Positions 1 to 64,000 of a stretch of DNA of 64,000 nt are shown one piece after another. The first letter of the stretch is position 1, and the number at the start of each line of letters is the position of its first letter. The position numbers and the translations under genes are program-made. The notes beneath the pieces are model-generated. The model was given only the letters and a program-made list of their open reading frames with translations. It was not told where the DNA came from and ran no database searches. The stretch comes from Candidatus Daviesbacteria bacterium (GTDB lineage: Bacteria; Patescibacteriota; Microgenomatia; Daviesbacterales; UBA10151): the NCBI GenBank assembly GCA_016176415.1, contig JACOXH010000010.1, forward strand, positions 4,247 through 68,246. The letters are read 5' to 3'.

Positions 1-572
1 CCGGGCTGAATTTCTTTATTAATAATCAAAAGTTTGCTGACATTACTACCCATTCCGTATGCCTTTTTAGCTCTTTTGTCTTCAAGCGGCAAAACATATT
101 CATAAATTCTTTTAACGCCTTCATCCGTATCTTTGACAATCTTTTGAGCGCCCACTACCCAAATAACTTTTAAAGCACCATAGGCATATGCCCCCAGCTG
201 GCTTCCGGTATTTGAAGCAATCGTTACACTGCCGTTTTCCGTCACTGCATGGACGCTCCCCAAAGCATATTCCGGCGCCCCGCCCAGCCTGTTCATCTCT
301 TTAGCCTGACTTTGGCGGTCCATGGCATAGAGCTTCTCCTTCACCGGTTTAAACCTGCTGTCTTTTTTGTTGATCTCTTCGGATAAACCAATCGTATCCA
401 AAGTAACAGAGCTCATTGTCATTACTTCGCTTCCCTCCGGAATAAGATCCAAAACCATTTTTTTGGCTTCTTCTCCAGTTTTTACAAATTCCGCTTCGAT
501 ACCGTTTTCTTTAAGGGATTTAACTGTCTTACTTACGCGCTTTTTGTCAGCAGGCTCACTCCAACTTTTCAT
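1..572 (-). CDS. LUD-domain (lactate-utilisation B/C-like, DUF162) protein; 3' end lies outside the window
   Basis: Absent from the ORF track because it runs off the left edge. Minus-strand ATG at 570-572. My translation, MKSWSEPADKKRVSKTVKSLKENGIEAEFVKTGEEAKKMVLDLIPEGSEVMTMSS...GSVHAVTENGSVTIASNTGSQLGAYAYGALKVIWVVGAQKIV, stays open to position 1. The pattern resembles LUD/YkgG-like proteins. It starts 1 nt after the upstream peptidase stop. Confidence 0.55.
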   Translation of the reverse strand, partial: MKSWSEPADKKRVSKTVKSLKENGIEAEFVKTGEEAKKMVLDLIPEGSEVMTMSSVTLDTIGLSEEINKKDSRFKPVKEKLYAMDRQSQAKEMNRLGGAPEYALGSVHAVTENGSVTIASNTGSQLGAYAYGALKVIWVVGAQKIVKDTDEGVKRIYEYVLPLEDKRAKKAYGMGSNVSKLLIINKEIQP

Positions 573-573
573 A

Positions 574-1650
574 TCAATATAATACCATTAAATTTTTAGA
601 GCTTTTTGTCAATTGCCTTAATCCTGTCTTTTCCAAAACAAACAAATCCTCTATCCTGATTCCTCCAAAATCAGAAAGGTAAATTCCTGGTTCTATAGAA
701 AACACCATTCCTTCTTTTAAAACTTCTTTGCTCTTTAAAGATAAAGAAGGGTGCTCATGAACTTCTAAACCAATTCCATGCCCTAAAGAATGGGGCAACC
801 CTTGAAATCCTTTTGATTTTATAAATTTATCTGCTATTTTAAAAATCCTGCTCGTTTTTCTTTCTCCGGAATTTACAGCATTTACTACTTTTTGCTGCAC
901 CCCTAAAACTGTTTCATACATTTTTATTTGGTTTTTATCAGGACTACCAAAGAAAACAGTTCTGGTCATATCAGAGCAGTAGTTTTCAAATTTTACTCCA
1001 AAGTCAAAAAGGATAAATTGACTATTTCCATCTAATTTATCGTCACTGGTATGATGATGGGGAATGGCAGAGTTTTTACCAAAAGCCACAATGGTTGGGA
1101 AAGACAAAACAGCACCTTTACTTCTGATGAAATTTTCCAGCTCCCCTGCCAGCTCTTTTTCACTTACTCCTTCTTTTATTTTTTTAACAATATATTTAAA
1201 TGCTAAATCTCCAATATCACAGGCTTTTTCTATTTTTTTAATTTCATCTTCAGTTTTTACACTTCTAAAATTTCCTAAATCTATATGTTTAATTTTTTTA
1301 AAGTGCTTTTTAAAATATTTGTGCTCTGAAATTGTTAAATTATCTTCTTCAACTCCCAAAATTTTTATTTTGTGTTTTTTAAAAAGCTTTTCAGTGGGGT
1401 TACTGTGACTTCTTTCAAAAATTTCCAAGTCGGTAACTTGTGTTTTTACCTCATGAGTGTATCTTGCATCAGTAATAATATAGGCAAAATCATATCCTGC
1501 AAAAATATATGCCTCCCTCTCCTTTTCAGAAAAATTTGGATAACCTGTTAAATAGGTAATATTATCTTTAGAACAAATTAAAACTGCATCCAATCCTTCT
1601 TTTTTTAGCTGCGCTCTAATCCAACCAATCTTATCTTTATTCATGCCCAT
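574..1650 (-). CDS. M24 family Xaa-Pro aminopeptidase/dipeptidase
   Basis: Creatinase-like N-domain plus the M24 metal-ligand pattern (FDFGVKFENYCSDMTRT, HSLGHGIGLEVHEHP, SIEPGIY, RIEDLF). I prefer the internal ATG at 1648-1650 (MGMNKDKIGW...) because the track ORF's first 29 codons overlap the sbcD start region. Confidence 0.85.
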   Translation of the reverse strand: MGMNKDKIGWIRAQLKKEGLDAVLICSKDNITYLTGYPNFSEKEREAYIFAGYDFAYIITDARYTHEVKTQVTDLEIFERSHSNPTEKLFKKHKIKILGVEEDNLTISEHKYFKKHFKKIKHIDLGNFRSVKTEDEIKKIEKACDIGDLAFKYIVKKIKEGVSEKELAGELENFIRSKGAVLSFPTIVAFGKNSAIPHHHTSDDKLDGNSQFILFDFGVKFENYCSDMTRTVFFGSPDKNQIKMYETVLGVQQKVVNAVNSGERKTSRIFKIADKFIKSKGFQGLPHSLGHGIGLEVHEHPSLSLKSKEVLKEGMVFSIEPGIYLSDFGGIRIEDLFVLEKTGLRQLTKSSKNLMVLY

Positions 1651-1685
1651 ATTATACCTGACAAACCTTTGATATAATCGGGCTT

Positions 1686-2870
1686 GTGAAATTATTGCAT
1701 TTTTCCGACATTCATATTGGTATGGAAAATTATGCAAAGCTGGATCCTGAAACTGGACTGTCCACCAGACTGTTAGACTTTTTTTCCACCTTTGATTTTA
1801 TTGTGGATTTGAGCTTAAAAGAGGATGTTGATGCGGTAATATTTGCAGGAGATGCTTATAAAACTCGTGACCCCAACCCAACCCAACAAAGAGGTTTCGG
1901 AGAAAGAGTAGCCAGATTGGCCAAAAAAATACCGGTAATTTTGGTCGTAGGTAATCACGACACTCCTAACGCTGAAGGCAAAGCCAATACTTTGGATATT
2001 TATTCTGCTTTGGAAATTGATAATGTCTGGGTTTCAAGGAAACCTGAATATTTACAAATCCCTACCAAATCAGGCAACCTACAAGTTGTTACTCTCCCCT
2101 GGCTCCACAAAAATGATTACAAAACTATTGCTGAAAAATTAAAACTTTTATATGACAAAATTACTCCCAGTTCTCCTGCCATATTTTTATCACATGCTGA
2201 AATAGAAGGAGCATCATACGGTTCTGAAAAGGGATTGGCTATTGCCAATGATGTAACCATTCCTTTACCTCTTTTACAAGACAAAAGACTTTCTTATGCC
2301 GCGCTGGGACATATTCACAAACACCAGGTTTTATCCAAAGATCCATTGATTGTTTATTCAGGTTCCCCCACCAGAATAGATTTTGGAGAAGAGAAAGAAG
2401 ATAAAGGAGTATGTTTGGTAGAGATAAACAAGATTGCCACTGGTTCTTCGAACCCTCGCAATGACAATTTTATTGCTGGCTTTACATTTATTCCAACTAA
2501 TGCCAGAAAGTTTTTAACTATCACTGTTACTTTAACAGGTGAAGACTCCGAACCCAATCAGACAATTTTGGATGAAATTAAAAAGCATGATTTAAAAGAT
2601 AAAATTGTCCGCCTGATTATTAATATTCCTGCCGCTTGTGATAAAGAAATTCAGATGGATAAAATCAAAAAAGCCCTGTCAGATGCGCATCTGGTTGCAG
2701 GAATTTCCAGAAATGTAGAAAAAGCAGACAGACAAAAAATAGAATTCGGAACAGAGGTAGAAACTTTAACCCCTATTGATGCTTTGAAAAAATACTTTGA
2801 AGCCAAAAAATATACGCCACAAAAACAGAAAGAGCTTGAGGAGTATGCATCCCAATTATTGGATAGCTAA
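1686..2870 (+). CDS. sbcD: Exonuclease SbcCD, nuclease subunit D (Mre11-like)
   Basis: GTG start. Calcineurin-like phosphoesterase motifs are present: HFSDIHIG, GDAYKTRDP, VVGNHDTP, LGHIHKHQ. It lies directly upstream of sbcC. Confidence 0.9.
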   Translation: MKLLHFSDIHIGMENYAKLDPETGLSTRLLDFFSTFDFIVDLSLKEDVDAVIFAGDAYKTRDPNPTQQRGFGERVARLAKKIPVILVVGNHDTPNAEGKANTLDIYSALEIDNVWVSRKPEYLQIPTKSGNLQVVTLPWLHKNDYKTIAEKLKLLYDKITPSSPAIFLSHAEIEGASYGSEKGLAIANDVTIPLPLLQDKRLSYAALGHIHKHQVLSKDPLIVYSGSPTRIDFGEEKEDKGVCLVEINKIATGSSNPRNDNFIAGFTFIPTNARKFLTITVTLTGEDSEPNQTILDEIKKHDLKDKIVRLIINIPAACDKEIQMDKIKKALSDAHLVAGISRNVEKADRQKIEFGTEVETLTPIDALKKYFEAKKYTPQKQKELEEYASQLLDS

Positions 2871-2926
2871 TTGTCATTCCGAGCAGAGCGAGGAATCTCC
2901 CAATTTATTTGGGACAGAAAGAAAAT

Positions 2927-5143
2927 ATGATACCTGTTAAATTAAAACTTTCAAACTTTACTTCTTATGGTGAGAGTGTCCCGGACTTGGATTTTACCAA
3001 ATTTAAGTTAGCAGCTATTTCAGGGTTAAATGGCGCAGGAAAATCATCTTTGCTTGATGCTGTCACCTGGTGCATATGGGGAGCATCCAGAGCAGGCGAT
3101 TCAGCTGATGCCTTAATTCACTTAGGCTCTGATGATATGAGTGTGGAGTTTAATTTTCAGTTGGACGGACATATCTACAGTGTTAAAAGAAGAAGGATCA
3201 AAAAAGGAGGAGGTTCTACAGTTTTGGAATTTTGGAGCAACTCTCATAACTTAACAGAGGGCACTATCAAAACCACACAGGAAAAGATTATATCTACTTT
3301 ACATTTAACTTTTGAAACATTTACCAACTCCTCATATTTAAGGCAGGGACATGCTGATGAATTTACCACCAAAGGACCCACTGACCGCAAGCGAATTCTG
3401 GCAGATATTTTAGGGCTTGATCATTATGACAAGCTGGAAGAGAAAGCCAAAGAAAAAAGCAAAGATTCTCAAAAAAAATTATCTCTTTTGGAATATCAGC
3501 TTTTGGAAATAGAAGCAGAATTATCACAAAAAGAAGAAAGAGAAAAATCTTTGAACTTAGCAGAAGAAGAAAAGAAAAAGGTGGAATCAGAATTAAAAGA
3601 TGTAGAAATCTTAATTAAAAGCATTCAGGAAAAACACGGGCAAATTAATTTACAAGTTAAATCATTAAAAGAAAAAGAGCAACAAATAGAATCAGTCAGA
3701 CAAGAGCTATCTGACATTCAAACTAAAATAGAGTTAAATAAAAAAGCACAGGCAGAGTTTGAGGAAATCTTAAAAGAAAAAACAGCCATTGAGGCAAATT
3801 ATCAAAAACTTTTAGACTTACAAGGATCAAAAAAAAAGCTGGATGAAAAAAGAAGTCAACTTATTAAAGTAAAAGATGAACTGGTAGAAATACAAAAGAC
3901 AATAAATGAACGGGAGAATAAAAGAAAAGACGCTATCTCTAAAGTGGAACTGCAAATCAAACAACTTCAAACCAGAACTGAAACTCTACAAAAACAAAAC
4001 GAAGATTTAAAAGATAAAAAAGATATCTGTCCTACCTGCAGCCAACCAATCAATGAAGAAAAAACTAAAGACATTATCAGCATTAATTCAAAACAAGTAG
4101 AAGAAAATGAAAAAGAAATAAATACCTTTAAAGCCACAATTGCTAAATATTTATCAGTGGTCCTACCTGAAATAAAAGAGGCTGAAGGAAAAGAAAAAGC
4201 GGTAAAAATATTAGAGGAAGAAACTAAAAATTATCTTGATATCTCTGATGCTATTTTCAAATTGGAAAATTTTGCAGATAAATTTACCAAATTACAATCT
4301 GCCATCACCGGAGTGAAAACCCATCAGGATACTTTAGTAGATTTGCAAAAAATTCTAAAAACAAGAGAAGAACAAATAGCCAAAGATGAAATCTCGCTAA
4401 AACAGTTAGCAGTTTACGAAGAAGAGCTGACAAAAGTAAAAAAAGAATTAGAAGGCAAGGAACAAATAAAAAGCGAGCTATCCCAAAAAGCACTGGAACT
4501 AAGCGGTAAAGTAGGAGAGGCAAAACAGCTGGTTTCCAGATCTCAGCAGCTGGAAAATTTATATAAAGAAAAAGGGGCTGAAAAAGAAAAATTTAAAAAA
4601 GAAAGAGAAAACTATGAAGAATTGGCTTTGATTTTTGGCAAAAAAGGCATACAGGCTATGATTATAGAAGCTGCTATTCCTGAAATCGAAGAGGAAACTA
4701 ATAACTTATTAGGGAGACTTTCCGAAGGTAGAATGAAAATTGCACTCGTTACCCAAAAAGAATCAAAGACTAAAATTGCAGGAGAAAGAAGTACCATTGA
4801 AACTTTGGATATTATCATCTCTGATGAAATGGGAGAAAGACCTTACGAATTATATAGTGGAGGAGAGGCTTTCAGGGTTAACTTTGCCATAAGACTTGCA
4901 ATCTCCAAACTACTCACTCACAGGGCTGGGGCAAAGTTACAATTTTTAGTAATAGATGAAGGATTTGGTTCTCAGGATGCTCCGGGGCGCGCCAGATTAG
5001 TAGAGGCTATTGATACTATCAAAGATGATTTTGAAAAGATTTTAATTGTCACACATATTGAAGAACTAAAAGAAGAATTTCCAGTCAGAATTGAAGTTTC
5101 CAAAAATTCTACCGGTTCTACCTTTGAAGTGGTCGGGGCATGA
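2927..5143 (+). CDS. sbcC: Exonuclease SbcCD, ATPase subunit C (Rad50-like)
   Basis: Walker A GLNGAGKSS, a long K/E-rich coiled coil with a CPTC zinc hook, the ABC signature YSGGEAFRVNFAIRLA, Walker B FLVIDEGF and H-loop VTHIEE. The ATG at 2927 is preferred over the track's TTG at 2909, which lies in a repeat element. Confidence 0.9.
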   Translation: MIPVKLKLSNFTSYGESVPDLDFTKFKLAAISGLNGAGKSSLLDAVTWCIWGASRAGDSADALIHLGSDDMSVEFNFQLDGHIYSVKRRRIKKGGGSTVLEFWSNSHNLTEGTIKTTQEKIISTLHLTFETFTNSSYLRQGHADEFTTKGPTDRKRILADILGLDHYDKLEEKAKEKSKDSQKKLSLLEYQLLEIEAELSQKEEREKSLNLAEEEKKKVESELKDVEILIKSIQEKHGQINLQVKSLKEKEQQIESVRQELSDIQTKIELNKKAQAEFEEILKEKTAIEANYQKLLDLQGSKKKLDEKRSQLIKVKDELVEIQKTINERENKRKDAISKVELQIKQLQTRTETLQKQNEDLKDKKDICPTCSQPINEEKTKDIISINSKQVEENEKEINTFKATIAKYLSVVLPEIKEAEGKEKAVKILEEETKNYLDISDAIFKLENFADKFTKLQSAITGVKTHQDTLVDLQKILKTREEQIAKDEISLKQLAVYEEELTKVKKELEGKEQIKSELSQKALELSGKVGEAKQLVSRSQQLENLYKEKGAEKEKFKKERENYEELALIFGKKGIQAMIIEAAIPEIEEETNNLLGRLSEGRMKIALVTQKESKTKIAGERSTIETLDIIISDEMGERPYELYSGGEAFRVNFAIRLAISKLLTHRAGAKLQFLVIDEGFGSQDAPGRARLVEAIDTIKDDFEKILIVTHIEELKEEFPVRIEVSKNSTGSTFEVVGA

Positions 5144-5157
5144 GTTACAATTAATCT

Positions 5158-5535
5158 ATGTCCAAGATAATTTTTAAAATAGTTCCTGTGCTAATCCTTT
5201 GGGGAGTTTTTATTTTGGTAGTTTTAAAAATACCTTACCCTGACAATATAACTTCAGCCAATATTACTCAAGTGTCTGCTTTTTTTATCCCTTTGTTTTT
5301 GGCTTTAACTTTAACTTTTAATTTATTTTTCAAATATATTATTTTTTCAACTATCCTATCTTTGGGAATAATTTTTTTATTAGCTTTAAAGGCTTTAGAC
5401 TCTTTAAATATTGTAACTATTGCTTTAACTGCAGTAGCAATATATTTACTTTTGAGTTATTTTAAAAAAGTAAAAAGAAAAAATTTGACTAAATTGCCAA
5501 AAATTTCTAAACTTACGAGGTTAAGAAAACAATAG
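5158..5535 (+). CDS. Small integral membrane protein, function unknown
   Basis: 125 aa with 3-4 hydrophobic helices and a basic C-terminal tail. It packs tightly between sbcC and metG. Confidence 0.5.
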   Translation: MSKIIFKIVPVLILWGVFILVVLKIPYPDNITSANITQVSAFFIPLFLALTLTFNLFFKYIIFSTILSLGIIFLLALKALDSLNIVTIALTAVAIYLLLSYFKKVKRKNLTKLPKISKLTRLRKQ

Positions 5536-5537
5536 AT

Positions 5538-6944
5538 ATGAAAAATTATTACATTACAACCACTCTTCCTTACGTGAATGCTGAACCACACCTCGGATTT
5601 GCAATGGAAATCGTGCAGGCTGACATTATTGCCCGCTATCATAAACTGCTAGGAGATGAGGTAATTTTTAATACCGGAACTGATGAGCATGGAGTTAAAA
5701 TTTACAGAGCAGCACTTGAACAAAATAAGAAACCTCAGGCGTATGTTGATGAGTATGCTGCCAAGTTTGAGGATTTAAAAAAATATCTTAACCTAAGCTA
5801 CACAAATTTTATAAGAACTACAGACCCGCATCATATTAAAGCAGCACAGGAATTTTGGAAAAGATGCTCTGATAACGGAGATATTTACAAAAAGATGTAC
5901 AAAATAAAATATTGTGTTGGTTGTGAACTGGAAAAGACAGAATCGGAGCTGATAGACGAACGCTGTCCTATTCACCCAAATTTAGAAATTGAAACAATTG
6001 AGGAAGAAAACTACTTTTTTAAATGGTCAAAATACCAACAACCGTTATTGGATTTTTATGAAAAAAATCCTGATTTTGTTTTACCAGATTTCCGTTTTAA
6101 TGAAATAAAGCAATTTGTCAGCAAAGGACTGGAGGATTTCAGCGTTTCCCGTCTAAAGGAAAAGCTGCCCTGGGGTATTCCGGTTCCGGGGGATGAAGAG
6201 CATGTGTATTATGTTTGGTTCGATGCCCTCATCAATTATGTCTCCACTTTGGGTTGGCCGGAGAATGAAGAAAAATTTAAAAGTTTCTGGCCCGGGGTTC
6301 AGGTTGCAGGAAAAGATAATCTCCGCCAGCAAACAGCCATGTGGCAGGCAATGCTGATGTCAGCAGGGCTACCCAACTCAAAACAAATCATTATCCATGG
6401 TTTTGTTACAAATAATGGTCAAAAAATGAGCAAATCTTTAGGTAATGTTATTCATCCTTTTGAATTAGTGAAAAAATACGGCACAGAAGCCACCCGTTTC
6501 ATTATTGCCAGAGAGCTTAATACTTTTGAAGATAGTGATATAACTTTAGAAAGAATACAGGAAAGTTATACAGCAAACCTATCCAATGGTTTGGGGAATT
6601 TAGTAGCCAGAGTAGCAAAACTTTGCGAACAAAATAACATTACTGCTGCTTTGGCAAAAAATGAGTGGTTTATAGAGGTTGAAAAAGCATTAACAGGTTA
6701 TCGTTTTAATGAGGCATTAGGATTTATCTGGACAAAGATTTCTGAAGCAGATAAAAAGGTTAATGAGGAAAAACCCTGGGAATTAGACACTGAAAAAGCA
6801 AAGCCAGTCTTGGAAGATTTGGTAGAAAAAATCCAGGCAATTGCATTCAATCTCCAACCATTTTTACCAGAAACTGCGGAGAAAATTTTGAAACAATTTT
6901 CAGGAAAAATTAAATCAGGTCCTCCTCTTTTCCCAAGAATATGA
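5538..6944 (+). CDS. metG: Methionyl-tRNA synthetase (short form)
   Basis: N-terminus YITTTLPYVNAEPHLGFA (HIGH-type), Zn knuckle CVGCELEK...CPIH, and KMSKSLGN. Confidence 0.92.
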   Translation: MKNYYITTTLPYVNAEPHLGFAMEIVQADIIARYHKLLGDEVIFNTGTDEHGVKIYRAALEQNKKPQAYVDEYAAKFEDLKKYLNLSYTNFIRTTDPHHIKAAQEFWKRCSDNGDIYKKMYKIKYCVGCELEKTESELIDERCPIHPNLEIETIEEENYFFKWSKYQQPLLDFYEKNPDFVLPDFRFNEIKQFVSKGLEDFSVSRLKEKLPWGIPVPGDEEHVYYVWFDALINYVSTLGWPENEEKFKSFWPGVQVAGKDNLRQQTAMWQAMLMSAGLPNSKQIIIHGFVTNNGQKMSKSLGNVIHPFELVKKYGTEATRFIIARELNTFEDSDITLERIQESYTANLSNGLGNLVARVAKLCEQNNITAALAKNEWFIEVEKALTGYRFNEALGFIWTKISEADKKVNEEKPWELDTEKAKPVLEDLVEKIQAIAFNLQPFLPETAEKILKQFSGKIKSGPPLFPRI

Positions 6945-7822
6945 ATCTAGTTGACACCCATGCCCACTTATATTGGGAATCATATAAACCAGATTTTGAT
7001 GAGGTAATTAAAAGAGCAGTTGAAGCGAGGATTTCAACAATTGTTAATATTGGCGTAGATATAGAAACCAGCCAAAAGGCTTTAGATCAAATCCAGAACA
7101 CTAAATGGCCAGAAAGTTTAACAGTTTATTCTTCAATTGGCATCCATCCTCACGAAGCAATTACTTATAGCGATGATCCGGACAGTTTAATTCAAAAAGA
7201 TATGGATAAGCTGGAACAAATTTATAATAGTAATCCTGAAAAAGTAGTAGGAATTGGAGAATGCGGATTAGATTTTTTATTCCATGCAAATGATCTTCAC
7301 CCGGATGCCAATTTGTCGCCCGAGAAAACAAAAGAATTACAAAAAAAACTTTTTCAGGCCCAAATTGATTTGGCAAAAAAATTAGATTTACCCTTAATAG
7401 TTCACTGTCGTGATGACCGCTCAGAAAACCCTCAAAACAGTGAATGTTGGAACGAGGTTTTAGAAATGGTTGAGGATTATCAGACAATTCTTCATTGCTA
7501 CAGCGGACTTGGTCCCACTACTGAAAAAGTATTAAAAAATCCCAACTTAACAGTTTCTCTTGCTGCCAATATTACTTACCCAAAAAATGAATATTTAAGG
7601 GAAGCTGCTAAAATTTTACCCCTTGAAAGAATTCTTCTTGAAACAGACTCCCCATTTTTAGCTCCTCAATCCAAAAGAGGCCAAAGAAATGAGCCATCTG
7701 CAGTTTTAGAAATTGCCCAACTGATTGCTGATTTAAAGGGGATTTCTTTGGAAGCAGTAGCAAATCAAACCACCCAAAACGCTTTGACTATTTTTTCTTT
7801 GCCCCTGTCAAAACAATTTTGA
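6941..7822 (+). CDS. tatD: TatD-family metal-dependent hydrolase/DNase
   Basis: Motifs DTHAHL, GECGLDF, IVHCRD and LLETDSPFLAP. Its start forms an ATGA overlap with the metG stop. Confidence 0.88.
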   Translation: MNLVDTHAHLYWESYKPDFDEVIKRAVEARISTIVNIGVDIETSQKALDQIQNTKWPESLTVYSSIGIHPHEAITYSDDPDSLIQKDMDKLEQIYNSNPEKVVGIGECGLDFLFHANDLHPDANLSPEKTKELQKKLFQAQIDLAKKLDLPLIVHCRDDRSENPQNSECWNEVLEMVEDYQTILHCYSGLGPTTEKVLKNPNLTVSLAANITYPKNEYLREAAKILPLERILLETDSPFLAPQSKRGQRNEPSAVLEIAQLIADLKGISLEAVANQTTQNALTIFSLPLSKQF

Positions 7823-7897
7823 ACTTATTTTAATTGTTTTGACCTTCAATCCGATTTGCTTTCTGAGGCTGAAAAAAGTACACTTAACACTACAACC

Positions 7898-9673
7898 ATG
7901 AGGATTTTATTGGTCTTTTTTATTGGATTTTTATCCTTTTTTTATTTTGCAGAAATTTTAAACAGGATAACCAAAGTTAAACATTACAGCTTTTTTGGCG
8001 CCTTACTTGCTTTAACAGGGCTTTTTGTAGGCTTTTTTGGGCAACCCACATTAGGCAGTGGAATTAATGTGTTGGCTGCCTTTTTTCTGATTGGAACAGG
8101 GTTAGGTTTAATAACTCACCATCTTTTATCCCAACGCTTTGTTTTTTTTCAGTCTTCAGAAAGACAGTTTGCCTTAAAACATGCAGGCAAGCTTGAACGG
8201 CTTTTGGAAATTTTACCTGGCTCTCTAACCTGGCTAGCTTTAACTTCCCCCATCTGGTTATCTTTTACCCTACCTTATGCTGTAGCCTACTTGATTTTAA
8301 TTGCCGATGTTTACTGGCTGCTGACAGCTTTAAGAATTGCTGTACTGATTTTAATAGGTTATAAAAAAATGGAATGGGCAAAAAAACAAGACTGGCAAAC
8401 ACTATTATCTGAAAAATTCCCTAATGCGCAGGATAAATATTACCAGCTGATATTGGTTCCTACCTACAAGGAGGCCCTTTATATCCTCCAGCCCACTTTG
8501 GACGCAATCATCAACTCAAAATACCCCAAAGATAAACTCTTAATTGCGGTAGGCTTTGAAGAACGCGATAACCCGCAAAAGATACACGAAACAAAAGAAT
8601 ATCTGAAAAAAATAGAAAAAAAGATTACAGGAGCCTTTACCACTGTTCACCCCTATGGATTACCGGGTGAGGTAGCAGGACAAGGATCAAATAAAAACTG
8701 GATGATCAGACACATTGTTCCCCAACTGGAAAAAAGAGGGATTAATATTGATGATGTTTTTGTTACCACGCTGGATGCTGATTTTGTCTTAAGTCCTCAA
8801 TTTTTGTCCGGCGCACTCTACAGCTACCTCTCACAACCTAAAACAGAAAGAGACAAAAGAACTTTTACAGGAGTATTTTTATATCACAACAATTACTGGC
8901 AGACCCCTGCTCCAATGAGACTGATGGCTACCGGGACATCTTTATGGCAGATGGCTGAGATGGTAGGGTCTGATAAATACATGAATTATTCCTCTATGTC
9001 TATATCTTTAAAAGCCTTGCTTGATATTGGTGGTTGGATCCCTGATAAAGTCAACGATGATAACGGTTTTTACTGGAAAGCATATTTTCACTTTAACGGT
9101 AACTACAAAGTTATTCCTCATTACTTACCCATCTCTGCTGATGCAGTCCAGGACACAACTTTACTTAAAACTTTTCAAAACCAATATTTACAGATTAAAA
9201 GATGGGCTTACGGCGTGGAACATATTCCTTTTATTGTCAGGCAGTACTTTACCAAAGAAATGGACTTTTGGAATAAAACAGACAGAGTTATTTTTAAAAT
9301 TTGGGGTGATTTAAAATGGGGATTTCTGGCAATTTTTGTCACATTCGGTAGTTTATTCATTCCTTTAGTTAATCCAGACTTCAGGGCTTCAGTAATGTCG
9401 GTTAACTTACCGATTGTCTCTTCGTGGATACTGACAATAACTTTTTTTGGGCTTTTTGCCACTATTTATGTACATGAAAAAACAGCGCCCAAAAGACCCA
9501 AAAACTGGGGAATGTTTAAGAGAATCTGGTCATATATTCAGTGGCTGCTGATACCTTTAATTATAATTACCATCTCATCGCTGCCTGCAATTGATGCCCA
9601 AACTTCTTTGATGTTTGGTAGAAAATTGGAATTTAGGGTAACCAACAAAGCTAGGTTATTAGAAAAAACCTAG
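7898..9673 (+). CDS. Membrane-embedded processive family-2 glycosyltransferase (cellulose/chitin-synthase-like)
   Basis: N- and C-terminal TM bundles flank a GT2 core with TTLDADF and the QxxRW-type motif YLQIKRWAYG. The start is uncertain: ATG at 7898 or the track's TTG at 7856. Confidence 0.7.
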   Translation: MRILLVFFIGFLSFFYFAEILNRITKVKHYSFFGALLALTGLFVGFFGQPTLGSGINVLAAFFLIGTGLGLITHHLLSQRFVFFQSSERQFALKHAGKLERLLEILPGSLTWLALTSPIWLSFTLPYAVAYLILIADVYWLLTALRIAVLILIGYKKMEWAKKQDWQTLLSEKFPNAQDKYYQLILVPTYKEALYILQPTLDAIINSKYPKDKLLIAVGFEERDNPQKIHETKEYLKKIEKKITGAFTTVHPYGLPGEVAGQGSNKNWMIRHIVPQLEKRGINIDDVFVTTLDADFVLSPQFLSGALYSYLSQPKTERDKRTFTGVFLYHNNYWQTPAPMRLMATGTSLWQMAEMVGSDKYMNYSSMSISLKALLDIGGWIPDKVNDDNGFYWKAYFHFNGNYKVIPHYLPISADAVQDTTLLKTFQNQYLQIKRWAYGVEHIPFIVRQYFTKEMDFWNKTDRVIFKIWGDLKWGFLAIFVTFGSLFIPLVNPDFRASVMSVNLPIVSSWILTITFFGLFATIYVHEKTAPKRPKNWGMFKRIWSYIQWLLIPLIIITISSLPAIDAQTSLMFGRKLEFRVTNKARLLEKT

Positions 9674-9700
9674 CTTTGCGAGTACTGGAAAAAAGCTAAT

Positions 9701-10027
9701 ATGTCTAAAGTAAATTTATTGATTAAATTTTCCCCCTTAATCTTGAGCGCTGTAATGGTAGTTTATATTTTGTTTGGTCTAAAATTATTGCCTCCCCGTC
9801 TGCCTTTATTTTATTCCCTTCCCTGGGGAGAAGGGCAATTGGCTACACATTCCCAATTTTTAGTCATTCCTTCAAGCATTATTTTAATTACCCTGCTTAA
9901 TTTAATTCTTTCCTGGCAGCTGCACTCATCACAAACTTTTTTTAAAAAAATCTTAAATATTACATCAATTATTGTCAGCATAATACTAACTACTGCCTTT
10001 ATTAAAATAATTTTAAACTTTATTTAA
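9701..10027 (+). CDS. Small membrane protein, function unknown
   Basis: 108 aa with 3 predicted TM helices, lying between two glycosyltransferase genes. Confidence 0.45.
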   Translation: MSKVNLLIKFSPLILSAVMVVYILFGLKLLPPRLPLFYSLPWGEGQLATHSQFLVIPSSIILITLLNLILSWQLHSSQTFFKKILNITSIIVSIILTTAFIKIILNFI

Positions 10028-10028
10028 A

Positions 10029-11078
10029 ATGAACTTAATTTTTCCTGCCATAATTTCTTTTATACTGACCGCAATCTCTGTTCCCTTCACCATCACTCTT
10101 GCTAAAAAAGCAAAACTGATTGATAACCCTAAAATAAGACCTCATCCTGCTCATACACAGCAAAGAATCGTACCGAGAGCCGGCGGGCTGGCCATTTTTT
10201 TAGGTTTGGCTATTACCACATTACTGTTTATGCCTTTGGGTAAAACTGTTACCGCTATTTTAATCTCTACCCTGCTGCTGCTGATCGTCGGTCTTTTTGA
10301 CGATAAATATCATAATTTCTCTCCATACTTGCGCCTGCTGGCTCAATTTATAGCGGCCGCCATTATTGTTTTAGGCGGCGTCAGCGTCAAATTTATCACT
10401 AACCCCTTCGGAGGTATTATCTTTTTTGAAAGTATTCCTTTGCTGCCGCAAATCCTGACATTAATATGGATTGTTTGGGTGATGAATATGATCAACTGGT
10501 CAAAAGGGGTAGACGGACAAATGCCCGGCATTATTACTGTTGCTGCCATAATCTTAGGACTTTTATCCCTTAAATTGAATATATCTAACGACCCCGGCCA
10601 GATTATGGTAGCTAAACTTTCATTTATCACTGCTGCTTCAGCGTTTGCTTTTTTGCTTTTTAATTGGCATCCTGCCAAAATATTCCCTGGTTTTTCCGGA
10701 TCGGCAGTTTCAGGATTTATGATTGCAGTTTTGGCTATTTTATCAGGAGGGAAACTGGCCACAGCAGGATTGGTATTACTTATCCCCGCCACTGATTTTG
10801 CCTATACTTTTTTTAGAAGAATACTTGAAGGTAAATCTCCGGTCTGGGGCGACAGAGGACATTTGCACCATAAAATGCTTAAAGCTGGTCTTTCCCATCA
10901 ACAAATAGCCTTGTTTTACATTTTGGGAAGTGCTATTCTGGGTGCAGCAGCGTTAAGTTTGTCCTCACAAGGCAAACTCTTTGCAGCTATTTTAGTTGGA
11001 ATAGTTATTTTCGGAGGTATTTTATGGTTACACTTTTTTGGGGAATTGCAAAAGCGGCCCGCCCCAGACAATGGATAA
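10029..11078 (+). CDS. Polyprenyl-phosphate sugar-1-phosphate transferase (MraY/WecA, GT4 family)
   Basis: About 10 TM helices, with FDDKY and NMINWSKGVDGQ (the N..N..DG.DG motif) and a HHKM segment. Confidence 0.75.
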   Translation: MNLIFPAIISFILTAISVPFTITLAKKAKLIDNPKIRPHPAHTQQRIVPRAGGLAIFLGLAITTLLFMPLGKTVTAILISTLLLLIVGLFDDKYHNFSPYLRLLAQFIAAAIIVLGGVSVKFITNPFGGIIFFESIPLLPQILTLIWIVWVMNMINWSKGVDGQMPGIITVAAIILGLLSLKLNISNDPGQIMVAKLSFITAASAFAFLLFNWHPAKIFPGFSGSAVSGFMIAVLAILSGGKLATAGLVLLIPATDFAYTFFRRILEGKSPVWGDRGHLHHKMLKAGLSHQQIALFYILGSAILGAAALSLSSQGKLFAAILVGIVIFGGILWLHFFGELQKRPAPDNG

Positions 11079-11956
11079 AAAATTTTGCTATTTTTGCAGC
11101 TTTAATTTTTTCCGGAACGCTTTTAGACCCTACCAATCAGCTTAAAACTCTGTCAGCATTTGTACTTTTTTGCATCTTTTCGTCTGCCACTTATTTTTTA
11201 AATGACGTTTTTGATATTAAACGCGATAAGCTTCATCCCTTTAAAAGAAAGCGGCCCATCGCTTCAGGCTTAGTACCCGTACCTTTGGCAGTTGGACTGG
11301 CTTTGACAGCTATAGCTGTTTTTCTGCCGCTATCCTACCAACTGTCACCCGCCTTTTTCTTTGCTGCCTTAACTTATTTACTTTTACAACTGGCTTATTC
11401 CTCATACCTTAAACAGGTTATCTTAGTTGACGTATTAGTTATTGCAGCAGGCTTTGTTTTAAGGGTATATGCAGGAGTTTGGGCAATTGATGCGCATTTG
11501 AATGTCTGGTTTTTACTCTCTGTCACCAGTTTTGCTCTTTTTTTGGCTATCGGAAAAAGAAGATCAGAAAGAACCCTAATGGAATCTCAGGCATCAAAGC
11601 ACAGGGAAACCCTGCTGCATTATCCGGAAAACCTGCTGGATTCTTTAACTACTATGTTTGCCAACTCCAGCTGGCTGACCTATGCTTTTTTTGCCTTCCT
11701 ACAGCCACCCATTCAGGCACGGTATGTTGTCTCCCGGTTCTTAGGCGGTATTGAAATACCCTTTGCCGAAGCCAAATACTTAATGGCCACAGTACCATTG
11801 GTAATCTATGGTGTTATGAGGTACTTATACATTATCTATGAAAAAAAGGAGGGAGAGTCCCCTGAACGGGTTATCCTTACAGATACCCCTTTACTTGTAG
11901 CAGTATTGATCTGGATTACAATGATAGTGGGTATTATCTATTATCTGGGAGCATAA
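11024..11956 (+). CDS. UbiA-family prenyltransferase, decaprenyl-phosphate phosphoribosyltransferase-like
   Basis: N-terminus KAARPRQWIKNFAIFAALIFSG, Asp-rich motif NDVFDIKRDKLHP, and a multi-TM body. The 55-nt overlap with the upstream gene makes the exact start uncertain. Confidence 0.7.
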   Translation: MVTLFWGIAKAARPRQWIKNFAIFAALIFSGTLLDPTNQLKTLSAFVLFCIFSSATYFLNDVFDIKRDKLHPFKRKRPIASGLVPVPLAVGLALTAIAVFLPLSYQLSPAFFFAALTYLLLQLAYSSYLKQVILVDVLVIAAGFVLRVYAGVWAIDAHLNVWFLLSVTSFALFLAIGKRRSERTLMESQASKHRETLLHYPENLLDSLTTMFANSSWLTYAFFAFLQPPIQARYVVSRFLGGIEIPFAEAKYLMATVPLVIYGVMRYLYIIYEKKEGESPERVILTDTPLLVAVLIWITMIVGIIYYLGA

Positions 11957-12005
11957 TAATATTTGTTGGGTTGTTTGCCACTTTAATCTTTAGTAAAATC
12001 CGTGT

Positions 12006-12659
12006 ATGGAAAAGGGCGCTTTTCAAAAACTTGAAGATTTTTTCTCAAAAAATAAAAAAATATCCTACAAAAAAGGTGAGACTATTATCCGTCCCGACGA
12101 ACCTGTCTACAATATTTACTACCTCAGCAAAGGCTATACCCGTTTGTATTCCATATCTAAAAATGCCCAGGAATTAACTTTCATCATATATAAACCTGAA
12201 GATTTTTTCCCTTTAATCCCTGCAGTCAACAAGACAACAGCTTCTTATTATACTGAAGCAATGACTCCTGTAGAGGTTTATCCTGTTTCTAAAGATGAAT
12301 TTATGAAATTTATTACACAAAACAGTGATGTTTTACTGGAAATTACCAAACGCACATTAACCCGTTTTAGCGGAGTTTTAACCAGAATGGAGTATGCTAT
12401 GTTCGGTAACGCCGGAAGTAAAGTAGCTTCTATTATTTTAATTTGTGTTGACCGTTTTGGGGTAAAACACCCATTGGGTATTTTTATCCCTGTCCCTTTA
12501 ACACATCAGGATATTGCTAACCTTTTGGGAATTGCCCGCGAGACTGTCAGTATTGAGATGAAAAAATTGGAAAATCTGGATTTAATTGATTACCAGGGCA
12601 AAAATATGATTGTAAAAAGTGTTGACAAGCTCAAAGAACACTCGGTAATTGGCGCATAG
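12006..12659 (+). CDS. Crp/Fnr-family transcriptional regulator
   Basis: cNMP-binding beta-barrel N-domain plus a C-terminal HTH (THQDIANLLGIARETVSIEMKKLE). Confidence 0.8.
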   Translation: MEKGAFQKLEDFFSKNKKISYKKGETIIRPDEPVYNIYYLSKGYTRLYSISKNAQELTFIIYKPEDFFPLIPAVNKTTASYYTEAMTPVEVYPVSKDEFMKFITQNSDVLLEITKRTLTRFSGVLTRMEYAMFGNAGSKVASIILICVDRFGVKHPLGIFIPVPLTHQDIANLLGIARETVSIEMKKLENLDLIDYQGKNMIVKSVDKLKEHSVIGA

Positions 12660-12678
12660 TTTACACAGTAATGCGATC

Positions 12679-13098
12679 TTAAGCTGCCTTAATTTCTTCA
12701 TAACCGGTAAAGCCCGGCCGCATCAATGATGTAAAAAATAAAGTGCGTACAGAATCATCATTGCGAATTCCGAAAACTTCTTCGGCAGCAATAGTTAAAG
12801 TCATCCTGCTCTCTGCTATAATTTGCTCTTCCGAATCATCTCTTAAAACAGTAAACTGACTTCCCGCCGGAAAAGTAAGAGTTTCTGTCCATCCGGCTTC
12901 CCTCGTATGTAAATGCAGGGGGATACTGCCTCCCGGCAATACCTTTAAAGCCATTAAAGTAAATCGTGGTATACTTGAACCAACAGGATCTATTTTTTCG
13001 CGTAGTATTTTGAGAAAAACTCTCTCATAAGGAGCTTCTTCCCAAATTATACCCTCCCAGCTGTATGGCAAGGGAATCTCCTGCTCTCTTTCAAACAT
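12679..13098 (-). CDS. Cupin-like small protein, function unknown
   Basis: The segment LKVLPGGSIPLHLHTREAGWTETLTFPAG resembles cupin motif 1. No other recognisable motif. Confidence 0.4.
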   Translation of the reverse strand: MFEREQEIPLPYSWEGIIWEEAPYERVFLKILREKIDPVGSSIPRFTLMALKVLPGGSIPLHLHTREAGWTETLTFPAGSQFTVLRDDSEEQIIAESRMTLTIAAEEVFGIRNDDSVRTLFFTSLMRPGFTGYEEIKAA

Positions 13099-13151
13099 TT
13101 CTCTGTGAGTATACAGTTATGGTATAAGTTTTTGCAAGTTTTTGCTTCTAC

Positions 13152-13973
13152 TTAAGGTTTTTTCTTTTCTACATAAGTCACTGATACAAAACCTTCAGTG
13201 CCATCAGCCAAACGCACCCTATCCCAAGCTCCCTGCTCCTCCAACAGCACCAATATATCTCCTGGTTTAACTTGCGCTATTTCTTTACCTGATAAATTTG
13301 GTTTATCCCGTACCCTTAAAAAACCGGTCGGTGTTTGTTTGACTGACACCTCAGCTGTTTGAGTAATAACAGGCGTAGCCACACTAGTTAAATCAGCTTC
13401 AGATAAAGCCAAATCTACCGATACAGCCAGATTAAAACCTGGTGGCAAATTTGCCCTTATACTTCTTTTCAGGTAATTGGTATTACTAACTAAAAGAGTA
13501 TGTTCGCCTGCTTCCAAATCAACCGAGAGGGGAGTTTTGCCTAATACCTTCCCATCTACCTCTACATCAGCTCCTGTGGGATTTGATATCACTGTAATAC
13601 CTTTGCCCTTTTCCAAAGTAAGAATCTCTCCTGCTCCTGACTGAAGATCTGAAACTAAATCTCTGTTTACTACAGTTACTACTCCTGCAGTTAGTTGAAT
13701 TTTTCTCTCCCAAATAGCTTTGTCTTTTTGAATTTTTACTGTATAAGTTTTTACGTCAAGATTTTTTGTTTCGTATGGCGTCTTACCAACTTCTTCGTTA
13801 TCTAAATAAACTATAGCCTCAGATGGTTGAGATAAAACAGAAATACCGCTTGTTTGTTTAATACCTAAAAAAGTTTCAGCCCACTTGCTACTGAAGCGCA
13901 GAAGCAGCGCTGTCAGACTGATTAAAACTAAAATCCAAATTAAAGTTTTCTTCATCAAAATAATATTATACAC
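13152..13973 (-). CDS. Membrane-anchored PEGA-repeat / SH3b-domain protein
   Basis: N-terminal TM anchor, two PEGA-like repeats (VLSQPSEAIVYLDNEEVGKTPYE and VISNPTGADVEVDGKVLGKTPLS), and a C-terminal SH3b-like segment (LRVRDKPNLSGKEIAQVKPGD...WDRVRLADGTEGFV). Confidence 0.7.
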   Translation of the reverse strand: MYNIILMKKTLIWILVLISLTALLLRFSSKWAETFLGIKQTSGISVLSQPSEAIVYLDNEEVGKTPYETKNLDVKTYTVKIQKDKAIWERKIQLTAGVVTVVNRDLVSDLQSGAGEILTLEKGKGITVISNPTGADVEVDGKVLGKTPLSVDLEAGEHTLLVSNTNYLKRSIRANLPPGFNLAVSVDLALSEADLTSVATPVITQTAEVSVKQTPTGFLRVRDKPNLSGKEIAQVKPGDILVLLEEQGAWDRVRLADGTEGFVSVTYVEKKKP

Positions 13974-14041
13974 TCCCCGCTTAGTTTACTTGGGGGTCAA
14001 AATGTGCTATTATACGCACTTGATTCTCAAGACCTTAGAAA

Positions 14042-14680
14042 GTGTTCTTTAAAGGTCAAAACCTTCTGCCTAGGATAGTTTTCGACAGGGAAGCCCTAAT
14101 TCGAAAATTGTCTAAAATCAAGTCAAGGTTCCCCAGGCGGTTTCAACGACTTGCAATAATTTCTTTAGTACTGTTTACTCTATCAGGTTACTACCCAACC
14201 TTTTCTATCCCTCCTGTAAGAAAAGCTGCAGTTTATGCACAGCTACAGGAGCAAAAAGGAGAGGTGGTTGCAGCCTCTTTTTCCAAACCTTTGAGTTTGC
14301 CTCATCCCGGGTATTTAACAACCAGATATTCTCCATGGCATCCCGGTGTAGATATTGCTGCAGGTTTGGGTATGCCAATTCATCCCATCACAGAAGGGGA
14401 AGTTTCATTTGTTGGAAGAGATTTATTTGGTTTGGGAAACTATATTGAAGTAACTCATCAAAATGGTTTCAAATCAAAATATGCTCACTTGGGTAGAATG
14501 TTTGTTAAAACAGGACAAAAAATCACTTCAGAAAATACTCTGGGGGAAGTAGGTTTAACAGGTAATACTTCAGGACCTCATACACATTTGGAGGTTACTT
14601 TAAACAATAAATACATTGACCCATTACCACTTTTACCTGAAATATCAAACATGCCTGTTAGTGTTGCCATCAGGAGATGA
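14042..14680 (+). CDS. M23-family peptidoglycan endopeptidase
   Basis: GTG start and a TM anchor. Motifs HPGVDIAAGLGMPIHPITEGEV and GNTSGPHTHLEV (HxxxD and HxH). Confidence 0.85.
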   Translation: MFFKGQNLLPRIVFDREALIRKLSKIKSRFPRRFQRLAIISLVLFTLSGYYPTFSIPPVRKAAVYAQLQEQKGEVVAASFSKPLSLPHPGYLTTRYSPWHPGVDIAAGLGMPIHPITEGEVSFVGRDLFGLGNYIEVTHQNGFKSKYAHLGRMFVKTGQKITSENTLGEVGLTGNTSGPHTHLEVTLNNKYIDPLPLLPEISNMPVSVAIRR

Positions 14681-15263
14681 TTTCACCTTCTACCTCAGTT
14701 AAAGTGGCCCCTCTTAAACCAAATTGTTCTCTTTCTCTATTGATCAACCTTTCCAGCAAGTTTTTAAGTTCTAAAGGATAATCTACAAATTTCAAAGCTA
14801 TTTCTCCTTTATTTAAACCTGCAGTATTAATAATGATGGTGCCGTGGTGTAAAAACAGACGGTCCATAATCCCCTGATCAACTTCAAGGTGAGTAATTTT
14901 GTCAAAAAGCGCAGCTGTAAGTTTAACTCCAAAAATCCCTTTTTTAATAATTACTCTTCTTGTGGTAAGCAGGTATCTATTGGAATGATACAGATGAAGC
15001 GTCTTAAGTGCTGATGATAGAATCATTCCTCCCAGTCCCAAAATCAAAGCCCATACTTTATCCAGCCCCAACAACCAACCCAATCCTAAACCCAAACCTA
15101 AAAATATAATCCCGGGGAAAAGTAAGTAAATAATAAAGTTAGATCTGACATATGCAGAAGAAAACCCGGTCACCAAAACCAGCTCTTCATCTTCAGAAAG
15201 GTATTTTTTAAAAGAGGTAGTCTGCTTTTGAGTAGGAGATTCCCGGTAGTGAAACTTCGCCAT
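14670..15263 (-). CDS. Membrane protein with bacterial PH (bPH_2/YdbT-like) domain
   Basis: Two TM helices followed by LLTTRRVIIKKGIFGVKLTAALFDKITHLEVDQGIMDRLF..GTIIINTAG. Confidence 0.6.
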   Translation of the reverse strand: MAKFHYRESPTQKQTTSFKKYLSEDEELVLVTGFSSAYVRSNFIIYLLFPGIIFLGLGLGLGWLLGLDKVWALILGLGGMILSSALKTLHLYHSNRYLLTTRRVIIKKGIFGVKLTAALFDKITHLEVDQGIMDRLFLHHGTIIINTAGLNKGEIALKFVDYPLELKNLLERLINREREQFGLRGATLTEVEGEIIS

Positions 15264-15284
15264 TACTGCTATTGTAGCAGATGC

Positions 15285-16901
15285 TTAATATTCAGGCATG
15301 CCGCCGTGAGGTGGGGCTGGAGGAGCAGGTGGTTCTGGTTTATCGCTGATCAGGCAATTTGTTGTCATCACCATTACTGCTACTGACGCAGCGTTCTGAA
15401 GGGCTGATCTTGTTACCTTCACAGGATCAATTACTCCTGCTTTAACTAAGTCTTTAACTTGTTCGTCCATTACATCAATACCCATGTCACCTGAGACTGC
15501 CATTACTTTTGATAAGGCAATCCCGTCATCCATCCCTGCATTTTTAACCAGCATTCTGAAAGGTTGTTCCAAAGCTTTTTTAACTATCTCTACTCCAATT
15601 TTTTCTTCACCGTCAAGCTTCACTGCATCCAAAGCTTTTCCTGCTCTAAGCAGGGCCACCTCTCCTCCCGGCACAATTCCTTCTTCTATAGCTGCTTTTG
15701 TGGCTGCCACTGCATCAATTACTCTTTCTTTTTTCTCTTTAAGTTCAACTTCTGTGGCTGCTCCTACATTAATAACTGCTACCCCACCAGTCAGTTTTGC
15801 CAGTCTTTCCTGTAATTTTTCTTTATCAAATTCGCTGTCAGAAGAGGATAACTCTCTTCTTATTTGAGCAACTCTTGCATCAATTTTGGCCTTTGCTCCT
15901 TTACCATCCACAATTAAAGTATTGTCTTTGTTGGAAGTAATTCTGCCTGCCCTGCCTAACTCATCTATTTCTACAGATTCCAGTTTTCTGCCTGTATCCT
16001 CTGAAAGCACCATACCATCAGTAAGGATAGCAATATCCTCCAGCATTTCTTTTCTTCTGTCACCAAATCCGGGGGCTTTAACAGCCAAAACATTAAATGT
16101 TCCTCTTAATTTGTTAACAACCAAAAGGGCCAAAGCTTCACCTTCGACCTCGTCAGCAATAATCACCAAACTCTTGGAAACAGCCACAAATTTCTCAAGG
16201 AAGGGAACTAAATCAGCAGCAGAAGAGATCTTTTTATCAGTAATCAGAATGTATGGATCCTCTATAGAAGCTTCCATTTTGTCTGAATCTGTTACAAAAT
16301 AAGCAGAAACAAAGCCTTTATCAAACTCCATGCCTTCTTTATAGTCTACTGTCATTTCCATAGCCTTGCCTTCTTCCACTGTGACTACCCCGTCTTTGCC
16401 GACTTTTTGCAAAGCTTCTGCTATTAAATTGCCAATTTGCGAGTCAGCTGCAGAAATAGTAGCAACTTGCGCCACTTCTTCTTGAGAGACAATTTTCTTG
16501 CTCATCTTTTTAAGTTCTGCCACTAAAACTGAAACTGTCTGTTCAATGCCTTTTTTCAAAATCATGGGGTTGGAACCAGCTTGTATATTTTTCAAAGCTT
16601 CTGTCACAATTGCTTTTGCCAAAACTGTAGCTGTTGTTGTACCATCTCCTGCCACATCTGCTGTTTTGGAAGCTGCTTCTTTTAAAAGCTGGGCTCCCAT
16701 GTTTTCAAAAGGATCCTCAAGATCAATTTCTTTGGCAACAGTTACACCATCATGAACCACATTAGGAGCTCCCCACTTTTTATCCAGAGCCACATTGCGC
16801 CCTTTTGGACCCAAGGTCGTTGCCACAGCCTCTGTTAAGGTATTAATACCTTTCAGTAATGCCTCTCTTGCTTGTGAATCAAATTTTAAGATTTTACTCA
16901 T
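15285..16901 (-). CDS. groL: Chaperonin GroEL
   Basis: [52 protein letters not shown], and a Pro/Gly/Met C-tail. The start is set at the ATG at 16899-16901. The 36 extra codons in the track ORF read through a repeat element. Confidence 0.97.
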
Positions 16902-16915
16902 TTTTTCTTCTTTTT

Positions 16916-17035
16916 TTGTCATTCTGAACGAAGTGAAGAATCTCTGAACTTGTTTCAGTTCCCACTCGCATTCGCGAGAGATCCTTCGGCTAAAGAGCGA
17001 AGCTCGCAAGCTTGCTTATCGCCTCAGGATGACAA
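16916..17035. mobile_element. Full-length 120-bp MITE-like palindromic element (family A) filling the groES-groEL spacer
   Basis: Left end TTGTCATTCTGAACGAAGTGAAGAATCTC. Internal mini-hairpins GAACTtgtttCAGTT and CTCGCattcGCGAG. Right end AGATCCTTCGG...CGCCTCAGGATGACAA. The two ends are imperfect inverted repeats (GTCATYCYGA...GRATCTC). The same architecture occurs at 33897-34040 and 40352-40441. Confidence 0.6.
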
Positions 17036-17042
17036 TGGAGGG

Positions 17043-17360
17043 TTACTCCAAAATTGCCATCAAGTCATCGAATTTTACAAGCTTTAATTCCTTGCCGTCA
17101 ACTTTTATTTCATCTCCGCCCCATTTTTTATAGACCACTTTATCTCCCACTTTCACCGGGCATTTCATTGTTTTACCACCATCCAACAACATATCATCAC
17201 CACAAACTACTACATTACCTTGTGCTGGTTTTTCCTGAGCTGATTCAGGCAAAATAATTCCTGAAGCAGTTTTTGATTCTGCTTCTGAGGGCTCAACCAA
17301 CACATAACCCATAAGGGGCTTGATGGAAATTTTTGAACTTGTATTCTTTTGTCTTGCCAT
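17043..17360 (-). CDS. groS: Co-chaperonin GroES
   Basis: IKPLMGYVLVEP, GIILPESAQEKPAQGNVV and the mobile-loop pattern. It lies upstream of groEL. Confidence 0.93.
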   Translation of the reverse strand: MARQKNTSSKISIKPLMGYVLVEPSEAESKTASGIILPESAQEKPAQGNVVVCGDDMLLDGGKTMKCPVKVGDKVVYKKWGGDEIKVDGKELKLVKFDDLMAILE

Positions 17361-17407
17361 ATTGGAATTTTAAGAGGACAGTACTGGAGAAGATACCAAA
17401 ACTAGCA

Positions 17408-18292
17408 CTACTTGTCAAGAGTTGCTAGTTTCAGCCTTTGGCGGTATTCGCTTAAGACTTTTTCTCTGCAATCATTGGGATGGAAATATAAAGCGCCTTC
17501 TTCTATCCGTTCCATCCCTTGTGGTTTTCGCATAATTTTTAATTGAAACCATTTGGCTAAATTTTCTATTAAATCAAAACTTTTGAATTTTGAATTGTAT
17601 TTTTGACTTTTGACTTTTGACTTTTGACTTTGACAACTTATCCAATTAGGCAGATACTTAAATACCCATTCATTATCAGCAAGATACCTTGAATAAACTC
17701 CGTCTCTTTGCCATAAAGGTCTCATTTGTAAAACCTCGTGAGCAACAAAAATATCTTTATTCTTTTGTTCCAATCTATCTTCTTCCAGTAAAATATTAAG
17801 GCATAACTTTCCTGCAATTCCTCTGCCTTTATCAATTCTTTTTCTTCTTTGTGAAACCAGAGACAACAACCCTATTACCAATAGTCTGCTTATCCAAAGC
17901 CTGTTTTTACCCGTTATAATAAACAGATCTATATCATCACTTTTACCTGCATTATTCATAGCCAACCCTCCTGAAACTCCCACCAGTTTAATCCAGGGGA
18001 CAACTTTTAAAATATAAGAGAGCATTTTTGCTTTTTGAAAATAAGCTTCTGATTGTTTTTCTGCCCTTTTTCTTCTTGCAACCAACCCGTTTTGATTCTT
18101 CAGAAAAAAATATCTCCCCTGACTCTTGATTCTTGACTCTTGACTCTGAATTGCTTTCTCTATCTGCCTTAGCGTGCTCCTTTTTCCTACCAACCACTTA
18201 TGAATCTCGTTAATTTTTAAAGGGTAATTAAAAATACCCGCATAGATTAGAGTTTTTAATATAGCTTTTTCCATAATCGTATATAATATCAA
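17408..18292 (-). CDS. Nucleotidyltransferase-fold protein, function unknown
   Basis: GVSGGLAMNNAGKSDDIDLFIIT matches the G[SG]...DxD pol-beta-like NTase motif. It carries two repeat-encoded low-complexity patches (SQESRIKSQG and SQKSKVKSQKYNSKFKSF). Confidence 0.55.
   Translation of the reverse strand: MILYTIMEKAILKTLIYAGIFNYPLKINEIHKWLVGKRSTLRQIEKAIQSQESRIKSQGRYFFLKNQNGLVARRKRAEKQSEAYFQKAKMLSYILKVVPWIKLVGVSGGLAMNNAGKSDDIDLFIITGKNRLWISRLLVIGLLSLVSQRRKRIDKGRGIAGKLCLNILLEEDRLEQKNKDIFVAHEVLQMRPLWQRDGVYSRYLADNEWVFKYLPNWISCQSQKSKVKSQKYNSKFKSFDLIENLAKWFQLKIMRKPQGMERIEEGALYFHPNDCREKVLSEYRQRLKLATLDK
17581..17634. repeat. Tandem heptamer run (TTTTGAA x2, then TTTTGAC about x5) inside a CDS
   Basis: Read directly: ttttgaattttgaattgtatttttgacttttgacttttgacttttgactttgac. 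It is translated on the minus strand as SQKSKVKSQKYNSKFKSF. Confidence 0.8.
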
Positions 18293-18294
18293 TC

Positions 18295-19269
18295 GTGCTT
18301 AAATTTCAAGACAGATATCCATTAAAGAACCTAACTACCTTACAGATTGGTGGTCCTGCTAAAAAATTTGTAATAATTTCTTCTGAAAAAGAGCTTATTG
18401 AGGCAATTAAATTTGCCAAGCAACAGAATTTACCATTTTTGATAATTGGCGGTGGTAGTAATTTATTAGTATCTGATGAAGGCTTTGAAGGATTAATTAT
18501 TAAAAATGAGATTACAGGCATATCCACCTTCCAGGAGTCTCCCTCGACTTCGCTCGGGACAAGAAAGCCCACCTGGAAGGTGTCTGTTAAAAGCGGTACT
18601 GTTTTGCAAGATCTTGTAAACTTTGCAGATGAAAAAGGATTATCAGGACTACAGGATTTAGCTGGAATCCCAGGTACTTTAGGAGGAGCTGTATTTGGTA
18701 ATGCCGGAGCTTACGGCCAGACAATTTCAGATCATTTAGTCTCTGTTAAAACTTTAAATATTAACAATTTAGCAATAGAACAATTTAGCAATAACACTTG
18801 TCAGTTTGAATACCGAAGTAGCATCTTCAAAAAGAACCATTATGTTATTCTGGAAGCCACTTTTTTACTTAAGAAAAATGGTGTTGAGTCTTTAAAAGAA
18901 GAATCTAGTAACATCTTAACTAAAAGGGCAGTCAAATATCCTCCAGGTATTAAATGTCCCGGATCTTTTTTCAAAAATCTGGTAGTAGCTGATTTGCCTA
19001 AAGAAGTTTTGAGCAAAATTCCCCCGGAAAAAATTGTTTATGGCAAAGTGCCGGCAGGATCACTTTTGGAAGAAGCAGGAGCCAGAGGAGCAAGTTTAGG
19101 AGGAATAGAAATAGCAGACTATCATGCTAATTTATTTATAAATAAAGGGGAGGGCACTGCCAAAGATTTTTATAATTTAGCCAAAAAATATGCTTTAAAA
19201 GTTAAAGAAAAATTTGTCGTCACCCTTGAGCCCGAAGTTCAGCTAATTAACCTACCTCCACTAAACTAG
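18295..19269 (+). CDS. murB: UDP-N-acetylenolpyruvoylglucosamine reductase
   Basis: GTG start. Motifs LKNLTTLQIGGPAKKFV, LIIGGGSNLLVSDEGF, AGIPGTLGGAVFGNAGAYG and C-terminal EPEVQLI. Confidence 0.9.
   Translation: MLKFQDRYPLKNLTTLQIGGPAKKFVIISSEKELIEAIKFAKQQNLPFLIIGGGSNLLVSDEGFEGLIIKNEITGISTFQESPSTSLGTRKPTWKVSVKSGTVLQDLVNFADEKGLSGLQDLAGIPGTLGGAVFGNAGAYGQTISDHLVSVKTLNINNLAIEQFSNNTCQFEYRSSIFKKNHYVILEATFLLKKNGVESLKEESSNILTKRAVKYPPGIKCPGSFFKNLVVADLPKEVLSKIPPEKIVYGKVPAGSLLEEAGARGASLGGIEIADYHANLFINKGEGTAKDFYNLAKKYALKVKEKFVVTLEPEVQLINLPPLN
18535..18592. repeat. Palindromic element (family C) inside murB
   Basis: A perfect 11-bp inverted repeat, CACCTTCCAGG (18535-18545) and CCTGGAAGGTG (18582-18592), encloses 36 nt. 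The same arms occur in tsaD at 30397-30430 with a 12-nt loop. Confidence 0.75.
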
Positions 19270-19611
19270 ATTGCCACGCCCCCTTGGGGCTCGCAATGAC
19301 GAAAGATGGGTAAGTTGATAAATTTCAAGTGGGATTTCTTCATAAGGATGAGCGGCTTTTACTGCAGCCACTACTGCTTTAACTTTGTTACCCTCACAAA
19401 TTACCTCTATCCTTTCTTCCTCAACTTCTTCTAATTTTCCTACTTCCCCTATTGCTGGTTTTGCTCCCTCCCCAGGGATAAACCTGCCTATTCCTTTAAC
19501 AGAAAAAGAAGCATGAGTATAATTTCCTAAAACCCCTGCACCTGCATCTCCCATAGCCTGCCTGACTTTACCAGCATCCTGTATTGGCACAAAAGTGATT
19601 ATTTTAAACAT
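19261..19611 (-). CDS. Stand-alone Nif3/YqfO-type PII-like insert-domain protein
   Basis: MFKIITFVPIQDAGKVRQAMGDAGAGVLGNYTHASFSVKGIGRFIPGEGAKPAIGEVGKLEEVEEERIEVI...HPYEEIPLEIYQL matches the conserved insert domain of the Nif3 (YbgI/YqfO) family. The last 13 or so codons are supplied by a repeat fragment. Confidence 0.6.
   Translation of the reverse strand: MFKIITFVPIQDAGKVRQAMGDAGAGVLGNYTHASFSVKGIGRFIPGEGAKPAIGEVGKLEEVEEERIEVICEGNKVKAVVAAVKAAHPYEEIPLEIYQLTHLSSLRAPRGRGNLV
19269..19300 (-). repeat. Family-A-related repeat fragment (GTCATTGCGAGC variant)
   Basis: The minus strand reads GTCATTGCGAGCCCCAAGGGGGCGTGGCAATC. It overlaps the murB stop and forms the C-terminus (SSLRAPRGRGNLV) of the convergent gene. 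Confidence 0.5.
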
Positions 19612-20898
19612 TTATTTTAAATATTTATCCAAAACCTGCTTGACTCCCTGATTAACTGTCCCTAAAGCTGACTGGGCATCAGAACCTGCCAAGACTGCAT
19701 TAATCCCGTCTTCCCAGTATTTAATCATTTCATCATTAATACCTCCGTCATATGTATTTGAAGAAAGATACCAAAACTTATAGATTGGCCCTTGAGTAAC
19801 AAATGCTCCAACTGCCGGATCTTGAGCCAATTCATTGTTTAAACTGGTTAAAGAATAAGGTTCGCCAAACAATCGTATCTGGGAAGCCTGTTGAAAGAGT
19901 AGTTTTTGAGCTTGGGCAGAAGTTAAAAATTTAACAAACTTCCATGCTTCCAAAGGATTTTGGGAATTTTTAGATACTGCTTCACCCCAAAATGAAGCCC
20001 AGGCCACACTTTTTCCTGACAGTTGTGGCACAGAGGCTACTTTAAATTTTAAATCCGGGTTGGCTACCCGAAGCTCATGTGCCCTCCATGATGGCGCAAA
20101 ATAAAAAGCCAACCTGCCAGAGGCAAACATATCTGTGGATTTAGGTAAAGTTGTATCCCAAACCTTTTTTCTCGGGTCTGTCACAAAACCTGTATAAAAC
20201 TTTAAAATTTCAGCAACCTGAGTGCTTACTACATTATTAAAATCCACTCCCGGTTGTTGATATAAAAGCAAGCCAATAATGTCTGACCAGTGGTCAACAT
20301 TGCCCGCAGTTCCCATGGCTGCTCCGGCAGTTTTAATACCTGTTGCGTCTTTGACCGTCATTTTAGTAGCCAGATCTATAAACTCCTGCCAGTTTTTAGG
20401 GGGCTTTCCTCCGACCCCGTTTAGCATTTCTTCATTGTAGTAAAGCGCCAGTCCGTCTATTTCCATGGGAGCTGCTAAAATTTGATTATCTTTTATAAAA
20501 GCATCAGCAGCTACCGGATAAAACATGTTTTTAAAATCTGCTACAGTCATTATTTCTTTGGGTGCAGGAGCGAGATCAGAGACAAACATGGGCAGCCAGG
20601 AGTTATGAATTCTGAAAATATCAGGACCCACCCCTTCTCTTACTTGAGTTTGGGCACGGGTTCTGTAGTTTACAGAGGACTTACGTTCATAACTAATAAT
20701 AATATTGGGATTTTGTCTTTGATATTCCGCAACTAAAGGCTTGATCAAATTATCATCTTCCCACAGCCCCCAATAGGTTAAGGTTATCGGACCCTGAGGT
20801 TTAGGCTTGTTAAAAAGGGAGATAGAAGGCCCAAATTTCCAGTAGGCAAACCCCAAAACGATACTCAAAGATAAAACAATGATAAGGATTTTCTTCAT
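19612..20898 (-). CDS. ABC-transporter extracellular solute-binding protein (family 1, sugar-type)
   Basis: Signal/anchor MKKILIIVLSLSIVLGFAYW followed by a family-1 SBP-like body (LTYWGLWEDD..., FYFAPSWR). The start is set at the ATG at 20896-20898. The track's upstream 24 codons read through a repeat. No permease or ATPase gene is adjacent. Confidence 0.75.
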   Translation of the reverse strand: MKKILIIVLSLSIVLGFAYWKFGPSISLFNKPKPQGPITLTYWGLWEDDNLIKPLVAEYQRQNPNIIISYERKSSVNYRTRAQTQVREGVGPDIFRIHNSWLPMFVSDLAPAPKEIMTVADFKNMFYPVAADAFIKDNQILAAPMEIDGLALYYNEEMLNGVGGKPPKNWQEFIDLATKMTVKDATGIKTAGAAMGTAGNVDHWSDIIGLLLYQQPGVDFNNVVSTQVAEILKFYTGFVTDPRKKVWDTTLPKSTDMFASGRLAFYFAPSWRAHELRVANPDLKFKVASVPQLSGKSVAWASFWGEAVSKNSQNPLEAWKFVKFLTSAQAQKLLFQQASQIRLFGEPYSLTSLNNELAQDPAVGAFVTQGPIYKFWYLSSNTYDGGINDEMIKYWEDGINAVLAGSDAQSALGTVNQGVKQVLDKYLK

Positions 20899-20902
20899 GA
20901 AA

Positions 20903-20968
20903 GAGATCCTTCGTCGCCAATCGCTCCTCAGGATGACAAAGTGTGTTTGCAAGTATACACACTTTGTC
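20903..20968. repeat. Right-half family-A element plus 12-bp-stem hairpin, abutting a start codon
   Basis: GAGATCCTTCGTCGCCAATCGCTCCTCAGGATGACAA is followed by the hairpin GACAAAGTGTGT-ttgcaagtat-ACACACTTTGTC. The same arrangement occurs at 35191-35250. Confidence 0.65.
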
Positions 20969-20998
20969 AATTATACCTCAAAACTGTACAATACAACC

Positions 20999-22813
20999 GT
21001 GGCCAAATCCAAAGCTAAAAAAGCTCCCAGTTTTTTAAAAAGACTAATACAAATTGTTTTATCGCAAAGCGTCAAGCTTGGCTTATCTTTACTGCTTTTG
21101 GTGTTAGCTTTTTTTGCCTATCAACAGTTTATTTCAAATAAGTTTTACCCTCTTACCTTTGTGGGGAATACTAATATTTCGCTTTTGACCCAAAGCCAGG
21201 CTACCAGAAAAGTCCAGGGTAATTTTCAAAAAAGGTCAAATCAAAAATTACAGTTTAACTCCCCCCAAAATTCTTTTACCATAGATCTGGCTACTTCTTC
21301 CGCTTCTTTAGATTATTCCCTAATTGCCCAACAGTTTACAGATGCTCATAATTTACCCTTCAGCCGCAGGTTGTTAATACAACTTAAAACTCTTTTTTCT
21401 CCCATTAATATTCAGCCTGGAATTACTATAACTTTAGATAAACAGCTGGACACTATTGCCAAAGCTATAGATAAAGCACCTCAAGATGCCCAACTGATTT
21501 TTGATGAAAACCCCGCTACTTCTTCAGCAAGCATTCAAATTAAAGAGGGAGAAAATGGGGTTTCTTTGGATAAAGATTCTACTAAAGCACAAATTAACAT
21601 GTATCTTCTAACAGGCAAATATCAAAACTGGCTGCCTTTAAAAGTTACAAATCCGAAAATCACCACTGCCCGGGTAGTGGCTGCAAAAACAGCTTTGGAG
21701 GAAGTAACCAAGGAACCGATAAAATTAACCTTTGACCAAAAAGAATGGACTATTGATGTAAAACAACTGCTGACACTTTTGGATTTAACAAGGGGCGGCT
21801 TCGCCACTAAAGGCGGCTTCGCCACTAAAGGCGCTGATTCACTTTTGGACAGAGATCAGACATTCTTTTATTTAAAAAAGATTGCCTCAGAAATAGATCA
21901 GGAAGTACAGGAAGGTTTATTTGAGTTTAATCCTAATACTAAAAGAGTTACTGCTTTCAAACCTTCACAGGAAGGCAGAAAATTAGATGCGCAAAAAGCA
22001 GTTGATTTAATTTCTGATGCTGTTACTAAAACTTCTTCCAAAACTGTTGCCTTACCTGTTGAAGTAATAAAACCTAAAATTGCCACCTCTGATGTAAACA
22101 GTTTGGGGATTAAAGAGTTAGTGGGCAGAGGTGTTTCGAATTTTGCAGGATCAATTGCTAACAGAATTTACAATGTAAATTTGGCTGCTTCCAGGATTAA
22201 CGGGGTATTAATTGCTCCGGGGCAGGTTTTTTCCTTCAACCAGACAGTGGGAGATATAACAGAGGCCACAGGTTTTAAAAAAGCCTATGTTATTAAAGAA
22301 GGAAGGACTGTTTTGGATGATGGAGGAGGAGTTTGTCAGGTTTCCACGACCATCTTCAGGGCTGTGTTAAATGCAGGATTGCCGGTAGTTAAAAGAACAG
22401 CCCATGCTTACAGAGTCAGCTACTACGAACAGGGTTTTCCTCCGGGACTTGACGCTACTGTTTTTTATCCTAGTGTTGATTTTCAGTTTAAAAATGACAC
22501 AGGATCACATTTATTAATTCGGGCTTACACAGTAGGCACTACTTTGTATGTGGATTTATATGGCACAACTGATGGCAGAGTAGTTAATTTAACAACACCT
22601 GTTGTTACAAATCAAGCTCCCCCTCCGCCGGAATTAAGGCAGGATGACCCAACTTTACCCAAAGGCACTATAAAGCAGGTAGACTGGGCAGCCTGGGGAG
22701 CAACAGTATCTTTTCAAAGAACAGTTACAAGAAATGCGGAAACACTGATTAACGAGACATGGCGATCGAACTTCAAACCCTGGCAGGCTGTTTATCTGGT
22801 AGGAACACAGTGA
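20999..22813 (+). CDS. VanW-family protein with C-terminal G5-like domain
   Basis: TM anchor (VKLGLSLLLLVLAFFAY), VanW core GGGVCQVSTTIFRAVLNAGLPVVKRTAHAYRVSYYE, and a G5-like C-terminus (PTLPKGTIKQVDWAAWGATVSF). The in-frame GTG at 20999 is preferred. It is preceded by TTGTCA (20964-20969), a 17-nt spacer and TACAAT (20987-20992). Confidence 0.75.
   Translation: MAKSKAKKAPSFLKRLIQIVLSQSVKLGLSLLLLVLAFFAYQQFISNKFYPLTFVGNTNISLLTQSQATRKVQGNFQKRSNQKLQFNSPQNSFTIDLATSSASLDYSLIAQQFTDAHNLPFSRRLLIQLKTLFSPINIQPGITITLDKQLDTIAKAIDKAPQDAQLIFDENPATSSASIQIKEGENGVSLDKDSTKAQINMYLLTGKYQNWLPLKVTNPKITTARVVAAKTALEEVTKEPIKLTFDQKEWTIDVKQLLTLLDLTRGGFATKGGFATKGADSLLDRDQTFFYLKKIASEIDQEVQEGLFEFNPNTKRVTAFKPSQEGRKLDAQKAVDLISDAVTKTSSKTVALPVEVIKPKIATSDVNSLGIKELVGRGVSNFAGSIANRIYNVNLAASRINGVLIAPGQVFSFNQTVGDITEATGFKKAYVIKEGRTVLDDGGGVCQVSTTIFRAVLNAGLPVVKRTAHAYRVSYYEQGFPPGLDATVFYPSVDFQFKNDTGSHLLIRAYTVGTTLYVDLYGTTDGRVVNLTTPVVTNQAPPPPELRQDDPTLPKGTIKQVDWAAWGATVSFQRTVTRNAETLINETWRSNFKPWQAVYLVGTQ
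21794..21829 (+). repeat. Perfect 2 x 18-bp tandem duplication inside the VanW gene
   Basis: GGCGGCTTCGCCACTAAA occurs twice in tandem and encodes GGFATKGGFATK. Confidence 0.9.
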
Positions 22814-22863
22814 CAACAAGTCAAGGTTCCGAGCGAAGCGAGGGTTCTTATTTGGTAGGAACA
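22792..22863 (+). repeat. 16-nt direct repeats flanking a 40-bp family-A-like core at the VanW 3' end
   Basis: TTATCTGGTAGGAACA (22792-22807) and TTATTTGGTAGGAACA (22848-22863) bracket cagtgacaacaagtcaaggTTCCGAGCGAAGCGAGGgttc. Confidence 0.6.
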
Positions 22864-23074
22864 AAAGGTAATTAGTTTACTAAAAACTTGACAAGTTGGC
22901 AAAAATTATTTTATTGTTAAATTGTCCTACTGATGCATAAGTTGGACTTACCTAGGGACATTGTGTGTTTTGAGGTATTTTAAAAAAATACTTCAGCAGA
23001 AAGACCTGTTTCAAGACAGGCCTTTTTGTTTTTTCCCCTTTACGATAATCTCTTAACGATATACCATTATCTGG

Positions 23075-24000
23075 ATGATTACAGTTACCGGCTCGCTTGC
23101 TTTTGATCATATTATGGATTTCCCAGGGAAATTTGCTGACCACATCATGCCTGATAAAATTCACCAGCTGAATTTGTCATTTTTGGTCAATACTTTAAGC
23201 AAACAAAGAGGGGGAACAGCAGGAAATATTGCCTACAACTTAGCCCTTTTAAAAACCCCTGTTTCAATAGTAGGAGCTGTTGGGGTGGACTTTCTGGATT
23301 ATGCCAAGTTTTTGCAAAGTACAGGTGTTGATATTTCCCAAATTAAAACTATAGAAAAAATTTAACATCTTCTGCTTTTATTATGACTGATAAAGCTGAT
23401 AATCAAATTACTGCCTTTTACCCGGGAGCCATGGATCACGCTGCTGCTTTATCTTTAAACTCCCCTGCTGATTTTGCAGTAATCTCCCCTAATAATCCTC
23501 AGGCTATGGTTAATTTCACCCTTCAGTGCCAAAAAAATAAAATCCCTTACATACTTGATCCGGGAATGCAGCTGCCTGCATTATCTCCTGAAGATCTGCA
23601 AAATATGATCAAAGGGGCCGAGATTCTAATTGGCAATGATTATGAAATGGAATTATTAAGTACTAAGATCCAAGTACCAAGTACCAAATTATTGGAGGAA
23701 GTAAAAATTTTAATTACCACCTTGGGAGAAAAAGGCTCGATCATTCAAACTAAAGAGCAAACTCTGCAAATCAATGCCGGTAAAGTTATCCAAGCTGTTG
23801 ATCCTACAGGAGCAGGAGATGCTTACAGGGCAGGTTTTTTGGCAGGCTACAGTAAAAATATGGATTTAAAAATCTGCGGGCAAATGGGTTCTGTTGCTGC
23901 TTGTTATGCAGTAGAAATTTATGGTACAACTAATCACACTTTTGATTTACAACAATTTAAACAAAGGTACAAAGATAATTTTGGAGAGGAACTGAATTTA

Positions 24001-24015
<15 letters not shown>
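23075..24015 (+). pseudogene. PfkB-family (adenosine/ribo-kinase-like) kinase, interrupted by a frameshift at an A7 run
   Basis: ORF 23075-23365 holds the N-terminal third (GGTAGNIAYNLALL). ORF 23383-24015 holds the rest (DPTGAGDAYRAGFLAGY) in the -1 frame. That second frame is already open from 23347 (NYRKNLTSSAFIMTDKADNQITAFYPGA). The frames meet at gaaaaaa (23354-23360). Confidence 0.7.
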
Positions 24016-25665
<1,650 letters not shown>

Positions 25666-25683
25666 CTCCTTTCAAAAATAACC

Positions 25684-25711
25684 ATCAAAAAACCTCTTCT
25701 AAAGAGAGGTT
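25684..25711 (-). terminator. Intrinsic-terminator-like hairpin on the minus strand
   Basis: The minus strand reads AACCTCT-ctttaga-AGAGGTT followed by TTTTTGAT. It sits about 19 nt upstream of the SD of the 112-aa gene. Confidence 0.5.
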
Positions 25712-25903
25712 AAATTCGTTTTTTCCTTCGACTACGCTTAGGACTAATCCTCCCTTTCGGGCTTGGGTTTAGCACCCAATCACGACTTCTTCATTCGCTT
25801 AGGCTATAGCCCTGAGCGAGCGAAGCATTTAAACCTAAGCATATTTTTTGTCAAGACCTTGACAGTAAGTTTTGACATATGCATACTGATATAGCCCGTC
25901 TGT

Positions 25904-27715
25904 ATGCTCCAAACAAAAGAAGCCAAACATTATCAGCTTGCTTCGAAACCAGACAATAAAGCTACCCTTACTCCGAATACCGCTTCCCGAGTTTGCGCCT
26001 ATTTTTGTATGGAATATGGTGTTGGACCAGAATTGCCAATTTATTCCGGAGGCTTAGGAATTTTAGCTGGTGACCATTTAAAAGCTGCAAGTGATTTGGG
26101 AATCCCTTTAGTAGGAGTAGGACTTTTTTACCATCACGGTTATTTCAGACAGGAAATCAATCCTGACGGCTGGCAAATAGAAAAATATCCGCTGGTAGAT
26201 CCGGAGACTGGAGGTCTTCAAACATTAGTAAATGCTCAAAATAAACCTGTTTCAGTTGCTGTGGATATTGAAGACAGAGCTGTTAACATCCAGGCTCACT
26301 TAAAACAAGTTGGCACAGTTCCCTTAATTCTTCTGACAACCAATGTAGAAAGTAACTGTCCCGAAGACCAAATGATTACTGCTCACTTATACGGAGCAGC
26401 ATACAAAGGAGACACGCAAACCAGAATCAGACAGGAGATGGTTTTAGGTATGGGCGGCAAGAAAATGTTAGACAAACTGGGCTTTAGCGTAGGAGTGTAT
26501 CACATGAATGAAGGGCACTCTGCTTTTTTGACCATTGCCAGAGTTGAAGAGTTAGTTAGGGAAGGTATGCATGTAGAAGAAGCCTTGCTGCGGGTGCGCG
26601 CTAATCAAATTTTCACCAACCACACACCGGTACCTGCAGGTAACGATATATTTGAGCAAGGCGTACTAAAACAAGAGCTCAAACCTGTTATATTTACACT
26701 GGGCCAGGGATTTGCTGCACTTCAGGAAAAAGCAAATCATATTCCTGATGCACCCCGGGGCACTTGGTCTCAGGCAAGGTTTGCCCTGTCAAATTCCGCA
26801 AACACTAATGCCGTCAGCAGACTCCATGCAGAAACAATGGCCAAAGCCTGGGGTCAGGACAAGGTGGATTATGTAACCAACGGCGTGCATCACAGTTGGA
26901 TGGATGAAGATATCAAACAAATGATTGATCCTGATCAGAAAAGGTTTGTTAAAAACCATATAGATCCTGATTATTTAAAAGAAAGGATGACAGATATTGA
27001 TTTAGGACAATTCCGGCATCTACGGGGAAGAAAACGTCTGACATTAGTTAATTTTGCCCATGAGTATAGCGAAAAACCTTATTTTGACCCTGAAGTATTA
27101 ACTGTAGGCTTTGCCAGACGCGCAGCCACCTACAAAAGACTGGACTTACTTTCTACAGATCCTGACCGCCTACTTAAGCTTATTACTGATCCGGACTATC
27201 CTGTTCAAATCATCATGGCCGCCAAAGCCCACCCTCAAGACGAGGATGGAAAAGAAGTCATTCAAAGAATGGTTCGCCTTGGACGCGATCCTAAATTTAA
27301 GCGCAATGTCCTTTTTATTCCTGATTACGATAGCCGCATAGCCAAAACTTTGGTTACAGGTTCAGATGTCTGGATGAATGTACCTATGAAACCACAAGAG
27401 GCTTCAGCAACCAGCGGAATGAAAAGCGGAATTAACGGAGGAAGACAATGGTCTGTTGACGATGGCTGGATGAATGAGGTGCCTGACAGATATTATTTTA
27501 AGATTGAAGACGATTTAAATCCCGGTGTGGTAGCAACCAGAATGTATGATATGCTTGGGAACATAATTGCTCCACAATTTTATAGCTCAAAAGGTCAGTC
27601 TGATGGATGGTTAAGACAAACACTGGCTTCTATGGAATATATTATTAGTCATTTTAGCGCTCAAAGAATGGTACAAGGATATAACACAAGATTCTATCAG
27701 CCCTTAATGAGATAA
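25904..27715 (+). CDS. glgP: Alpha-glucan (glycogen/maltodextrin) phosphorylase, GT35 short family
   Basis: AYFCMEYGV, YSGGLGILAGDHLKAASDLGIPLVGVGLFY, and the PLP-lysine region EASATSGMKSGINGG. A candidate promoter is TTGACA (25859-25864), 17-nt spacer, CATACT (25882-25887). Confidence 0.88.
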   Translation: MLQTKEAKHYQLASKPDNKATLTPNTASRVCAYFCMEYGVGPELPIYSGGLGILAGDHLKAASDLGIPLVGVGLFYHHGYFRQEINPDGWQIEKYPLVDPETGGLQTLVNAQNKPVSVAVDIEDRAVNIQAHLKQVGTVPLILLTTNVESNCPEDQMITAHLYGAAYKGDTQTRIRQEMVLGMGGKKMLDKLGFSVGVYHMNEGHSAFLTIARVEELVREGMHVEEALLRVRANQIFTNHTPVPAGNDIFEQGVLKQELKPVIFTLGQGFAALQEKANHIPDAPRGTWSQARFALSNSANTNAVSRLHAETMAKAWGQDKVDYVTNGVHHSWMDEDIKQMIDPDQKRFVKNHIDPDYLKERMTDIDLGQFRHLRGRKRLTLVNFAHEYSEKPYFDPEVLTVGFARRAATYKRLDLLSTDPDRLLKLITDPDYPVQIIMAAKAHPQDEDGKEVIQRMVRLGRDPKFKRNVLFIPDYDSRIAKTLVTGSDVWMNVPMKPQEASATSGMKSGINGGRQWSVDDGWMNEVPDRYYFKIEDDLNPGVVATRMYDMLGNIIAPQFYSSKGQSDGWLRQTLASMEYIISHFSAQRMVQGYNTRFYQPLMR

Positions 27716-27778
27716 ATATATGTGGTTCTTCAAGACACAGAGTGTCGCAAAAAACCAACATTTTATTTCAAATAAACT

Positions 27779-28339
27779 ATGAGATTCTTTATTGCCCTTG
27801 AAATACCAAATGAGAATAAGCCGGAGTTTCAGGCTATTCAGCAGAAATTGAGTATACTAATTCCTCAGGCCAGACGGATGGATACAGAAAAGATTCACCT
27901 GACTTTGGCCTTTATTGGTGAGCAACCTGATGAGTTAAAAGACAAACTGATTCAAGTCATCCAAAATGCAGTTAAAGAAATCTCCCCATTTGAAATTACT
28001 CCGGCCTACATTGATGGCTTCCCCACTTTACATAACCCCAGAGTTTTATGGGTGGGGGTAAAAGGTGATATAGATAAATTATTTTTGGTAGCAGAGAGAA
28101 TTAAAGATGAACTTTCCTATTTAAATTTACCTGTTGATGAAAGGCGTTTTACTCCTCATATATCCATTGCTAAATTAAATAACAATTTTCAAATAGACAG
28201 AGAATTGGAAGAAAAACTGGAAAAAATTGCAACTGATAACTTTGCTCCCATTAAAATTTCTTCTATAAAACTTTTTGAATCAGCCCCTGACGGAGGCCTT
28301 CATAAACACAACACTTTAGCTGAAGTTTCTTTGGGTTAA
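27779..28339 (+). CDS. thpR: RNA 2',3'-cyclic phosphodiesterase (2H family, ThpR/LigT)
   Basis: Two HxT/S motifs: HLTLAFIG and HISIAK. Confidence 0.85.
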   Translation: MRFFIALEIPNENKPEFQAIQQKLSILIPQARRMDTEKIHLTLAFIGEQPDELKDKLIQVIQNAVKEISPFEITPAYIDGFPTLHNPRVLWVGVKGDIDKLFLVAERIKDELSYLNLPVDERRFTPHISIAKLNNNFQIDRELEEKLEKIATDNFAPIKISSIKLFESAPDGGLHKHNTLAEVSLG

Positions 28340-29262
28340 AAAGGTAAATCTGATTTTTCTTCAGCAGTTTTAACAGGGGTTGATCCTCCAAGCCAGCCTG
28401 CTACCTGAATTTGAGCAATCCACTGATTCCTTTGAGAAGATTTGCAAACCTTGCAAAAATCCTTCTCGCAAAAACTCAACTCGGAGGTTCGCAAAATTCT
28501 GTCTATTTTGTCTTTAAAAAAGGCTTCCAGATTTGGCATATTAGCTAAATCAAATTCTTCATAAAAAGACTCCTCTTTAGGGCTTAGCCAAAACTTCACC
28601 TTAAAACGGGCCTTTGAATACCCCATCTCTTTTAATTCTCTGGCACAAAGTAATGTATAAACTTTGGGCATCAGGTCCATGTCCATTTTGGCCTGATCTG
28701 CAGGATTTTCCCTGTACTTGTAGTCCACAATTTCAGGCACCCCATCCTCCCCCAATTCAATAACATCAGGTGCTCCCCATATTTGCACAGGTTGAGGGGT
28801 GGTTTGGATCACATAGGCCCAAAAGGGTTTTAATTTCCTCATTATATAAGTGGGTACCATAGGTTTGTATTTGCCACCAACAGCTTGGTGATAATCTTTA
28901 AAAACTTCTTTTGCAGTAATCACCACTTCATCTGTTAAAAAAGGAGGCAATGCGCCAAAAAAAGAATTTTTTCCTCTTTTTTCTGCCTCGTTTTTGATGT
29001 CAATTCTGGCTGCTTCAATCAGCTTTAACAACTCTTCAACAGGCAGGTTTTGCATATTGTTTTGGTGAAGTTTTTTAATGGCCAAATCCAGCAAAGAACC
29101 AATAGTCTGATTGGCATTACCTTCTGCCAGTTCATATTTTTTCTGCAGGTGGTGATTTACAAAAAATTTAAACACACATCTACCAAAATCGTGTAAGTCT
29201 CCCAAAGAAAAAGAATGAGTACGGGGAATACTGTCCCAGGCCATACTCCAGTATGGACACAA
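28336..29262 (-). CDS. PD-(D/E)XK nuclease with Cas4/AddB-like Cys cluster
   Basis: One N-terminal Cys (GRCVFKF), the core D...EIVDYKY, and a C-terminal CEKDFCKVC. This is the typical one-plus-three Cys arrangement of Cas4/RecB-family Fe-S nucleases. No CRISPR or cas genes are nearby. Confidence 0.6.
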   Translation of the reverse strand: MCPYWSMAWDSIPRTHSFSLGDLHDFGRCVFKFFVNHHLQKKYELAEGNANQTIGSLLDLAIKKLHQNNMQNLPVEELLKLIEAARIDIKNEAEKRGKNSFFGALPPFLTDEVVITAKEVFKDYHQAVGGKYKPMVPTYIMRKLKPFWAYVIQTTPQPVQIWGAPDVIELGEDGVPEIVDYKYRENPADQAKMDMDLMPKVYTLLCARELKEMGYSKARFKVKFWLSPKEESFYEEFDLANMPNLEAFFKDKIDRILRTSELSFCEKDFCKVCKSSQRNQWIAQIQVAGWLGGSTPVKTAEEKSDLPF

Positions 29263-29312
29263 AAAAGCACATTAAACAATATAGGATTTCTATAACAATT
29301 AAGATCAATTCC

Positions 29313-29346
29313 TGTCAGTACATTGTCAGTACATTTGTGGTATAAT
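29313..29346 (+). promoter_or_regulatory. Candidate promoter/operator of the TA operon
   Basis: Perfect tandem direct repeat TGTCAGTACAT x2 (29313-29323 and 29324-29334), followed 6 nt later by TATAAT (29341-29346) and the ATG at 29353. Confidence 0.55.
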
Positions 29347-29352
29347 TAAAAT

Positions 29353-29592
29353 ATGAGAAAAGTATTTAAAAACGGCAATTCACTGGCAGTCACGGTCCCA
29401 AAAGCTTATGCCCATCAGCTCTCTATTAAGGCTGGATCACAGGTAGAATGGAAACCGGCTGAAGAAGGAATACTCTTAACTACTAAAAGAACCGGCAAAA
29501 AGCCTACTGACATTGACCCGCAAGTAGCGAAGATTATCAAAAAACTCTCAAAGAAATACGCAGGAGTATGGCAAGATCTCGCAAGAGTGTAA
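29353..29592 (+). CDS. AbrB/MazE/SpoVT-fold antitoxin
   Basis: MRKVFKNGNSLAVTVPKAYAHQLSIKAGSQVEW is a swapped-hairpin DNA-binding motif. The gene overlaps the doc toxin gene by 25 nt. Confidence 0.8.
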   Translation: MRKVFKNGNSLAVTVPKAYAHQLSIKAGSQVEWKPAEEGILLTTKRTGKKPTDIDPQVAKIIKKLSKKYAGVWQDLARV

Positions 29593-29981
29593 TCCACTAT
29601 TTATCTGAGGCGGAGGTAATCGCTATCAATGAAGAGATGGTTTCCTGCTTTGGTGGAATGCACGGCGTCAGAGATTTGCATATACTCAAATCAGCTATAG
29701 GCAGACCTCAAATGTCAGTCGGATTCCAGGATGCCTACAAGTCCATTTTTGATAAAGCTGCTGCTCTTTTGCATTCAATAATTAACAACCACCCTTTTTT
29801 GGATGGCAACAAAAGAACTTCTCTTTTATCTGCTATTACCTTTTTGGGAGCCAATAAATGGTTTGTAAAATTTAAAAGAAAAGAAGCGGTCAAATTTACC
29901 AGAAAAGTACATGATCAAGATTACACTGTAGAACAAATCTCCAAATGGCTGGAAAGACATTCTGTTAAAATATCATCATGA
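29568..29981 (+). CDS. doc: Doc (death-on-curing) Fic-fold toxin
   Basis: Fic/Doc motif HPFLDGNKRTS. About 137 aa, located downstream of the antitoxin. Confidence 0.85.
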   Translation: MARSRKSVIHYLSEAEVIAINEEMVSCFGGMHGVRDLHILKSAIGRPQMSVGFQDAYKSIFDKAAALLHSIINNHPFLDGNKRTSLLSAITFLGANKWFVKFKRKEAVKFTRKVHDQDYTVEQISKWLERHSVKISS

Positions 29982-31054
29982 TAATTTTGGGAATAGAGAC
30001 TAGTTGTGATGAAACGGCAGCTGCAGTGCTGCAAAAGACTGGAAAACAGATAAAAATTTTATCCAATGTAGTAGCTTCTTCTGCAACACTTCAGGCAAAG
30101 TATGGAGGTGTGATCCCCGAACAGGCTGCCAGAGAACAATTGCGGTCGATAATACCAGTTATCCAGGAAGCATTGACTTCAGCTTTTAAATCTACTTCTA
30201 GTTCAAAAATTTCTAATTTCAAATTTCAAATTTCTAAAATTGATGCTATCGCTGTAACTTATGGCCCGGGGCTGATTGGTTCGCTATTGGTAGGAGTAGA
30301 GACTGCCAAAACCTTAGCCCTAACTTGGAACAAACCACTTATTCCTGTAAATCACCTGCTTGGCCATTTTTATGCAAATTGGATTACCAGTACTCACCTT
30401 CCAGGAGCCCAAGCCCACCTGGAAGGTGTTCCAAAGTTTCCCTGCATTGGCCTGCTTGTTTCAGGAGGTCATACTGATTTAGTTTTATTTGAAGATTATA
30501 ATAAATACAAATACTTAGGTGGCACCAGAGATGATGCAGCAGGAGAATGTTTTGATAAATGCGCCAGACTGCTGGGTCTTCCTTACCCCGGAGGGCCGCA
30601 AATTGCCAAACTGGCCCAAACAGGTAATCCTGATAAATTTATCCTTCCCATACCTATGAGGGAAAGTAAAGATTTTGATTTTTCTTATTCAGGTTTAAAA
30701 ACAGCAGTGGCTAATTTAATCAAAGAAACGGGCAAATTGTCTCAACAGGAAAAAGCAGATTTAGCCTCCTCAATAGAACAAACTATTGTTACTTCTTTAA
30801 TTGATAAGGTTGTTTTGGCAATCCAACATTATAATATTGATCAAATAATGGTTGCAGGAGGAGTTGCAGCAAATCAGAGACTCAAAGAGGAACTAGAGTC
30901 AAGGGTCAAGAGTCAAGGGAAAAAGATCAAATTGCACATTCCGCCGCCTGAACTTTGTACTGATAACGCTGCCATGATTGCCTCTGCTGCCTTTTTCCTG
31001 AATCCAATCAAAAACCCTGTGATTCTCCAAGCAAATCCAAATCTGTCCCTGTGA
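29978..31054 (+). CDS. tsaD: tRNA N6-adenosine threonylcarbamoyltransferase
   Basis: ILGIETSCDETAAAV, NHLLGHF, LLVSGGHT, GGVAANQRL and CTDNAAMIA. It carries repeat-derived insertions (see findings). Confidence 0.92.
   Translation: MIILGIETSCDETAAAVLQKTGKQIKILSNVVASSATLQAKYGGVIPEQAAREQLRSIIPVIQEALTSAFKSTSSSKISNFKFQISKIDAIAVTYGPGLIGSLLVGVETAKTLALTWNKPLIPVNHLLGHFYANWITSTHLPGAQAHLEGVPKFPCIGLLVSGGHTDLVLFEDYNKYKYLGGTRDDAAGECFDKCARLLGLPYPGGPQIAKLAQTGNPDKFILPIPMRESKDFDFSYSGLKTAVANLIKETGKLSQQEKADLASSIEQTIVTSLIDKVVLAIQHYNIDQIMVAGGVAANQRLKEELESRVKSQGKKIKLHIPPPELCTDNAAMIASAAFFLNPIKNPVILQANPNLSL
30397..30430. repeat. Palindromic element (family C) inside tsaD
   Basis: CACCTTCCAGG-agcccaagccca-CCTGGAAGGTG. 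It is translated as HLPGAQAHLEGV. Confidence 0.75.
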
Positions 31055-31115
31055 AAAGCTTGCTTTTGCTTGACAATTTAATTACTTATTGAGATGCTGA
31101 TGATAATACTAAAAA

Positions 31116-31931
31116 ATGATTAGCGTATACCGCGATCAGTTTATCAAAACTTTTATTACTTCTATTCTTTTATTTGTCATTGCCACTATATCAATTTTAC
31201 TTAGTCCAGGCAATTCATTATCCTATTTTAGATATGTTGGGATATGGGCCATCATTCCGGCGTGGGCTTTATACTTTTTAAGTTATTATCTTCTTACAAA
31301 AGCAAAAGGACGCTCATCCTGGTTTACCCTGCTTGGTCTTGCTAATATCTTTGGGCTATTAATTCTTTTATTGTTGCCTAATAAAGCAAAACGGGAAGAT
31401 GCTTCTGTCCCAAACAGTAATATTATTAATCTGGCACAGCTTAGAACACAATCCTTTTGGTTAAAAGTGATATTGGGGTTATTGTTAGCTGCCTGCCTTT
31501 TTATGTATCCGCTAATCATTATTAACTCGCTTCCGTTCGCATCAGGTTATCTTGATGTAAATCTTTATCCCAAATACGCCGGAGCACAAGCTGGTATATT
31601 TATGCTAATTGGTTTCATTTATAGTTTGATTTTAATCATTAAAAACCAAAGATTAGCTATTACTTTAGGGGGCTACTTTTTACCAGTTCTTATCATGGGA
31701 TACCTCGTAGTCAATATAAACTCTCCTCATTTAGATCAGAAATATATGTTACTGCGTAATGTAAGTTACTTATTCCTGATGGTCTATTCAGCTGAACACT
31801 TACTCCTATACGGTATCAGGAGGCTCATGAATCATTCAACAAAGGTTTTTACGGTTCTGGGCATTCTCAACTGGTCGACAACTTTTATGCTAATTAACTT
31901 CGCTTATGCTTTCGTAACACTTAAGCCCTAG
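31116..31931 (+). CDS. Polytopic membrane protein, function unknown
   Basis: 271 aa with about 8 hydrophobic helices and no catalytic motif I recognise. Confidence 0.5.
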   Translation: MISVYRDQFIKTFITSILLFVIATISILLSPGNSLSYFRYVGIWAIIPAWALYFLSYYLLTKAKGRSSWFTLLGLANIFGLLILLLLPNKAKREDASVPNSNIINLAQLRTQSFWLKVILGLLLAACLFMYPLIIINSLPFASGYLDVNLYPKYAGAQAGIFMLIGFIYSLILIIKNQRLAITLGGYFLPVLIMGYLVVNINSPHLDQKYMLLRNVSYLFLMVYSAEHLLLYGIRRLMNHSTKVFTVLGILNWSTTFMLINFAYAFVTLKP

Positions 31932-32139
31932 CTCTAAACTTAAATCCTTCCACTTAATATGCATTCTCCTGAAAAACAACCACAGTCATGGCTGGAAGAA
32001 ATAGGCACTATAATTGAACTTTGCATCGCTTACTCTTATACTTAAGCCTATGGATAAAGTGTATGATCAAACAAAAGTAAGAACCCTGCTTCGCCAAGTC
32101 TGACTTGGCTTCGCAGGAACCTTGCCTTTTTTGATAATT

Positions 32140-34350
32140 ATGGATAAGATTTATAATCAAAAAAACATAGAACCTAAATGGTACAAAATTTGGGAAGATG
32201 CAGGTTATTTTAAGCCTGAAGTGAACCCAAATGGTAAACCATATACCATTATCCTTCCCCCGCCCAATGCCAACGCCCCGCTCCACTTCGGCCATGCCAT
32301 GTATGTAATTGAAGATATTTTAATCAGGTACCACCGAATGTTGGGTGATGCGGCTTTATGGCTCCCCGGCTCTGATCATGCCGGTTTTGAGACCCAGGTA
32401 GTGTTTGAAAAACACCTGGAGAAAGAAGGGAAATCCCGTTTTGATTTTGACAGAGCTACCCTATACCAGATGATTTGGGATTTTGTGCAAAACAATAAAG
32501 GCACCATGGAAGGACAGGTACGGAGATTAGGTTTTTCAGTCGATTGGTCCAGGGAAAAGTTTACCCTTGATCCTGATATTATAAAAATTGTTTATAAAAC
32601 CTTTAAAAAATTATTTGATGATGGTTTGGCTTACCGTGGGTTAAGACTGGTTAATTACTGCACAAAACACGGCACCAGCTTCTCTGAATTGGAAGTTCTA
32701 TACGAAGACAGAACTACCCCTCTTTATTATATAAAATACGGTCCCCTTACTTTGGCAACTACCAGACTGGAAACAAAGTTTGGCGATACTGCTGTAGCAG
32801 TTCACCCTGACGATAAACGCTACCAAAAATATGTAGGGCAAACTTTGGACATTGAAACAGTTTTAGGATCTGCCAAAATTAAGGTTATTGCTGATGAGGC
32901 TGTTGATCCTGAATTTGGAACAGGGGTTATTAAAGTTACTCCTGCTCATTCAATGGTTGATTTCGAGATCGGACAGCGGCATAATCTGGAAATTAAACAG
33001 GTGATCGGATTTGATGGCAGATTAAATGAGAAAACAGGCAAATTTGCCGGCATGCGGGTCAAAGAAGCCAGAGCTGCTATTGCCAAAGAAATGCAGGAGA
33101 AAGGTCTTATTGAAAAAGTTGACGAAAATTACAAAAACAGGGTGGGAGTTTGTTATAAATGCGGCACAGAAATTGAACCTTTACCAATGGAGCAGTGGTT
33201 TATCAAAGTTGCACCCCTTGCCAAAAAAGCCATTGAGGTAGTTAATAATAATGAAATCAAAATTTACCCAAAAAACTGGGAAGGGCCTTATCTGCATTGG
33301 CTGGAGAAGCTAAAAGACTGGAATATTTCCAGACAAATTGTCTGGGGCATGCAAATCCCTGCCTGGAGAAATATCAAAACAGGAGAGTGGATTGTAACTG
33401 AAGGCCATGGTCCTGAGGGTAAGGATTGGGAACGTGATCCTGATGTGTTTGATACATGGTTTTCCTCCGGCCAGTGGCCCTTCGCTACGCTCAGGGCAAG
33501 CCGTCAGGGTGACTTTGAAAAGTTTTATCCCACTTCTGTTATGGAAACCATGTATGATATTTTGCCTTTTTGGGTCGTCAGAATGGTCATGCTGGGAATT
33601 TACGAAACAGGCCAAATCCCTTTTAAGGATGTTGTTCTGCATGGAAAAGTATTAGATCCTCTGGGTAAGAAAATGAGCAAATCAAAGGGCAATGTGGTGG
33701 ATCCAATGGAAATTGCTGACCAATATGGAGCTGATGCCACCCGAATGGCTTTGGTGTATGGTACAGCGTTTGGACACGATCAGGCCTTATCTCACCCTAA
33801 ACTTCAGGCCATGAGAAACTTTACCAACAAACTTTGGAACATTGGCAGGTTTATTATTGATTTCGCACTAGAAGATGCAAAACATCTGGATAACGATGTC
33901 ATTCTGAACGAAGTGAAGAATCTCTCGCGCGACACTTCGAAGAAGTTAGTCCCCTTGTGGAGAATGCGAGAATCTGAAATGAATGTTGCAAAGCAACTAC
34001 TTCGTAGAACAGAGATCCTTCGTTTCACTCAGGATGACAAGAGTATTCTGAAGAAATTATCCCAAACTGCCCAAACAGTCTCCAAATCCATAGATCAATA
34101 CAGATTCCATGATGCTGCTGATTCTCTATATGAGTTTATCTGGCACGAGTTTGCTGATAAATATATTGAATCAAGCAAAGACAGAAGAGCTGAGGCTCAG
34201 CCTGTTTTGGAGTATGTTTTCAGAACATCTTTGGAGCTTTTACACCCATTCATGCCTTTTATAACTGAAGAACTTTGGCAAAAACTGCCTCACAAAGGGG
34301 ATTCAATCATGATTACAAAGTGGCCCGAGCCTGAAATTAACGCAAATTAA
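32140..34350 (+). CDS. valS: Valyl-tRNA synthetase (short form, no C-terminal coiled coil)
   Basis: ILPPPNANAPLHFGHA (HIGH), a CP1/editing region, DTWFSSGQWPF and KMSKSKGN. ATG at 32140. It contains a 144-bp in-frame repeat element. Confidence 0.9.
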   Translation: MDKIYNQKNIEPKWYKIWEDAGYFKPEVNPNGKPYTIILPPPNANAPLHFGHAMYVIEDILIRYHRMLGDAALWLPGSDHAGFETQVVFEKHLEKEGKSRFDFDRATLYQMIWDFVQNNKGTMEGQVRRLGFSVDWSREKFTLDPDIIKIVYKTFKKLFDDGLAYRGLRLVNYCTKHGTSFSELEVLYEDRTTPLYYIKYGPLTLATTRLETKFGDTAVAVHPDDKRYQKYVGQTLDIETVLGSAKIKVIADEAVDPEFGTGVIKVTPAHSMVDFEIGQRHNLEIKQVIGFDGRLNEKTGKFAGMRVKEARAAIAKEMQEKGLIEKVDENYKNRVGVCYKCGTEIEPLPMEQWFIKVAPLAKKAIEVVNNNEIKIYPKNWEGPYLHWLEKLKDWNISRQIVWGMQIPAWRNIKTGEWIVTEGHGPEGKDWERDPDVFDTWFSSGQWPFATLRASRQGDFEKFYPTSVMETMYDILPFWVVRMVMLGIYETGQIPFKDVVLHGKVLDPLGKKMSKSKGNVVDPMEIADQYGADATRMALVYGTAFGHDQALSHPKLQAMRNFTNKLWNIGRFIIDFALEDAKHLDNDVILNEVKNLSRDTSKKLVPLWRMRESEMNVAKQLLRRTEILRFTQDDKSILKKLSQTAQTVSKSIDQYRFHDAADSLYEFIWHEFADKYIESSKDRRAEAQPVLEYVFRTSLELLHPFMPFITEELWQKLPHKGDSIMITKWPEPEINAN
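33897..34040. mobile_element. Full-length 144-bp family-A MITE-like element inserted in frame in valS
   Basis: TGTCATTCTGAACGAAGTGAAGAATCTC...AGAGATCCTTCGTTTCACTCAGGATGACAA. The 144 bp equal 48 codons, translated as [16 protein letters not shown]...RRTEILRFTQDDK. The left 28 nt are identical to the element at 16917-16944. Confidence 0.65.
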
Positions 34351-34368
34351 ACGCAAAATTGACGCAAA
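34340..34368 (+). repeat. Three ACGCAAA motifs at 11-bp spacing
   Basis: ttAACGCAAAT TAAACGCAAAA TTGACGCAAAG. The run overlaps the valS stop, in the convergent spacer with rplY. Confidence 0.6.
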
Positions 34369-34390
34369 GAATTTTCTTTTGGAGTTTTAT

Positions 34391-35185
34391 TTACTCTTTT
34401 GGAGCTTCTTCAGTAGATTTTTGCTCACCTTCAGCAGCCTGTTCACCCTCTTTTGGAGCCTCACCCTTCGATTCCTCAGGGCCATGGCCTTCAGCTGAAA
34501 CCTCGCCCTCTGCAGGAGCGCCTTCTGCACCCTCAGCCGGAAGAACTGCGGCTGCTGCCGCAGCTGCCTCTTCTTCCATTTGTTTCTTCATTTCCTCAGT
34601 TATAGCAGGAGCAAGTTTCACTACAATAGCCTCAAGCTCTGTGGCTACTGTTAATTTACTTCTGTCAAAATTTAACTGACCCACCGTTACAGCATCATCA
34701 ATATTTTTCAAATTTGTAATATCCACTTCAATCTTTTCAATTAAATCTGCAGGCAAAGCTTCAACCTCAATCTCACTCATTTGCTGCAAAACAACTGTTT
34801 CACCCAGTTTCACTGATTCAGGTTCTTCCCCTATTAACACCAAAGGCACTGGCACTTTGACCTTTTCGCTCAAGTTAACCTGATAAAAATCAATGTGTAG
34901 CGCATCTCCGGAGACAGGATCAAACTGAACACCCCTGATCATCACAGGCCTGACTTTCTTGCTGCCTACTGCGTCAGCAGCAAGCTTGCTTATTTTCAAA
35001 TCTATTAAACCAGTCTCCCCTGCTTCTTTAAAAGTTTTAAGGAATGCATTTCCATCAACTGAAACAACCTCTGTTTCAAGGCCTTTGCCAAACACATGAG
35101 CAGGTAATTTCCCATCTTTCCTCAAGTGTTTTACTTTTTTACCTGTAATTTTTCTCTCTTCTGCTTGTAAACTTAATCTGTCCAT
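34391..35185 (-). CDS. rplY: Ribosomal protein bL25 (Ctc form) with long acidic/Ala-rich C-terminal tail
   Basis: N-terminus LSLQAEERKITGKKVKHLRKDGKLPAHVFGKG..VSVD. The C-terminus is a low-complexity E/A/G/K tail. Confidence 0.88.
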   Translation of the reverse strand: MDRLSLQAEERKITGKKVKHLRKDGKLPAHVFGKGLETEVVSVDGNAFLKTFKEAGETGLIDLKISKLAADAVGSKKVRPVMIRGVQFDPVSGDALHIDFYQVNLSEKVKVPVPLVLIGEEPESVKLGETVVLQQMSEIEVEALPADLIEKIEVDITNLKNIDDAVTVGQLNFDRSKLTVATELEAIVVKLAPAITEEMKKQMEEEAAAAAAAVLPAEGAEGAPAEGEVSAEGHGPEESKGEAPKEGEQAAEGEQKSTEEAPKE

Positions 35186-35190
35186 AATAT

Positions 35191-35250
35191 AGATCCTTCG
35201 CTAGTCACTCAGGATGACACTTTGCATTTTAGATTGTACGCAAAGTGTCA
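35191..35250. repeat. Right-half family-A element plus hairpin, abutting the rplY start
   Basis: AGATCCTTCGCTAGTCACTCAGGATGACA is followed by the hairpin TGACACTTTGC-attttagattgtac-GCAAAGTGTCA. Confidence 0.65.
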
Positions 35251-35300
35251 ATTTAACACATTCGAGCCTACTTAAGCAAGTGCTAAGTCAAGCCCCGTTG

Positions 35301-38081
35301 TCATTTGCTAAATTCTACCTCAAAACTGCGATCCCTTGATAGATCTGTTACGATCGATTGTTCCTGGGGGCCGAGTTGCTTGGCTTTACTGGAAATTATT
35401 TGATAACTAATCGGATAAGTCACAGTCCAGGTAAAAGGATCTTTTAATGTGCCTGCCTGCTTTATTACATCCAGCCTGTAGCTTGCTTTACCATCCTCAA
35501 ACTCCAGCTTTAAAGGCACATTCCAATCTATTACCAGATTCTTTTGCTCTTTAGGAGCAAGCTCCAAAAGCAGCGAATAACCTGATCTTCCGTAATCTAC
35601 AAAACCACTTACATTTTTGGTTATATCTGTCTCCCCCCATAATACTTTTGTTATTTTGCTGCCGAAAGGCAAATATATTCTCATTCTGTTTTTATAATTA
35701 CCTCCCGGGAAAGCCTCAGAAGGGCTTTTGTTGGTAAAACTTATTCTTACTCTGTGTTTTACTTCCCCCTCCTTGCCTATGACAGTTTCTAAATTGTAGC
35801 TTTTATCCAGGTAGTAGTTAACCTTGTTTGCTCCCAGATTAGCCTCCACTATGCTTAAAAAGTCTTTTTTTTGATCAGATTGGCGGGGCATAATTTGTGC
35901 CCAGTTTTGAGACATAATATAGGAAAAAAGCTTGGGGTCGTTTAAATAAATACCAATATGCTTTTCGTCCAAAGATTTACCTATCCCTGCAATAATCCCG
36001 GGCCAGTTATTTTGAGGAGAGAAAAAGATTTTACTGAAAGTTGCATTAGTTAAAGCAGTAAGAAAACTCTTTTTAGCCTGCGAACCTGCAAAGAAACTCA
36101 ATTCTGCATGAGAAACAGCTTTTTCAAATAAATTATCAGAGGTTATTTTTTCATTGTAATCAGGCAGATCCACACCTCCAATGCTGGCCAGTATTTCTTC
36201 CATTGCTGAAACATCCAAAGCTATCACCCCTTCAGTTTTTTCTCCTGTTTCTTTGGTATAAAACCACTCTGCCTGTCTGGCAGCAGTGGGAAAATCCGGC
36301 TCCCAGTTGGAATCCCGTAAAAACCAGTCCTTTTGCCCCAAATCTTCTTTAATCTCTTTGGGAGGTTCTACATGAATACCTAACTGACCATCTATATTAT
36401 AGATGTCATTTACTTCCAGCTTTTTTAACTTTCCTCCCTCAAAAGACACTTTGGCAAATGAACCAATAAAACCGCCAGTAGGCCTAAGCTCCATGTTGTT
36501 TTGCAGTAAAATTAAATAACTTTTACTACCCTCAACCGCCACGAAATTAGGCAGCAGCGTGCTTAAAGCCCTTGCTTTGCTCACGAGTTGCATGTATTGA
36601 TTCAGTTTCTGAGAATCCCCCAAAACAGCTGATGCTTTGGATAGACTCTCACCTGCCAAATCAAGTTCGATTTGGGCAGTGGTAAAATAGCCGGCTGAAG
36701 AATCGTTCAGCTCGCCTGTAACTGCTTTAAAACCCTGCAACAGCGCTTGCACACCTAAAGCAGTACTTCTGGCAGAAGTTAAAGATAAAGAGGAAGCCTT
36801 CATCCATCTCTCTGCCGTCTCCAGCTGGTTTGCAAGTAATCCACTTTTTTTAACAGGTTCCAAGCTTTCAAAAATTTCCCGGGCCTCCCCTAAAGAGCTT
36901 TCTGCCTGATTAAGACTTGTTAAACTTTTTTCAAACTCCCCTTTTTCTAAACTGGCCAGACCTGAAGACAGTGATGATTTAAATGTATAAATTCCCCAGC
37001 CTAAAACCAAGGCCGGCCAAATCAAAGCATAAGTTACTAAAGACAATACAATCAGCAGGTATATTTTTGTCCCCTTCTTTGTTTTTTTCTCTCTGGGCTC
37101 CTCTTCTTTGAATGCTTCCAGTTCCTGTCTTTTTTCCTCATCCCACGCTTCTATTTTTTTCTCTTCCGGCACTTCTTCTTTTTCTTCAGGCACTTTTGGC
37201 ACACTAATCTCATTATCCTTAAAATAACTTAAGGTCTTTTTCAAGCTCTCCACCAACCCTGCTTTTGGATGCCAGCTTAATGTCTTGATAGTTTTATCCA
37301 GATTGGGAGTTGGCCACGGAGGCAAAGGAGCAGGCAAAAAATCACGCTCGTGATACCAGACAGGATCCAACAACACTTGCTTAACTTCTGCTACTTTAAC
37401 AGGCTCTGCTGCTACACCATCAAAAATCTTTTGGGCAGTGGACCCTGTAAAAATAGTTCTGATCATCAAATCTACAGCATCACTAATGTATAAAGCTCTG
37501 GTAGAAAACTCTAAAGCTATTTCTTTTTGCAAATCACCTGTTAAAGCCTGTTGGACTAACCTTACAAGAGGATCACTGCTTTCAAAATCCATTCTTGGTC
37601 CATACACAGACCCTAACCTTAATATTCTGGCATTTAAGTTATGCTCACCGGCAAATTTAGCAATTGTCCCTTCTGCCTTCTTTAACCAATCCAGCTCTTT
37701 TGAATCATTTTTGTGATCATATAAATCTATTGAGGAAACAAATAAGCATCTGCATCTGGTCTCCTTAAAATACTTTAAAATATTATCCAAATCACAATCA
37801 TCTAAAATAATTAAGTAATCAAGTCTTGGTAACTCTATTGTCAGCTTTTTTGATGTGTCATAAACTTGATGAAAACTTCTGTCTTCTGATGCTTCCTGCA
37901 AATTTCTTTTCTCCCCTTTTTCTAAATTATCTACCCCTACCACCTCTATCCCTTTTTCCAATAACTTATCTGTCAGGTGAGAACCTAAAAATCCCGCAGC
38001 ACCCACAACTAAAGCTACAGCCTTGTTTCGCGAAAGCAAAATACTATTTTTTTCAATGCTATTTTCGTTAAATTCGCCCAC
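35301..38081 (-). CDS. Fusion protein: NAD-dependent epimerase/dehydratase-like domain, TM segment, then DUF4012 domain
   Basis: N-terminal Rossmann fold VVGAAGFLGSHLTDKLLEKGIEVVGVDNL. A K/E-rich linker and one TM follow (IYLLIVLSLVTYALIWPALVLGWGIY). The DUF4012-like core is LLQNNMELRPTGGFIGSFAKVSFEGGKL. Confidence 0.65.
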   Translation of the reverse strand: MGEFNENSIEKNSILLSRNKAVALVVGAAGFLGSHLTDKLLEKGIEVVGVDNLEKGEKRNLQEASEDRSFHQVYDTSKKLTIELPRLDYLIILDDCDLDNILKYFKETRCRCLFVSSIDLYDHKNDSKELDWLKKAEGTIAKFAGEHNLNARILRLGSVYGPRMDFESSDPLVRLVQQALTGDLQKEIALEFSTRALYISDAVDLMIRTIFTGSTAQKIFDGVAAEPVKVAEVKQVLLDPVWYHERDFLPAPLPPWPTPNLDKTIKTLSWHPKAGLVESLKKTLSYFKDNEISVPKVPEEKEEVPEEKKIEAWDEEKRQELEAFKEEEPREKKTKKGTKIYLLIVLSLVTYALIWPALVLGWGIYTFKSSLSSGLASLEKGEFEKSLTSLNQAESSLGEAREIFESLEPVKKSGLLANQLETAERWMKASSLSLTSARSTALGVQALLQGFKAVTGELNDSSAGYFTTAQIELDLAGESLSKASAVLGDSQKLNQYMQLVSKARALSTLLPNFVAVEGSKSYLILLQNNMELRPTGGFIGSFAKVSFEGGKLKKLEVNDIYNIDGQLGIHVEPPKEIKEDLGQKDWFLRDSNWEPDFPTAARQAEWFYTKETGEKTEGVIALDVSAMEEILASIGGVDLPDYNEKITSDNLFEKAVSHAELSFFAGSQAKKSFLTALTNATFSKIFFSPQNNWPGIIAGIGKSLDEKHIGIYLNDPKLFSYIMSQNWAQIMPRQSDQKKDFLSIVEANLGANKVNYYLDKSYNLETVIGKEGEVKHRVRISFTNKSPSEAFPGGNYKNRMRIYLPFGSKITKVLWGETDITKNVSGFVDYGRSGYSLLLELAPKEQKNLVIDWNVPLKLEFEDGKASYRLDVIKQAGTLKDPFTWTVTYPISYQIISSKAKQLGPQEQSIVTDLSRDRSFEVEFSK

Positions 38082-38156
38082 GCGTAAATCGTAACACCCC
38101 TTTATTTAAAATCAATAGAGATCAAAGATTACATTCTATGTCAACTTAAGCCTAGG

Positions 38157-38570
38157 TTAATTTTTGCGGGTATCTAATGCCTGATTGGCCAGCTTATCAG
38201 CTGTGGTGTTTTGGGCGCGGGGGACATGAGAATGAACGGCCCCGCCCAATTCCAGTTTTAAAATTTGGATTTTCTCAATTAGGGGTTTTAGGTGAGGACT
38301 TTTTACTTTAAATCTGCCTGACAATTGCTCGACTACTAGTTTTGAATCAGCAAATAATTCAATTTGCGCAACATTTTTTTTGAAACTACTTTTAACGTAT
38401 TTTAAGGCTTCCAGCACCGCCGTGTACTCTGCAACATTATTGGTAGAAATTCCTATGTAGCGCCCCTCTTCATAAACCAACTTTCCTTTTTCATCAGAAA
38501 TAGTAAAGCCGTAACTGGCCGGGCCTGGATTACCCCGCGATGCTCCGTCTGTGTAAATGATTAATTTCAT
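38157..38570 (-). CDS. rnhA: Ribonuclease HI family protein
   Basis: IIYTDGASRGNPGPASYGF, NNVAEYTAVLEAL, ADSKLVVEQ and TADKLAN (the DEDD pattern). Confidence 0.85.
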   Translation of the reverse strand: MKLIIYTDGASRGNPGPASYGFTISDEKGKLVYEEGRYIGISTNNVAEYTAVLEALKYVKSSFKKNVAQIELFADSKLVVEQLSGRFKVKSPHLKPLIEKIQILKLELGGAVHSHVPRAQNTTADKLANQALDTRKN

Positions 38571-39775
38571 TTTTTCCTCAGCAATAATACCATAACCTGC
38601 AAGGATAAAATAAAATATTCAGAAACTACAGTAATCCAGGACGCTGCTACAAACGAGTATTGAGGGATAAACAAAAAGTTTAAAGCGATGTTTAAAACAA
38701 ACCCGGATGTGTAAATCGTAAACATACTCTTATACTTCCCTTTGGTAATCAAAACCCACATTAAAAGCGCTGATAAAAAGTAAGCCGGAAAACCCAGGGA
38801 CAGAATCTTAAGGCTTTGCGTAGAGCCGTCAAAACCTCCACCGGTTAAAACACCAATAATAAATGGCGCCAGTATTAAAGTAAGCAGCGTACCTGCCATT
38901 GATAGGCCCAAAAGTCCCAGTGCCACCTGCTTAATTTTTTCCAAGGATTTAAGCATTAGAGGGTAGTAAGAGTTCATAATAAAAGCGGGGAGTACTAATG
39001 CTGATTGAAAAACAGAATAAGCTACGTTATAAAGGCCCACATCAGCATTATTTTTAAAATAGGCAATTAAAAAAGCATCAGCCCTGAAATATATAACATT
39101 TAAAGCCAAAGTTGCAGCAATTGGCCAGGAGTCGCGGAAAAGGTAGATTGTATATCGTATATTGTATATAGGGAAGACGCTTTGAAAAAACCTGCTTACA
39201 AGCAGCAAAGCAGTTAAGGAAATAGTTACCCAGCCAACAAAATGAGCTATCAGTAGATATGAAATTGGGTAGTGTAAAGTAATTAAAAACCAAAAAAATA
39301 ATAGACTAATCAGCGTGCCAATACTGGAAGCCAGTACCGATAAATCATACCTTAGTTTACTTTGAAAAATTAAGTTACAGGTGACATATACTGAGGACCC
39401 CAGAACAGCCAAAACACCAAACCAGACAGATTGAGAAAATGTAACGCCCGCAAATGGTAAAAAAGGCAGCAACCCCACTGCCAGAACAATTAAAAGCACT
39501 GCCCACATTATTCTTGTCCCTAATAATTTCTTCCACTCGTTTTGAATTTTGAATTTTGAGCTTTGAACTTGTTTTAATATGTGTGCATTAAAACCAAAAT
39601 CAGCCAGCATATAAAATATTGCCAAATAAGTAAGCGTCAGGGTAAAAACTCCTGTGCCTTCTTTGCCGTAATTTCTGGTGACCAACCCTAAAATAATAAA
39701 AGTAGATATAGAAGTAACAACTTTGCCCAAAATCTGCCAAAAAGTTTGTTGGGAAATCTTTTGCAAAATACTCAT
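38567..39775 (-). CDS. Oligosaccharide flippase (Wzx/MOP superfamily)
   Basis: 402 aa with about 12 TM helices and a typical polysaccharide-biosynthesis-protein layout. It sits next to a Wzy_C-like gene. Confidence 0.65.
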   Translation of the reverse strand: MSILQKISQQTFWQILGKVVTSISTFIILGLVTRNYGKEGTGVFTLTLTYLAIFYMLADFGFNAHILKQVQSSKFKIQNEWKKLLGTRIMWAVLLIVLAVGLLPFLPFAGVTFSQSVWFGVLAVLGSSVYVTCNLIFQSKLRYDLSVLASSIGTLISLLFFWFLITLHYPISYLLIAHFVGWVTISLTALLLVSRFFQSVFPIYNIRYTIYLFRDSWPIAATLALNVIYFRADAFLIAYFKNNADVGLYNVAYSVFQSALVLPAFIMNSYYPLMLKSLEKIKQVALGLLGLSMAGTLLTLILAPFIIGVLTGGGFDGSTQSLKILSLGFPAYFLSALLMWVLITKGKYKSMFTIYTSGFVLNIALNFLFIPQYSFVAASWITVVSEYFILSLQVMVLLLRKK

Positions 39776-39788
39776 ATTGAATAGGATA

Positions 39789-41060
39789 CTAGTTGTGGGA
39801 CTTAGAAGAAAGAGCTGAGAAAGAAAGCCCCCATACCAAAAACAGTAGTCTGTAACCCTGAGGCAGGGTTAAAAAGTAATGATCAAATAATCCTAGGAAA
39901 ATAATAACTACCCAAATCAGAAAGTTTTTACTTTTGATCATTGGATAAAAAATAAAAGCAATTAATCCTAAAAAGCCAATTATCCCTGTTTCAGCCAAAG
40001 TCAGCAGGAAGATATTGTGAACCGGCTGTAAAAACCTGGACGGACCTGTTATCAAATTATTTGCCAGAGCCGGAATAAAATTATTCAGCCCTACACCAAA
40101 AAAAGGACTTTTAAACAATAGTTGCAAAGCTGCCTCTGATAACTGCTCGCGTCTTATTAAAGATAAATTATCAAAGCTGAAAAGGCTGGAAAATCTGGTA
40201 TATATAAAGGGGGAGACAGCAAGTAATAAAACTCCTGCCAAAATCAGCCATTTCCTTTTAAGTAAAAAGGGTAAGAGCAATAAAGAGACAGCAATTGCAG
40301 TCCTGGACATGGTTAAAAAGATCGTTAACCCAGCCACAACATTAACTACTATTGTCATTCCGAGCGGAGCGGGGAATCTCCCAACTTGTTTGGGACCCGC
40401 ATTTGCGGGAGATCCTTCGGCTAATCGCCTCAGGATGACAACCACCACCAGTAAATATCCTGCCAATACATTAGGATGAGGAAAAGTAGCATATGGTCTT
40501 AAAAACTCTATTCCATAAAAATCAAATTTGGCAATAGCAGGCGTTGTAATAGTAAACGTTCTTTCTCCTAAAATCCAAAGCCCTAAAGTTGCGCCTTTTA
40601 TAAATTGGGCTATGGCAATAGCTGATTCGCCTGCTATCCCCAAAACAAGAGGCCAATATAACTTTGAACTTTGCACTTTATTCTGCCAGAGGCAGTTTGA
40701 AAAACACTTTGAACTTGCCAGATATACCCCAAATAAACCTGCTACTGAAAACTGTTCAAATCTAACCAACCCTGCTCCTAAATTTTGCGCTCCTACTAAA
40801 GATATAAATTGGGTTAACATAAAAAGCATCCACAAATTTAAGGACCAGCTGTTAATTTTTGCTTTTTGCAAAATCCATACCAAAATGAGTCCCACTACCA
40901 AAAGATCCCAAAAATAAACAGTAGGGGACAAATAATCTACTTTTAATGAATAAATATAAGAAAAAGAGGGCCAGAAATGTTTGCCTAACTGCGTGGGTAA
41001 AAAAAGCAGTGTTAAAAAAAGAAGAAAATGTTCAGCTTTCTGGAGCATCCTGCTCTTCAT
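39789..41060 (-). CDS. O-antigen ligase/polymerase-like (Wzy_C) membrane protein
   Basis: Polytopic, with a periplasmic-loop region (TMSRTAIAV...) typical of Wzy_C proteins. It contains a 90-bp in-frame repeat element. The start (41060 or 41048) overlaps the jag 3' end. Confidence 0.6.
   Translation of the reverse strand: MKSRMLQKAEHFLLFLTLLFLPTQLGKHFWPSFSYIYSLKVDYLSPTVYFWDLLVVGLILVWILQKAKINSWSLNLWMLFMLTQFISLVGAQNLGAGLVRFEQFSVAGLFGVYLASSKCFSNCLWQNKVQSSKLYWPLVLGIAGESAIAIAQFIKGATLGLWILGERTFTITTPAIAKFDFYGIEFLRPYATFPHPNVLAGYLLVVVVILRRLAEGSPANAGPKQVGRFPAPLGMTIVVNVVAGLTIFLTMSRTAIAVSLLLLPFLLKRKWLILAGVLLLAVSPFIYTRFSSLFSFDNLSLIRREQLSEAALQLLFKSPFFGVGLNNFIPALANNLITGPSRFLQPVHNIFLLTLAETGIIGFLGLIAFIFYPMIKSKNFLIWVVIIFLGLFDHYFLTLPQGYRLLFLVWGLSFSALSSKSHN
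40352..40441. mobile_element. Full-length 90-bp family-A element in frame inside the O-antigen-ligase-like gene
   Basis: TTGTCATTCCGAGCGGAGCGGGGAATCTC-CCAACttgtTTGGG-aCCCGCatttGCGGG-AGATCCTTCGGCTAATCGCCTCAGGATGACAA. The 90 bp equal 30 codons, read on the minus strand as ILRRLAEGSPANAGPKQVGRFPAPLGMT. Confidence 0.65.
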
Positions 41061-41550
41061 TCTTGACTCTTGACTCTAGACTCTTGACTCTAATTACAAT
41101 ATGCCTGTCTCTGCCTTCTCCTGCACTTTCACTTTCCAACCCTGGCATTTCAGAAATGACCATGTGCACAATACGTCTTTGCCATGGTGATTGAGGTTCA
41201 AGCTCCATAGGTTTTCCGGTTTCCAAAACTTGTTCACCCCATGCTTTTGCGCTCTTTTCCAAATCCTGCTCCTTTTGTTTCCTCCAATTCTCCACATCAA
41301 TTATTACCCTTTTAAATCCCTCTGATTCGCTCGGGACGGTTGCCCTCTCTCCAATCTTTTTAGCCACCATTTGATTAACTAAAAGCTGTAAAGAATCCAG
41401 AGATTCACCTCTTGCTCCAATTAGCCTGCCCGCATCACCGGTCTCTATTGACACAAGAAAGCTTTCATCGCTTTCTTCTATTTCATAACTGCCCTCCAAA
41501 AGCAACATCCCGAGCAAATTATCTAATATTTCACTAAGTTGATTTTCCAT
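41032..41550 (-). CDS. jag: Jag/KhpB RNA-binding protein (KH + R3H)
   Basis: KH-like GARGESLDSLQLLVNQM and R3H QRRIVHMVISEMPGLESES.GEG.DRHIVI. The C-terminal tail SLESRVKNEE is encoded by family-B heptamer repeats (41059-41092). Confidence 0.85.
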   Translation of the reverse strand: MENQLSEILDNLLGMLLLEGSYEIEESDESFLVSIETGDAGRLIGARGESLDSLQLLVNQMVAKKIGERATVPSESEGFKRVIIDVENWRKQKEQDLEKSAKAWGEQVLETGKPMELEPQSPWQRRIVHMVISEMPGLESESAGEGRDRHIVIRVKSLESRVKNEEQDAPES

Positions 41551-41574
41551 AGTATTTCCGTTTCTTTAGAAATT

Positions 41575-42441
41575 TTAAATTTTACTCCTGAAAGGAGCAC
41601 CTAATTTTAAATTTTTAATTCTGACCGCAAGGTCAGTCATTCCTCCCCAGCCGCTCACTCTGTGCTGCTGAACGATTCCCAATATTGTATATACATTCCA
41701 GTAAAATGCAAGCCCTATCGGAAAAGTAAAAACTAAATATCCAAACATAAGGGGCATTAAAAATACCATTTGAGACTGCACTTGCCCCATACTTTCTTCC
41801 AAACCTTCTTTTTCTTTCGCTTCTTTAGGAGAATCAGAGGGATAATGACCAACCGGTTTTGGTAAAGCCATTTTTGACTGGATAAAAGTCAGCAAAGCTG
41901 TAATAAGCGGTATTAGCAGTAAAAACAAGCCGTATTTTCCAAATTCTGAAGGTTTAACCCCTAAATTAAGTCCAAAAAAGTTGGGATCGAGAGTTGAAGG
42001 AAGTTTAAGTTGAGGAAAATAGAGTAAATTATTAATTTTATCTATATGACCACCTGCCCCGGGTAGAATATTAATAATTGCCTGATATAAAGCAAAGAAG
42101 ATGGGAATTTGAATTATAGCAGGCAGACAACCTCCCATGGGATTTACCCCATGTTCCTTATAAAGAGCCATTTGTGCCTGAGCCAAAGCCTGTTTGTCAT
42201 TTTTATGTTTCTCCTTTAAAGCGCTAAGGTGAGGCTTTAAGTCAGCCATCTTTTTTGTAGCTTTGATTTGAGAAGCCATAAAAGGCCAAACCAAAAATCT
42301 TATTAAAACAGTCAAAATAATAATGGAAAAGCCTAAAGCGCCCGGAATATTTAAAGACAATAAACCCTGAAGGATTAGTACCAAAACATTAATCACAGGG
42401 CCCAAAAATATTAAATTAAAAAAATCGCCGATAAAACCCAT
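41575..42441 (-). CDS. yidC: Membrane protein insertase YidC (short form)
   Basis: KMADLKPHLSALKEKHKNDKQALAQAQMALYKEHGVNPMGGCLPAIIQIPIFFALY. Confidence 0.92.
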   Translation of the reverse strand: MGFIGDFFNLIFLGPVINVLVLILQGLLSLNIPGALGFSIIILTVLIRFLVWPFMASQIKATKKMADLKPHLSALKEKHKNDKQALAQAQMALYKEHGVNPMGGCLPAIIQIPIFFALYQAIINILPGAGGHIDKINNLLYFPQLKLPSTLDPNFFGLNLGVKPSEFGKYGLFLLLIPLITALLTFIQSKMALPKPVGHYPSDSPKEAKEKEGLEESMGQVQSQMVFLMPLMFGYLVFTFPIGLAFYWNVYTILGIVQQHRVSGWGGMTDLAVRIKNLKLGAPFRSKI

Positions 42442-42641
42442 TATCTACAACTCCATATTCTTTTTAAACCAAAAACTATTCCTTTAAAAACTCCATATTC
42501 TTTAATTCTCTCCTTAGTGTACTGTGAGCAGGAAGGAGCATATTTGCAAGCCCCACCGGGCGCAAAATAAGATAACAGCCCTTTATCAAAGGAGAGAAAA
42601 GCTTGATAAATATTTATAAGGTTAATTAATAATTTTTTCAC
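42441..42641 (-). CDS. yidD: Membrane protein insertion efficiency factor YidD
   Basis: YQAFLS...CKYAPSCSQYTKERIKEYG. Confidence 0.88.
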   Translation of the reverse strand: MKKLLINLINIYQAFLSFDKGLLSYFAPGGACKYAPSCSQYTKERIKEYGVFKGIVFGLKRIWSCR

Positions 42642-42960
42642 TTTTTAAAATTTCCTCTACCTCCAACAGAACATCTCCTGATTTTACCTTACTTATACCT
42701 GCTTTGGGAAGAGCCACTATATTAACAGCATTTGGCAGTCTTCCGTAAAGCGCTTCAAAAACAGCAGATACCAATCTTTTAGCTTTGTTTCTTTCTGTGG
42801 CTTTTTTGAAAACCTTAGATGAAACTGCTACCCCCACTTTAGGAAACTCATTCTCGCCCAATCTGATAAACAGCTTTAAATACTTACTTTCCAGTCTTCT
42901 ACCACCAGCTACCCATTTGAAATCTTTTTTAAGGTTTAACCGTTGGGATTTAGGGAGCAT
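42622..42960 (-). CDS. rnpA: Ribonuclease P protein component
   Basis: [14 protein letters not shown] and the RNR-type motif KKATERNKAKRL. It lies in the conserved rpmH-rnpA-yidD-yidC order. Confidence 0.88.
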   Translation of the reverse strand: MLPKSQRLNLKKDFKWVAGGRRLESKYLKLFIRLGENEFPKVGVAVSSKVFKKATERNKAKRLVSAVFEALYGRLPNAVNIVALPKAGISKVKSGDVLLEVEEILKSEKIIN

Positions 42961-43097
42961 TAAATAGTTACTCTGACTCTGCCCTGAGCTCTTCTTCTTT
43001 TAATGACTTTTCTGCCGCCGGCAGTAGCTACTCTGGCTCTGTAACCGTGTTTTCTTGCTCTTTTTAACTTTTTCGGTTGATATGTGCGCTTTGGCAT
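42960..43097 (-). CDS. rpmH: Ribosomal protein bL34
   Basis: Absent from the ORF track because it is only 45 aa. My minus-strand translation from the ATG at 43095-43097 is [45 protein letters not shown]. Its stop forms a TAATG overlap with the rnpA start. Confidence 0.93.
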
Positions 43098-43120
43098 AAA
43101 AGAAATGATAGCAGAAAGAT

Positions 43121-43486
43121 TTAGCTTTGTATAGACACAGAAGATAAATGAGCAGTTAGAGCTGCTTGCTGTTTTTGTGATAAAGTAAGGTTAACTGAAG
43201 CCAATAATCCCTCTAAAGCTTCTCTAAACCGTTCCCGAAAAACTATCCTAATCTTTTCCTGTGGAAAATATTTCATCAAAATCTTTTGCTGGTTTTCCGG
43301 ATTTGGGTTTTGCCCGACTTCACTATCTAAAGACTGCTTTTGCTCATTGGGCAAGGCTTCCAAAAAATCAAGGATGGTATTTTGCCAAACTGTAGTTAAA
43401 AATTGGTTAATAAATTCTTCCTTCTTCTCCTTGTAATTAATAATTTCCAAGACTTTTAAAAGGATTTCTTTGCTTTCTTGCGGCAT
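43121..43486 (-). CDS. Hypothetical protein (121 aa)
   Basis: An open frame with no recognisable motif. It packs compactly with its neighbours. Confidence 0.4.
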
Positions 43487-43496
43487 AACTTATTTT

Positions 43497-43829
43497 TTAT
43501 TTTCTGGATTGCCTTTGCTGCTTTATTGCTTCCAGATTTATATCAACTCTCTGATCGTATTGCGTTTTTGACCGTTCAAGAACAAAACCAGCTGCTGCTG
43601 TCCCCGCACCTATAACCACTGAAGCAATGTCACCGGTAAGCGCTCCTTTTATTATCCAGCCTATACCTCCACCCTCAAGATAAGCCGACCAATTAGGATG
43701 CTTTAATGCTGTTTGCGTTATTCTTCTCTGAACAGCTCCTGTTTCTGTATTAAGCCAACGGTTAGCTGCTTTAGTTGCTTCATTTAAATTGTTTTGCTCC
43801 GGTGATCTACCACCCTCAGGAGAATCCAT
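43497..43829 (-). CDS. Hypothetical protein with Gly-zipper-like hydrophobic segment (110 aa)
   Basis: GGGIGWIIKGALTGDIASVVIGAGTAAAGFVL. No other motif. Confidence 0.4.
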   Translation of the reverse strand: MDSPEGGRSPEQNNLNEATKAANRWLNTETGAVQRRITQTALKHPNWSAYLEGGGIGWIIKGALTGDIASVVIGAGTAAAGFVLERSKTQYDQRVDINLEAIKQQRQSRK

Positions 43830-44051
43830 ATATAAATTATATCACTAAATTCCAGTAAACTTGATCTAGTTTTTAATAGTTCCTCTATATTGCTAACCAT
43901 ACTCTTGTAGATTAAATTGTGGATAAGTGATTATGACTTATCCACAAAGTCATAATCATCCCAAACTTGATTTGGGATCCATACAATATCTGTATAGATT
44001 CCGGATCGAGTCCGGAATGACAGTGGAAATGAAATCTACCTGCCCCTATAT
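43830..44051. other. oriC-like region upstream of dnaA
   Basis: An AT-rich stretch (43830-43915) is followed by two perfect DnaA boxes in inverted orientation: TGTGGATAA (43918-43926) and TTATCCACA (43938-43946). A family-A half element lies at 43960-44023. Confidence 0.7.
43960..44023 (-). repeat. Left-half family-A element (TGTCATTCCGGA variant) inside the oriC-dnaA spacer
   Basis: The minus strand reads TGTCATTCCGGACTCGATCCGGAATCT-ATACAgatatTGTAT-ggat-CCCAAAtcaagTTTGGG. Confidence 0.55.
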
Positions 44052-45374
44052 ATGGATAATTTAAGACTTTGGCACAAATTTCTAGAAACTATCAAACTTC
44101 AAGTTGGTCCTGATAATTTTAAAGCCTATTTTTTAAAAACCCTGCTTAAATCAAGCAGTGAGAACCTGCTTGTTCTAAGCAGCCCTTCTGCTTTTATCAA
44201 AGAGAATCTGGATCAAAGATTTAAAGTGATTATTGCCCAAACTTTTGAAAAGCTGCTGGGTAAACCAATTAATGTTGAGTTTATTGTCAAAGAAGCAAAT
44301 GCAGAGGTAAAAGAAGAGGAGGGTGATTTTTTCCAGCCAATTCAGGCTACTGTTTCTATACTTAACCCCAAATATACTTTATCTAATTATGTAGTAGGCC
44401 CTTCAAATAATGTAGCTTATGCAGCAGCCCAAGCTATTGTTCAAAACCCCGGGACTTCTTATAATCCTCTTTTTATTTATGGAGGAACAGGGGTAGGGAA
44501 AACTCACTTAATGCTGGGAATAGGTAATGGGATTTTGGATAAAAAACCACATGCCAAAATTATTTATGTTCCTTCAGAAAAATTTATGAACGACTATGTG
44601 GAAGCTATCCAAACTAGAAAAATGGGGGATTTAAGAGCCAAATACCGCTCAGCTGGTATCCTGCTGGTTGATGATATCCAGTTTTTCTCCGGCCGCGAAG
44701 GCACCCAGGAGGAATTTTTTCATACTTTCAACGAGCTGATTGGCAAAAATTGCCAGATAGTTTTAACTTCTGACCGTTCTCCTCATGAAATTGAAAAATT
44801 GGAAGACCGGTTAAAAAGCCGTTTTGCAGGAGGATTGATGATTGATATTCAGGCCCCTGATTTTGACACCAGAGTGGCAATCTTAAGCTCAAAGTGTTCA
44901 GAACATAAAGTCAATTTACCTGAAGAAACTTTAAAAATGCTTGCTGCCTCTTTTGAAACCAATATCAGAGAGCTGGAGGGGCAACTGGTGGGTATTTTAC
45001 AGCTTCTACAAGTACAAAACCTGCCTCCAACTCCGGAAAATATCAGTAAACACCTGCAAAAGAAAGCCCCCGGCCAAAATGGTATTAAAGCAGAACCCAA
45101 AAAGGTACTGGAGACAGTTTGTCAGTATTTCAGCTTAAACCAAAGGGATTTAGTAGGAGCCAGGAGACAAAAAGAGCTGGTTTTACCAAGGCACATTACT
45201 ATGTTTATATTAAGCGAGTATCTTAATTTAACTGTGGAAAAGATCGGACAACTTTTAGGTAAGCGTGACCATACCACAGTTATGCACGGACGGGATAAAA
45301 TTAAAAGGATTTGCAACACTGATAGGGAAGTACAGAGAATGTTAATCGAAATAAAGCAGAGATTAATGAATTAA
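44052..45374 (+). CDS. dnaA: Chromosomal replication initiator DnaA
   Basis: Walker A GGTGVGKTHL, LLVDDIQFFSGREGTQEEFFHTFN, and the domain IV segment RDHTTVMHGRDKI. Confidence 0.97.
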   Translation: MDNLRLWHKFLETIKLQVGPDNFKAYFLKTLLKSSSENLLVLSSPSAFIKENLDQRFKVIIAQTFEKLLGKPINVEFIVKEANAEVKEEEGDFFQPIQATVSILNPKYTLSNYVVGPSNNVAYAAAQAIVQNPGTSYNPLFIYGGTGVGKTHLMLGIGNGILDKKPHAKIIYVPSEKFMNDYVEAIQTRKMGDLRAKYRSAGILLVDDIQFFSGREGTQEEFFHTFNELIGKNCQIVLTSDRSPHEIEKLEDRLKSRFAGGLMIDIQAPDFDTRVAILSSKCSEHKVNLPEETLKMLAASFETNIRELEGQLVGILQLLQVQNLPPTPENISKHLQKKAPGQNGIKAEPKKVLETVCQYFSLNQRDLVGARRQKELVLPRHITMFILSEYLNLTVEKIGQLLGKRDHTTVMHGRDKIKRICNTDREVQRMLIEIKQRLMN

Positions 45375-45409
45375 CCCCTTTGACTCACTGTGTTCGCTCA
45401 GGGTGGAAT

Positions 45410-45588
45410 TTTTCCACAAAAAATTTCATTTATCCACAATTTATCCACCAGATATAAACAACTGATCAACACGAAAACTAGACGAAAGTTGAGCACGAAA
45501 AATTATGTTCCCCACATATCCACAGACTTTATTAATACTACTAATGTTTTATATATTATGTAGTATAATCGAACAATCTGTGGATAAC
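45410..45588. other. Second DnaA-box cluster (dnaA-dnaN side)
   Basis: TTTTCCACA (45410-45418), perfect TTATCCACA (45430-45438), TTATCCACC (45441-45449), ATATCCACA (45516-45524) and perfect TGTGGATAA (45580-45588). The last two lie inside the 5' end of the next ORF. Confidence 0.65.
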
Positions 45589-46032
45589 TTCAATTGGGGA
45601 TTAGTTGGTATATCAATATTACTCTTAGTAATAACATATTTAATCGGCAGACTTCACGGCAGAGGCAAAGCGGATATTCCTACAGATTTAATTGATTTAT
45701 ACAAAGGCGTGCAGGACCTACCGGCAAAAGTTTTACAAACAATCCAAGGCTCAATTAATCCTCAAAAAGGCAAAATGGCAGAGCTTTTAACTTATGCGGA
45801 ATTGCGTTATGATTATGACCGGATTATTCCTTTAGGTTGGCCGATTGATTTTATCGGAATAAAAAATGGGGAACGGATTGATTTTATAGAAGTCAAATCC
45901 GGCGCTGCTGCTCTCTTGACAGAAGAAGAGAAACACATTAAAAACCTTATTGCCGGCGGACGCGTCAACTTCAGGCTGATTAAAGTAACTGAAGATGAAG
46001 TGCAAAGGTTTATTACTACCAAGCGAGGATAA
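45505..46032 (+). CDS. Membrane-anchored PD-(D/E)XK-like protein (archaeal Holliday-junction-resolvase-related endonuclease type)
   Basis: Two N-terminal TM helices. The C-terminus PLGWPIDFIGIKNGERIDFIEVKSGAAALLTEEEKHIKNLIAGGRVNF shows the D...(D/E)xK layout of Hjc-related endonuclease domains. Confidence 0.5.
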   Translation: MFPTYPQTLLILLMFYILCSIIEQSVDNFNWGLVGISILLLVITYLIGRLHGRGKADIPTDLIDLYKGVQDLPAKVLQTIQGSINPQKGKMAELLTYAELRYDYDRIIPLGWPIDFIGIKNGERIDFIEVKSGAAALLTEEEKHIKNLIAGGRVNFRLIKVTEDEVQRFITTKRG

Positions 46033-46034
46033 AG

Positions 46035-47135
46035 ATGAAATTTAGTATTTTACAGCAAGACCTACTCCCTTCACTGCAAGCAGTAGCCAGGTCTGTTGGC
46101 GTCCGCTCAACCCTGCCTGTTTTAGATAATTTGCTGTTGGCTGTGGAAGAGGGTAAGCTAAAGATAGCTGCTACTAATTTGGAAATAGGGGTAATAAAGC
46201 ATGTTAAAGTTGAGGCAGAGGAGTCAGGGGAAATTACAGTGCCTGCTAAAACTTTGGTGGAACTTGTCTCCGGGCTCGGTCAAAATAAAATCACTATTCA
46301 ATCAACAGGGGAATTGCTGACTGTACAGTCCGGTAAATTAAAAGCTACGGTAAACGGCATTGCAGCCTCTGAATTTCCTGCTATTCCTTTGTCTTCAGAA
46401 ACGGGTGTAATTTTATCAAAAGAAGCCTACCTTGCTTCGTCTCAAATTCTTTTTGCTTCAGCGGTTGATGAAGGCAGGCCGGTTTTAACAGGGATTTTAA
46501 CTGATATTTCAGATAAAAAATTGGATTTTGTGGCTACTGACGGGTTCAGGTTAGCTCACCGTGAGTTTAAACTGCCTGTAGGGACAACTTCTTTTAAAAG
46601 CTTGATCCCCAGAAGAACTTTTGAAGAGGTATTGCGTTTGATTTCAGAAGAAGATGTAGAAGAGGTAGCTATTGCTACAAGTCAAAACCAAAATCAGGTA
46701 GTCATTACTTTGGGAAATACCATTGTTTCATCAAGATTAATTGAAGGGCAATTCCCTGCCTGGACAAAAATTATCCCCCAAAAGATTGTCTCAAGGGCTA
46801 TGGTGGAAAAAGAAGACCTTTTAAAAGCTATAAAACTGGCAGCCATTTTTGCCAAAAATGAGGCAAATATTGTGGTATTAAGCACCAAAAAAGGGCTTTT
46901 AAAACTTGAATCTCATGCTAAAGAATTAGGCAGTCAGGAAAATGAAATAGAAGGAGAGGTTGAAGGAGAAGAGTTAACTATTGCTTTTAATACTAAATTT
47001 TTACTGGATGCTGTCTCAAATGGTCCTTCTTCTCAAATCATTATTGAGTTTTCAGGCGCCTTGTCAGCAGCGCGGGTTATACCAATGGGAGTTGAAGGAT
47101 TGGAATATATTATTATGCCGGTAAGGCTAAGTTAG
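46035..47135 (+). CDS. dnaN: DNA polymerase III beta sliding clamp
   Basis: MKFSILQQDLL...LPVLDNLLL, ATDGFRLA and C-terminal MPVRL. Confidence 0.95.
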   Translation: MKFSILQQDLLPSLQAVARSVGVRSTLPVLDNLLLAVEEGKLKIAATNLEIGVIKHVKVEAEESGEITVPAKTLVELVSGLGQNKITIQSTGELLTVQSGKLKATVNGIAASEFPAIPLSSETGVILSKEAYLASSQILFASAVDEGRPVLTGILTDISDKKLDFVATDGFRLAHREFKLPVGTTSFKSLIPRRTFEEVLRLISEEDVEEVAIATSQNQNQVVITLGNTIVSSRLIEGQFPAWTKIIPQKIVSRAMVEKEDLLKAIKLAAIFAKNEANIVVLSTKKGLLKLESHAKELGSQENEIEGEVEGEELTIAFNTKFLLDAVSNGPSSQIIIEFSGALSAARVIPMGVEGLEYIIMPVRLS

Positions 47136-47590
47136 ACCCCTGTATATTTTATTGTTTTAAAATGGTACACCTTATCTTTGCCCCAAGCGCCTACTCCGTC
47201 AAACTTACTGTCAGGACCAATAAATAAAGTAAAAGTAGTGCCCAAAGGATAGGGCTTTAAAGGGGTAATTCTGGCAGTTTTTCTGTCAGGTGATAATTCT
47301 ACCCTATACTCTATTTTAGGTTCAATTCTGCTTTTAAATTCTCCTACATTCTCAAGAGGTCTGTTAAAAGTGATTTCTACCACCTGTACTCCTGATACAA
47401 GGTTATCCTCTAAAGGATCAGGATTGGTGGAAACTATAAAGGGAGGTTCTTTTGAAATATCTTTTTGCTGAACAGGTTCTTGTTTAACAGGTGCTGCGGT
47501 GTTTTCCTTATTATTTTTTGTATACAGATAAAAACCTAAAGCTGCAAAGATGATTATGGCTAAAACTGTTGGTATTTTTTTGTTTAACAT
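47132..47590 (-). CDS. Membrane-anchored Ig-like (SbsA/Big_5-type) domain protein
   Basis: N-terminal anchor IPTVLAIIIFAALGFYLY, followed by PPFIVSTNPDPLEDNLVSGVQVVEITFNRPLE. It is the last gene of the T4SS-like operon on the minus strand. Confidence 0.5.
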   Translation of the reverse strand: MLNKKIPTVLAIIIFAALGFYLYTKNNKENTAAPVKQEPVQQKDISKEPPFIVSTNPDPLEDNLVSGVQVVEITFNRPLENVGEFKSRIEPKIEYRVELSPDRKTARITPLKPYPLGTTFTLFIGPDSKFDGVGAWGKDKVYHFKTIKYTGV

Positions 47591-47593
47591 ATT

Positions 47594-49867
47594 TTATTGT
47601 TGTAATACTATTGTAATATATTCGTAATGCTTGGTGAACCTGGTTCCGCCGGCAAAAGGATTATCTCCCCATTTAACTCCGCACATTCCTTTTGCATCGT
47701 TAGCAACGTGCATGTTTTGCTCTGAAGTCTGATTGTTTACATAGTAGGCTACGCTGTCAGCAAATTCCTCGTCTGCCCGATTACCGTCATTATCACCGCT
47801 GCCGCAAATTTTATCCGTTGCTCTGGCTGCGTGTTCGGAGTAATAAGTCAGAAAGCCATTATTGTTTTTTGTATCCTGTGCGGCATCCGCTGCTCTGGTT
47901 GCTATAATGCTGCTGTTGTATATCCATCCGGTGGTATTAATTTTGTGAGCCAATTCATGGATAACCAAATATTTGAAGAATGTTTCACCCGTGCCAGTGC
48001 TTAAAGGAATGTCACAGTTGTCAGCATGTGAAATACCAGCAGTAGGTTCAAGCGTAATATTAGAACAGGCTGTATGGATTTTCTCCTGAAATTTGGGAAA
48101 CATCCCTACAGCTTTATTTAAGATTTCAAAAGCCCATTTATACTCATCGTTGGCAAAACCGTTCTTCATTTCAATTCCAAAGCCTGCCATGGCTGTTTGA
48201 TAATTCCCATCAGCAGGAGGAGGTAAGGGACCGGAGGATGCTGTAGCTTGGCAATTTTGGATACTGGTTTGGACATCAGTTGCGTAATTATGCGGACCAG
48301 TGTTGACATCAGGATATAACACATCCCCATAGTAAGTGTTAACTAAGGCAGTAATAGCTTTTGGGTCATTGGTCCAGCTAGGGTCCCATTTGGTTCCATC
48401 ACCATAACCTATATTACTCATTTTCTTTAGAATCCAGCCGGCTCCTATGATGATGTTTGTCCGAGGATCGCAATAGTCTGCTCTTGTTAAAGTAGACACT
48501 GTTTTACCAACCAGTTTAGCTCCCGCGTCTATACAATCATCACAGCTGGCAGGATCCCCTCTTGCAGATGTAGTGCCGGGTGGTTGTATTTGCATAATGC
48601 CCAGTGCGCCTGTGGGGCTTTCAGCGCAGTTGTTTGCATAATTTGCAATCTGGCTGTCTGACATGCCAGACGAAGAAGGTGATTCTACCCTGATAAAAGC
48701 AGCAAATACTGCAGGTGGAATGCTTGATTTTAAAGATGCTTCCTGAATATAGGATAGCAGGGTGCTGCTTTGAAATTTAGCTGCTGAAGGATTCTCCTGA
48801 CCCCTCGTAAACTCGCATTTGCTGATATCAGATGAAAGCGTTGGTGTGCCTGTTGCTGGTGTAGTTGAGCTGGAACTTGGGATTGTCATCATCCCTACTA
48901 ACATCATCGGGACTAATAATCCCAGCAAAGCCAATTTCCATTTGCTCTTGGCTTTCCCAATAAAAGATCCTGCTCTGCCTCCTGTTGCCCTTGCTTTGCC
49001 AAAAAAACCACCCCCGCCTCTGCCAAACCGGCCAAGCCTGTTAAAAATGCTTCCGCTGCCTGCACCCCCACCGCCAAGACCAAAATTGTTAATACCGGAG
49101 ATAATTTTATTTAGTCCCTTATTTGCTCCAATGCCTAACTTTGACCCGATATTTGATCCAAGATTTGAAAATTCTGAGGGAACTTTTATGTTGCGCGCAC
49201 CCCCTATTGAACTGCTTTTAATCGCTTCTCCTCTGGTGTTGACTAATTTTGAAAAATCTCCCGGTTCTCTGACTACCCCGCTGCTGTTGGCAGTTACTAA
49301 CTTTGAAGGATTGCCTGCTTCCTGTATTTGTCCGGTTGAAGTGGTTTTAACAAGCTTGGATGGGTCTCCTGCTTCAGTTACATGTCCACTGCTGTTGGCT
49401 ATAGTTATATCAGGTTTTTCTGCATGGGGGACATTGTGGATAGTCCGGGGGAAAGAAAAACCGGGGGCGCTTCCCCCCGGCATGTTAAAAGGCAAACCTC
49501 CTCCACCAGCTCTGTTTGTTGCAGAAGGCTCTGTTGCTGGTTGGCCAGTTTGTTCTGTTACAGTATAACCTTCTTCTGCAGTAGTTTCCGGCGCGATTTG
49601 CTCAAGTAGCTGAGGATTCCTTCTGTTAAAGTCTTTAGTAAAATATTCTGCAAATTTCTCATTAGTGTCATAAAGAGTGTGATATTGCTTAAAAGCATAT
49701 CTGGCCTGGGGAAAAATATCATCTTCATAGCTGAAGCCTTTAAACCTTGCCTCGTTGGCATACAAAGGCGTGTTTTTGGCCACTATAGCTTGAGCTAAAA
49801 ATGTTTTTGGTAAAGTCAGTCTGGTTGCTACTTTGACTCTGGTTTTTTCTTCGAGTGCAACTGCCAT
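47594..49867 (-). CDS. T4SS-associated cell-wall hydrolase: lytic transglycosylase (SLT) domain plus HExxH metalloprotease-like domain
   Basis: Three repeats of about 18 aa (SSGHVTEAGDPSKLV / STGQIQEAGNPSKLV / SSGVVREPGDFSKLV). A Gly-rich tract and one TM follow (WKLALLGLLVPMMLVGMMTIP). The SLT pattern is FIRVES...GALGIMQIQPPGT, and the C-terminal motif is LVIHELAHKI. Confidence 0.7.
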   Translation of the reverse strand: MAVALEEKTRVKVATRLTLPKTFLAQAIVAKNTPLYANEARFKGFSYEDDIFPQARYAFKQYHTLYDTNEKFAEYFTKDFNRRNPQLLEQIAPETTAEEGYTVTEQTGQPATEPSATNRAGGGGLPFNMPGGSAPGFSFPRTIHNVPHAEKPDITIANSSGHVTEAGDPSKLVKTTSTGQIQEAGNPSKLVTANSSGVVREPGDFSKLVNTRGEAIKSSSIGGARNIKVPSEFSNLGSNIGSKLGIGANKGLNKIISGINNFGLGGGGAGSGSIFNRLGRFGRGGGGFFGKARATGGRAGSFIGKAKSKWKLALLGLLVPMMLVGMMTIPSSSSTTPATGTPTLSSDISKCEFTRGQENPSAAKFQSSTLLSYIQEASLKSSIPPAVFAAFIRVESPSSSGMSDSQIANYANNCAESPTGALGIMQIQPPGTTSARGDPASCDDCIDAGAKLVGKTVSTLTRADYCDPRTNIIIGAGWILKKMSNIGYGDGTKWDPSWTNDPKAITALVNTYYGDVLYPDVNTGPHNYATDVQTSIQNCQATASSGPLPPPADGNYQTAMAGFGIEMKNGFANDEYKWAFEILNKAVGMFPKFQEKIHTACSNITLEPTAGISHADNCDIPLSTGTGETFFKYLVIHELAHKINTTGWIYNSSIIATRAADAAQDTKNNNGFLTYYSEHAARATDKICGSGDNDGNRADEEFADSVAYYVNNQTSEQNMHVANDAKGMCGVKWGDNPFAGGTRFTKHYEYITIVLQQ

Positions 49868-49879
49868 AGATTTAGCCTA

Positions 49880-51643
49880 TCATGATCCTTTTTCTCTTGC
49901 CAGTATTTCTGCCGGGTTTGAAGTAATCAGCTGGTGTTCTTTCCCTGAAGCTACCACCCTCATAGCCACATGGGTTGAACCTGCAAAAAAGATTCCTTCC
50001 CCCATCCCTTCTGACATCAGCAGCCTTTGTTCCCCTTCTGATAAATTAAAAACCCGGGAAAGCAAATCTATTGAAGCAGGAGCTTGTTTTAAAAGTATCT
50101 GAATAGAAGAGTTGGAAATAATTTCTTTGCCCCGCTCGCTGCCCAAAAAGTCTTCCACATCCTGAGTAATGGTGGTTAGCCCCAGATAGTATTTTCTGGC
50201 TCTCTTGGCAATATCAACCAAAAAATCAGCAGAATCCTGGCTTCTCATTAAATACCAGGCCTCATCAACAATTAAAAGTCTTTTTTTCAGCTTGCCTCTG
50301 ATTTTGGTCCAGACATAATCCAAAATCATATGTATTGCCAAAGGACGCAGCTGGTCAGGTAAATCCCGTACAGAAAAGACTGTAAAAGAATTAGATAAAT
50401 CTATATTGGATTGGGAAGAAAAAATACCGGTTAAGGATCCTTTGATAAATCTTTCCAGTCTTGCTGCCAGCTCCATAGCAGGGGCATCCTCCATGCCGAT
50501 TAAAACTTTGTATAAATCTTCCATCAAAGGGGGTTGTTTGTTTTGAGTATTGGGATCATCTGTAATACCTTTAAGCTGGTAAGTTTGTTTTAAGGCTCTG
50601 TCTAAAACAGCAGATTCCTGCGCGTTTAAAGCGCCCAATACTATCCTCAAAAATGAAGTTAAAGACAAAATCTTCCTGCCCAGCTCGTTTTCTCCCGGAA
50701 TTACTTCCCCTGACATATCAAAAGGGTTAATTTTCACCGGCGAAGAAGAGGAAAAATTAATATATTCCCCGCCCACTGCCTGACACAAAGGTAAGTATTC
50801 CTGTTCAGGATCAATGACAATAATTTCTGTACCAAACATTAATGACCTTAGGGCCTCCAGTTTAACCAGATAGCTTTTACCTGCGCCTGATTTGGCAAAA
50901 ATTACAGAGTTGGCATTCTCCATGGAGAATCTGTCAAACAGTATCAAAGAATCATTATGCTCGTTAATCCCGTACATAATGCCTTCATTGGCAGTGAGCT
51001 CTGAAGAGGCAAAAGGAAAAGTGGTAGCTAAAGAAGTGGTATCCATGTTGTGGGTTAAATTCAGGAAGTCCTGCCCTTGTGGCAGGGTAGATTTAAAACC
51101 ATCTTCCATCTGCAGGGTGGTTTGTTTGGCGGTAATAGATAAGGAAGCAAGGGTAGATTCTACCAGCTTTGAGGTGTTGTGTAATTCTTCCGGTGAATCA
51201 GCAGGCACTGTAATGTAAAGAGCAAACTGGAAAAAGCGCTCGACACCTCTGACCAGCTGATCCTGTAAAGCCTGGGCATCCTCTAAAGCTACTGCCACTG
51301 CCGGGTCTACGGGTCTGCCCCGCTCAACGTCTGTCTGAATGGTAGCTTCCATTTCAGCCACTTTCCTTTTTAGCTCGTCTAAAACTCCCTGTGATTGGGA
51401 AGGATAAATAAACATGGAAATTAACAGCGACCGGTCAAAAGAAATTAAAGGCTCCAGCCAATTTGGTTCAACAAAGCGGGGGTAGTTAGAAACAAAATAG
51501 GTCCTGAAAAAGCGTCCGTCAACCCGTAAAAAGTTGAAATCTATCTCCAGCTCTGCCGGAGCCAAAACATCCTCAAGGGTGAGTTGAGGAAGAGTAGGTT
51601 CATTTTGTGTTTTAGTTTTTTTAAATGGGTTAGGTAATTTCAT
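49880..51643 (-). CDS. VirB4/TraE-like T4SS ATPase (C-terminal two-thirds)
   Basis: Walker A FAKSGAGKSYLV and Walker B RLLIVDEAWYLM. The Gram-positive VirB4-type N-region is LRVDGRFFRTYFVSNYPRFVEPNWLEPL. Its start forms an ATGA overlap with the upstream ORF. Confidence 0.85.
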   Translation of the reverse strand: MKLPNPFKKTKTQNEPTLPQLTLEDVLAPAELEIDFNFLRVDGRFFRTYFVSNYPRFVEPNWLEPLISFDRSLLISMFIYPSQSQGVLDELKRKVAEMEATIQTDVERGRPVDPAVAVALEDAQALQDQLVRGVERFFQFALYITVPADSPEELHNTSKLVESTLASLSITAKQTTLQMEDGFKSTLPQGQDFLNLTHNMDTTSLATTFPFASSELTANEGIMYGINEHNDSLILFDRFSMENANSVIFAKSGAGKSYLVKLEALRSLMFGTEIIVIDPEQEYLPLCQAVGGEYINFSSSSPVKINPFDMSGEVIPGENELGRKILSLTSFLRIVLGALNAQESAVLDRALKQTYQLKGITDDPNTQNKQPPLMEDLYKVLIGMEDAPAMELAARLERFIKGSLTGIFSSQSNIDLSNSFTVFSVRDLPDQLRPLAIHMILDYVWTKIRGKLKKRLLIVDEAWYLMRSQDSADFLVDIAKRARKYYLGLTTITQDVEDFLGSERGKEIISNSSIQILLKQAPASIDLLSRVFNLSEGEQRLLMSEGMGEGIFFAGSTHVAMRVVASGKEHQLITSNPAEILAREKGS

Positions 51644-52416
51644 TCTGTCAGTTCCTCTACTACAAACGGGTGGGACCTAGATCGGAATGACTCGGAATTA
51701 CTCAGAGTATCAGATGGCCGGATTTCCGGATTCTCTGGTGTTTTAATAGTCTGATCCTCTGGTCTTCTGAGTTCTTCTGAGTTTTCTGGATTGTTTTTTT
51801 GAACTGGCTGTTTTAATCTGACTAGCAAACCTTTGGGATCAACTGTCTGGCTTATTGGTTTTTGGGAAAATTCACCGTTATAGATGTTATAAAAAGTCTC
51901 TATGAGGTCCTTTTTAACCAGCTGATTTGCTTTAAGTCCCACTCTGGCCAGTTGCCTGATTATTTGGTCTCTTCTGGGAAAGAGCACGGTTTTGACTTTT
52001 TGGCGTAGATTTTCTTTTGAGGCAGTCAACCCTAATTCTATGGCAAAAAGCGGGATAACAATATAGAAATTTTTGTCCAGCACCTCATTTTCTTTAATAG
52101 TGCTTTGTATAAACTGCTTGTATTCACTGATCATATTAGATAAAAGAGGATTAGTTTGGGCTTTTTGGGCTTTCTCCAAAAGAGTTAAATAGGAGTTTAT
52201 ATTAAGTCTTTGCGAGCGGATGACAATTTGCAGGCTAAATGATAGAGAGTTTAACATTTGAGCAAAGGAAGAAATAATGGCTACCTGTTCGCGGTCAGAC
52301 AATAGCCCAAAATTGACAGCATCTACCTCCAGCACTAAAGCTCCTCCCCCGTCTTTAAGCAACAGGATGTCATTATCTATATCTGCAATAGCCAAATGTT
52401 TTTGTGTTGTATACAT
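51640..52416 (-). CDS. Probable detached N-terminal domain of VirB4
   Basis: IADIDNDILLLKDGGGALVLEVDAVNFGLLSDREQVAIISSFAQMLNSLSFSLQIVI follows the pattern I remember for the extreme N-terminus of Gram-positive VirB4 homologues. It ends in a low-complexity module and is translationally coupled to the ATPase ORF. Confidence 0.5.
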   Translation of the reverse strand: MYTTQKHLAIADIDNDILLLKDGGGALVLEVDAVNFGLLSDREQVAIISSFAQMLNSLSFSLQIVIRSQRLNINSYLTLLEKAQKAQTNPLLSNMISEYKQFIQSTIKENEVLDKNFYIVIPLFAIELGLTASKENLRQKVKTVLFPRRDQIIRQLARVGLKANQLVKKDLIETFYNIYNGEFSQKPISQTVDPKGLLVRLKQPVQKNNPENSEELRRPEDQTIKTPENPEIRPSDTLSNSESFRSRSHPFVVEELTE

Positions 52417-52424
52417 GGTTAGTT

Positions 52425-52500
52425 AGAGTCTAGCGACTAGAATCAAGAGTCTAGGAAAGCAAAGACTTGACTCTTGATTCTAGCGACTAGTCACTATTAT
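52425..52500. repeat. Family-B hairpin element (second copy)
   Basis: CTAGAATCAAGAGTC-taggaaagcaaagactt-GACTCTTGATTCTAG forms a 15-bp perfect stem. It is flanked by CTAGCGACTAG on both sides. The 3' 34 bp are identical to 24044-24077. Confidence 0.8.
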
Positions 52501-53621
52501 TTCGCTGTAATCAGCAGCGGCTGCATTACTGCGCCTGTCAGTTCCATTTGTAAAACATCAAAGGTAAAAGCGTCTTTTTCCAGTTCCAAATTATATGTGC
52601 CGTTAGGCAGTGGGGTTGAACCTGTGAATTGACCCAATTTATTGGTTTTTAAAGCTCTGACCGGCAGTCCTTCTTTGTCGTAAATTACAGCCACCACCCC
52701 TTCTAAAGAATTACCTGTTTTATCTTTGATGATACCGTTGATGACATTGGGGAATGTGGTTAAAGCAACAGTAGTTTGTTTAGTTTTGGCTGGCGCTACC
52801 ACGGTTACTTTTTGTTTAACTGCGGGGGGAGGGGGAACATTTACAGCTTCAGGTTGTTGTACTGATTGTATTTGGGTTTTTACTTTTGAAGCCTGATCCA
52901 TCAGGGTTTTTAAATCTTCCAGTATTTTGTTGACCTGCTGGCTGTAGTCCACTGGTACAGGCATGGGTTTTTGGGCCTCGCTTTTGATTTGAGCCAAAGT
53001 TCTTTCGGTCTGAATAATTTTCATCTGTAATTGTTGCGCTTCGCGGGCCAAATCAACAGTTTTACCTAACTCTTCTTTGGTAGGTAAAGGAGCAGGTGCA
53101 GGAGCTCGGAATGACTCTGAACGACTCAGAGAATCGGAAACATCGGAAGATCGGAGAGTTGGAGTTCCAGTAATACCGGTATTCTGATTATCTGATATTC
53201 CGGCATTCTGAGTATTTCTGAGTATTTCTGAATTGTTTTTCTGGACTGTTCCTGACATGTACATTACTAACCTGCTGGCAAACAAAGGGTTTTCTTTATA
53301 AGTTTTCCCGTTTTTGCCCCAGATTCTTTTAGTGGGAGAGTAGACAGCTTTAAAAAAAGCTTTGGTCCAGTGGTCCAAAGGTCTGGATTGTATGGGTAAA
53401 AAAGCAAAACTGATGCCCAGCAGGGCAGAAAGCGCAGCTAAAGGATAAGCAAAAAGAGGAAAATCTTTGGCAAAAAAGATAAAAAGAACATAAGCTATGG
53501 CACAGCCTATTGCCAGATAGCCAAATTGCTTTAAGGTCATGTCCCCAACCAACTTGAATTGGAAAGAGGTTACATTTTGTGGTATCGGGTGGGCATCCAT
53601 ATCGGTATTATCTATATACAT
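52497..53621 (-). CDS. PrgI/VirB3-like membrane protein fused to a CarboxypepD_reg-like beta-sandwich domain
   Basis: The N-terminus IPQNVTSFQFKLVGDMTLKQFGYLAIGCAIAYVLF plus a second TM gives a PrgI-family layout. The C-terminus is INGIIKDKTGNSLEGVVAVIYDKEGLPVRALKTNKLGQFTGSTPLPNGTYNLEL. The start is ATG 53621 or 53600. The track's extra N-terminus reads through a repeat. Confidence 0.6.
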   Translation of the reverse strand: MYIDNTDMDAHPIPQNVTSFQFKLVGDMTLKQFGYLAIGCAIAYVLFIFFAKDFPLFAYPLAALSALLGISFAFLPIQSRPLDHWTKAFFKAVYSPTKRIWGKNGKTYKENPLFASRLVMYMSGTVQKNNSEILRNTQNAGISDNQNTGITGTPTLRSSDVSDSLSRSESFRAPAPAPLPTKEELGKTVDLAREAQQLQMKIIQTERTLAQIKSEAQKPMPVPVDYSQQVNKILEDLKTLMDQASKVKTQIQSVQQPEAVNVPPPPAVKQKVTVVAPAKTKQTTVALTTFPNVINGIIKDKTGNSLEGVVAVIYDKEGLPVRALKTNKLGQFTGSTPLPNGTYNLELEKDAFTFDVLQMELTGAVMQPLLITAK

Positions 53622-53674
53622 CGTGAAAAAAGTATTGGCAAGCGACACAAAAGAGATCAATTTAATTCTATTCC

Positions 53675-53718
53675 TGTCATTCTGAGGCAAAGCCGAAGAA
53701 TCTCTTGCGGATGCAAGC
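53675..53718 (+). repeat. Left-half family-A element
   Basis: TGTCATTCTGAGGCAAAGCCGAAGAATCTC followed by the mini-hairpin TTGCggatGCAA. Confidence 0.6.
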
Positions 53719-53727
53719 TAATTAAAA

Positions 53728-53755
53728 TTGATAATTGATAATTGAAAATTATGAT
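53728..53755 (+). promoter_or_regulatory. Candidate sigma70-type promoter for the riboswitch-led operon
   Basis: TTGATA (53728-53733), 16-nt spacer, TATGAT (53750-53755). It is embedded in ATTGATA ATTGATA ATTGAAA heptamer repeats. Confidence 0.4.
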
Positions 53756-53771
53756 GTTATCTTAATTTTGT

Positions 53772-53922
53772 GGTTTCTCACTCTGCCATAGGTGGAGGAA
53801 GAGAATGGGAACTCTGTGTAATTCAGAGACTGTGCCGCAGCCGTATAGCCGGAAGACCGACCACTTCTGCAGAGCAGAACTCTGTAGAAAATTCTACTTT
53901 GTAGAACCCGTTGCAGGAAAAT
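53772..53922 (+). promoter_or_regulatory. Cobalamin-riboswitch-like leader (compact form, no P6 extension) plus expression platform
   Basis: The core reads aauGGGAA-CUCUG-UGUAAUU-CAGAG-ACUGUGCCGCAGCCGUAU-AGCCGGAAGACCGACCAC (53804-53864). This parallels my recollection of the E. coli btuB core GGGAAUCCAGUGCGAAUCUGGAGCUGACGCGCAGCGGUAAGG...AAGCCCGAAGACCUGCC. Downstream there are alternative hairpins (CUGCAGAG/CUCUGUAG; GUAGAA/UUCUAC/GUAGAA). UUCUGC (53865-53870) is complementary to the SD-like GCAGGA (53913-53918). Confidence 0.55.
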
Positions 53923-55425
53923 ATGTTACATCAAGAACGCGATAGCGGTCATTTATCAACTACACTTAAACTTGCCGAAAATAAACCACTACAGCTCCTG
54001 GAAAGCCCCATTTATAACAGCCACCAACTAGTAGAGTTTACGGGTAATTTACAAACCAACGAAGGTTTGCAGAGAGCTGGTTGGGATAGTTTTGCAGAAA
54101 TTAAAAGATTCATTGGTGACATTAATCTTGGTTTAATCAAAGGATTAACTTTGGAGCAGGCAGTGGCTTTTTCTGCCCGAATCCTCATTGATCATATCCG
54201 TTTTCACGATGCAGAATTTACTAGGCAGGAGCCATTTCTGCCCCACCATAATAATTTCGGTCTTTGGAAGAATGACAAAGGGCAGTATCAAAAAAGGTGG
54301 TTGGGTAATAATGGTCGCCCGGTGGTGCATGGAATAGATAGAAGAGAAAGAATGGGTGCCCCCAGGCGGGCAGCTGAAAAAACAGAGGAGGGTTTCCTTG
54401 AGGCAGATAAAGAAGTAAACGAAGCAGAAAATTTTGTTGTTGTGTCAGTGAGCGCTGAAGGTGTCAGCGGCTATCTGGATGGAAATGGAGCTGATATTCC
54501 TCATCTGAAGACTCTGGTTTTTGCCGACTGGAAAGATATAAACGGGAATTTAAAAGGTCTTACTTTTGTCACTGATTTAACTATTGATCAGGCTGAAAGA
54601 ATGATGGTAGGTTTGGGTGCTCCTGTGAATTTTCTTGGTAAGCGAGGAAGTGAAATGGATAGGGTGGTTAATCTGTTAGAAAACCCTGCCACGTTTTCTT
54701 TACCAGCTGAATTTTATGATCCGGTTAACTTTGTTTTTGATAGAATTTTAGCTGAGCGAGGAGAGGGAGATATTCATTTGCGTCAGCAGAATGGTCCGGA
54801 CGAAGTTTGGTCAATTGCTCAGATGAGGCAAAAAATGCACAACCTCCAACATATTTTAGATATGGAGCCCGCTAAAGCAGATCTTCTTGATAAATTGACC
54901 AAGTTTATTGTAGACCATTATCAAAAAATAGGTGATCGTGATTTCCAGCAGGCAATTGTTACGATGGCCGAACAGGTAATTCAGCTTTTTGGTGGCGATT
55001 ATTTAGTTAAAAGAGATCATTTATCGATCAATTACCCGCTTGTTCTTCCTCAGTATACGGAAAGCGCCGGTAAAATTACTGTATTATTGCCTCCGGATTG
55101 TGACTTTAACCCGGTAATATTATTCTTGCAAAGTCGGTCCGGTTGTCCCAGCAGCAGAAACTCCTTAGCAGGCAAATCAGGCATAGCTGGTGTATCCATT
55201 TTTGGTGAGTCAGATTCTAAGGGTTCGTTGTATTTTCCCTGTCCACTCTGCGGAGCCATCAATAAAAGGCCGTGGGAAGGTTTTGTTAATAACTGTCAAA
55301 GTTGTGGGACAGATAAAGTATCCTGCAAGTCTTTGGGAGTAAGTAAAAAAGCAGACAAAGATGAAAATTCTAAGATAATTGCTTTTCCGACTAGCGCTAA
55401 TCAGTCAACTCAAAAGGCAGCTTAA
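53923..55425 (+). CDS. Uncharacterised protein with C-terminal Zn-ribbon (about 500 aa)
   Basis: ATG at 53923, preceded by AGGAAA. There is no signal peptide or TM segment. The C-terminus has CPLCGAINKRPWEGFVNNCQSCG (a CxxC...CxxC ribbon). No other recognisable motif. Confidence 0.6.
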   Translation: MLHQERDSGHLSTTLKLAENKPLQLLESPIYNSHQLVEFTGNLQTNEGLQRAGWDSFAEIKRFIGDINLGLIKGLTLEQAVAFSARILIDHIRFHDAEFTRQEPFLPHHNNFGLWKNDKGQYQKRWLGNNGRPVVHGIDRRERMGAPRRAAEKTEEGFLEADKEVNEAENFVVVSVSAEGVSGYLDGNGADIPHLKTLVFADWKDINGNLKGLTFVTDLTIDQAERMMVGLGAPVNFLGKRGSEMDRVVNLLENPATFSLPAEFYDPVNFVFDRILAERGEGDIHLRQQNGPDEVWSIAQMRQKMHNLQHILDMEPAKADLLDKLTKFIVDHYQKIGDRDFQQAIVTMAEQVIQLFGGDYLVKRDHLSINYPLVLPQYTESAGKITVLLPPDCDFNPVILFLQSRSGCPSSRNSLAGKSGIAGVSIFGESDSKGSLYFPCPLCGAINKRPWEGFVNNCQSCGTDKVSCKSLGVSKKADKDENSKIIAFPTSANQSTQKAA

Positions 55426-55801
55426 CCCGTCAGGATTTTATCATAATTAAATCAAGCACTTCTTTTTTAACAAGTGTAAACTGCTGTTTGTATGAAAGAA
55501 AAAATTTCCGGTGAAATTAACAGCGGTATCAACAAGGGAAGAGAATATGCTGATAAGGCAGTAAAAAGTACCTTTTCTGTTGCTGTGTCAATAGGAAAAG
55601 CTTGTGTGGGAGAAAAGAGGTTGGAATTGCACAGAGGTGAATGGGAACGGCATCCAGTAAGACCCGGAATAACAGAGATGTTGAGAATGATCAGGAAATG
55701 AAAGGAATTAATTGACACAAAATTGAGGAAGTTCTATGCTGGTTATAACCCTGAGTTTATTGAAGGGATAAAGCCATAGGATTTCCAGGGAAAGGGAAAC
55801 T

Positions 55802-58800
55802 ATGACAAACATAGAAAAGAATATGGCAGAAGCAGCCCAAAGCCAAGATATAGCATCAGTGGTTTCTCCAAATAAAAGCGGAGAAATGATATCTCCTGTT
55901 GAAGGTATGTCTCCTGAATTATTTAAAAAAGAAGCAGAACATATTCGTCTGACTTTGGCTAAGCAGGAGGATCAGGGTATTCAAAATCTACCCCCCAAAC
56001 CTTTAGTAGTTGGACAAGAGGTTAACGGTAAAGTAGTTAGTCAGAAAGTTTTAGAAAATGCCCAGCTTTGGGATACCCAGCGTCAGGAAGCAGCGGCTAA
56101 GTTGTTAGGAAAAGAATTATCAGACAAACAAAAAGAAGAACTGATTGAGGCTCACTGGGAATCAGCGGGCGAAAAAGGTTTGGATGAAGGTCACTTAGCA
56201 GGTGTTTACAATCTAACACGGGGACAGATTAGGCGTGAAGCAGAAAAATTACCAAGTTTTACCACGGAAGAAAGACGTAAACTTTTTGAGGCTGGGTTAG
56301 TAGGGGTACCTGATTATCTTAAAGAAGAAGCAAAACAAAATTCAGAGATTCAGGATGCTATTGAAGTAGTGCTTCTTGATGCCAAATTGTCTCCTTCACG
56401 TCGGGCGAAGATAATAGCTAGCCAGCCTGATTACCAGCAATTACTAGACAACAGTAAGAATAAAATTAATGAAGTTCTTCTGCCGGCAAACCCTCAAGAT
56501 GCAGAAGAATTAAAACGTGTGTTTCGTTTTGTTAGAGAAGATATAAGCAGGATCTGCTTGGAGGCTATACAACCTGTTCCGCAGGCAGATTCAGATTCTT
56601 GGTATCCTTCCCCAAAACCTAAGGCTGTAGAAGAGCGAATAAATACTGTAAACGAAGCTTTAGGAATCAACGAAGAAACAGGAGAATTTAACTATAAAGA
56701 AACTTTTTGGAATTATGGAGAAACTACCCTAAAAAGAACTTTTAAAGATCCTATTACAGGTCAAGACCCAGATATTAACGCTCTAAGGGAAAAGTATAAA
56801 GGTGTAGCAAGCTATATTGCTGCCCGAGCAGCAACTGCTATAGTTAAAGAATTAAAAGGTCAACTACTACAACCTGATTCTGCTGATAGTACGAAAGAAG
56901 AATTTGGTGATTTTTATCTTTCAGATATAAAAAGAGGACTTAAGGAATCGAAAGGCGAAAGAGAAAGATTTAAACGCGAAAAAAGGAAAAGGGCAACTGC
57001 GGAAGAGAGGTTAAAATATAATGACTGGAGAGAAAAATTTGACTTTAACTGGGCTGAGACAGCAGAAGAGTTGGATGATTCAGTGGAAGACTGGTTGGAT
57101 TATTTTCAACAAGCATTACCTTTAGAGGCAGACGAATCAGTTTATCAGGAGGTTCAAAAAGGACTGTCTAACGCTTTATCTTCTTTAGAGAAGGCCCGTA
57201 ACCGTATCGGCCTGGAGACTAATGATGTTAGAGTCTTTGCGTTAAGGGAAAAAATTATTGGACATGTGACTACTATAGCTGGTGCCAGATTGCTTGAAAG
57301 TAAAGGTGGTTTTGAATACTTCATAAAATTAAGGACGGATTTTGCTTCAAACTACAATCCGTATTATGACGCAATTTATAAAAAGAAGGGTTTTGCCATC
57401 ATGGCAGATAAGATAAGTGAAAATGAAGGTGAGATTTACCGTGGGGGAGCAGTAGATAAAAAAAAACCATTGTCTGGAGACACTAAAACTCACAGAGGCG
57501 CTTTAGAACGGGAGATAATCAGATATGGTGCTACTCATGAGCTTTACATTACTGATGATGATGTGGAGGCTGCTGTGTTGGGTGAGGAAAAAATAAGGAG
57601 AGAAGTTGGTAGGTTGGGTCTTCCTCCGCATGAGGCTGAAAAAGTAGTTCAGGAAAGATTAAAAGAAAGGTTAGGTAGATATGATTGGGGAGAAGATGAT
57701 GTTATTGAAGGGTTGCTTTTAAAGGATAAAAGAGGGTTTGATAGAACTCAGGCTTTAACAGATCCACAAAAAAAGGCAGAAGCAGAAGCCAGATGGAAAA
57801 CTAGGACAGAGTTCTTCGAGAATATGAAAAAGATGTTGGATAAAGAGGATGGTCTTGATGGTAAATCCCCAGACGAGAGAAGAAAGATAGTCAGGCAAAG
57901 GATTAAAGACAAAGTAACACAGGAAGGTTATCAGGCTTTACTTCAAGAAATAAATGCTTTGCCAGATCAGGAATCACAAGACAGAGCCTTGTGGAAATGG
58001 GTAAGAGATTTTAACAAAAAAAGGGTAGAGCTTCGCAAAGAAGGATCTAATGATGAGCCTTGGTTTCCGAGTCATTGGGATATGGAAAGGTTAAGCATAC
58101 AAAGACCCGAGGATTTGATTGATAGAGCGCTTTCTAAAAAGGAGTTTAATGCCATGGTAGAAGAGGTAGAGGATTCTTATAAAGATTTGACTGATGAACA
58201 AATTTCAAGAAAAATCACAGATGAATTTGAAGCTGAAGTTCAAAGAGAAATTCAGGCAAAAAATTTATCCCCTCAGGATGCAGTTAAAGAGTTTAAAAGA
58301 TTGAAGCAGGAGAGACAAGAGGAAATTGACGGGAAGATTGAAGATGTTCTATTCCAGCGGAAAGAAAGAGAAGCTCGCGCAATAAGAAATTTTAACTTAA
58401 ACAGAGCTCAAGATAAGTTTTTAGAACTTGAGGCAAGGTGGGGTGGTTTGACTACCAGAGTAATTAATAAAAATGGAGAAGCAGAGCTAAGAACAATTTA
58501 TTCATTAGCTTCAGAAATTATCAAAGCTAAAATTGATAAAGAAGCTCAGGGTATTGAAGATAAGGTAAATGTTTGGAAAGCTAATTTTATGGCTGCTAAT
58601 CCTGGGATAACAACGGAGCAACTGAAAGAGGCAACTATTAAACAAAAGAGGCTTTTTAGAAGGCATGCCACATTTGCAGCTACGCTGGGATTGAGAGAGA
58701 TTGGTATAGCCAACGATTTGCCTATTTGGGAGTATTACTATTATGGAGATGTAGCAGAGATTGGAGCTTTTGCGCCTTTGGTGGGTTACACTGACGAGGA

Positions 58801-60052
58801 TAAAAGAGATTTGCCTGCACTTTTAGATTCAGGCAGAAGAGAGATGGAGGCTGTTTTTTACTTTCTGGCTCAACAGCATATGGATGGGAAAATGTTGGAT
58901 GTCAGAGATGCGCAGGGACTATTGATAGAAGTAGAGGAAAAAGATAAAGACGGTAATATGGTTTTAGTTCAAAAAGAAGCACATGAGGAAAAATGGGTGC
59001 GCCCACGGGTTATCAATGAAGGTGGAGTACTTAAACTCAGAGATTTATTTGAAAGCAGATTCATGATTTCTACGAGTGGTGGTGTGGAAGTAACAGATTT
59101 AATTTATAGAATTGCAGATTTAGGAGTTTTTGATGAATTGTGGGAGCATGGGTGTTTAGATAAGCGCGAGTGGCAAGGTTTCAGAAAAAGAAGAAATAAA
59201 TGGGAATTGAGAGAGCAAACATTTTTCAATACCAGAGAATGGGCAGATCCTTTAACTCATGTGCAAAGGTTAACAGGAGCAGCTAATGCCAAAAAGTTTT
59301 TAACAGGAGGAGAGGTTCAGGGACAAGGACATGTACCTGGAGTGCTTATTGAACCAATGAGCGGGGCATATAAATACCGTGATATGTTTTATTCGGATGA
59401 GACTTGGATTCAAGGTGCAAGTTATAGAGATAAATTTAAATTAACCGATAAAGAACACGCTAGAAAACTTAGGGAGTTGCTTACTAATGCTGAGATTACC
59501 GGTAGTATGACAGATGCAGGATTTGATAAATTAGTAGAGATAGGTGCTGGTATTATGAAGCCGCTTATAGATTATATGAATGCACGCCGATACGTGATGA
59601 ACAGAGCTGGTTTGGCCCCCAAAAATTGGAAATATGATAATGAGTTAATAGTTAACGCTTATATAGATAATTTATTTAATGAAGAAGATATGGGAGGGGA
59701 TAAACTTGGTTATGCTCCTGAAGGAAGAAGTAAAGTAAGCGCGAAAATATTTAAAGATATTCTCAAAACCAGCACTTATCATATATTGGTTGAGGGGGAC
59801 CGTAGAAAGTTTTATTCAAAGGCTAAAGAAAAAAAAGCACAGATTACTCAAAAAAGAGATGAGATTGTAAGAAGAGGTTTACCTGCAGAGGTTCGGATAA
59901 CGATTAGCAATAGAGAAACTAAATTATTAGCTCTTCATACTACTCCAGAAAATATTGCTAAAGAAAAGAAAAGACTAGAGGATCAATATTATGATACTCA
60001 GCTTCGTAAAGAATTTGTTGGTGAATGGCCTGCCAGATTATTAGATAATTAA
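55802..60052 (+). CDS. Giant (1416 aa) highly charged protein of unknown function
   Basis: One uninterrupted frame, rich in K/E/R/D and probably largely helical. I could find no TM, signal peptide, Walker A, HExxH or HUH motif by eye. A purine-rich SD-like AGGGAAAGGGAAA sequence precedes the ATG. Confidence 0.7.
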   Translation: MTNIEKNMAEAAQSQDIASVVSPNKSGEMISPVEGMSPELFKKEAEHIRLTLAKQEDQGIQNLPPKPLVVGQEVNGKVVSQKVLENAQLWDTQRQEAAAKLLGKELSDKQKEELIEAHWESAGEKGLDEGHLAGVYNLTRGQIRREAEKLPSFTTEERRKLFEAGLVGVPDYLKEEAKQNSEIQDAIEVVLLDAKLSPSRRAKIIASQPDYQQLLDNSKNKINEVLLPANPQDAEELKRVFRFVREDISRICLEAIQPVPQADSDSWYPSPKPKAVEERINTVNEALGINEETGEFNYKETFWNYGETTLKRTFKDPITGQDPDINALREKYKGVASYIAARAATAIVKELKGQLLQPDSADSTKEEFGDFYLSDIKRGLKESKGERERFKREKRKRATAEERLKYNDWREKFDFNWAETAEELDDSVEDWLDYFQQALPLEADESVYQEVQKGLSNALSSLEKARNRIGLETNDVRVFALREKIIGHVTTIAGARLLESKGGFEYFIKLRTDFASNYNPYYDAIYKKKGFAIMADKISENEGEIYRGGAVDKKKPLSGDTKTHRGALEREIIRYGATHELYITDDDVEAAVLGEEKIRREVGRLGLPPHEAEKVVQERLKERLGRYDWGEDDVIEGLLLKDKRGFDRTQALTDPQKKAEAEARWKTRTEFFENMKKMLDKEDGLDGKSPDERRKIVRQRIKDKVTQEGYQALLQEINALPDQESQDRALWKWVRDFNKKRVELRKEGSNDEPWFPSHWDMERLSIQRPEDLIDRALSKKEFNAMVEEVEDSYKDLTDEQISRKITDEFEAEVQREIQAKNLSPQDAVKEFKRLKQERQEEIDGKIEDVLFQRKEREARAIRNFNLNRAQDKFLELEARWGGLTTRVINKNGEAELRTIYSLASEIIKAKIDKEAQGIEDKVNVWKANFMAANPGITTEQLKEATIKQKRLFRRHATFAATLGLREIGIANDLPIWEYYYYGDVAEIGAFAPLVGYTDEDKRDLPALLDSGRREMEAVFYFLAQQHMDGKMLDVRDAQGLLIEVEEKDKDGNMVLVQKEAHEEKWVRPRVINEGGVLKLRDLFESRFMISTSGGVEVTDLIYRIADLGVFDELWEHGCLDKREWQGFRKRRNKWELREQTFFNTREWADPLTHVQRLTGAANAKKFLTGGEVQGQGHVPGVLIEPMSGAYKYRDMFYSDETWIQGASYRDKFKLTDKEHARKLRELLTNAEITGSMTDAGFDKLVEIGAGIMKPLIDYMNARRYVMNRAGLAPKNWKYDNELIVNAYIDNLFNEEDMGGDKLGYAPEGRSKVSAKIFKDILKTSTYHILVEGDRRKFYSKAKEKKAQITQKRDEIVRRGLPAEVRITISNRETKLLALHTTPENIAKEKKRLEDQYYDTQLRKEFVGEWPARLLDN

Positions 60053-60076
60053 TGTTTTCTTTAAACTAAATATCTA

Positions 60077-61771
60077 TTAAGAGCCCATGCGCCACCTAAG
60101 GGGATTCCAAGAACCGTTTCGATTTATGTCTCTTAACCCCGCTCTAGTCCTTTGTATTCTTACACCCACACCGGGGACGTATACTGGTTCAGTTTGTCCT
60201 CCAATTGCTGTGCTTAAACCTTGAGCACCTGCAAAGCCTCTTTGGCCTGTTTGAGTAGCATATCCTTGTCCGCTTCTAACGCTTCCTCCAATTTCCTGAC
60301 CGATCATCTGTCCTGCCTGACTGGCTCTTCCTAAGGCTCTACAAATAATATCAGGTATAGTAGGTGTTGCAATTAAAGCTCCAAAAGCCACCAATATTTG
60401 TATAAAAGATAAATTTATACCTCCAAAAAGAGGTAAACTTTGTTGCCCAGTTAGAGCAGAATCCGGACCGACCGCAAAGGGAGAATTGGGAACAGCAGCG
60501 CTGCCCACAAGGTAATTTACAAAGTAGAAGACAGCTATTACAGCGGGGAATGCTAAGATATTACAAAGCATACTCATAATCCAACCGGTAACTATTCCCT
60601 GTCTCCCTGGTAAAGAAGCTGCCAAGAATTGAAAAGGAGCAGTTATTGTTAAAAAAATGATATTCAGATAGTTGTTTATTAGTTTAAGTAATAATTTCAG
60701 CATTGCATAGATTAAAATAGCTACAGACACTAAACTGACGAAAAAGCCTAAAATTGGAGAAATACCGGCCTGAATAGATATAGCAGAGATAAGGCCTAAT
60801 ATAGGTCCTATAATTACTCCGTAAACAGGTATTGCGCCACCGATTTGTCCGGTGAATTGGAAGGCAATGATTCCTGCAAAAATTCTCAAATAATTTTGTA
60901 CCTCCGGAGTAAAGCCATTAAAGATAGAATCTATTGCATTGGCTGCATCTGCTTGTGTAACTATACCTACAAACCTGCTGAAAATACTTAAAACGCTTTG
61001 TTGTTGTATTTGTTCAGTTAAGCTTGGAGGAGGAGGGTTTATTTGTTGCGCAGCTTGGAAATAATAACCAACAATATTGGTGCCAATAAAAGCAAAATCA
61101 GTCAGTAAGCCTGCCAGAAAATAACTAAAGGTTATAAGAATCAGACCAATAATCAACCCCGGTAATGCAGTTTGAATAGTGATCACTGTTTGGGGGTTGA
61201 GTTTATTCCTGAACATAACCATTACTCCGATAATTAAGAAAATAATAATTAGAAGAACATAAGAAACATTTCTTGAAACCTGCCATAAACTTAAAATAGG
61301 GTTTAGAACTGCCTGTCCTGATCCAACAACTTGTGCATTAGCTGGTTTTACAATACCTAACCCTTGTCCGACCGTTGCCAGATAATCAGCAGTTCTTACG
61401 GGAGGGTTTTGGTATAAACCCCCGATAATCCCCGTTACCGTTCCTAAGGCTCCTCCTTGTAAATTAGCTTGAGATAGTATTGGTACACCCTGAATTGCTC
61501 CCTGGGCGTTTTGGGTAAATTGGTAAGTTAAACAAGGCTGGCCAATAATGGATTGCCCGATAGCCAGACAGCTAAAGCTGTGAAACAAATTATGAACTAA
61601 TAAATCAGTATAAATAGGTGAAGTAGGGGAAACAGTTGGAGGCAACTGGGTATAAGTTGTTATAGGGATAGCAGATTGGGAGGCAGTAGGCGTATCGCTT
61701 TTTGCAAAAGCATTAACAGGAAGAATAAAGAGAAATGTAATTAAAAGCGGAGCAAAGATTCGGGCAAACAT
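60077..61771 (-). CDS. VirB6/TrbL-like polytopic T4SS membrane protein
   Basis: Signal peptide MFARIFAPLLITFLFILPVNAFA. At least 8 TM helices follow, then a Gly/Gln-rich cytoplasmic tail. It is positioned directly after the pilin genes. Confidence 0.55.
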   Translation of the reverse strand: MFARIFAPLLITFLFILPVNAFAKSDTPTASQSAIPITTYTQLPPTVSPTSPIYTDLLVHNLFHSFSCLAIGQSIIGQPCLTYQFTQNAQGAIQGVPILSQANLQGGALGTVTGIIGGLYQNPPVRTADYLATVGQGLGIVKPANAQVVGSGQAVLNPILSLWQVSRNVSYVLLIIIFLIIGVMVMFRNKLNPQTVITIQTALPGLIIGLILITFSYFLAGLLTDFAFIGTNIVGYYFQAAQQINPPPPSLTEQIQQQSVLSIFSRFVGIVTQADAANAIDSIFNGFTPEVQNYLRIFAGIIAFQFTGQIGGAIPVYGVIIGPILGLISAISIQAGISPILGFFVSLVSVAILIYAMLKLLLKLINNYLNIIFLTITAPFQFLAASLPGRQGIVTGWIMSMLCNILAFPAVIAVFYFVNYLVGSAAVPNSPFAVGPDSALTGQQSLPLFGGINLSFIQILVAFGALIATPTIPDIICRALGRASQAGQMIGQEIGGSVRSGQGYATQTGQRGFAGAQGLSTAIGGQTEPVYVPGVGVRIQRTRAGLRDINRNGSWNPLRWRMGS

Positions 61772-61834
61772 TTTATTGAGCGACTAGACTCTATAATAAC
61801 AGTAAAACAAAATAGGGATTTTTTGCAAGCCTTA

Positions 61835-62152
61835 TTATGGTTGACAAAACGGTAATGAAGTTCCTCCGCAGAGTGTTTTAATATCAAATACTGTAACTTT
61901 AATACCTGTAAAGCTCTCTATCAATTGTAAAATTATCCAGGCTAAAGCCATAAAAAGCAGTCCTAAAAGAGCCCAAGTAAGGGTCATATGGGCAGACTGG
62001 AGGGCTTTGGGTTCTCCTCCTGAAGTTAAATATTTAAGGCCTGTCATGATAACAAAAATCAAAGTGGCTACAAATCCCAAGCCTACTATTACAGAAATAA
62101 CATTACCAACTAACGCTTCAAAATCATTTAATCCTGCAGGAGGTGGTTCCAT
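61835..62152 (-). CDS. TrbC/VirB2-like mini-pilin paralogue 3 (lacks the Cys-rich N-domain)
   Basis: Two hydrophobic helices flank the conserved LKYLTSGGEPKALQSAHMTL. A C-terminal CGGTSLPFC pair is present. Confidence 0.6.
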   Translation of the reverse strand: MEPPPAGLNDFEALVGNVISVIVGLGFVATLIFVIMTGLKYLTSGGEPKALQSAHMTLTWALLGLLFMALAWIILQLIESFTGIKVTVFDIKTLCGGTSLPFCQP

Positions 62153-62199
62153 ATTTTAAAGTTAACATGAATAGATTTGAAGATCAATGGATGTGTACT

Positions 62200-62715
62200 T
62201 TAAACTTGTCCTGGTGGGACAGAAGCAGCTGGACCTGGAAGAACGATATTGTTGATATCAAATCCTACTATCTGTCCACCTAATCTGGCTAAAGCAAAGG
62301 CTACAGCAAGTACTACCAGACCTATTAAAGCATTAATAATTCTGTTTCTGGCTTTTGCAACTGCTTCTTTATCTCCTCCTGAAGTAATCCACTCATATGC
62401 TCCAATGATTAACATTACCAGAACTAAAATAATAGCTACTGCTAAAGCAATGGTGATGAAGTTTCCGATAGCATTGGAAATTGATTTAAAGCCTTTGTCG
62501 GGCGGAGCAATATTGATTGTGCCTCCGGTTTGGCATGAGCCTTCATTAGCTTTACCCGGAGTAGCTACACAAGATAAACCTTTGTCGCATCCGTGATTAC
62601 CAGCGATATTAGCATCGTTAGGATTACACAATTGGCCTTCACTGATTGCAAAAACATTGGTTGTAGTAAAAAATAAGGTGAAAACTATTGTTAGGATAAA
62701 GACTATTTTTCTCAC
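62200..62715 (-). CDS. TrbC/VirB2-like T4SS pilin paralogue 2 with Cys-rich N-terminal domain
   Basis: Signal peptide MRKIVFILTIVFTLFFTTTNVFA. A 4-Cys module follows (CNPND...GCDKGLSCVA...GSCQ). Then two TM helices flank YEWITSGGDKEAVAKARNRIINALIG. Confidence 0.65.
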   Translation of the reverse strand: MRKIVFILTIVFTLFFTTTNVFAISEGQLCNPNDANIAGNHGCDKGLSCVATPGKANEGSCQTGGTINIAPPDKGFKSISNAIGNFITIALAVAIILVLVMLIIGAYEWITSGGDKEAVAKARNRIINALIGLVVLAVAFALARLGGQIVGFDINNIVLPGPAASVPPGQV

Positions 62716-62760
62716 TGTAGTTTAACTATATCTGTATAGTAAAGTACTTGTCAAGTATGT

Positions 62761-63312
62761 CTATTGTCCTACAAAAAACTTAAATCCTGTAAATGTTCCC
62801 AATACTCTGATAATGGCAAAAGCTGTGGCAAATAAAATTATTCCTATAAAAGCATTAATAATTCTTTTTTGGGCATTGGCCAGTTTTTCTTTATCTCCTC
62901 CTGAAGTTAACCACTCAAATGCAGACCAGATGATCATAAAGACTAAAGCTATCATTGCTATAGAAAAAAGCAGGGCTACAAAATTGGAAAAAAACATGCT
63001 AATAATCCAAGCTCCTGAAGGATTGTCTTTTATTAGTCCTGCCAAAGGAGCAGGTGGTTTGACTAGTCCAAAGATCTTACCTACAGCAGATTCTTTACAC
63101 TGATACAAAAATCCGTTGTTGGTAGCGTTTGGGGTATTGGTAATCTGACAAGCGTATGACCCGTCATTAACGCAGGGTCTTGCAGATGACTGACAACAAA
63201 TATCCTGGGCAGGATTACAATTTGATCCCGGGTTTTTTTCGTCGGCAAGAACCTCTGAACCGCTTAATACAAAAATCAGAGCAATTATCAAGGCAAGAAG
63301 TTTTTTAAACAT
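62761..63312 (-). CDS. TrbC/VirB2-like T4SS pilin paralogue 1 with Cys-rich N-terminal domain
   Basis: A signal peptide and a Cys-rich module (CNPAQDICCQSSARPCVNDGSYACQ...YQC). Then two TM helices flank FEWLTSGGDKEKLANAQKRIINAFIG. Confidence 0.65.
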   Translation of the reverse strand: MFKKLLALIIALIFVLSGSEVLADEKNPGSNCNPAQDICCQSSARPCVNDGSYACQITNTPNATNNGFLYQCKESAVGKIFGLVKPPAPLAGLIKDNPSGAWIISMFFSNFVALLFSIAMIALVFMIIWSAFEWLTSGGDKEKLANAQKRIINAFIGIILFATAFAIIRVLGTFTGFKFFVGQ

Positions 63313-63412
63313 AACTGCAAAAACTATATTATCACAAACAAGGTTCTTACGGATTTCTTACTTTATTTACATTTATCTTGAGTAGATAAGGAACTAAAAT
63401 ATAGGCCTATAT

Positions 63413-64000
63413 ATGCTAAATATTGAAAAAGGAACAAGTTTTCTAAAAAGATTTGATGTTCAAAGCTTGCAAGAAAGACTGTCTAACTATAAAGTGCCGA
63501 TGAGAAGAGCGGCTTTAACAGGTACGGCTTTAGTGGCGGCTATAGTTTTGAATGTAGCATTTGATCAGGGTCTACAATCTGTTGATGCAGGGGATGGCGC
63601 TACGAAAACTCCGCGTACACTTCTTACTCCTGTAACCGTTTTAACGCCCGGGTCCCTTCGGGTATTTACAGCTACTCCCACACCCGTGAAACCTGACCGT
63701 ATTATTGTCCCGCGCTCTAATTCCGGAACAGGGGATATTATTATTGAAAATAATGTAGAAGTGGATATTCCTGCGCAGCAGGGACAGGTAGCGCCGCAAT
63801 CGACACCGGAGACCAAATATGTGCCGGTACCTGTGGTGCCGACCTATCCTCCGGATACAATAATTACCAATAAAGATGCCCTGAATAATTTTATAGAGGA
63901 GGGGATAAGGATAGCTCAAACTGCGGAAGCGAATGTAGTAAAACGTACTCCAACACCAACCCCGGGACCGTTACAGGTAGAGATAATCCCAAAAGCTCCG
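63413..64000 (+). CDS. Membrane-anchored Pro/Thr-rich protein, function unknown; 3' end lies outside the window
   Basis: Absent from the ORF track because no stop falls in the window. ATG at 63413. My translation, MLNIEKGTSFLKRFDVQSLQERLSNYKVPMRRAALTGTALVAAIVLNVAF...TPTPVKPDRIIVPRSNSGTGD...VVKRTPTPTPGPLQVEIIPKAP, is open for 196 codons to the window edge. Confidence 0.5.
   Translation, partial: MLNIEKGTSFLKRFDVQSLQERLSNYKVPMRRAALTGTALVAAIVLNVAFDQGLQSVDAGDGATKTPRTLLTPVTVLTPGSLRVFTATPTPVKPDRIIVPRSNSGTGDIIIENNVEVDIPAQQGQVAPQSTPETKYVPVPVVPTYPPDTIITNKDALNNFIEEGIRIAQTAEANVVKRTPTPTPGPLQVEIIPKAP

Follow-up and report, generated by a model that had tools for sequence, protein, structure and literature searches.

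The closest described counterparts of the repeat analysed here belong to the CGTC/TGTC-tagged REP superfamily, in which the tag CGTC, often changed to TGTC and with CCTC as an allowed variant, lies directly 5' of a stem of 8-9 bp with A-T/T-A as its first two pairs, a loop of 4-5 nt and a short, unpaired tail of consensus CCA (Di Nocera, De Gregorio & Rocco 2013, BMC Genomics 14:522; PMC3733652). These REPs occur as singles, inverted dimers and clusters, head-to-head dimers being predominant, no dedicated transposase is known for them, and their intragenic copies encode 20-82 aa in hosts that include DNA-repair genes and tRNA synthetases (PMC3733652). The Rickettsia palindromic elements (RPEs) RPE-4 and RPE-6 have been placed in the same superfamily (PMC3733652). 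RPEs (Ogata et al. 2000) are palindromic, ~100-150 nt long and inserted in frame in unrelated housekeeping genes, and the peptide that they add is compatible with the fold of the host protein (PMC10969869). A search of the literature on CPR/Patescibacteria with palindromic, REP or MITE elements found no paper. CPR genomes are thought to be streamlined and repeat-poor. REPINs, a further system, consist of two inverted GTAG-tagged units forming a larger hairpin, are mobilised by RAYT, whose single-copy gene the repeats flank, and are almost always extragenic.

The valyl-tRNA synthetase gene (valS) described below adds a clear new case to a phenomenon that is on record for Rickettsia and other bacteria. 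The initial annotation of this DNA implied less precedent than there is, as intragenic REPs, including those in tRNA synthetases, have already been catalogued in other phyla (PMC3733652). Here, selfish palindromic DNA would be read as protein in an essential enzyme, and the host is an ultra-small CPR bacterium. With this case the Rickettsia-type phenomenon reaches into a distant lineage and is tied to one hairpin unit that is near-identical across more than 10 phyla and viral contigs. The explanation proposed, and held with considerable confidence, is that a palindromic repeat, non-autonomous and of REP/REPIN type, inserted in frame in the flexible linker of the enzyme (ValRS), which tolerates it.

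The valS element and its place in the enzyme

Within the whole stretch of DNA analysed (64 kb of a Candidatus Daviesbacteria genome, hereafter the window), valS occupies positions 32140..34350 (+ strand) and encodes the HIGH-like HFGH and the KMSKS motifs. Its true start is probably ATG 32140 (MDKIYNQ...) rather than the TTG 32122 of the mechanical ORF. The product is 80% identical to a Daviesbacteria ValRS and matches Thermus ValRS (1GAX) at E 1e-159; it measures 736 aa versus 862 in Thermus, and the coiled-coil C-terminal tail is absent. The palindromic element of 144 nt lies at 33897..34040 (+), with a sequence that matches its earlier description, and is composed of two inverted TGTC-tagged hairpin units, tags outward, around a unique centre of 87 nt. 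The left unit (33897..33924, +) reads TGTC-ATTCT-GA-AC-GAA-GT-GA-AGAAT-CTC and scores 48.2 bits (E 1e-13) against the covariance model R1, while the right unit (34012..34039, -) reads TGTC-ATCCT-GA-GT-GAA-AC-GA-AGGAT-CTC and scores 46 bits (E 7e-13). The annotated terminal inverted repeats are present, though longer than first stated, since they span 28 nt on each side (left TGTCATTCTGAACGAAGTGAAGAATCTC; right, as reverse complement, TGTCATCCTGAGTGAAACGAAGGATCTC). The left end, said to be identical to a copy between groES and groEL, is indeed so over 28-29 nt (29/29 against 16917-16945, with 0 matches expected from shuffles). The right boundary carries an uncertainty of as much as 9 nt, since the final GATGACAAG falls on the host's conserved codons for D-D-K. 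The 87-nt centre has no second copy elsewhere in the window or among the loci retrieved, and the element may alternatively have originated from two solo units landing separately around unrelated DNA. As RNA, the whole element folds into a long hairpin (-46.8 kcal/mol, z -3.9).

The element begins at codon position 3, such that the 48 inserted codons correspond to 33898-34041. An in-frame insertion without a stop had been claimed, and of the six frames that of valS alone is open. The peptide read in this frame is V-I-L-N-E-V-K-N-L ... E-I-L-R-F-T-Q-D-D-K (48 aa), and the stretches at its edges in the product are ...HLDNDVILNEVK... and ...FTQDDKSILK.... Each unit end is stop-free in two of the three frames, and as the length of the element is also a multiple of three, valS stays open. 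The insert is presumably translated within ValRS, as the intact frame suggests. The opposite view, that the assembly is at fault here or that the segment is intervening DNA (an intron, intein or bypass element) lost before the mature enzyme is made, is scarcely credible. Repeats can cause mis-assembly, and a 4-kb Logan contig (L204) stops at valS codon 402, ~190 codons before the insert, neither covering nor contradicting it; however, an independent MAG (L001, GCA_964504985.1) carries the same termini at the same valS site, analogous inserts are found in dozens of other assemblies, the element has no Rfam intron match and its 144 nt no intein motifs, and the open frame means that no bypass is needed.

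The insert spans residues 587-634, counted from ATG 32140. Its placement, after the catalytic core and before the anticodon-binding domain, agrees with its flanking Pfam domains, tRNA-synt_1 and Anticodon_1, the latter beginning at D633 and hence including the last two insert residues (D-K). At this site the linker has 16 residues in Thermus 1GAX versus ~59 here. In the AF2 model (mean pLDDT 89.5; TM 0.87 to 1GAX) the insert, with pLDDT 51-78, forms two predicted helices (591-601 and 617-631) and has confident helices on either side. Of the surface-exposed hairpin that had been suggested for structure prediction, the solvent-exposed position is retained, while the insert itself takes the form of a low-confidence helix-loop-helix excursion, the fold of the enzyme being otherwise kept. 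A candidate second element in valS (~33479-33495, ..ATLRASRQGD..; covariance model E 8e-4) was rejected, as ValRS has no extra length there versus Thermus.

A family of tagged hairpin units

A strict pattern and a covariance model were adopted after a loose search (tag plus any 5-bp stem) proved no better than shuffles (23 versus 26 matches). The unit so defined opens with the tag TGTC, continues with a hairpin whose first pairs are A-T and which holds tandem GA/GA as an internal loop, and closes with the tail CTC. Thirteen units follow the strict pattern in 64 kb, compared to 0.02 in shuffles, arranged as three dimers and seven singles, and the repeat is dispersed in the genome; the covariance model R1 gives nine window matches at E <= 2e-8. 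The tag is TGTC in 12 of the 13 units and CGTC in one, every stem is of the form AT...AT, mostly with 5 bp, GA/GA and 2-3 further bp closing a loop of 3-5 nt, and the tails consist of 3 nt (CTC/CTA/CTT).

Five of the 13 units are in frame inside genes, across sbcD, valS and a Wzy-type gene. The two sister elements of the valS copy are a 120-nt element at 16917..17036 (+), which fills the groES-groEL spacer with its units at 16917-16944 (+) and 16978-17034 (-), and an 89-nt element at 40353..40441 (+) in the ORF 39789-41060, which encodes a membrane protein of the Wzy_C/O-antigen-ligase type. The minus strand of the latter element is in frame within the gene and encodes VILRRLAEGSPANAGPKQVGRFPAPLGMT; the orthologues in L001 and in a second relative (L002) are shorter at this site and miss the peptide, in an alignment that is not crisp there. 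Among the single units, one with an ATTGC stem (2430..2466, -) is in frame inside sbcD (1686-2870) and encodes IATGSSNPRNDN, another (2872..2899, +; covariance model E 8e-13) lies between sbcD and sbcC, and the one tagged CGTC (19267..19301, -) is located between convergent ORFs and overlaps their stop codons. The unit at 43995..44022 (-), which precedes dnaA by ~30 nt, folds with a perfect stem of 8 bp and a loop of 5 nt (z -3.65). That at 53675..53704 (+) is found upstream of a cobalamin riboswitch, the sole Rfam match in the window and away from the valS and groE copies, for which Rfam 15 gave nothing, whether at gathering or at permissive thresholds (E <= 1). The remaining two, at 20903..20938 (-) and 35190..35219 (-), each sit in a 5' leader, the second being that of the L25 gene, and have identical leader geometry: AAGGAT, in the former the 3' half of the stem, lies 8 nt upstream of the ATG (20898 and 35185, respectively).

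Exact matches to the pattern occur in more than 10 phyla and in viral contigs, dimers also being present in other phyla. The variable stem bases are Watson-Crick complementary in 146 of 150 pattern matches from other phyla, and in 50 distinct units 97.4% of the cells are paired, with 52 double-change cells versus 16 in shuffles, a level of covariation equalled by none of 500 shuffles. This points to recognition of the hairpin rather than of duplex ends. Under standard DNA parameters, the single units are thermodynamically weak hairpins, several with z near 0.

Matched on its published features, the units appear to fit the CGTC/TGTC-tagged REP superfamily. They share with it the tag beside the stem, the A-T start of the stem, the occurrence as singles and inverted dimers, and the spread through spacers and sometimes within ORFs. 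A tail of 3 nt is present, but it reads CTC/CTA/CTT in the window, the CCA of the consensus being found in related ValRS inserts. They differ in that the stem is interrupted by the conserved tandem GA/GA and not continuous, the dimers of the window join tail to tail around centres that are long and variable, and insertion shows a marked same-site hot spot across many species; the host is in addition a CPR bacterium (Microgenomates), a group with no member among the species named in PMC3733652. The likeness to Rickettsia palindromic elements that had been drawn is apt, by way of the placement of RPE-4 and RPE-6 in this superfamily (PMC3733652). Both enter housekeeping ORFs in frame (here valS, sbcD and the Wzy_C gene), with the ValRS fold left intact in the model. 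RPE families have conserved internal peptides, whereas here only the unit ends are conserved, and the phylum differs. With REPINs the repeat shares the inverted hairpin pair, the solo remnants, the lack of a target-site duplication and the persistence within a lineage, but it carries TGTC in place of GTAG, the search for a RAYT gene at its flanks found none, and copies are intragenic too.

Neither a Y1/HUH gene nor an IS or transposase was seen in the 64-kb window. Nor did a mobilising enzyme turn up beside the units at 240 loci of other phyla and viral contigs, where the ORFs between inverted unit pairs encode PurC, Mdh, MurB, capsid and similar housekeeping or phage proteins. A direct repeat that would represent a target-site duplication is missing from the flanks of all three full copies. 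These results bear on the earlier description of the element as MITE-like, which holds for its inverted ends and multicopy nature but not for the target-site duplication or a related IS, both absent, nor for the ends, which are independent hairpin units. A classical MITE, that is, a deletion derivative of an IS moved by a DDE transposase acting on terminal inverted repeats (ends TGTCATYCYGAG), is suggested by the ~90-144 nt size, the inverted ends and the several copies of the element. It is nonetheless very improbable, as the supposed repeats are self-folding, also stand singly (the seven solo units of the window), are found head-to-head in relatives and have covarying stem bases, while all three full copies lack the duplication, and neither the window nor the DNA between unit pairs elsewhere holds an IS or transposase. 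The tag-plus-hairpin anatomy, the missing target-site duplication and the solo units suggest instead that a REP/REPIN-type repeat may be moved by a trans-acting enzyme that reads tag and hairpin on single-stranded DNA, as HUH transposases of the RAYT/IS200 type do.

Recurrent insertion in ValRS and SbcD

On the ValRS alignment the insert is lineage-specific, as had been proposed, with empty sites in close Daviesbacteria relatives and in Thermus. Empty sites are also seen in L002/P0009 and many further relatives, and most relatives, including the closest (P0001), are without the insert. In L001 the right unit and its flank are identical to the window over 32 of 32 nt, in proteins that are only ~78% identical, and the left hairpin is broken by three non-synonymous changes. 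Peptides of REP type occupy the linker in 26 of 119 ValRS homologues (22%). At the DNA level the stems, frames (VIx, CHxE, ..LRMT, ..QDDK) and positions of these inserts vary, the tags point either out or in (as GACGTC), and the peptides, which differ in length, have nothing in common beyond the residues encoded by the unit ends. By Fitch parsimony, the 27 carriers call for 23 changes. Across the 1.01 Mb that surround valS in relatives, nine of the 18 strict units and 7-8 of the 11 covariance model matches are inside valS itself, mostly within the ~60-nt linker. The linker is hence an apparent insertion hot spot, a result beyond the original observation, and SbcD homologues display a same-site hot spot of the same kind, where other REP-type inserts are numerous, as are empty sites.

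Pure tolerance leaves the concentration of covariance model matches in valS unexplained. One may ask whether the insert is kept or repeatedly gained for a function at this site, and is selected rather than a tolerated parasite. Its hairpin could in the mRNA pause translation between the ValRS domains or control mRNA stability, or the extended linker could aid tRNA binding in an enzyme without the C-terminal coiled coil. Such a role would be in line with the striking enrichment at the site, the share of homologues with an insert, the identity of the right unit and its flank in L001 despite the divergence of the proteins, the good fold of the whole element as RNA, and the short ValRS with its missing tail. 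It is improbable all the same: the peptides are alike only in the residues encoded by the unit ends, frames, orientations and lengths vary, most relatives including the closest do without the insert, the left hairpin of L001 has been broken by changes that alter the protein, and the same units are found in unrelated genes and spacers.

The distribution might also be attributed to one ancient insertion in the ancestor of these Microgenomates, followed by vertical descent, gene conversion from other copies in the genome and repeated loss, rather than to many insertions. The units are homogeneous within the genome, the left units of valS and groE being the same, and many 'empty' relatives have linkers of 21-23 aa ('AKHLD..IP..DD') that resemble decayed single units, compared to 13-15 aa in others. 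Conversion alone cannot, however, give different frames, insertion points up to several codons apart and opposite orientations, and the number of changes required by parsimony also argues against a single event, which is considered unlikely.

Taken as a tolerated REP/REPIN-type insertion, the locus can be accounted for as follows. Two inverted ~28-nt units around a variable centre constitute the non-autonomous repeat, a copy of which entered the solvent-exposed linker joining the catalytic core of ValRS and the anticodon-binding helical bundle. The open frame would add a low-confidence helix-loop-helix of ~48 residues while the remaining enzyme keeps its fold, and the peptide, probably functionless and tolerated, differs in each lineage and decays, as for example in the left hairpin of L001. 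The ValRS linker and the SbcD loop would be recurrent landing or survival sites in this lineage. A broader reading, and a rather unlikely one, is that the unit is a pan-bacterial element, also present in phage contigs, which in these reduced CPR genomes lands preferentially, and does not just survive, at particular interdomain linkers and loops of housekeeping genes, namely the ValRS linker, the SbcD loop and a second ValRS loop. If so, the units would be a major and still active origin of length differences among linkers and loops, many native-looking linker residues of the 'AKHLD..IP..DD' class would be decayed units, and a widely shared insertion machinery would target sequence or structure inside coding DNA. 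The recurrent ValRS and SbcD sites provide a natural data set for asking whether such elements choose their targets and what share of linker diversity they account for. In practical terms, inserts of this kind lengthen proteins, can disrupt assemblies and give rise to false small ORFs (VILSEAK.., ..LRFAQDDK).

The conserved host GATGACAA (D-D-K) was considered as a target that mimics the unit end, but this is not a general rule. The inserts merge with the host D-D-K in the window, L001 and L126, while those of L128, L134 and P0005 end 1-4 codons upstream of it or use another frame. Head-to-head dimers are found in L129 and L183, and the ValRS inserts of L129 and L138 have CCA tails.

Insertion of a palindromic element in the valyl-tRNA synthetase gene

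The valS gene of the window (mechanically called as ORF 32122-34350, its homologues beginning at ATG 32140) is placed beside the replication origin by synteny with two relatives (tsaD-valS-L25-...-yidC-rnpA-dnaA) and encodes a ValRS with the HFGH and KMSKS motifs that is most similar in the database (~80% identity) to Candidatus Daviesbacteria ValRS, a match that assigns the window to a CPR/Microgenomates bacterium. The gene contains a 144-nt element at 33897-34040, which reads as in the initial annotation, whose interpretation was essentially right: the feature is real, and it is a further case of an already known kind of repeat insertion. Only one of the six frames of the element, that of valS, is open; its lack of stops had been noted. 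The inverted ends described earlier are present but had been drawn too short, as they extend over 28 nt per side, and the left 28-29 nt indeed recur without a mismatch at 16917-16945, in the groES-groEL spacer (0 matches expected from shuffles). The proposed placement between the catalytic core and the anticodon-binding region agrees with the Pfam domains, tRNA-synt_1 preceding the insert and Anticodon_1 beginning at D633, within the insert, of which D-K are the final two residues. The Thermus ValRS structure 1GAX aligns on either side, with 16 residues against ~59 in the window ValRS.

Orthologue alignment, suggested as a search for empty sites, reveals such sites in one related locus (L002, protein P0009) and in many further relatives. 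In the independent MAG GCA_964504985.1 (locus L001, ValRS P0007) both termini of the element are shared at the same place around a different centre, and its left unit has three differences from that of the window, all non-synonymous and breaking the hairpin. Since each lineage has a different peptide here, and given these changes in L001, the encoded peptide appears to be neutral. An AF2 model of the window ValRS, confident overall (pLDDT 89.5, TM 0.87 to 1GAX), has a predicted helix-loop-helix at the insert (pLDDT 51-78) with a confident helix on each side, as would be expected of a surface excursion that the enzyme tolerates; the structure prediction, proposed as a check for a surface-exposed hairpin, bears on the shape of the insert.

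A self-folding unit and its copies in the window

The ends of the valS element are copies of a self-folding unit, and as such are more than simple terminal inverted repeats. The unit is laid out as TGTC / AT-YCY / GA / 2-3 bp stem with GNA-type loop / GA / RGR-AT / CTC. In the window 13 units match a strict pattern, compared to 0.02 in shuffles, in line with the anticipated presence of the repeat elsewhere in the genome, and a covariance model made from 50 distinct units recovers nine at E <= 2e-8 plus several weaker ones. The 13 units form three tag-outward pairs, or full elements, in the groES/groEL spacer (120 nt), in valS (33897-34040, 144 nt) and in a Wzy_C membrane-protein gene (40353-40441, 89 nt), together with seven solo units. 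The hairpin is supported by covariation: across the 50 distinct 28-nt units 97.4% of cells are paired, double-change cells number 52 compared to 16 in shuffles (none of 500 shuffles equalling the observed value), and pairing collapses when the hairpin register is slid. Likewise, the variable stem bases are Watson-Crick complementary in 146 of 150 exact-pattern matches from other phyla, obtained with a search pattern that left stem complementarity free. With standard DNA parameters single units are weak hairpins, and the complete valS element is predicted to form one long hairpin (z -3.9). Anatomy, copy number, covariation, empty sites, open frame and an intact fold are established, and we infer that the 48-codon insert of valS is translated.

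Owing to the in-frame copies in sbcD, valS and the Wzy_C gene, five of the 13 window units are coding. The sbcD gene carries a single unit, which reads in frame as IATGSSNPRNDN, while the Wzy_C gene holds its full element in frame on the opposite strand; two syntenic Wzy_C orthologues are shorter at this site and lack the peptide, the loop alignment not being crisp. A weak covariance-model match at 26961-26992(-) within ORF 25904-27715(+) (E 0.003, gene frame ..DPDYLKERMT..) may be an old decayed unit in a fourth gene. A partial match within valS at 33479-33495(-) (E 8e-4, model positions 7-23, at ..ATLRASRQGD..) was considered as a second unit, and is probably due to chance, the ValRS having no added length there relative to Thermus.

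Two solo units, 20903-20938(-) and 35190-35219(-), stop 4-5 nt short of a start codon. The AAGGAT of their 3' stem half lies exactly 8 nt 5' of ATG 20898 and ATG 35185 (L25), respectively, and therefore places a Shine-Dalgarno-like sequence within the hairpin; these leader units could have a role in translation control. A further unit is located immediately upstream of a cobalamin riboswitch at 53754-53879(+) (Rfam RF00174, 42 bits), which is followed by an ORF (53911-55425) with no Pfam match.

Inserts in the ValRS linker and distribution across phyla

The aspects most worth pursuing are an insertion hot spot across species and the identity of units across phyla. In 26 of 119 ValRS homologues the linker contains peptides characteristic of the ends of units (VIx.., ..RNDN, ..LRMT, ..QDDK). 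Among 82 related loci (1.01 Mb) nine of the 18 strict units are inside the valS linker, and the covariance model places 7-8 of its 11 matches on the DNA of these loci in valS; the density of units in the window genome is ~10x that in the flanks from its relatives. The linker inserts of different ValRS genes vary in stem type, frame (VIx, CHxE, LRMT, QDDK), exact position and orientation, with tags outward in the window and in loci L128 and L134, and inward (GACGTC) in L129 and L183. On an NJ tree, parsimony requires 23 changes for 27 insert carriers. SbcD homologues behave likewise, at the site occupied in the window sbcD. Tolerance alone does not explain the concentration in valS, because spacers are permissive too; its likely source is either some preference for the site or an old insertion undergoing turnover.

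Among individual related loci, L166 has a linker dimer in the third frame (11771-11806, CHPEGEKRPKDL..LPQDD), L203 one linker unit (8333-8361, VIASEAKQS) and L142 a unit at a second ValRS site, in the zinc-finger region (1692-1744, CHSEQARPERSRMGRGISRE). The seemingly empty linkers of P0058, P0024, P0014, P0056 and other homologues are 21-23 aa long (AKHLD..(T/S/E)IP....DD); compared to linkers of 13-15 aa (KPEDSxTEISxHxDD) they are about one unit longer and retain an 'IP' remnant. A native-looking ValRS linker may in part be decayed repeat.

Among the matches listed, the exact unit pattern is found in MAGs of Chloroflexota, Acidobacteriota, Bacteroidota, Verrucomicrobiota, Nitrospirota, Firmicutes, Saccharibacteria, Planctomycetota, Proteobacteria and Gemmatimonadota, and in one Nanoarchaeota MAG, and the units of these other phyla are frequently arranged as inverted dimers. 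Certain 28-mers are identical to the valS units, and more than 120 viral contigs, a lower bound, carry the exact pattern. A MurB gene of another phylum (L093, 6377-7562(-)) encodes the in-frame peptide CHSEALATKNQGPGGLRSFANAQDD, which represents two paired units of this type.

Relation to known repeats and other features of the window

The likeness to in-frame Rickettsia palindromic elements (RPEs) holds, as RPE-4 and RPE-6 have been assigned to the CGTC-tagged REP superfamily (Di Nocera et al. 2013, PMC3733652), whose tag, stem, copy-number and dimer characteristics the window units share. These REPs have a CGTC tag, TGTC being a frequent variant, A-T-initiated stems, short tails and dimers, have no known dedicated transposase, and when intragenic encode 20-82 aa in hosts that include tRNA synthetases and repair genes (PMC3733652). 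Compared to published REPs, the window units have a CTC tail in place of CCA, a stem that is interrupted by GA/GA, and dimers of a different orientation. In-frame RPE insertion is the extreme known case in a MITE review (PMC10969869), and our literature search found no paper on such elements in CPR bacteria.

No target duplication was found flanking the element, no transposase in the 64-kb window or between unit pairs at loci elsewhere, and no matching family in Rfam. The combination of tag and hairpin, the occurrence of solo units and the missing target duplication suggest that the units are moved in trans by a RAYT/IS200-type enzyme that recognises hairpins on single strands.

The window also holds a second intergenic repeat family, unrelated to the TGTC-tagged units and made of AGAGTCAAGAG/CTCTTGACTCT motifs, at 18113-18162, 23993-24078, 30885-30933, 41053-41106 and 52423-52500; those near 24.0 kb and 52.4 kb, with ~90% mutual identity, both consist of an inverted repeat of ~80 nt. 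A type IV secretion/conjugation-like gene cluster at 47594-53690(-) includes an SLT-domain protein, a TraG/VirB4-type P-loop ATPase and a PrgI-family protein. Finally, two neighbouring ORFs for small secreted proteins, 62200-62715 and 62761-63312, contain a direct repeat of 141 nt (72% identity, 62260-62400 and 62782-62922) and probably represent tandem paralogues.
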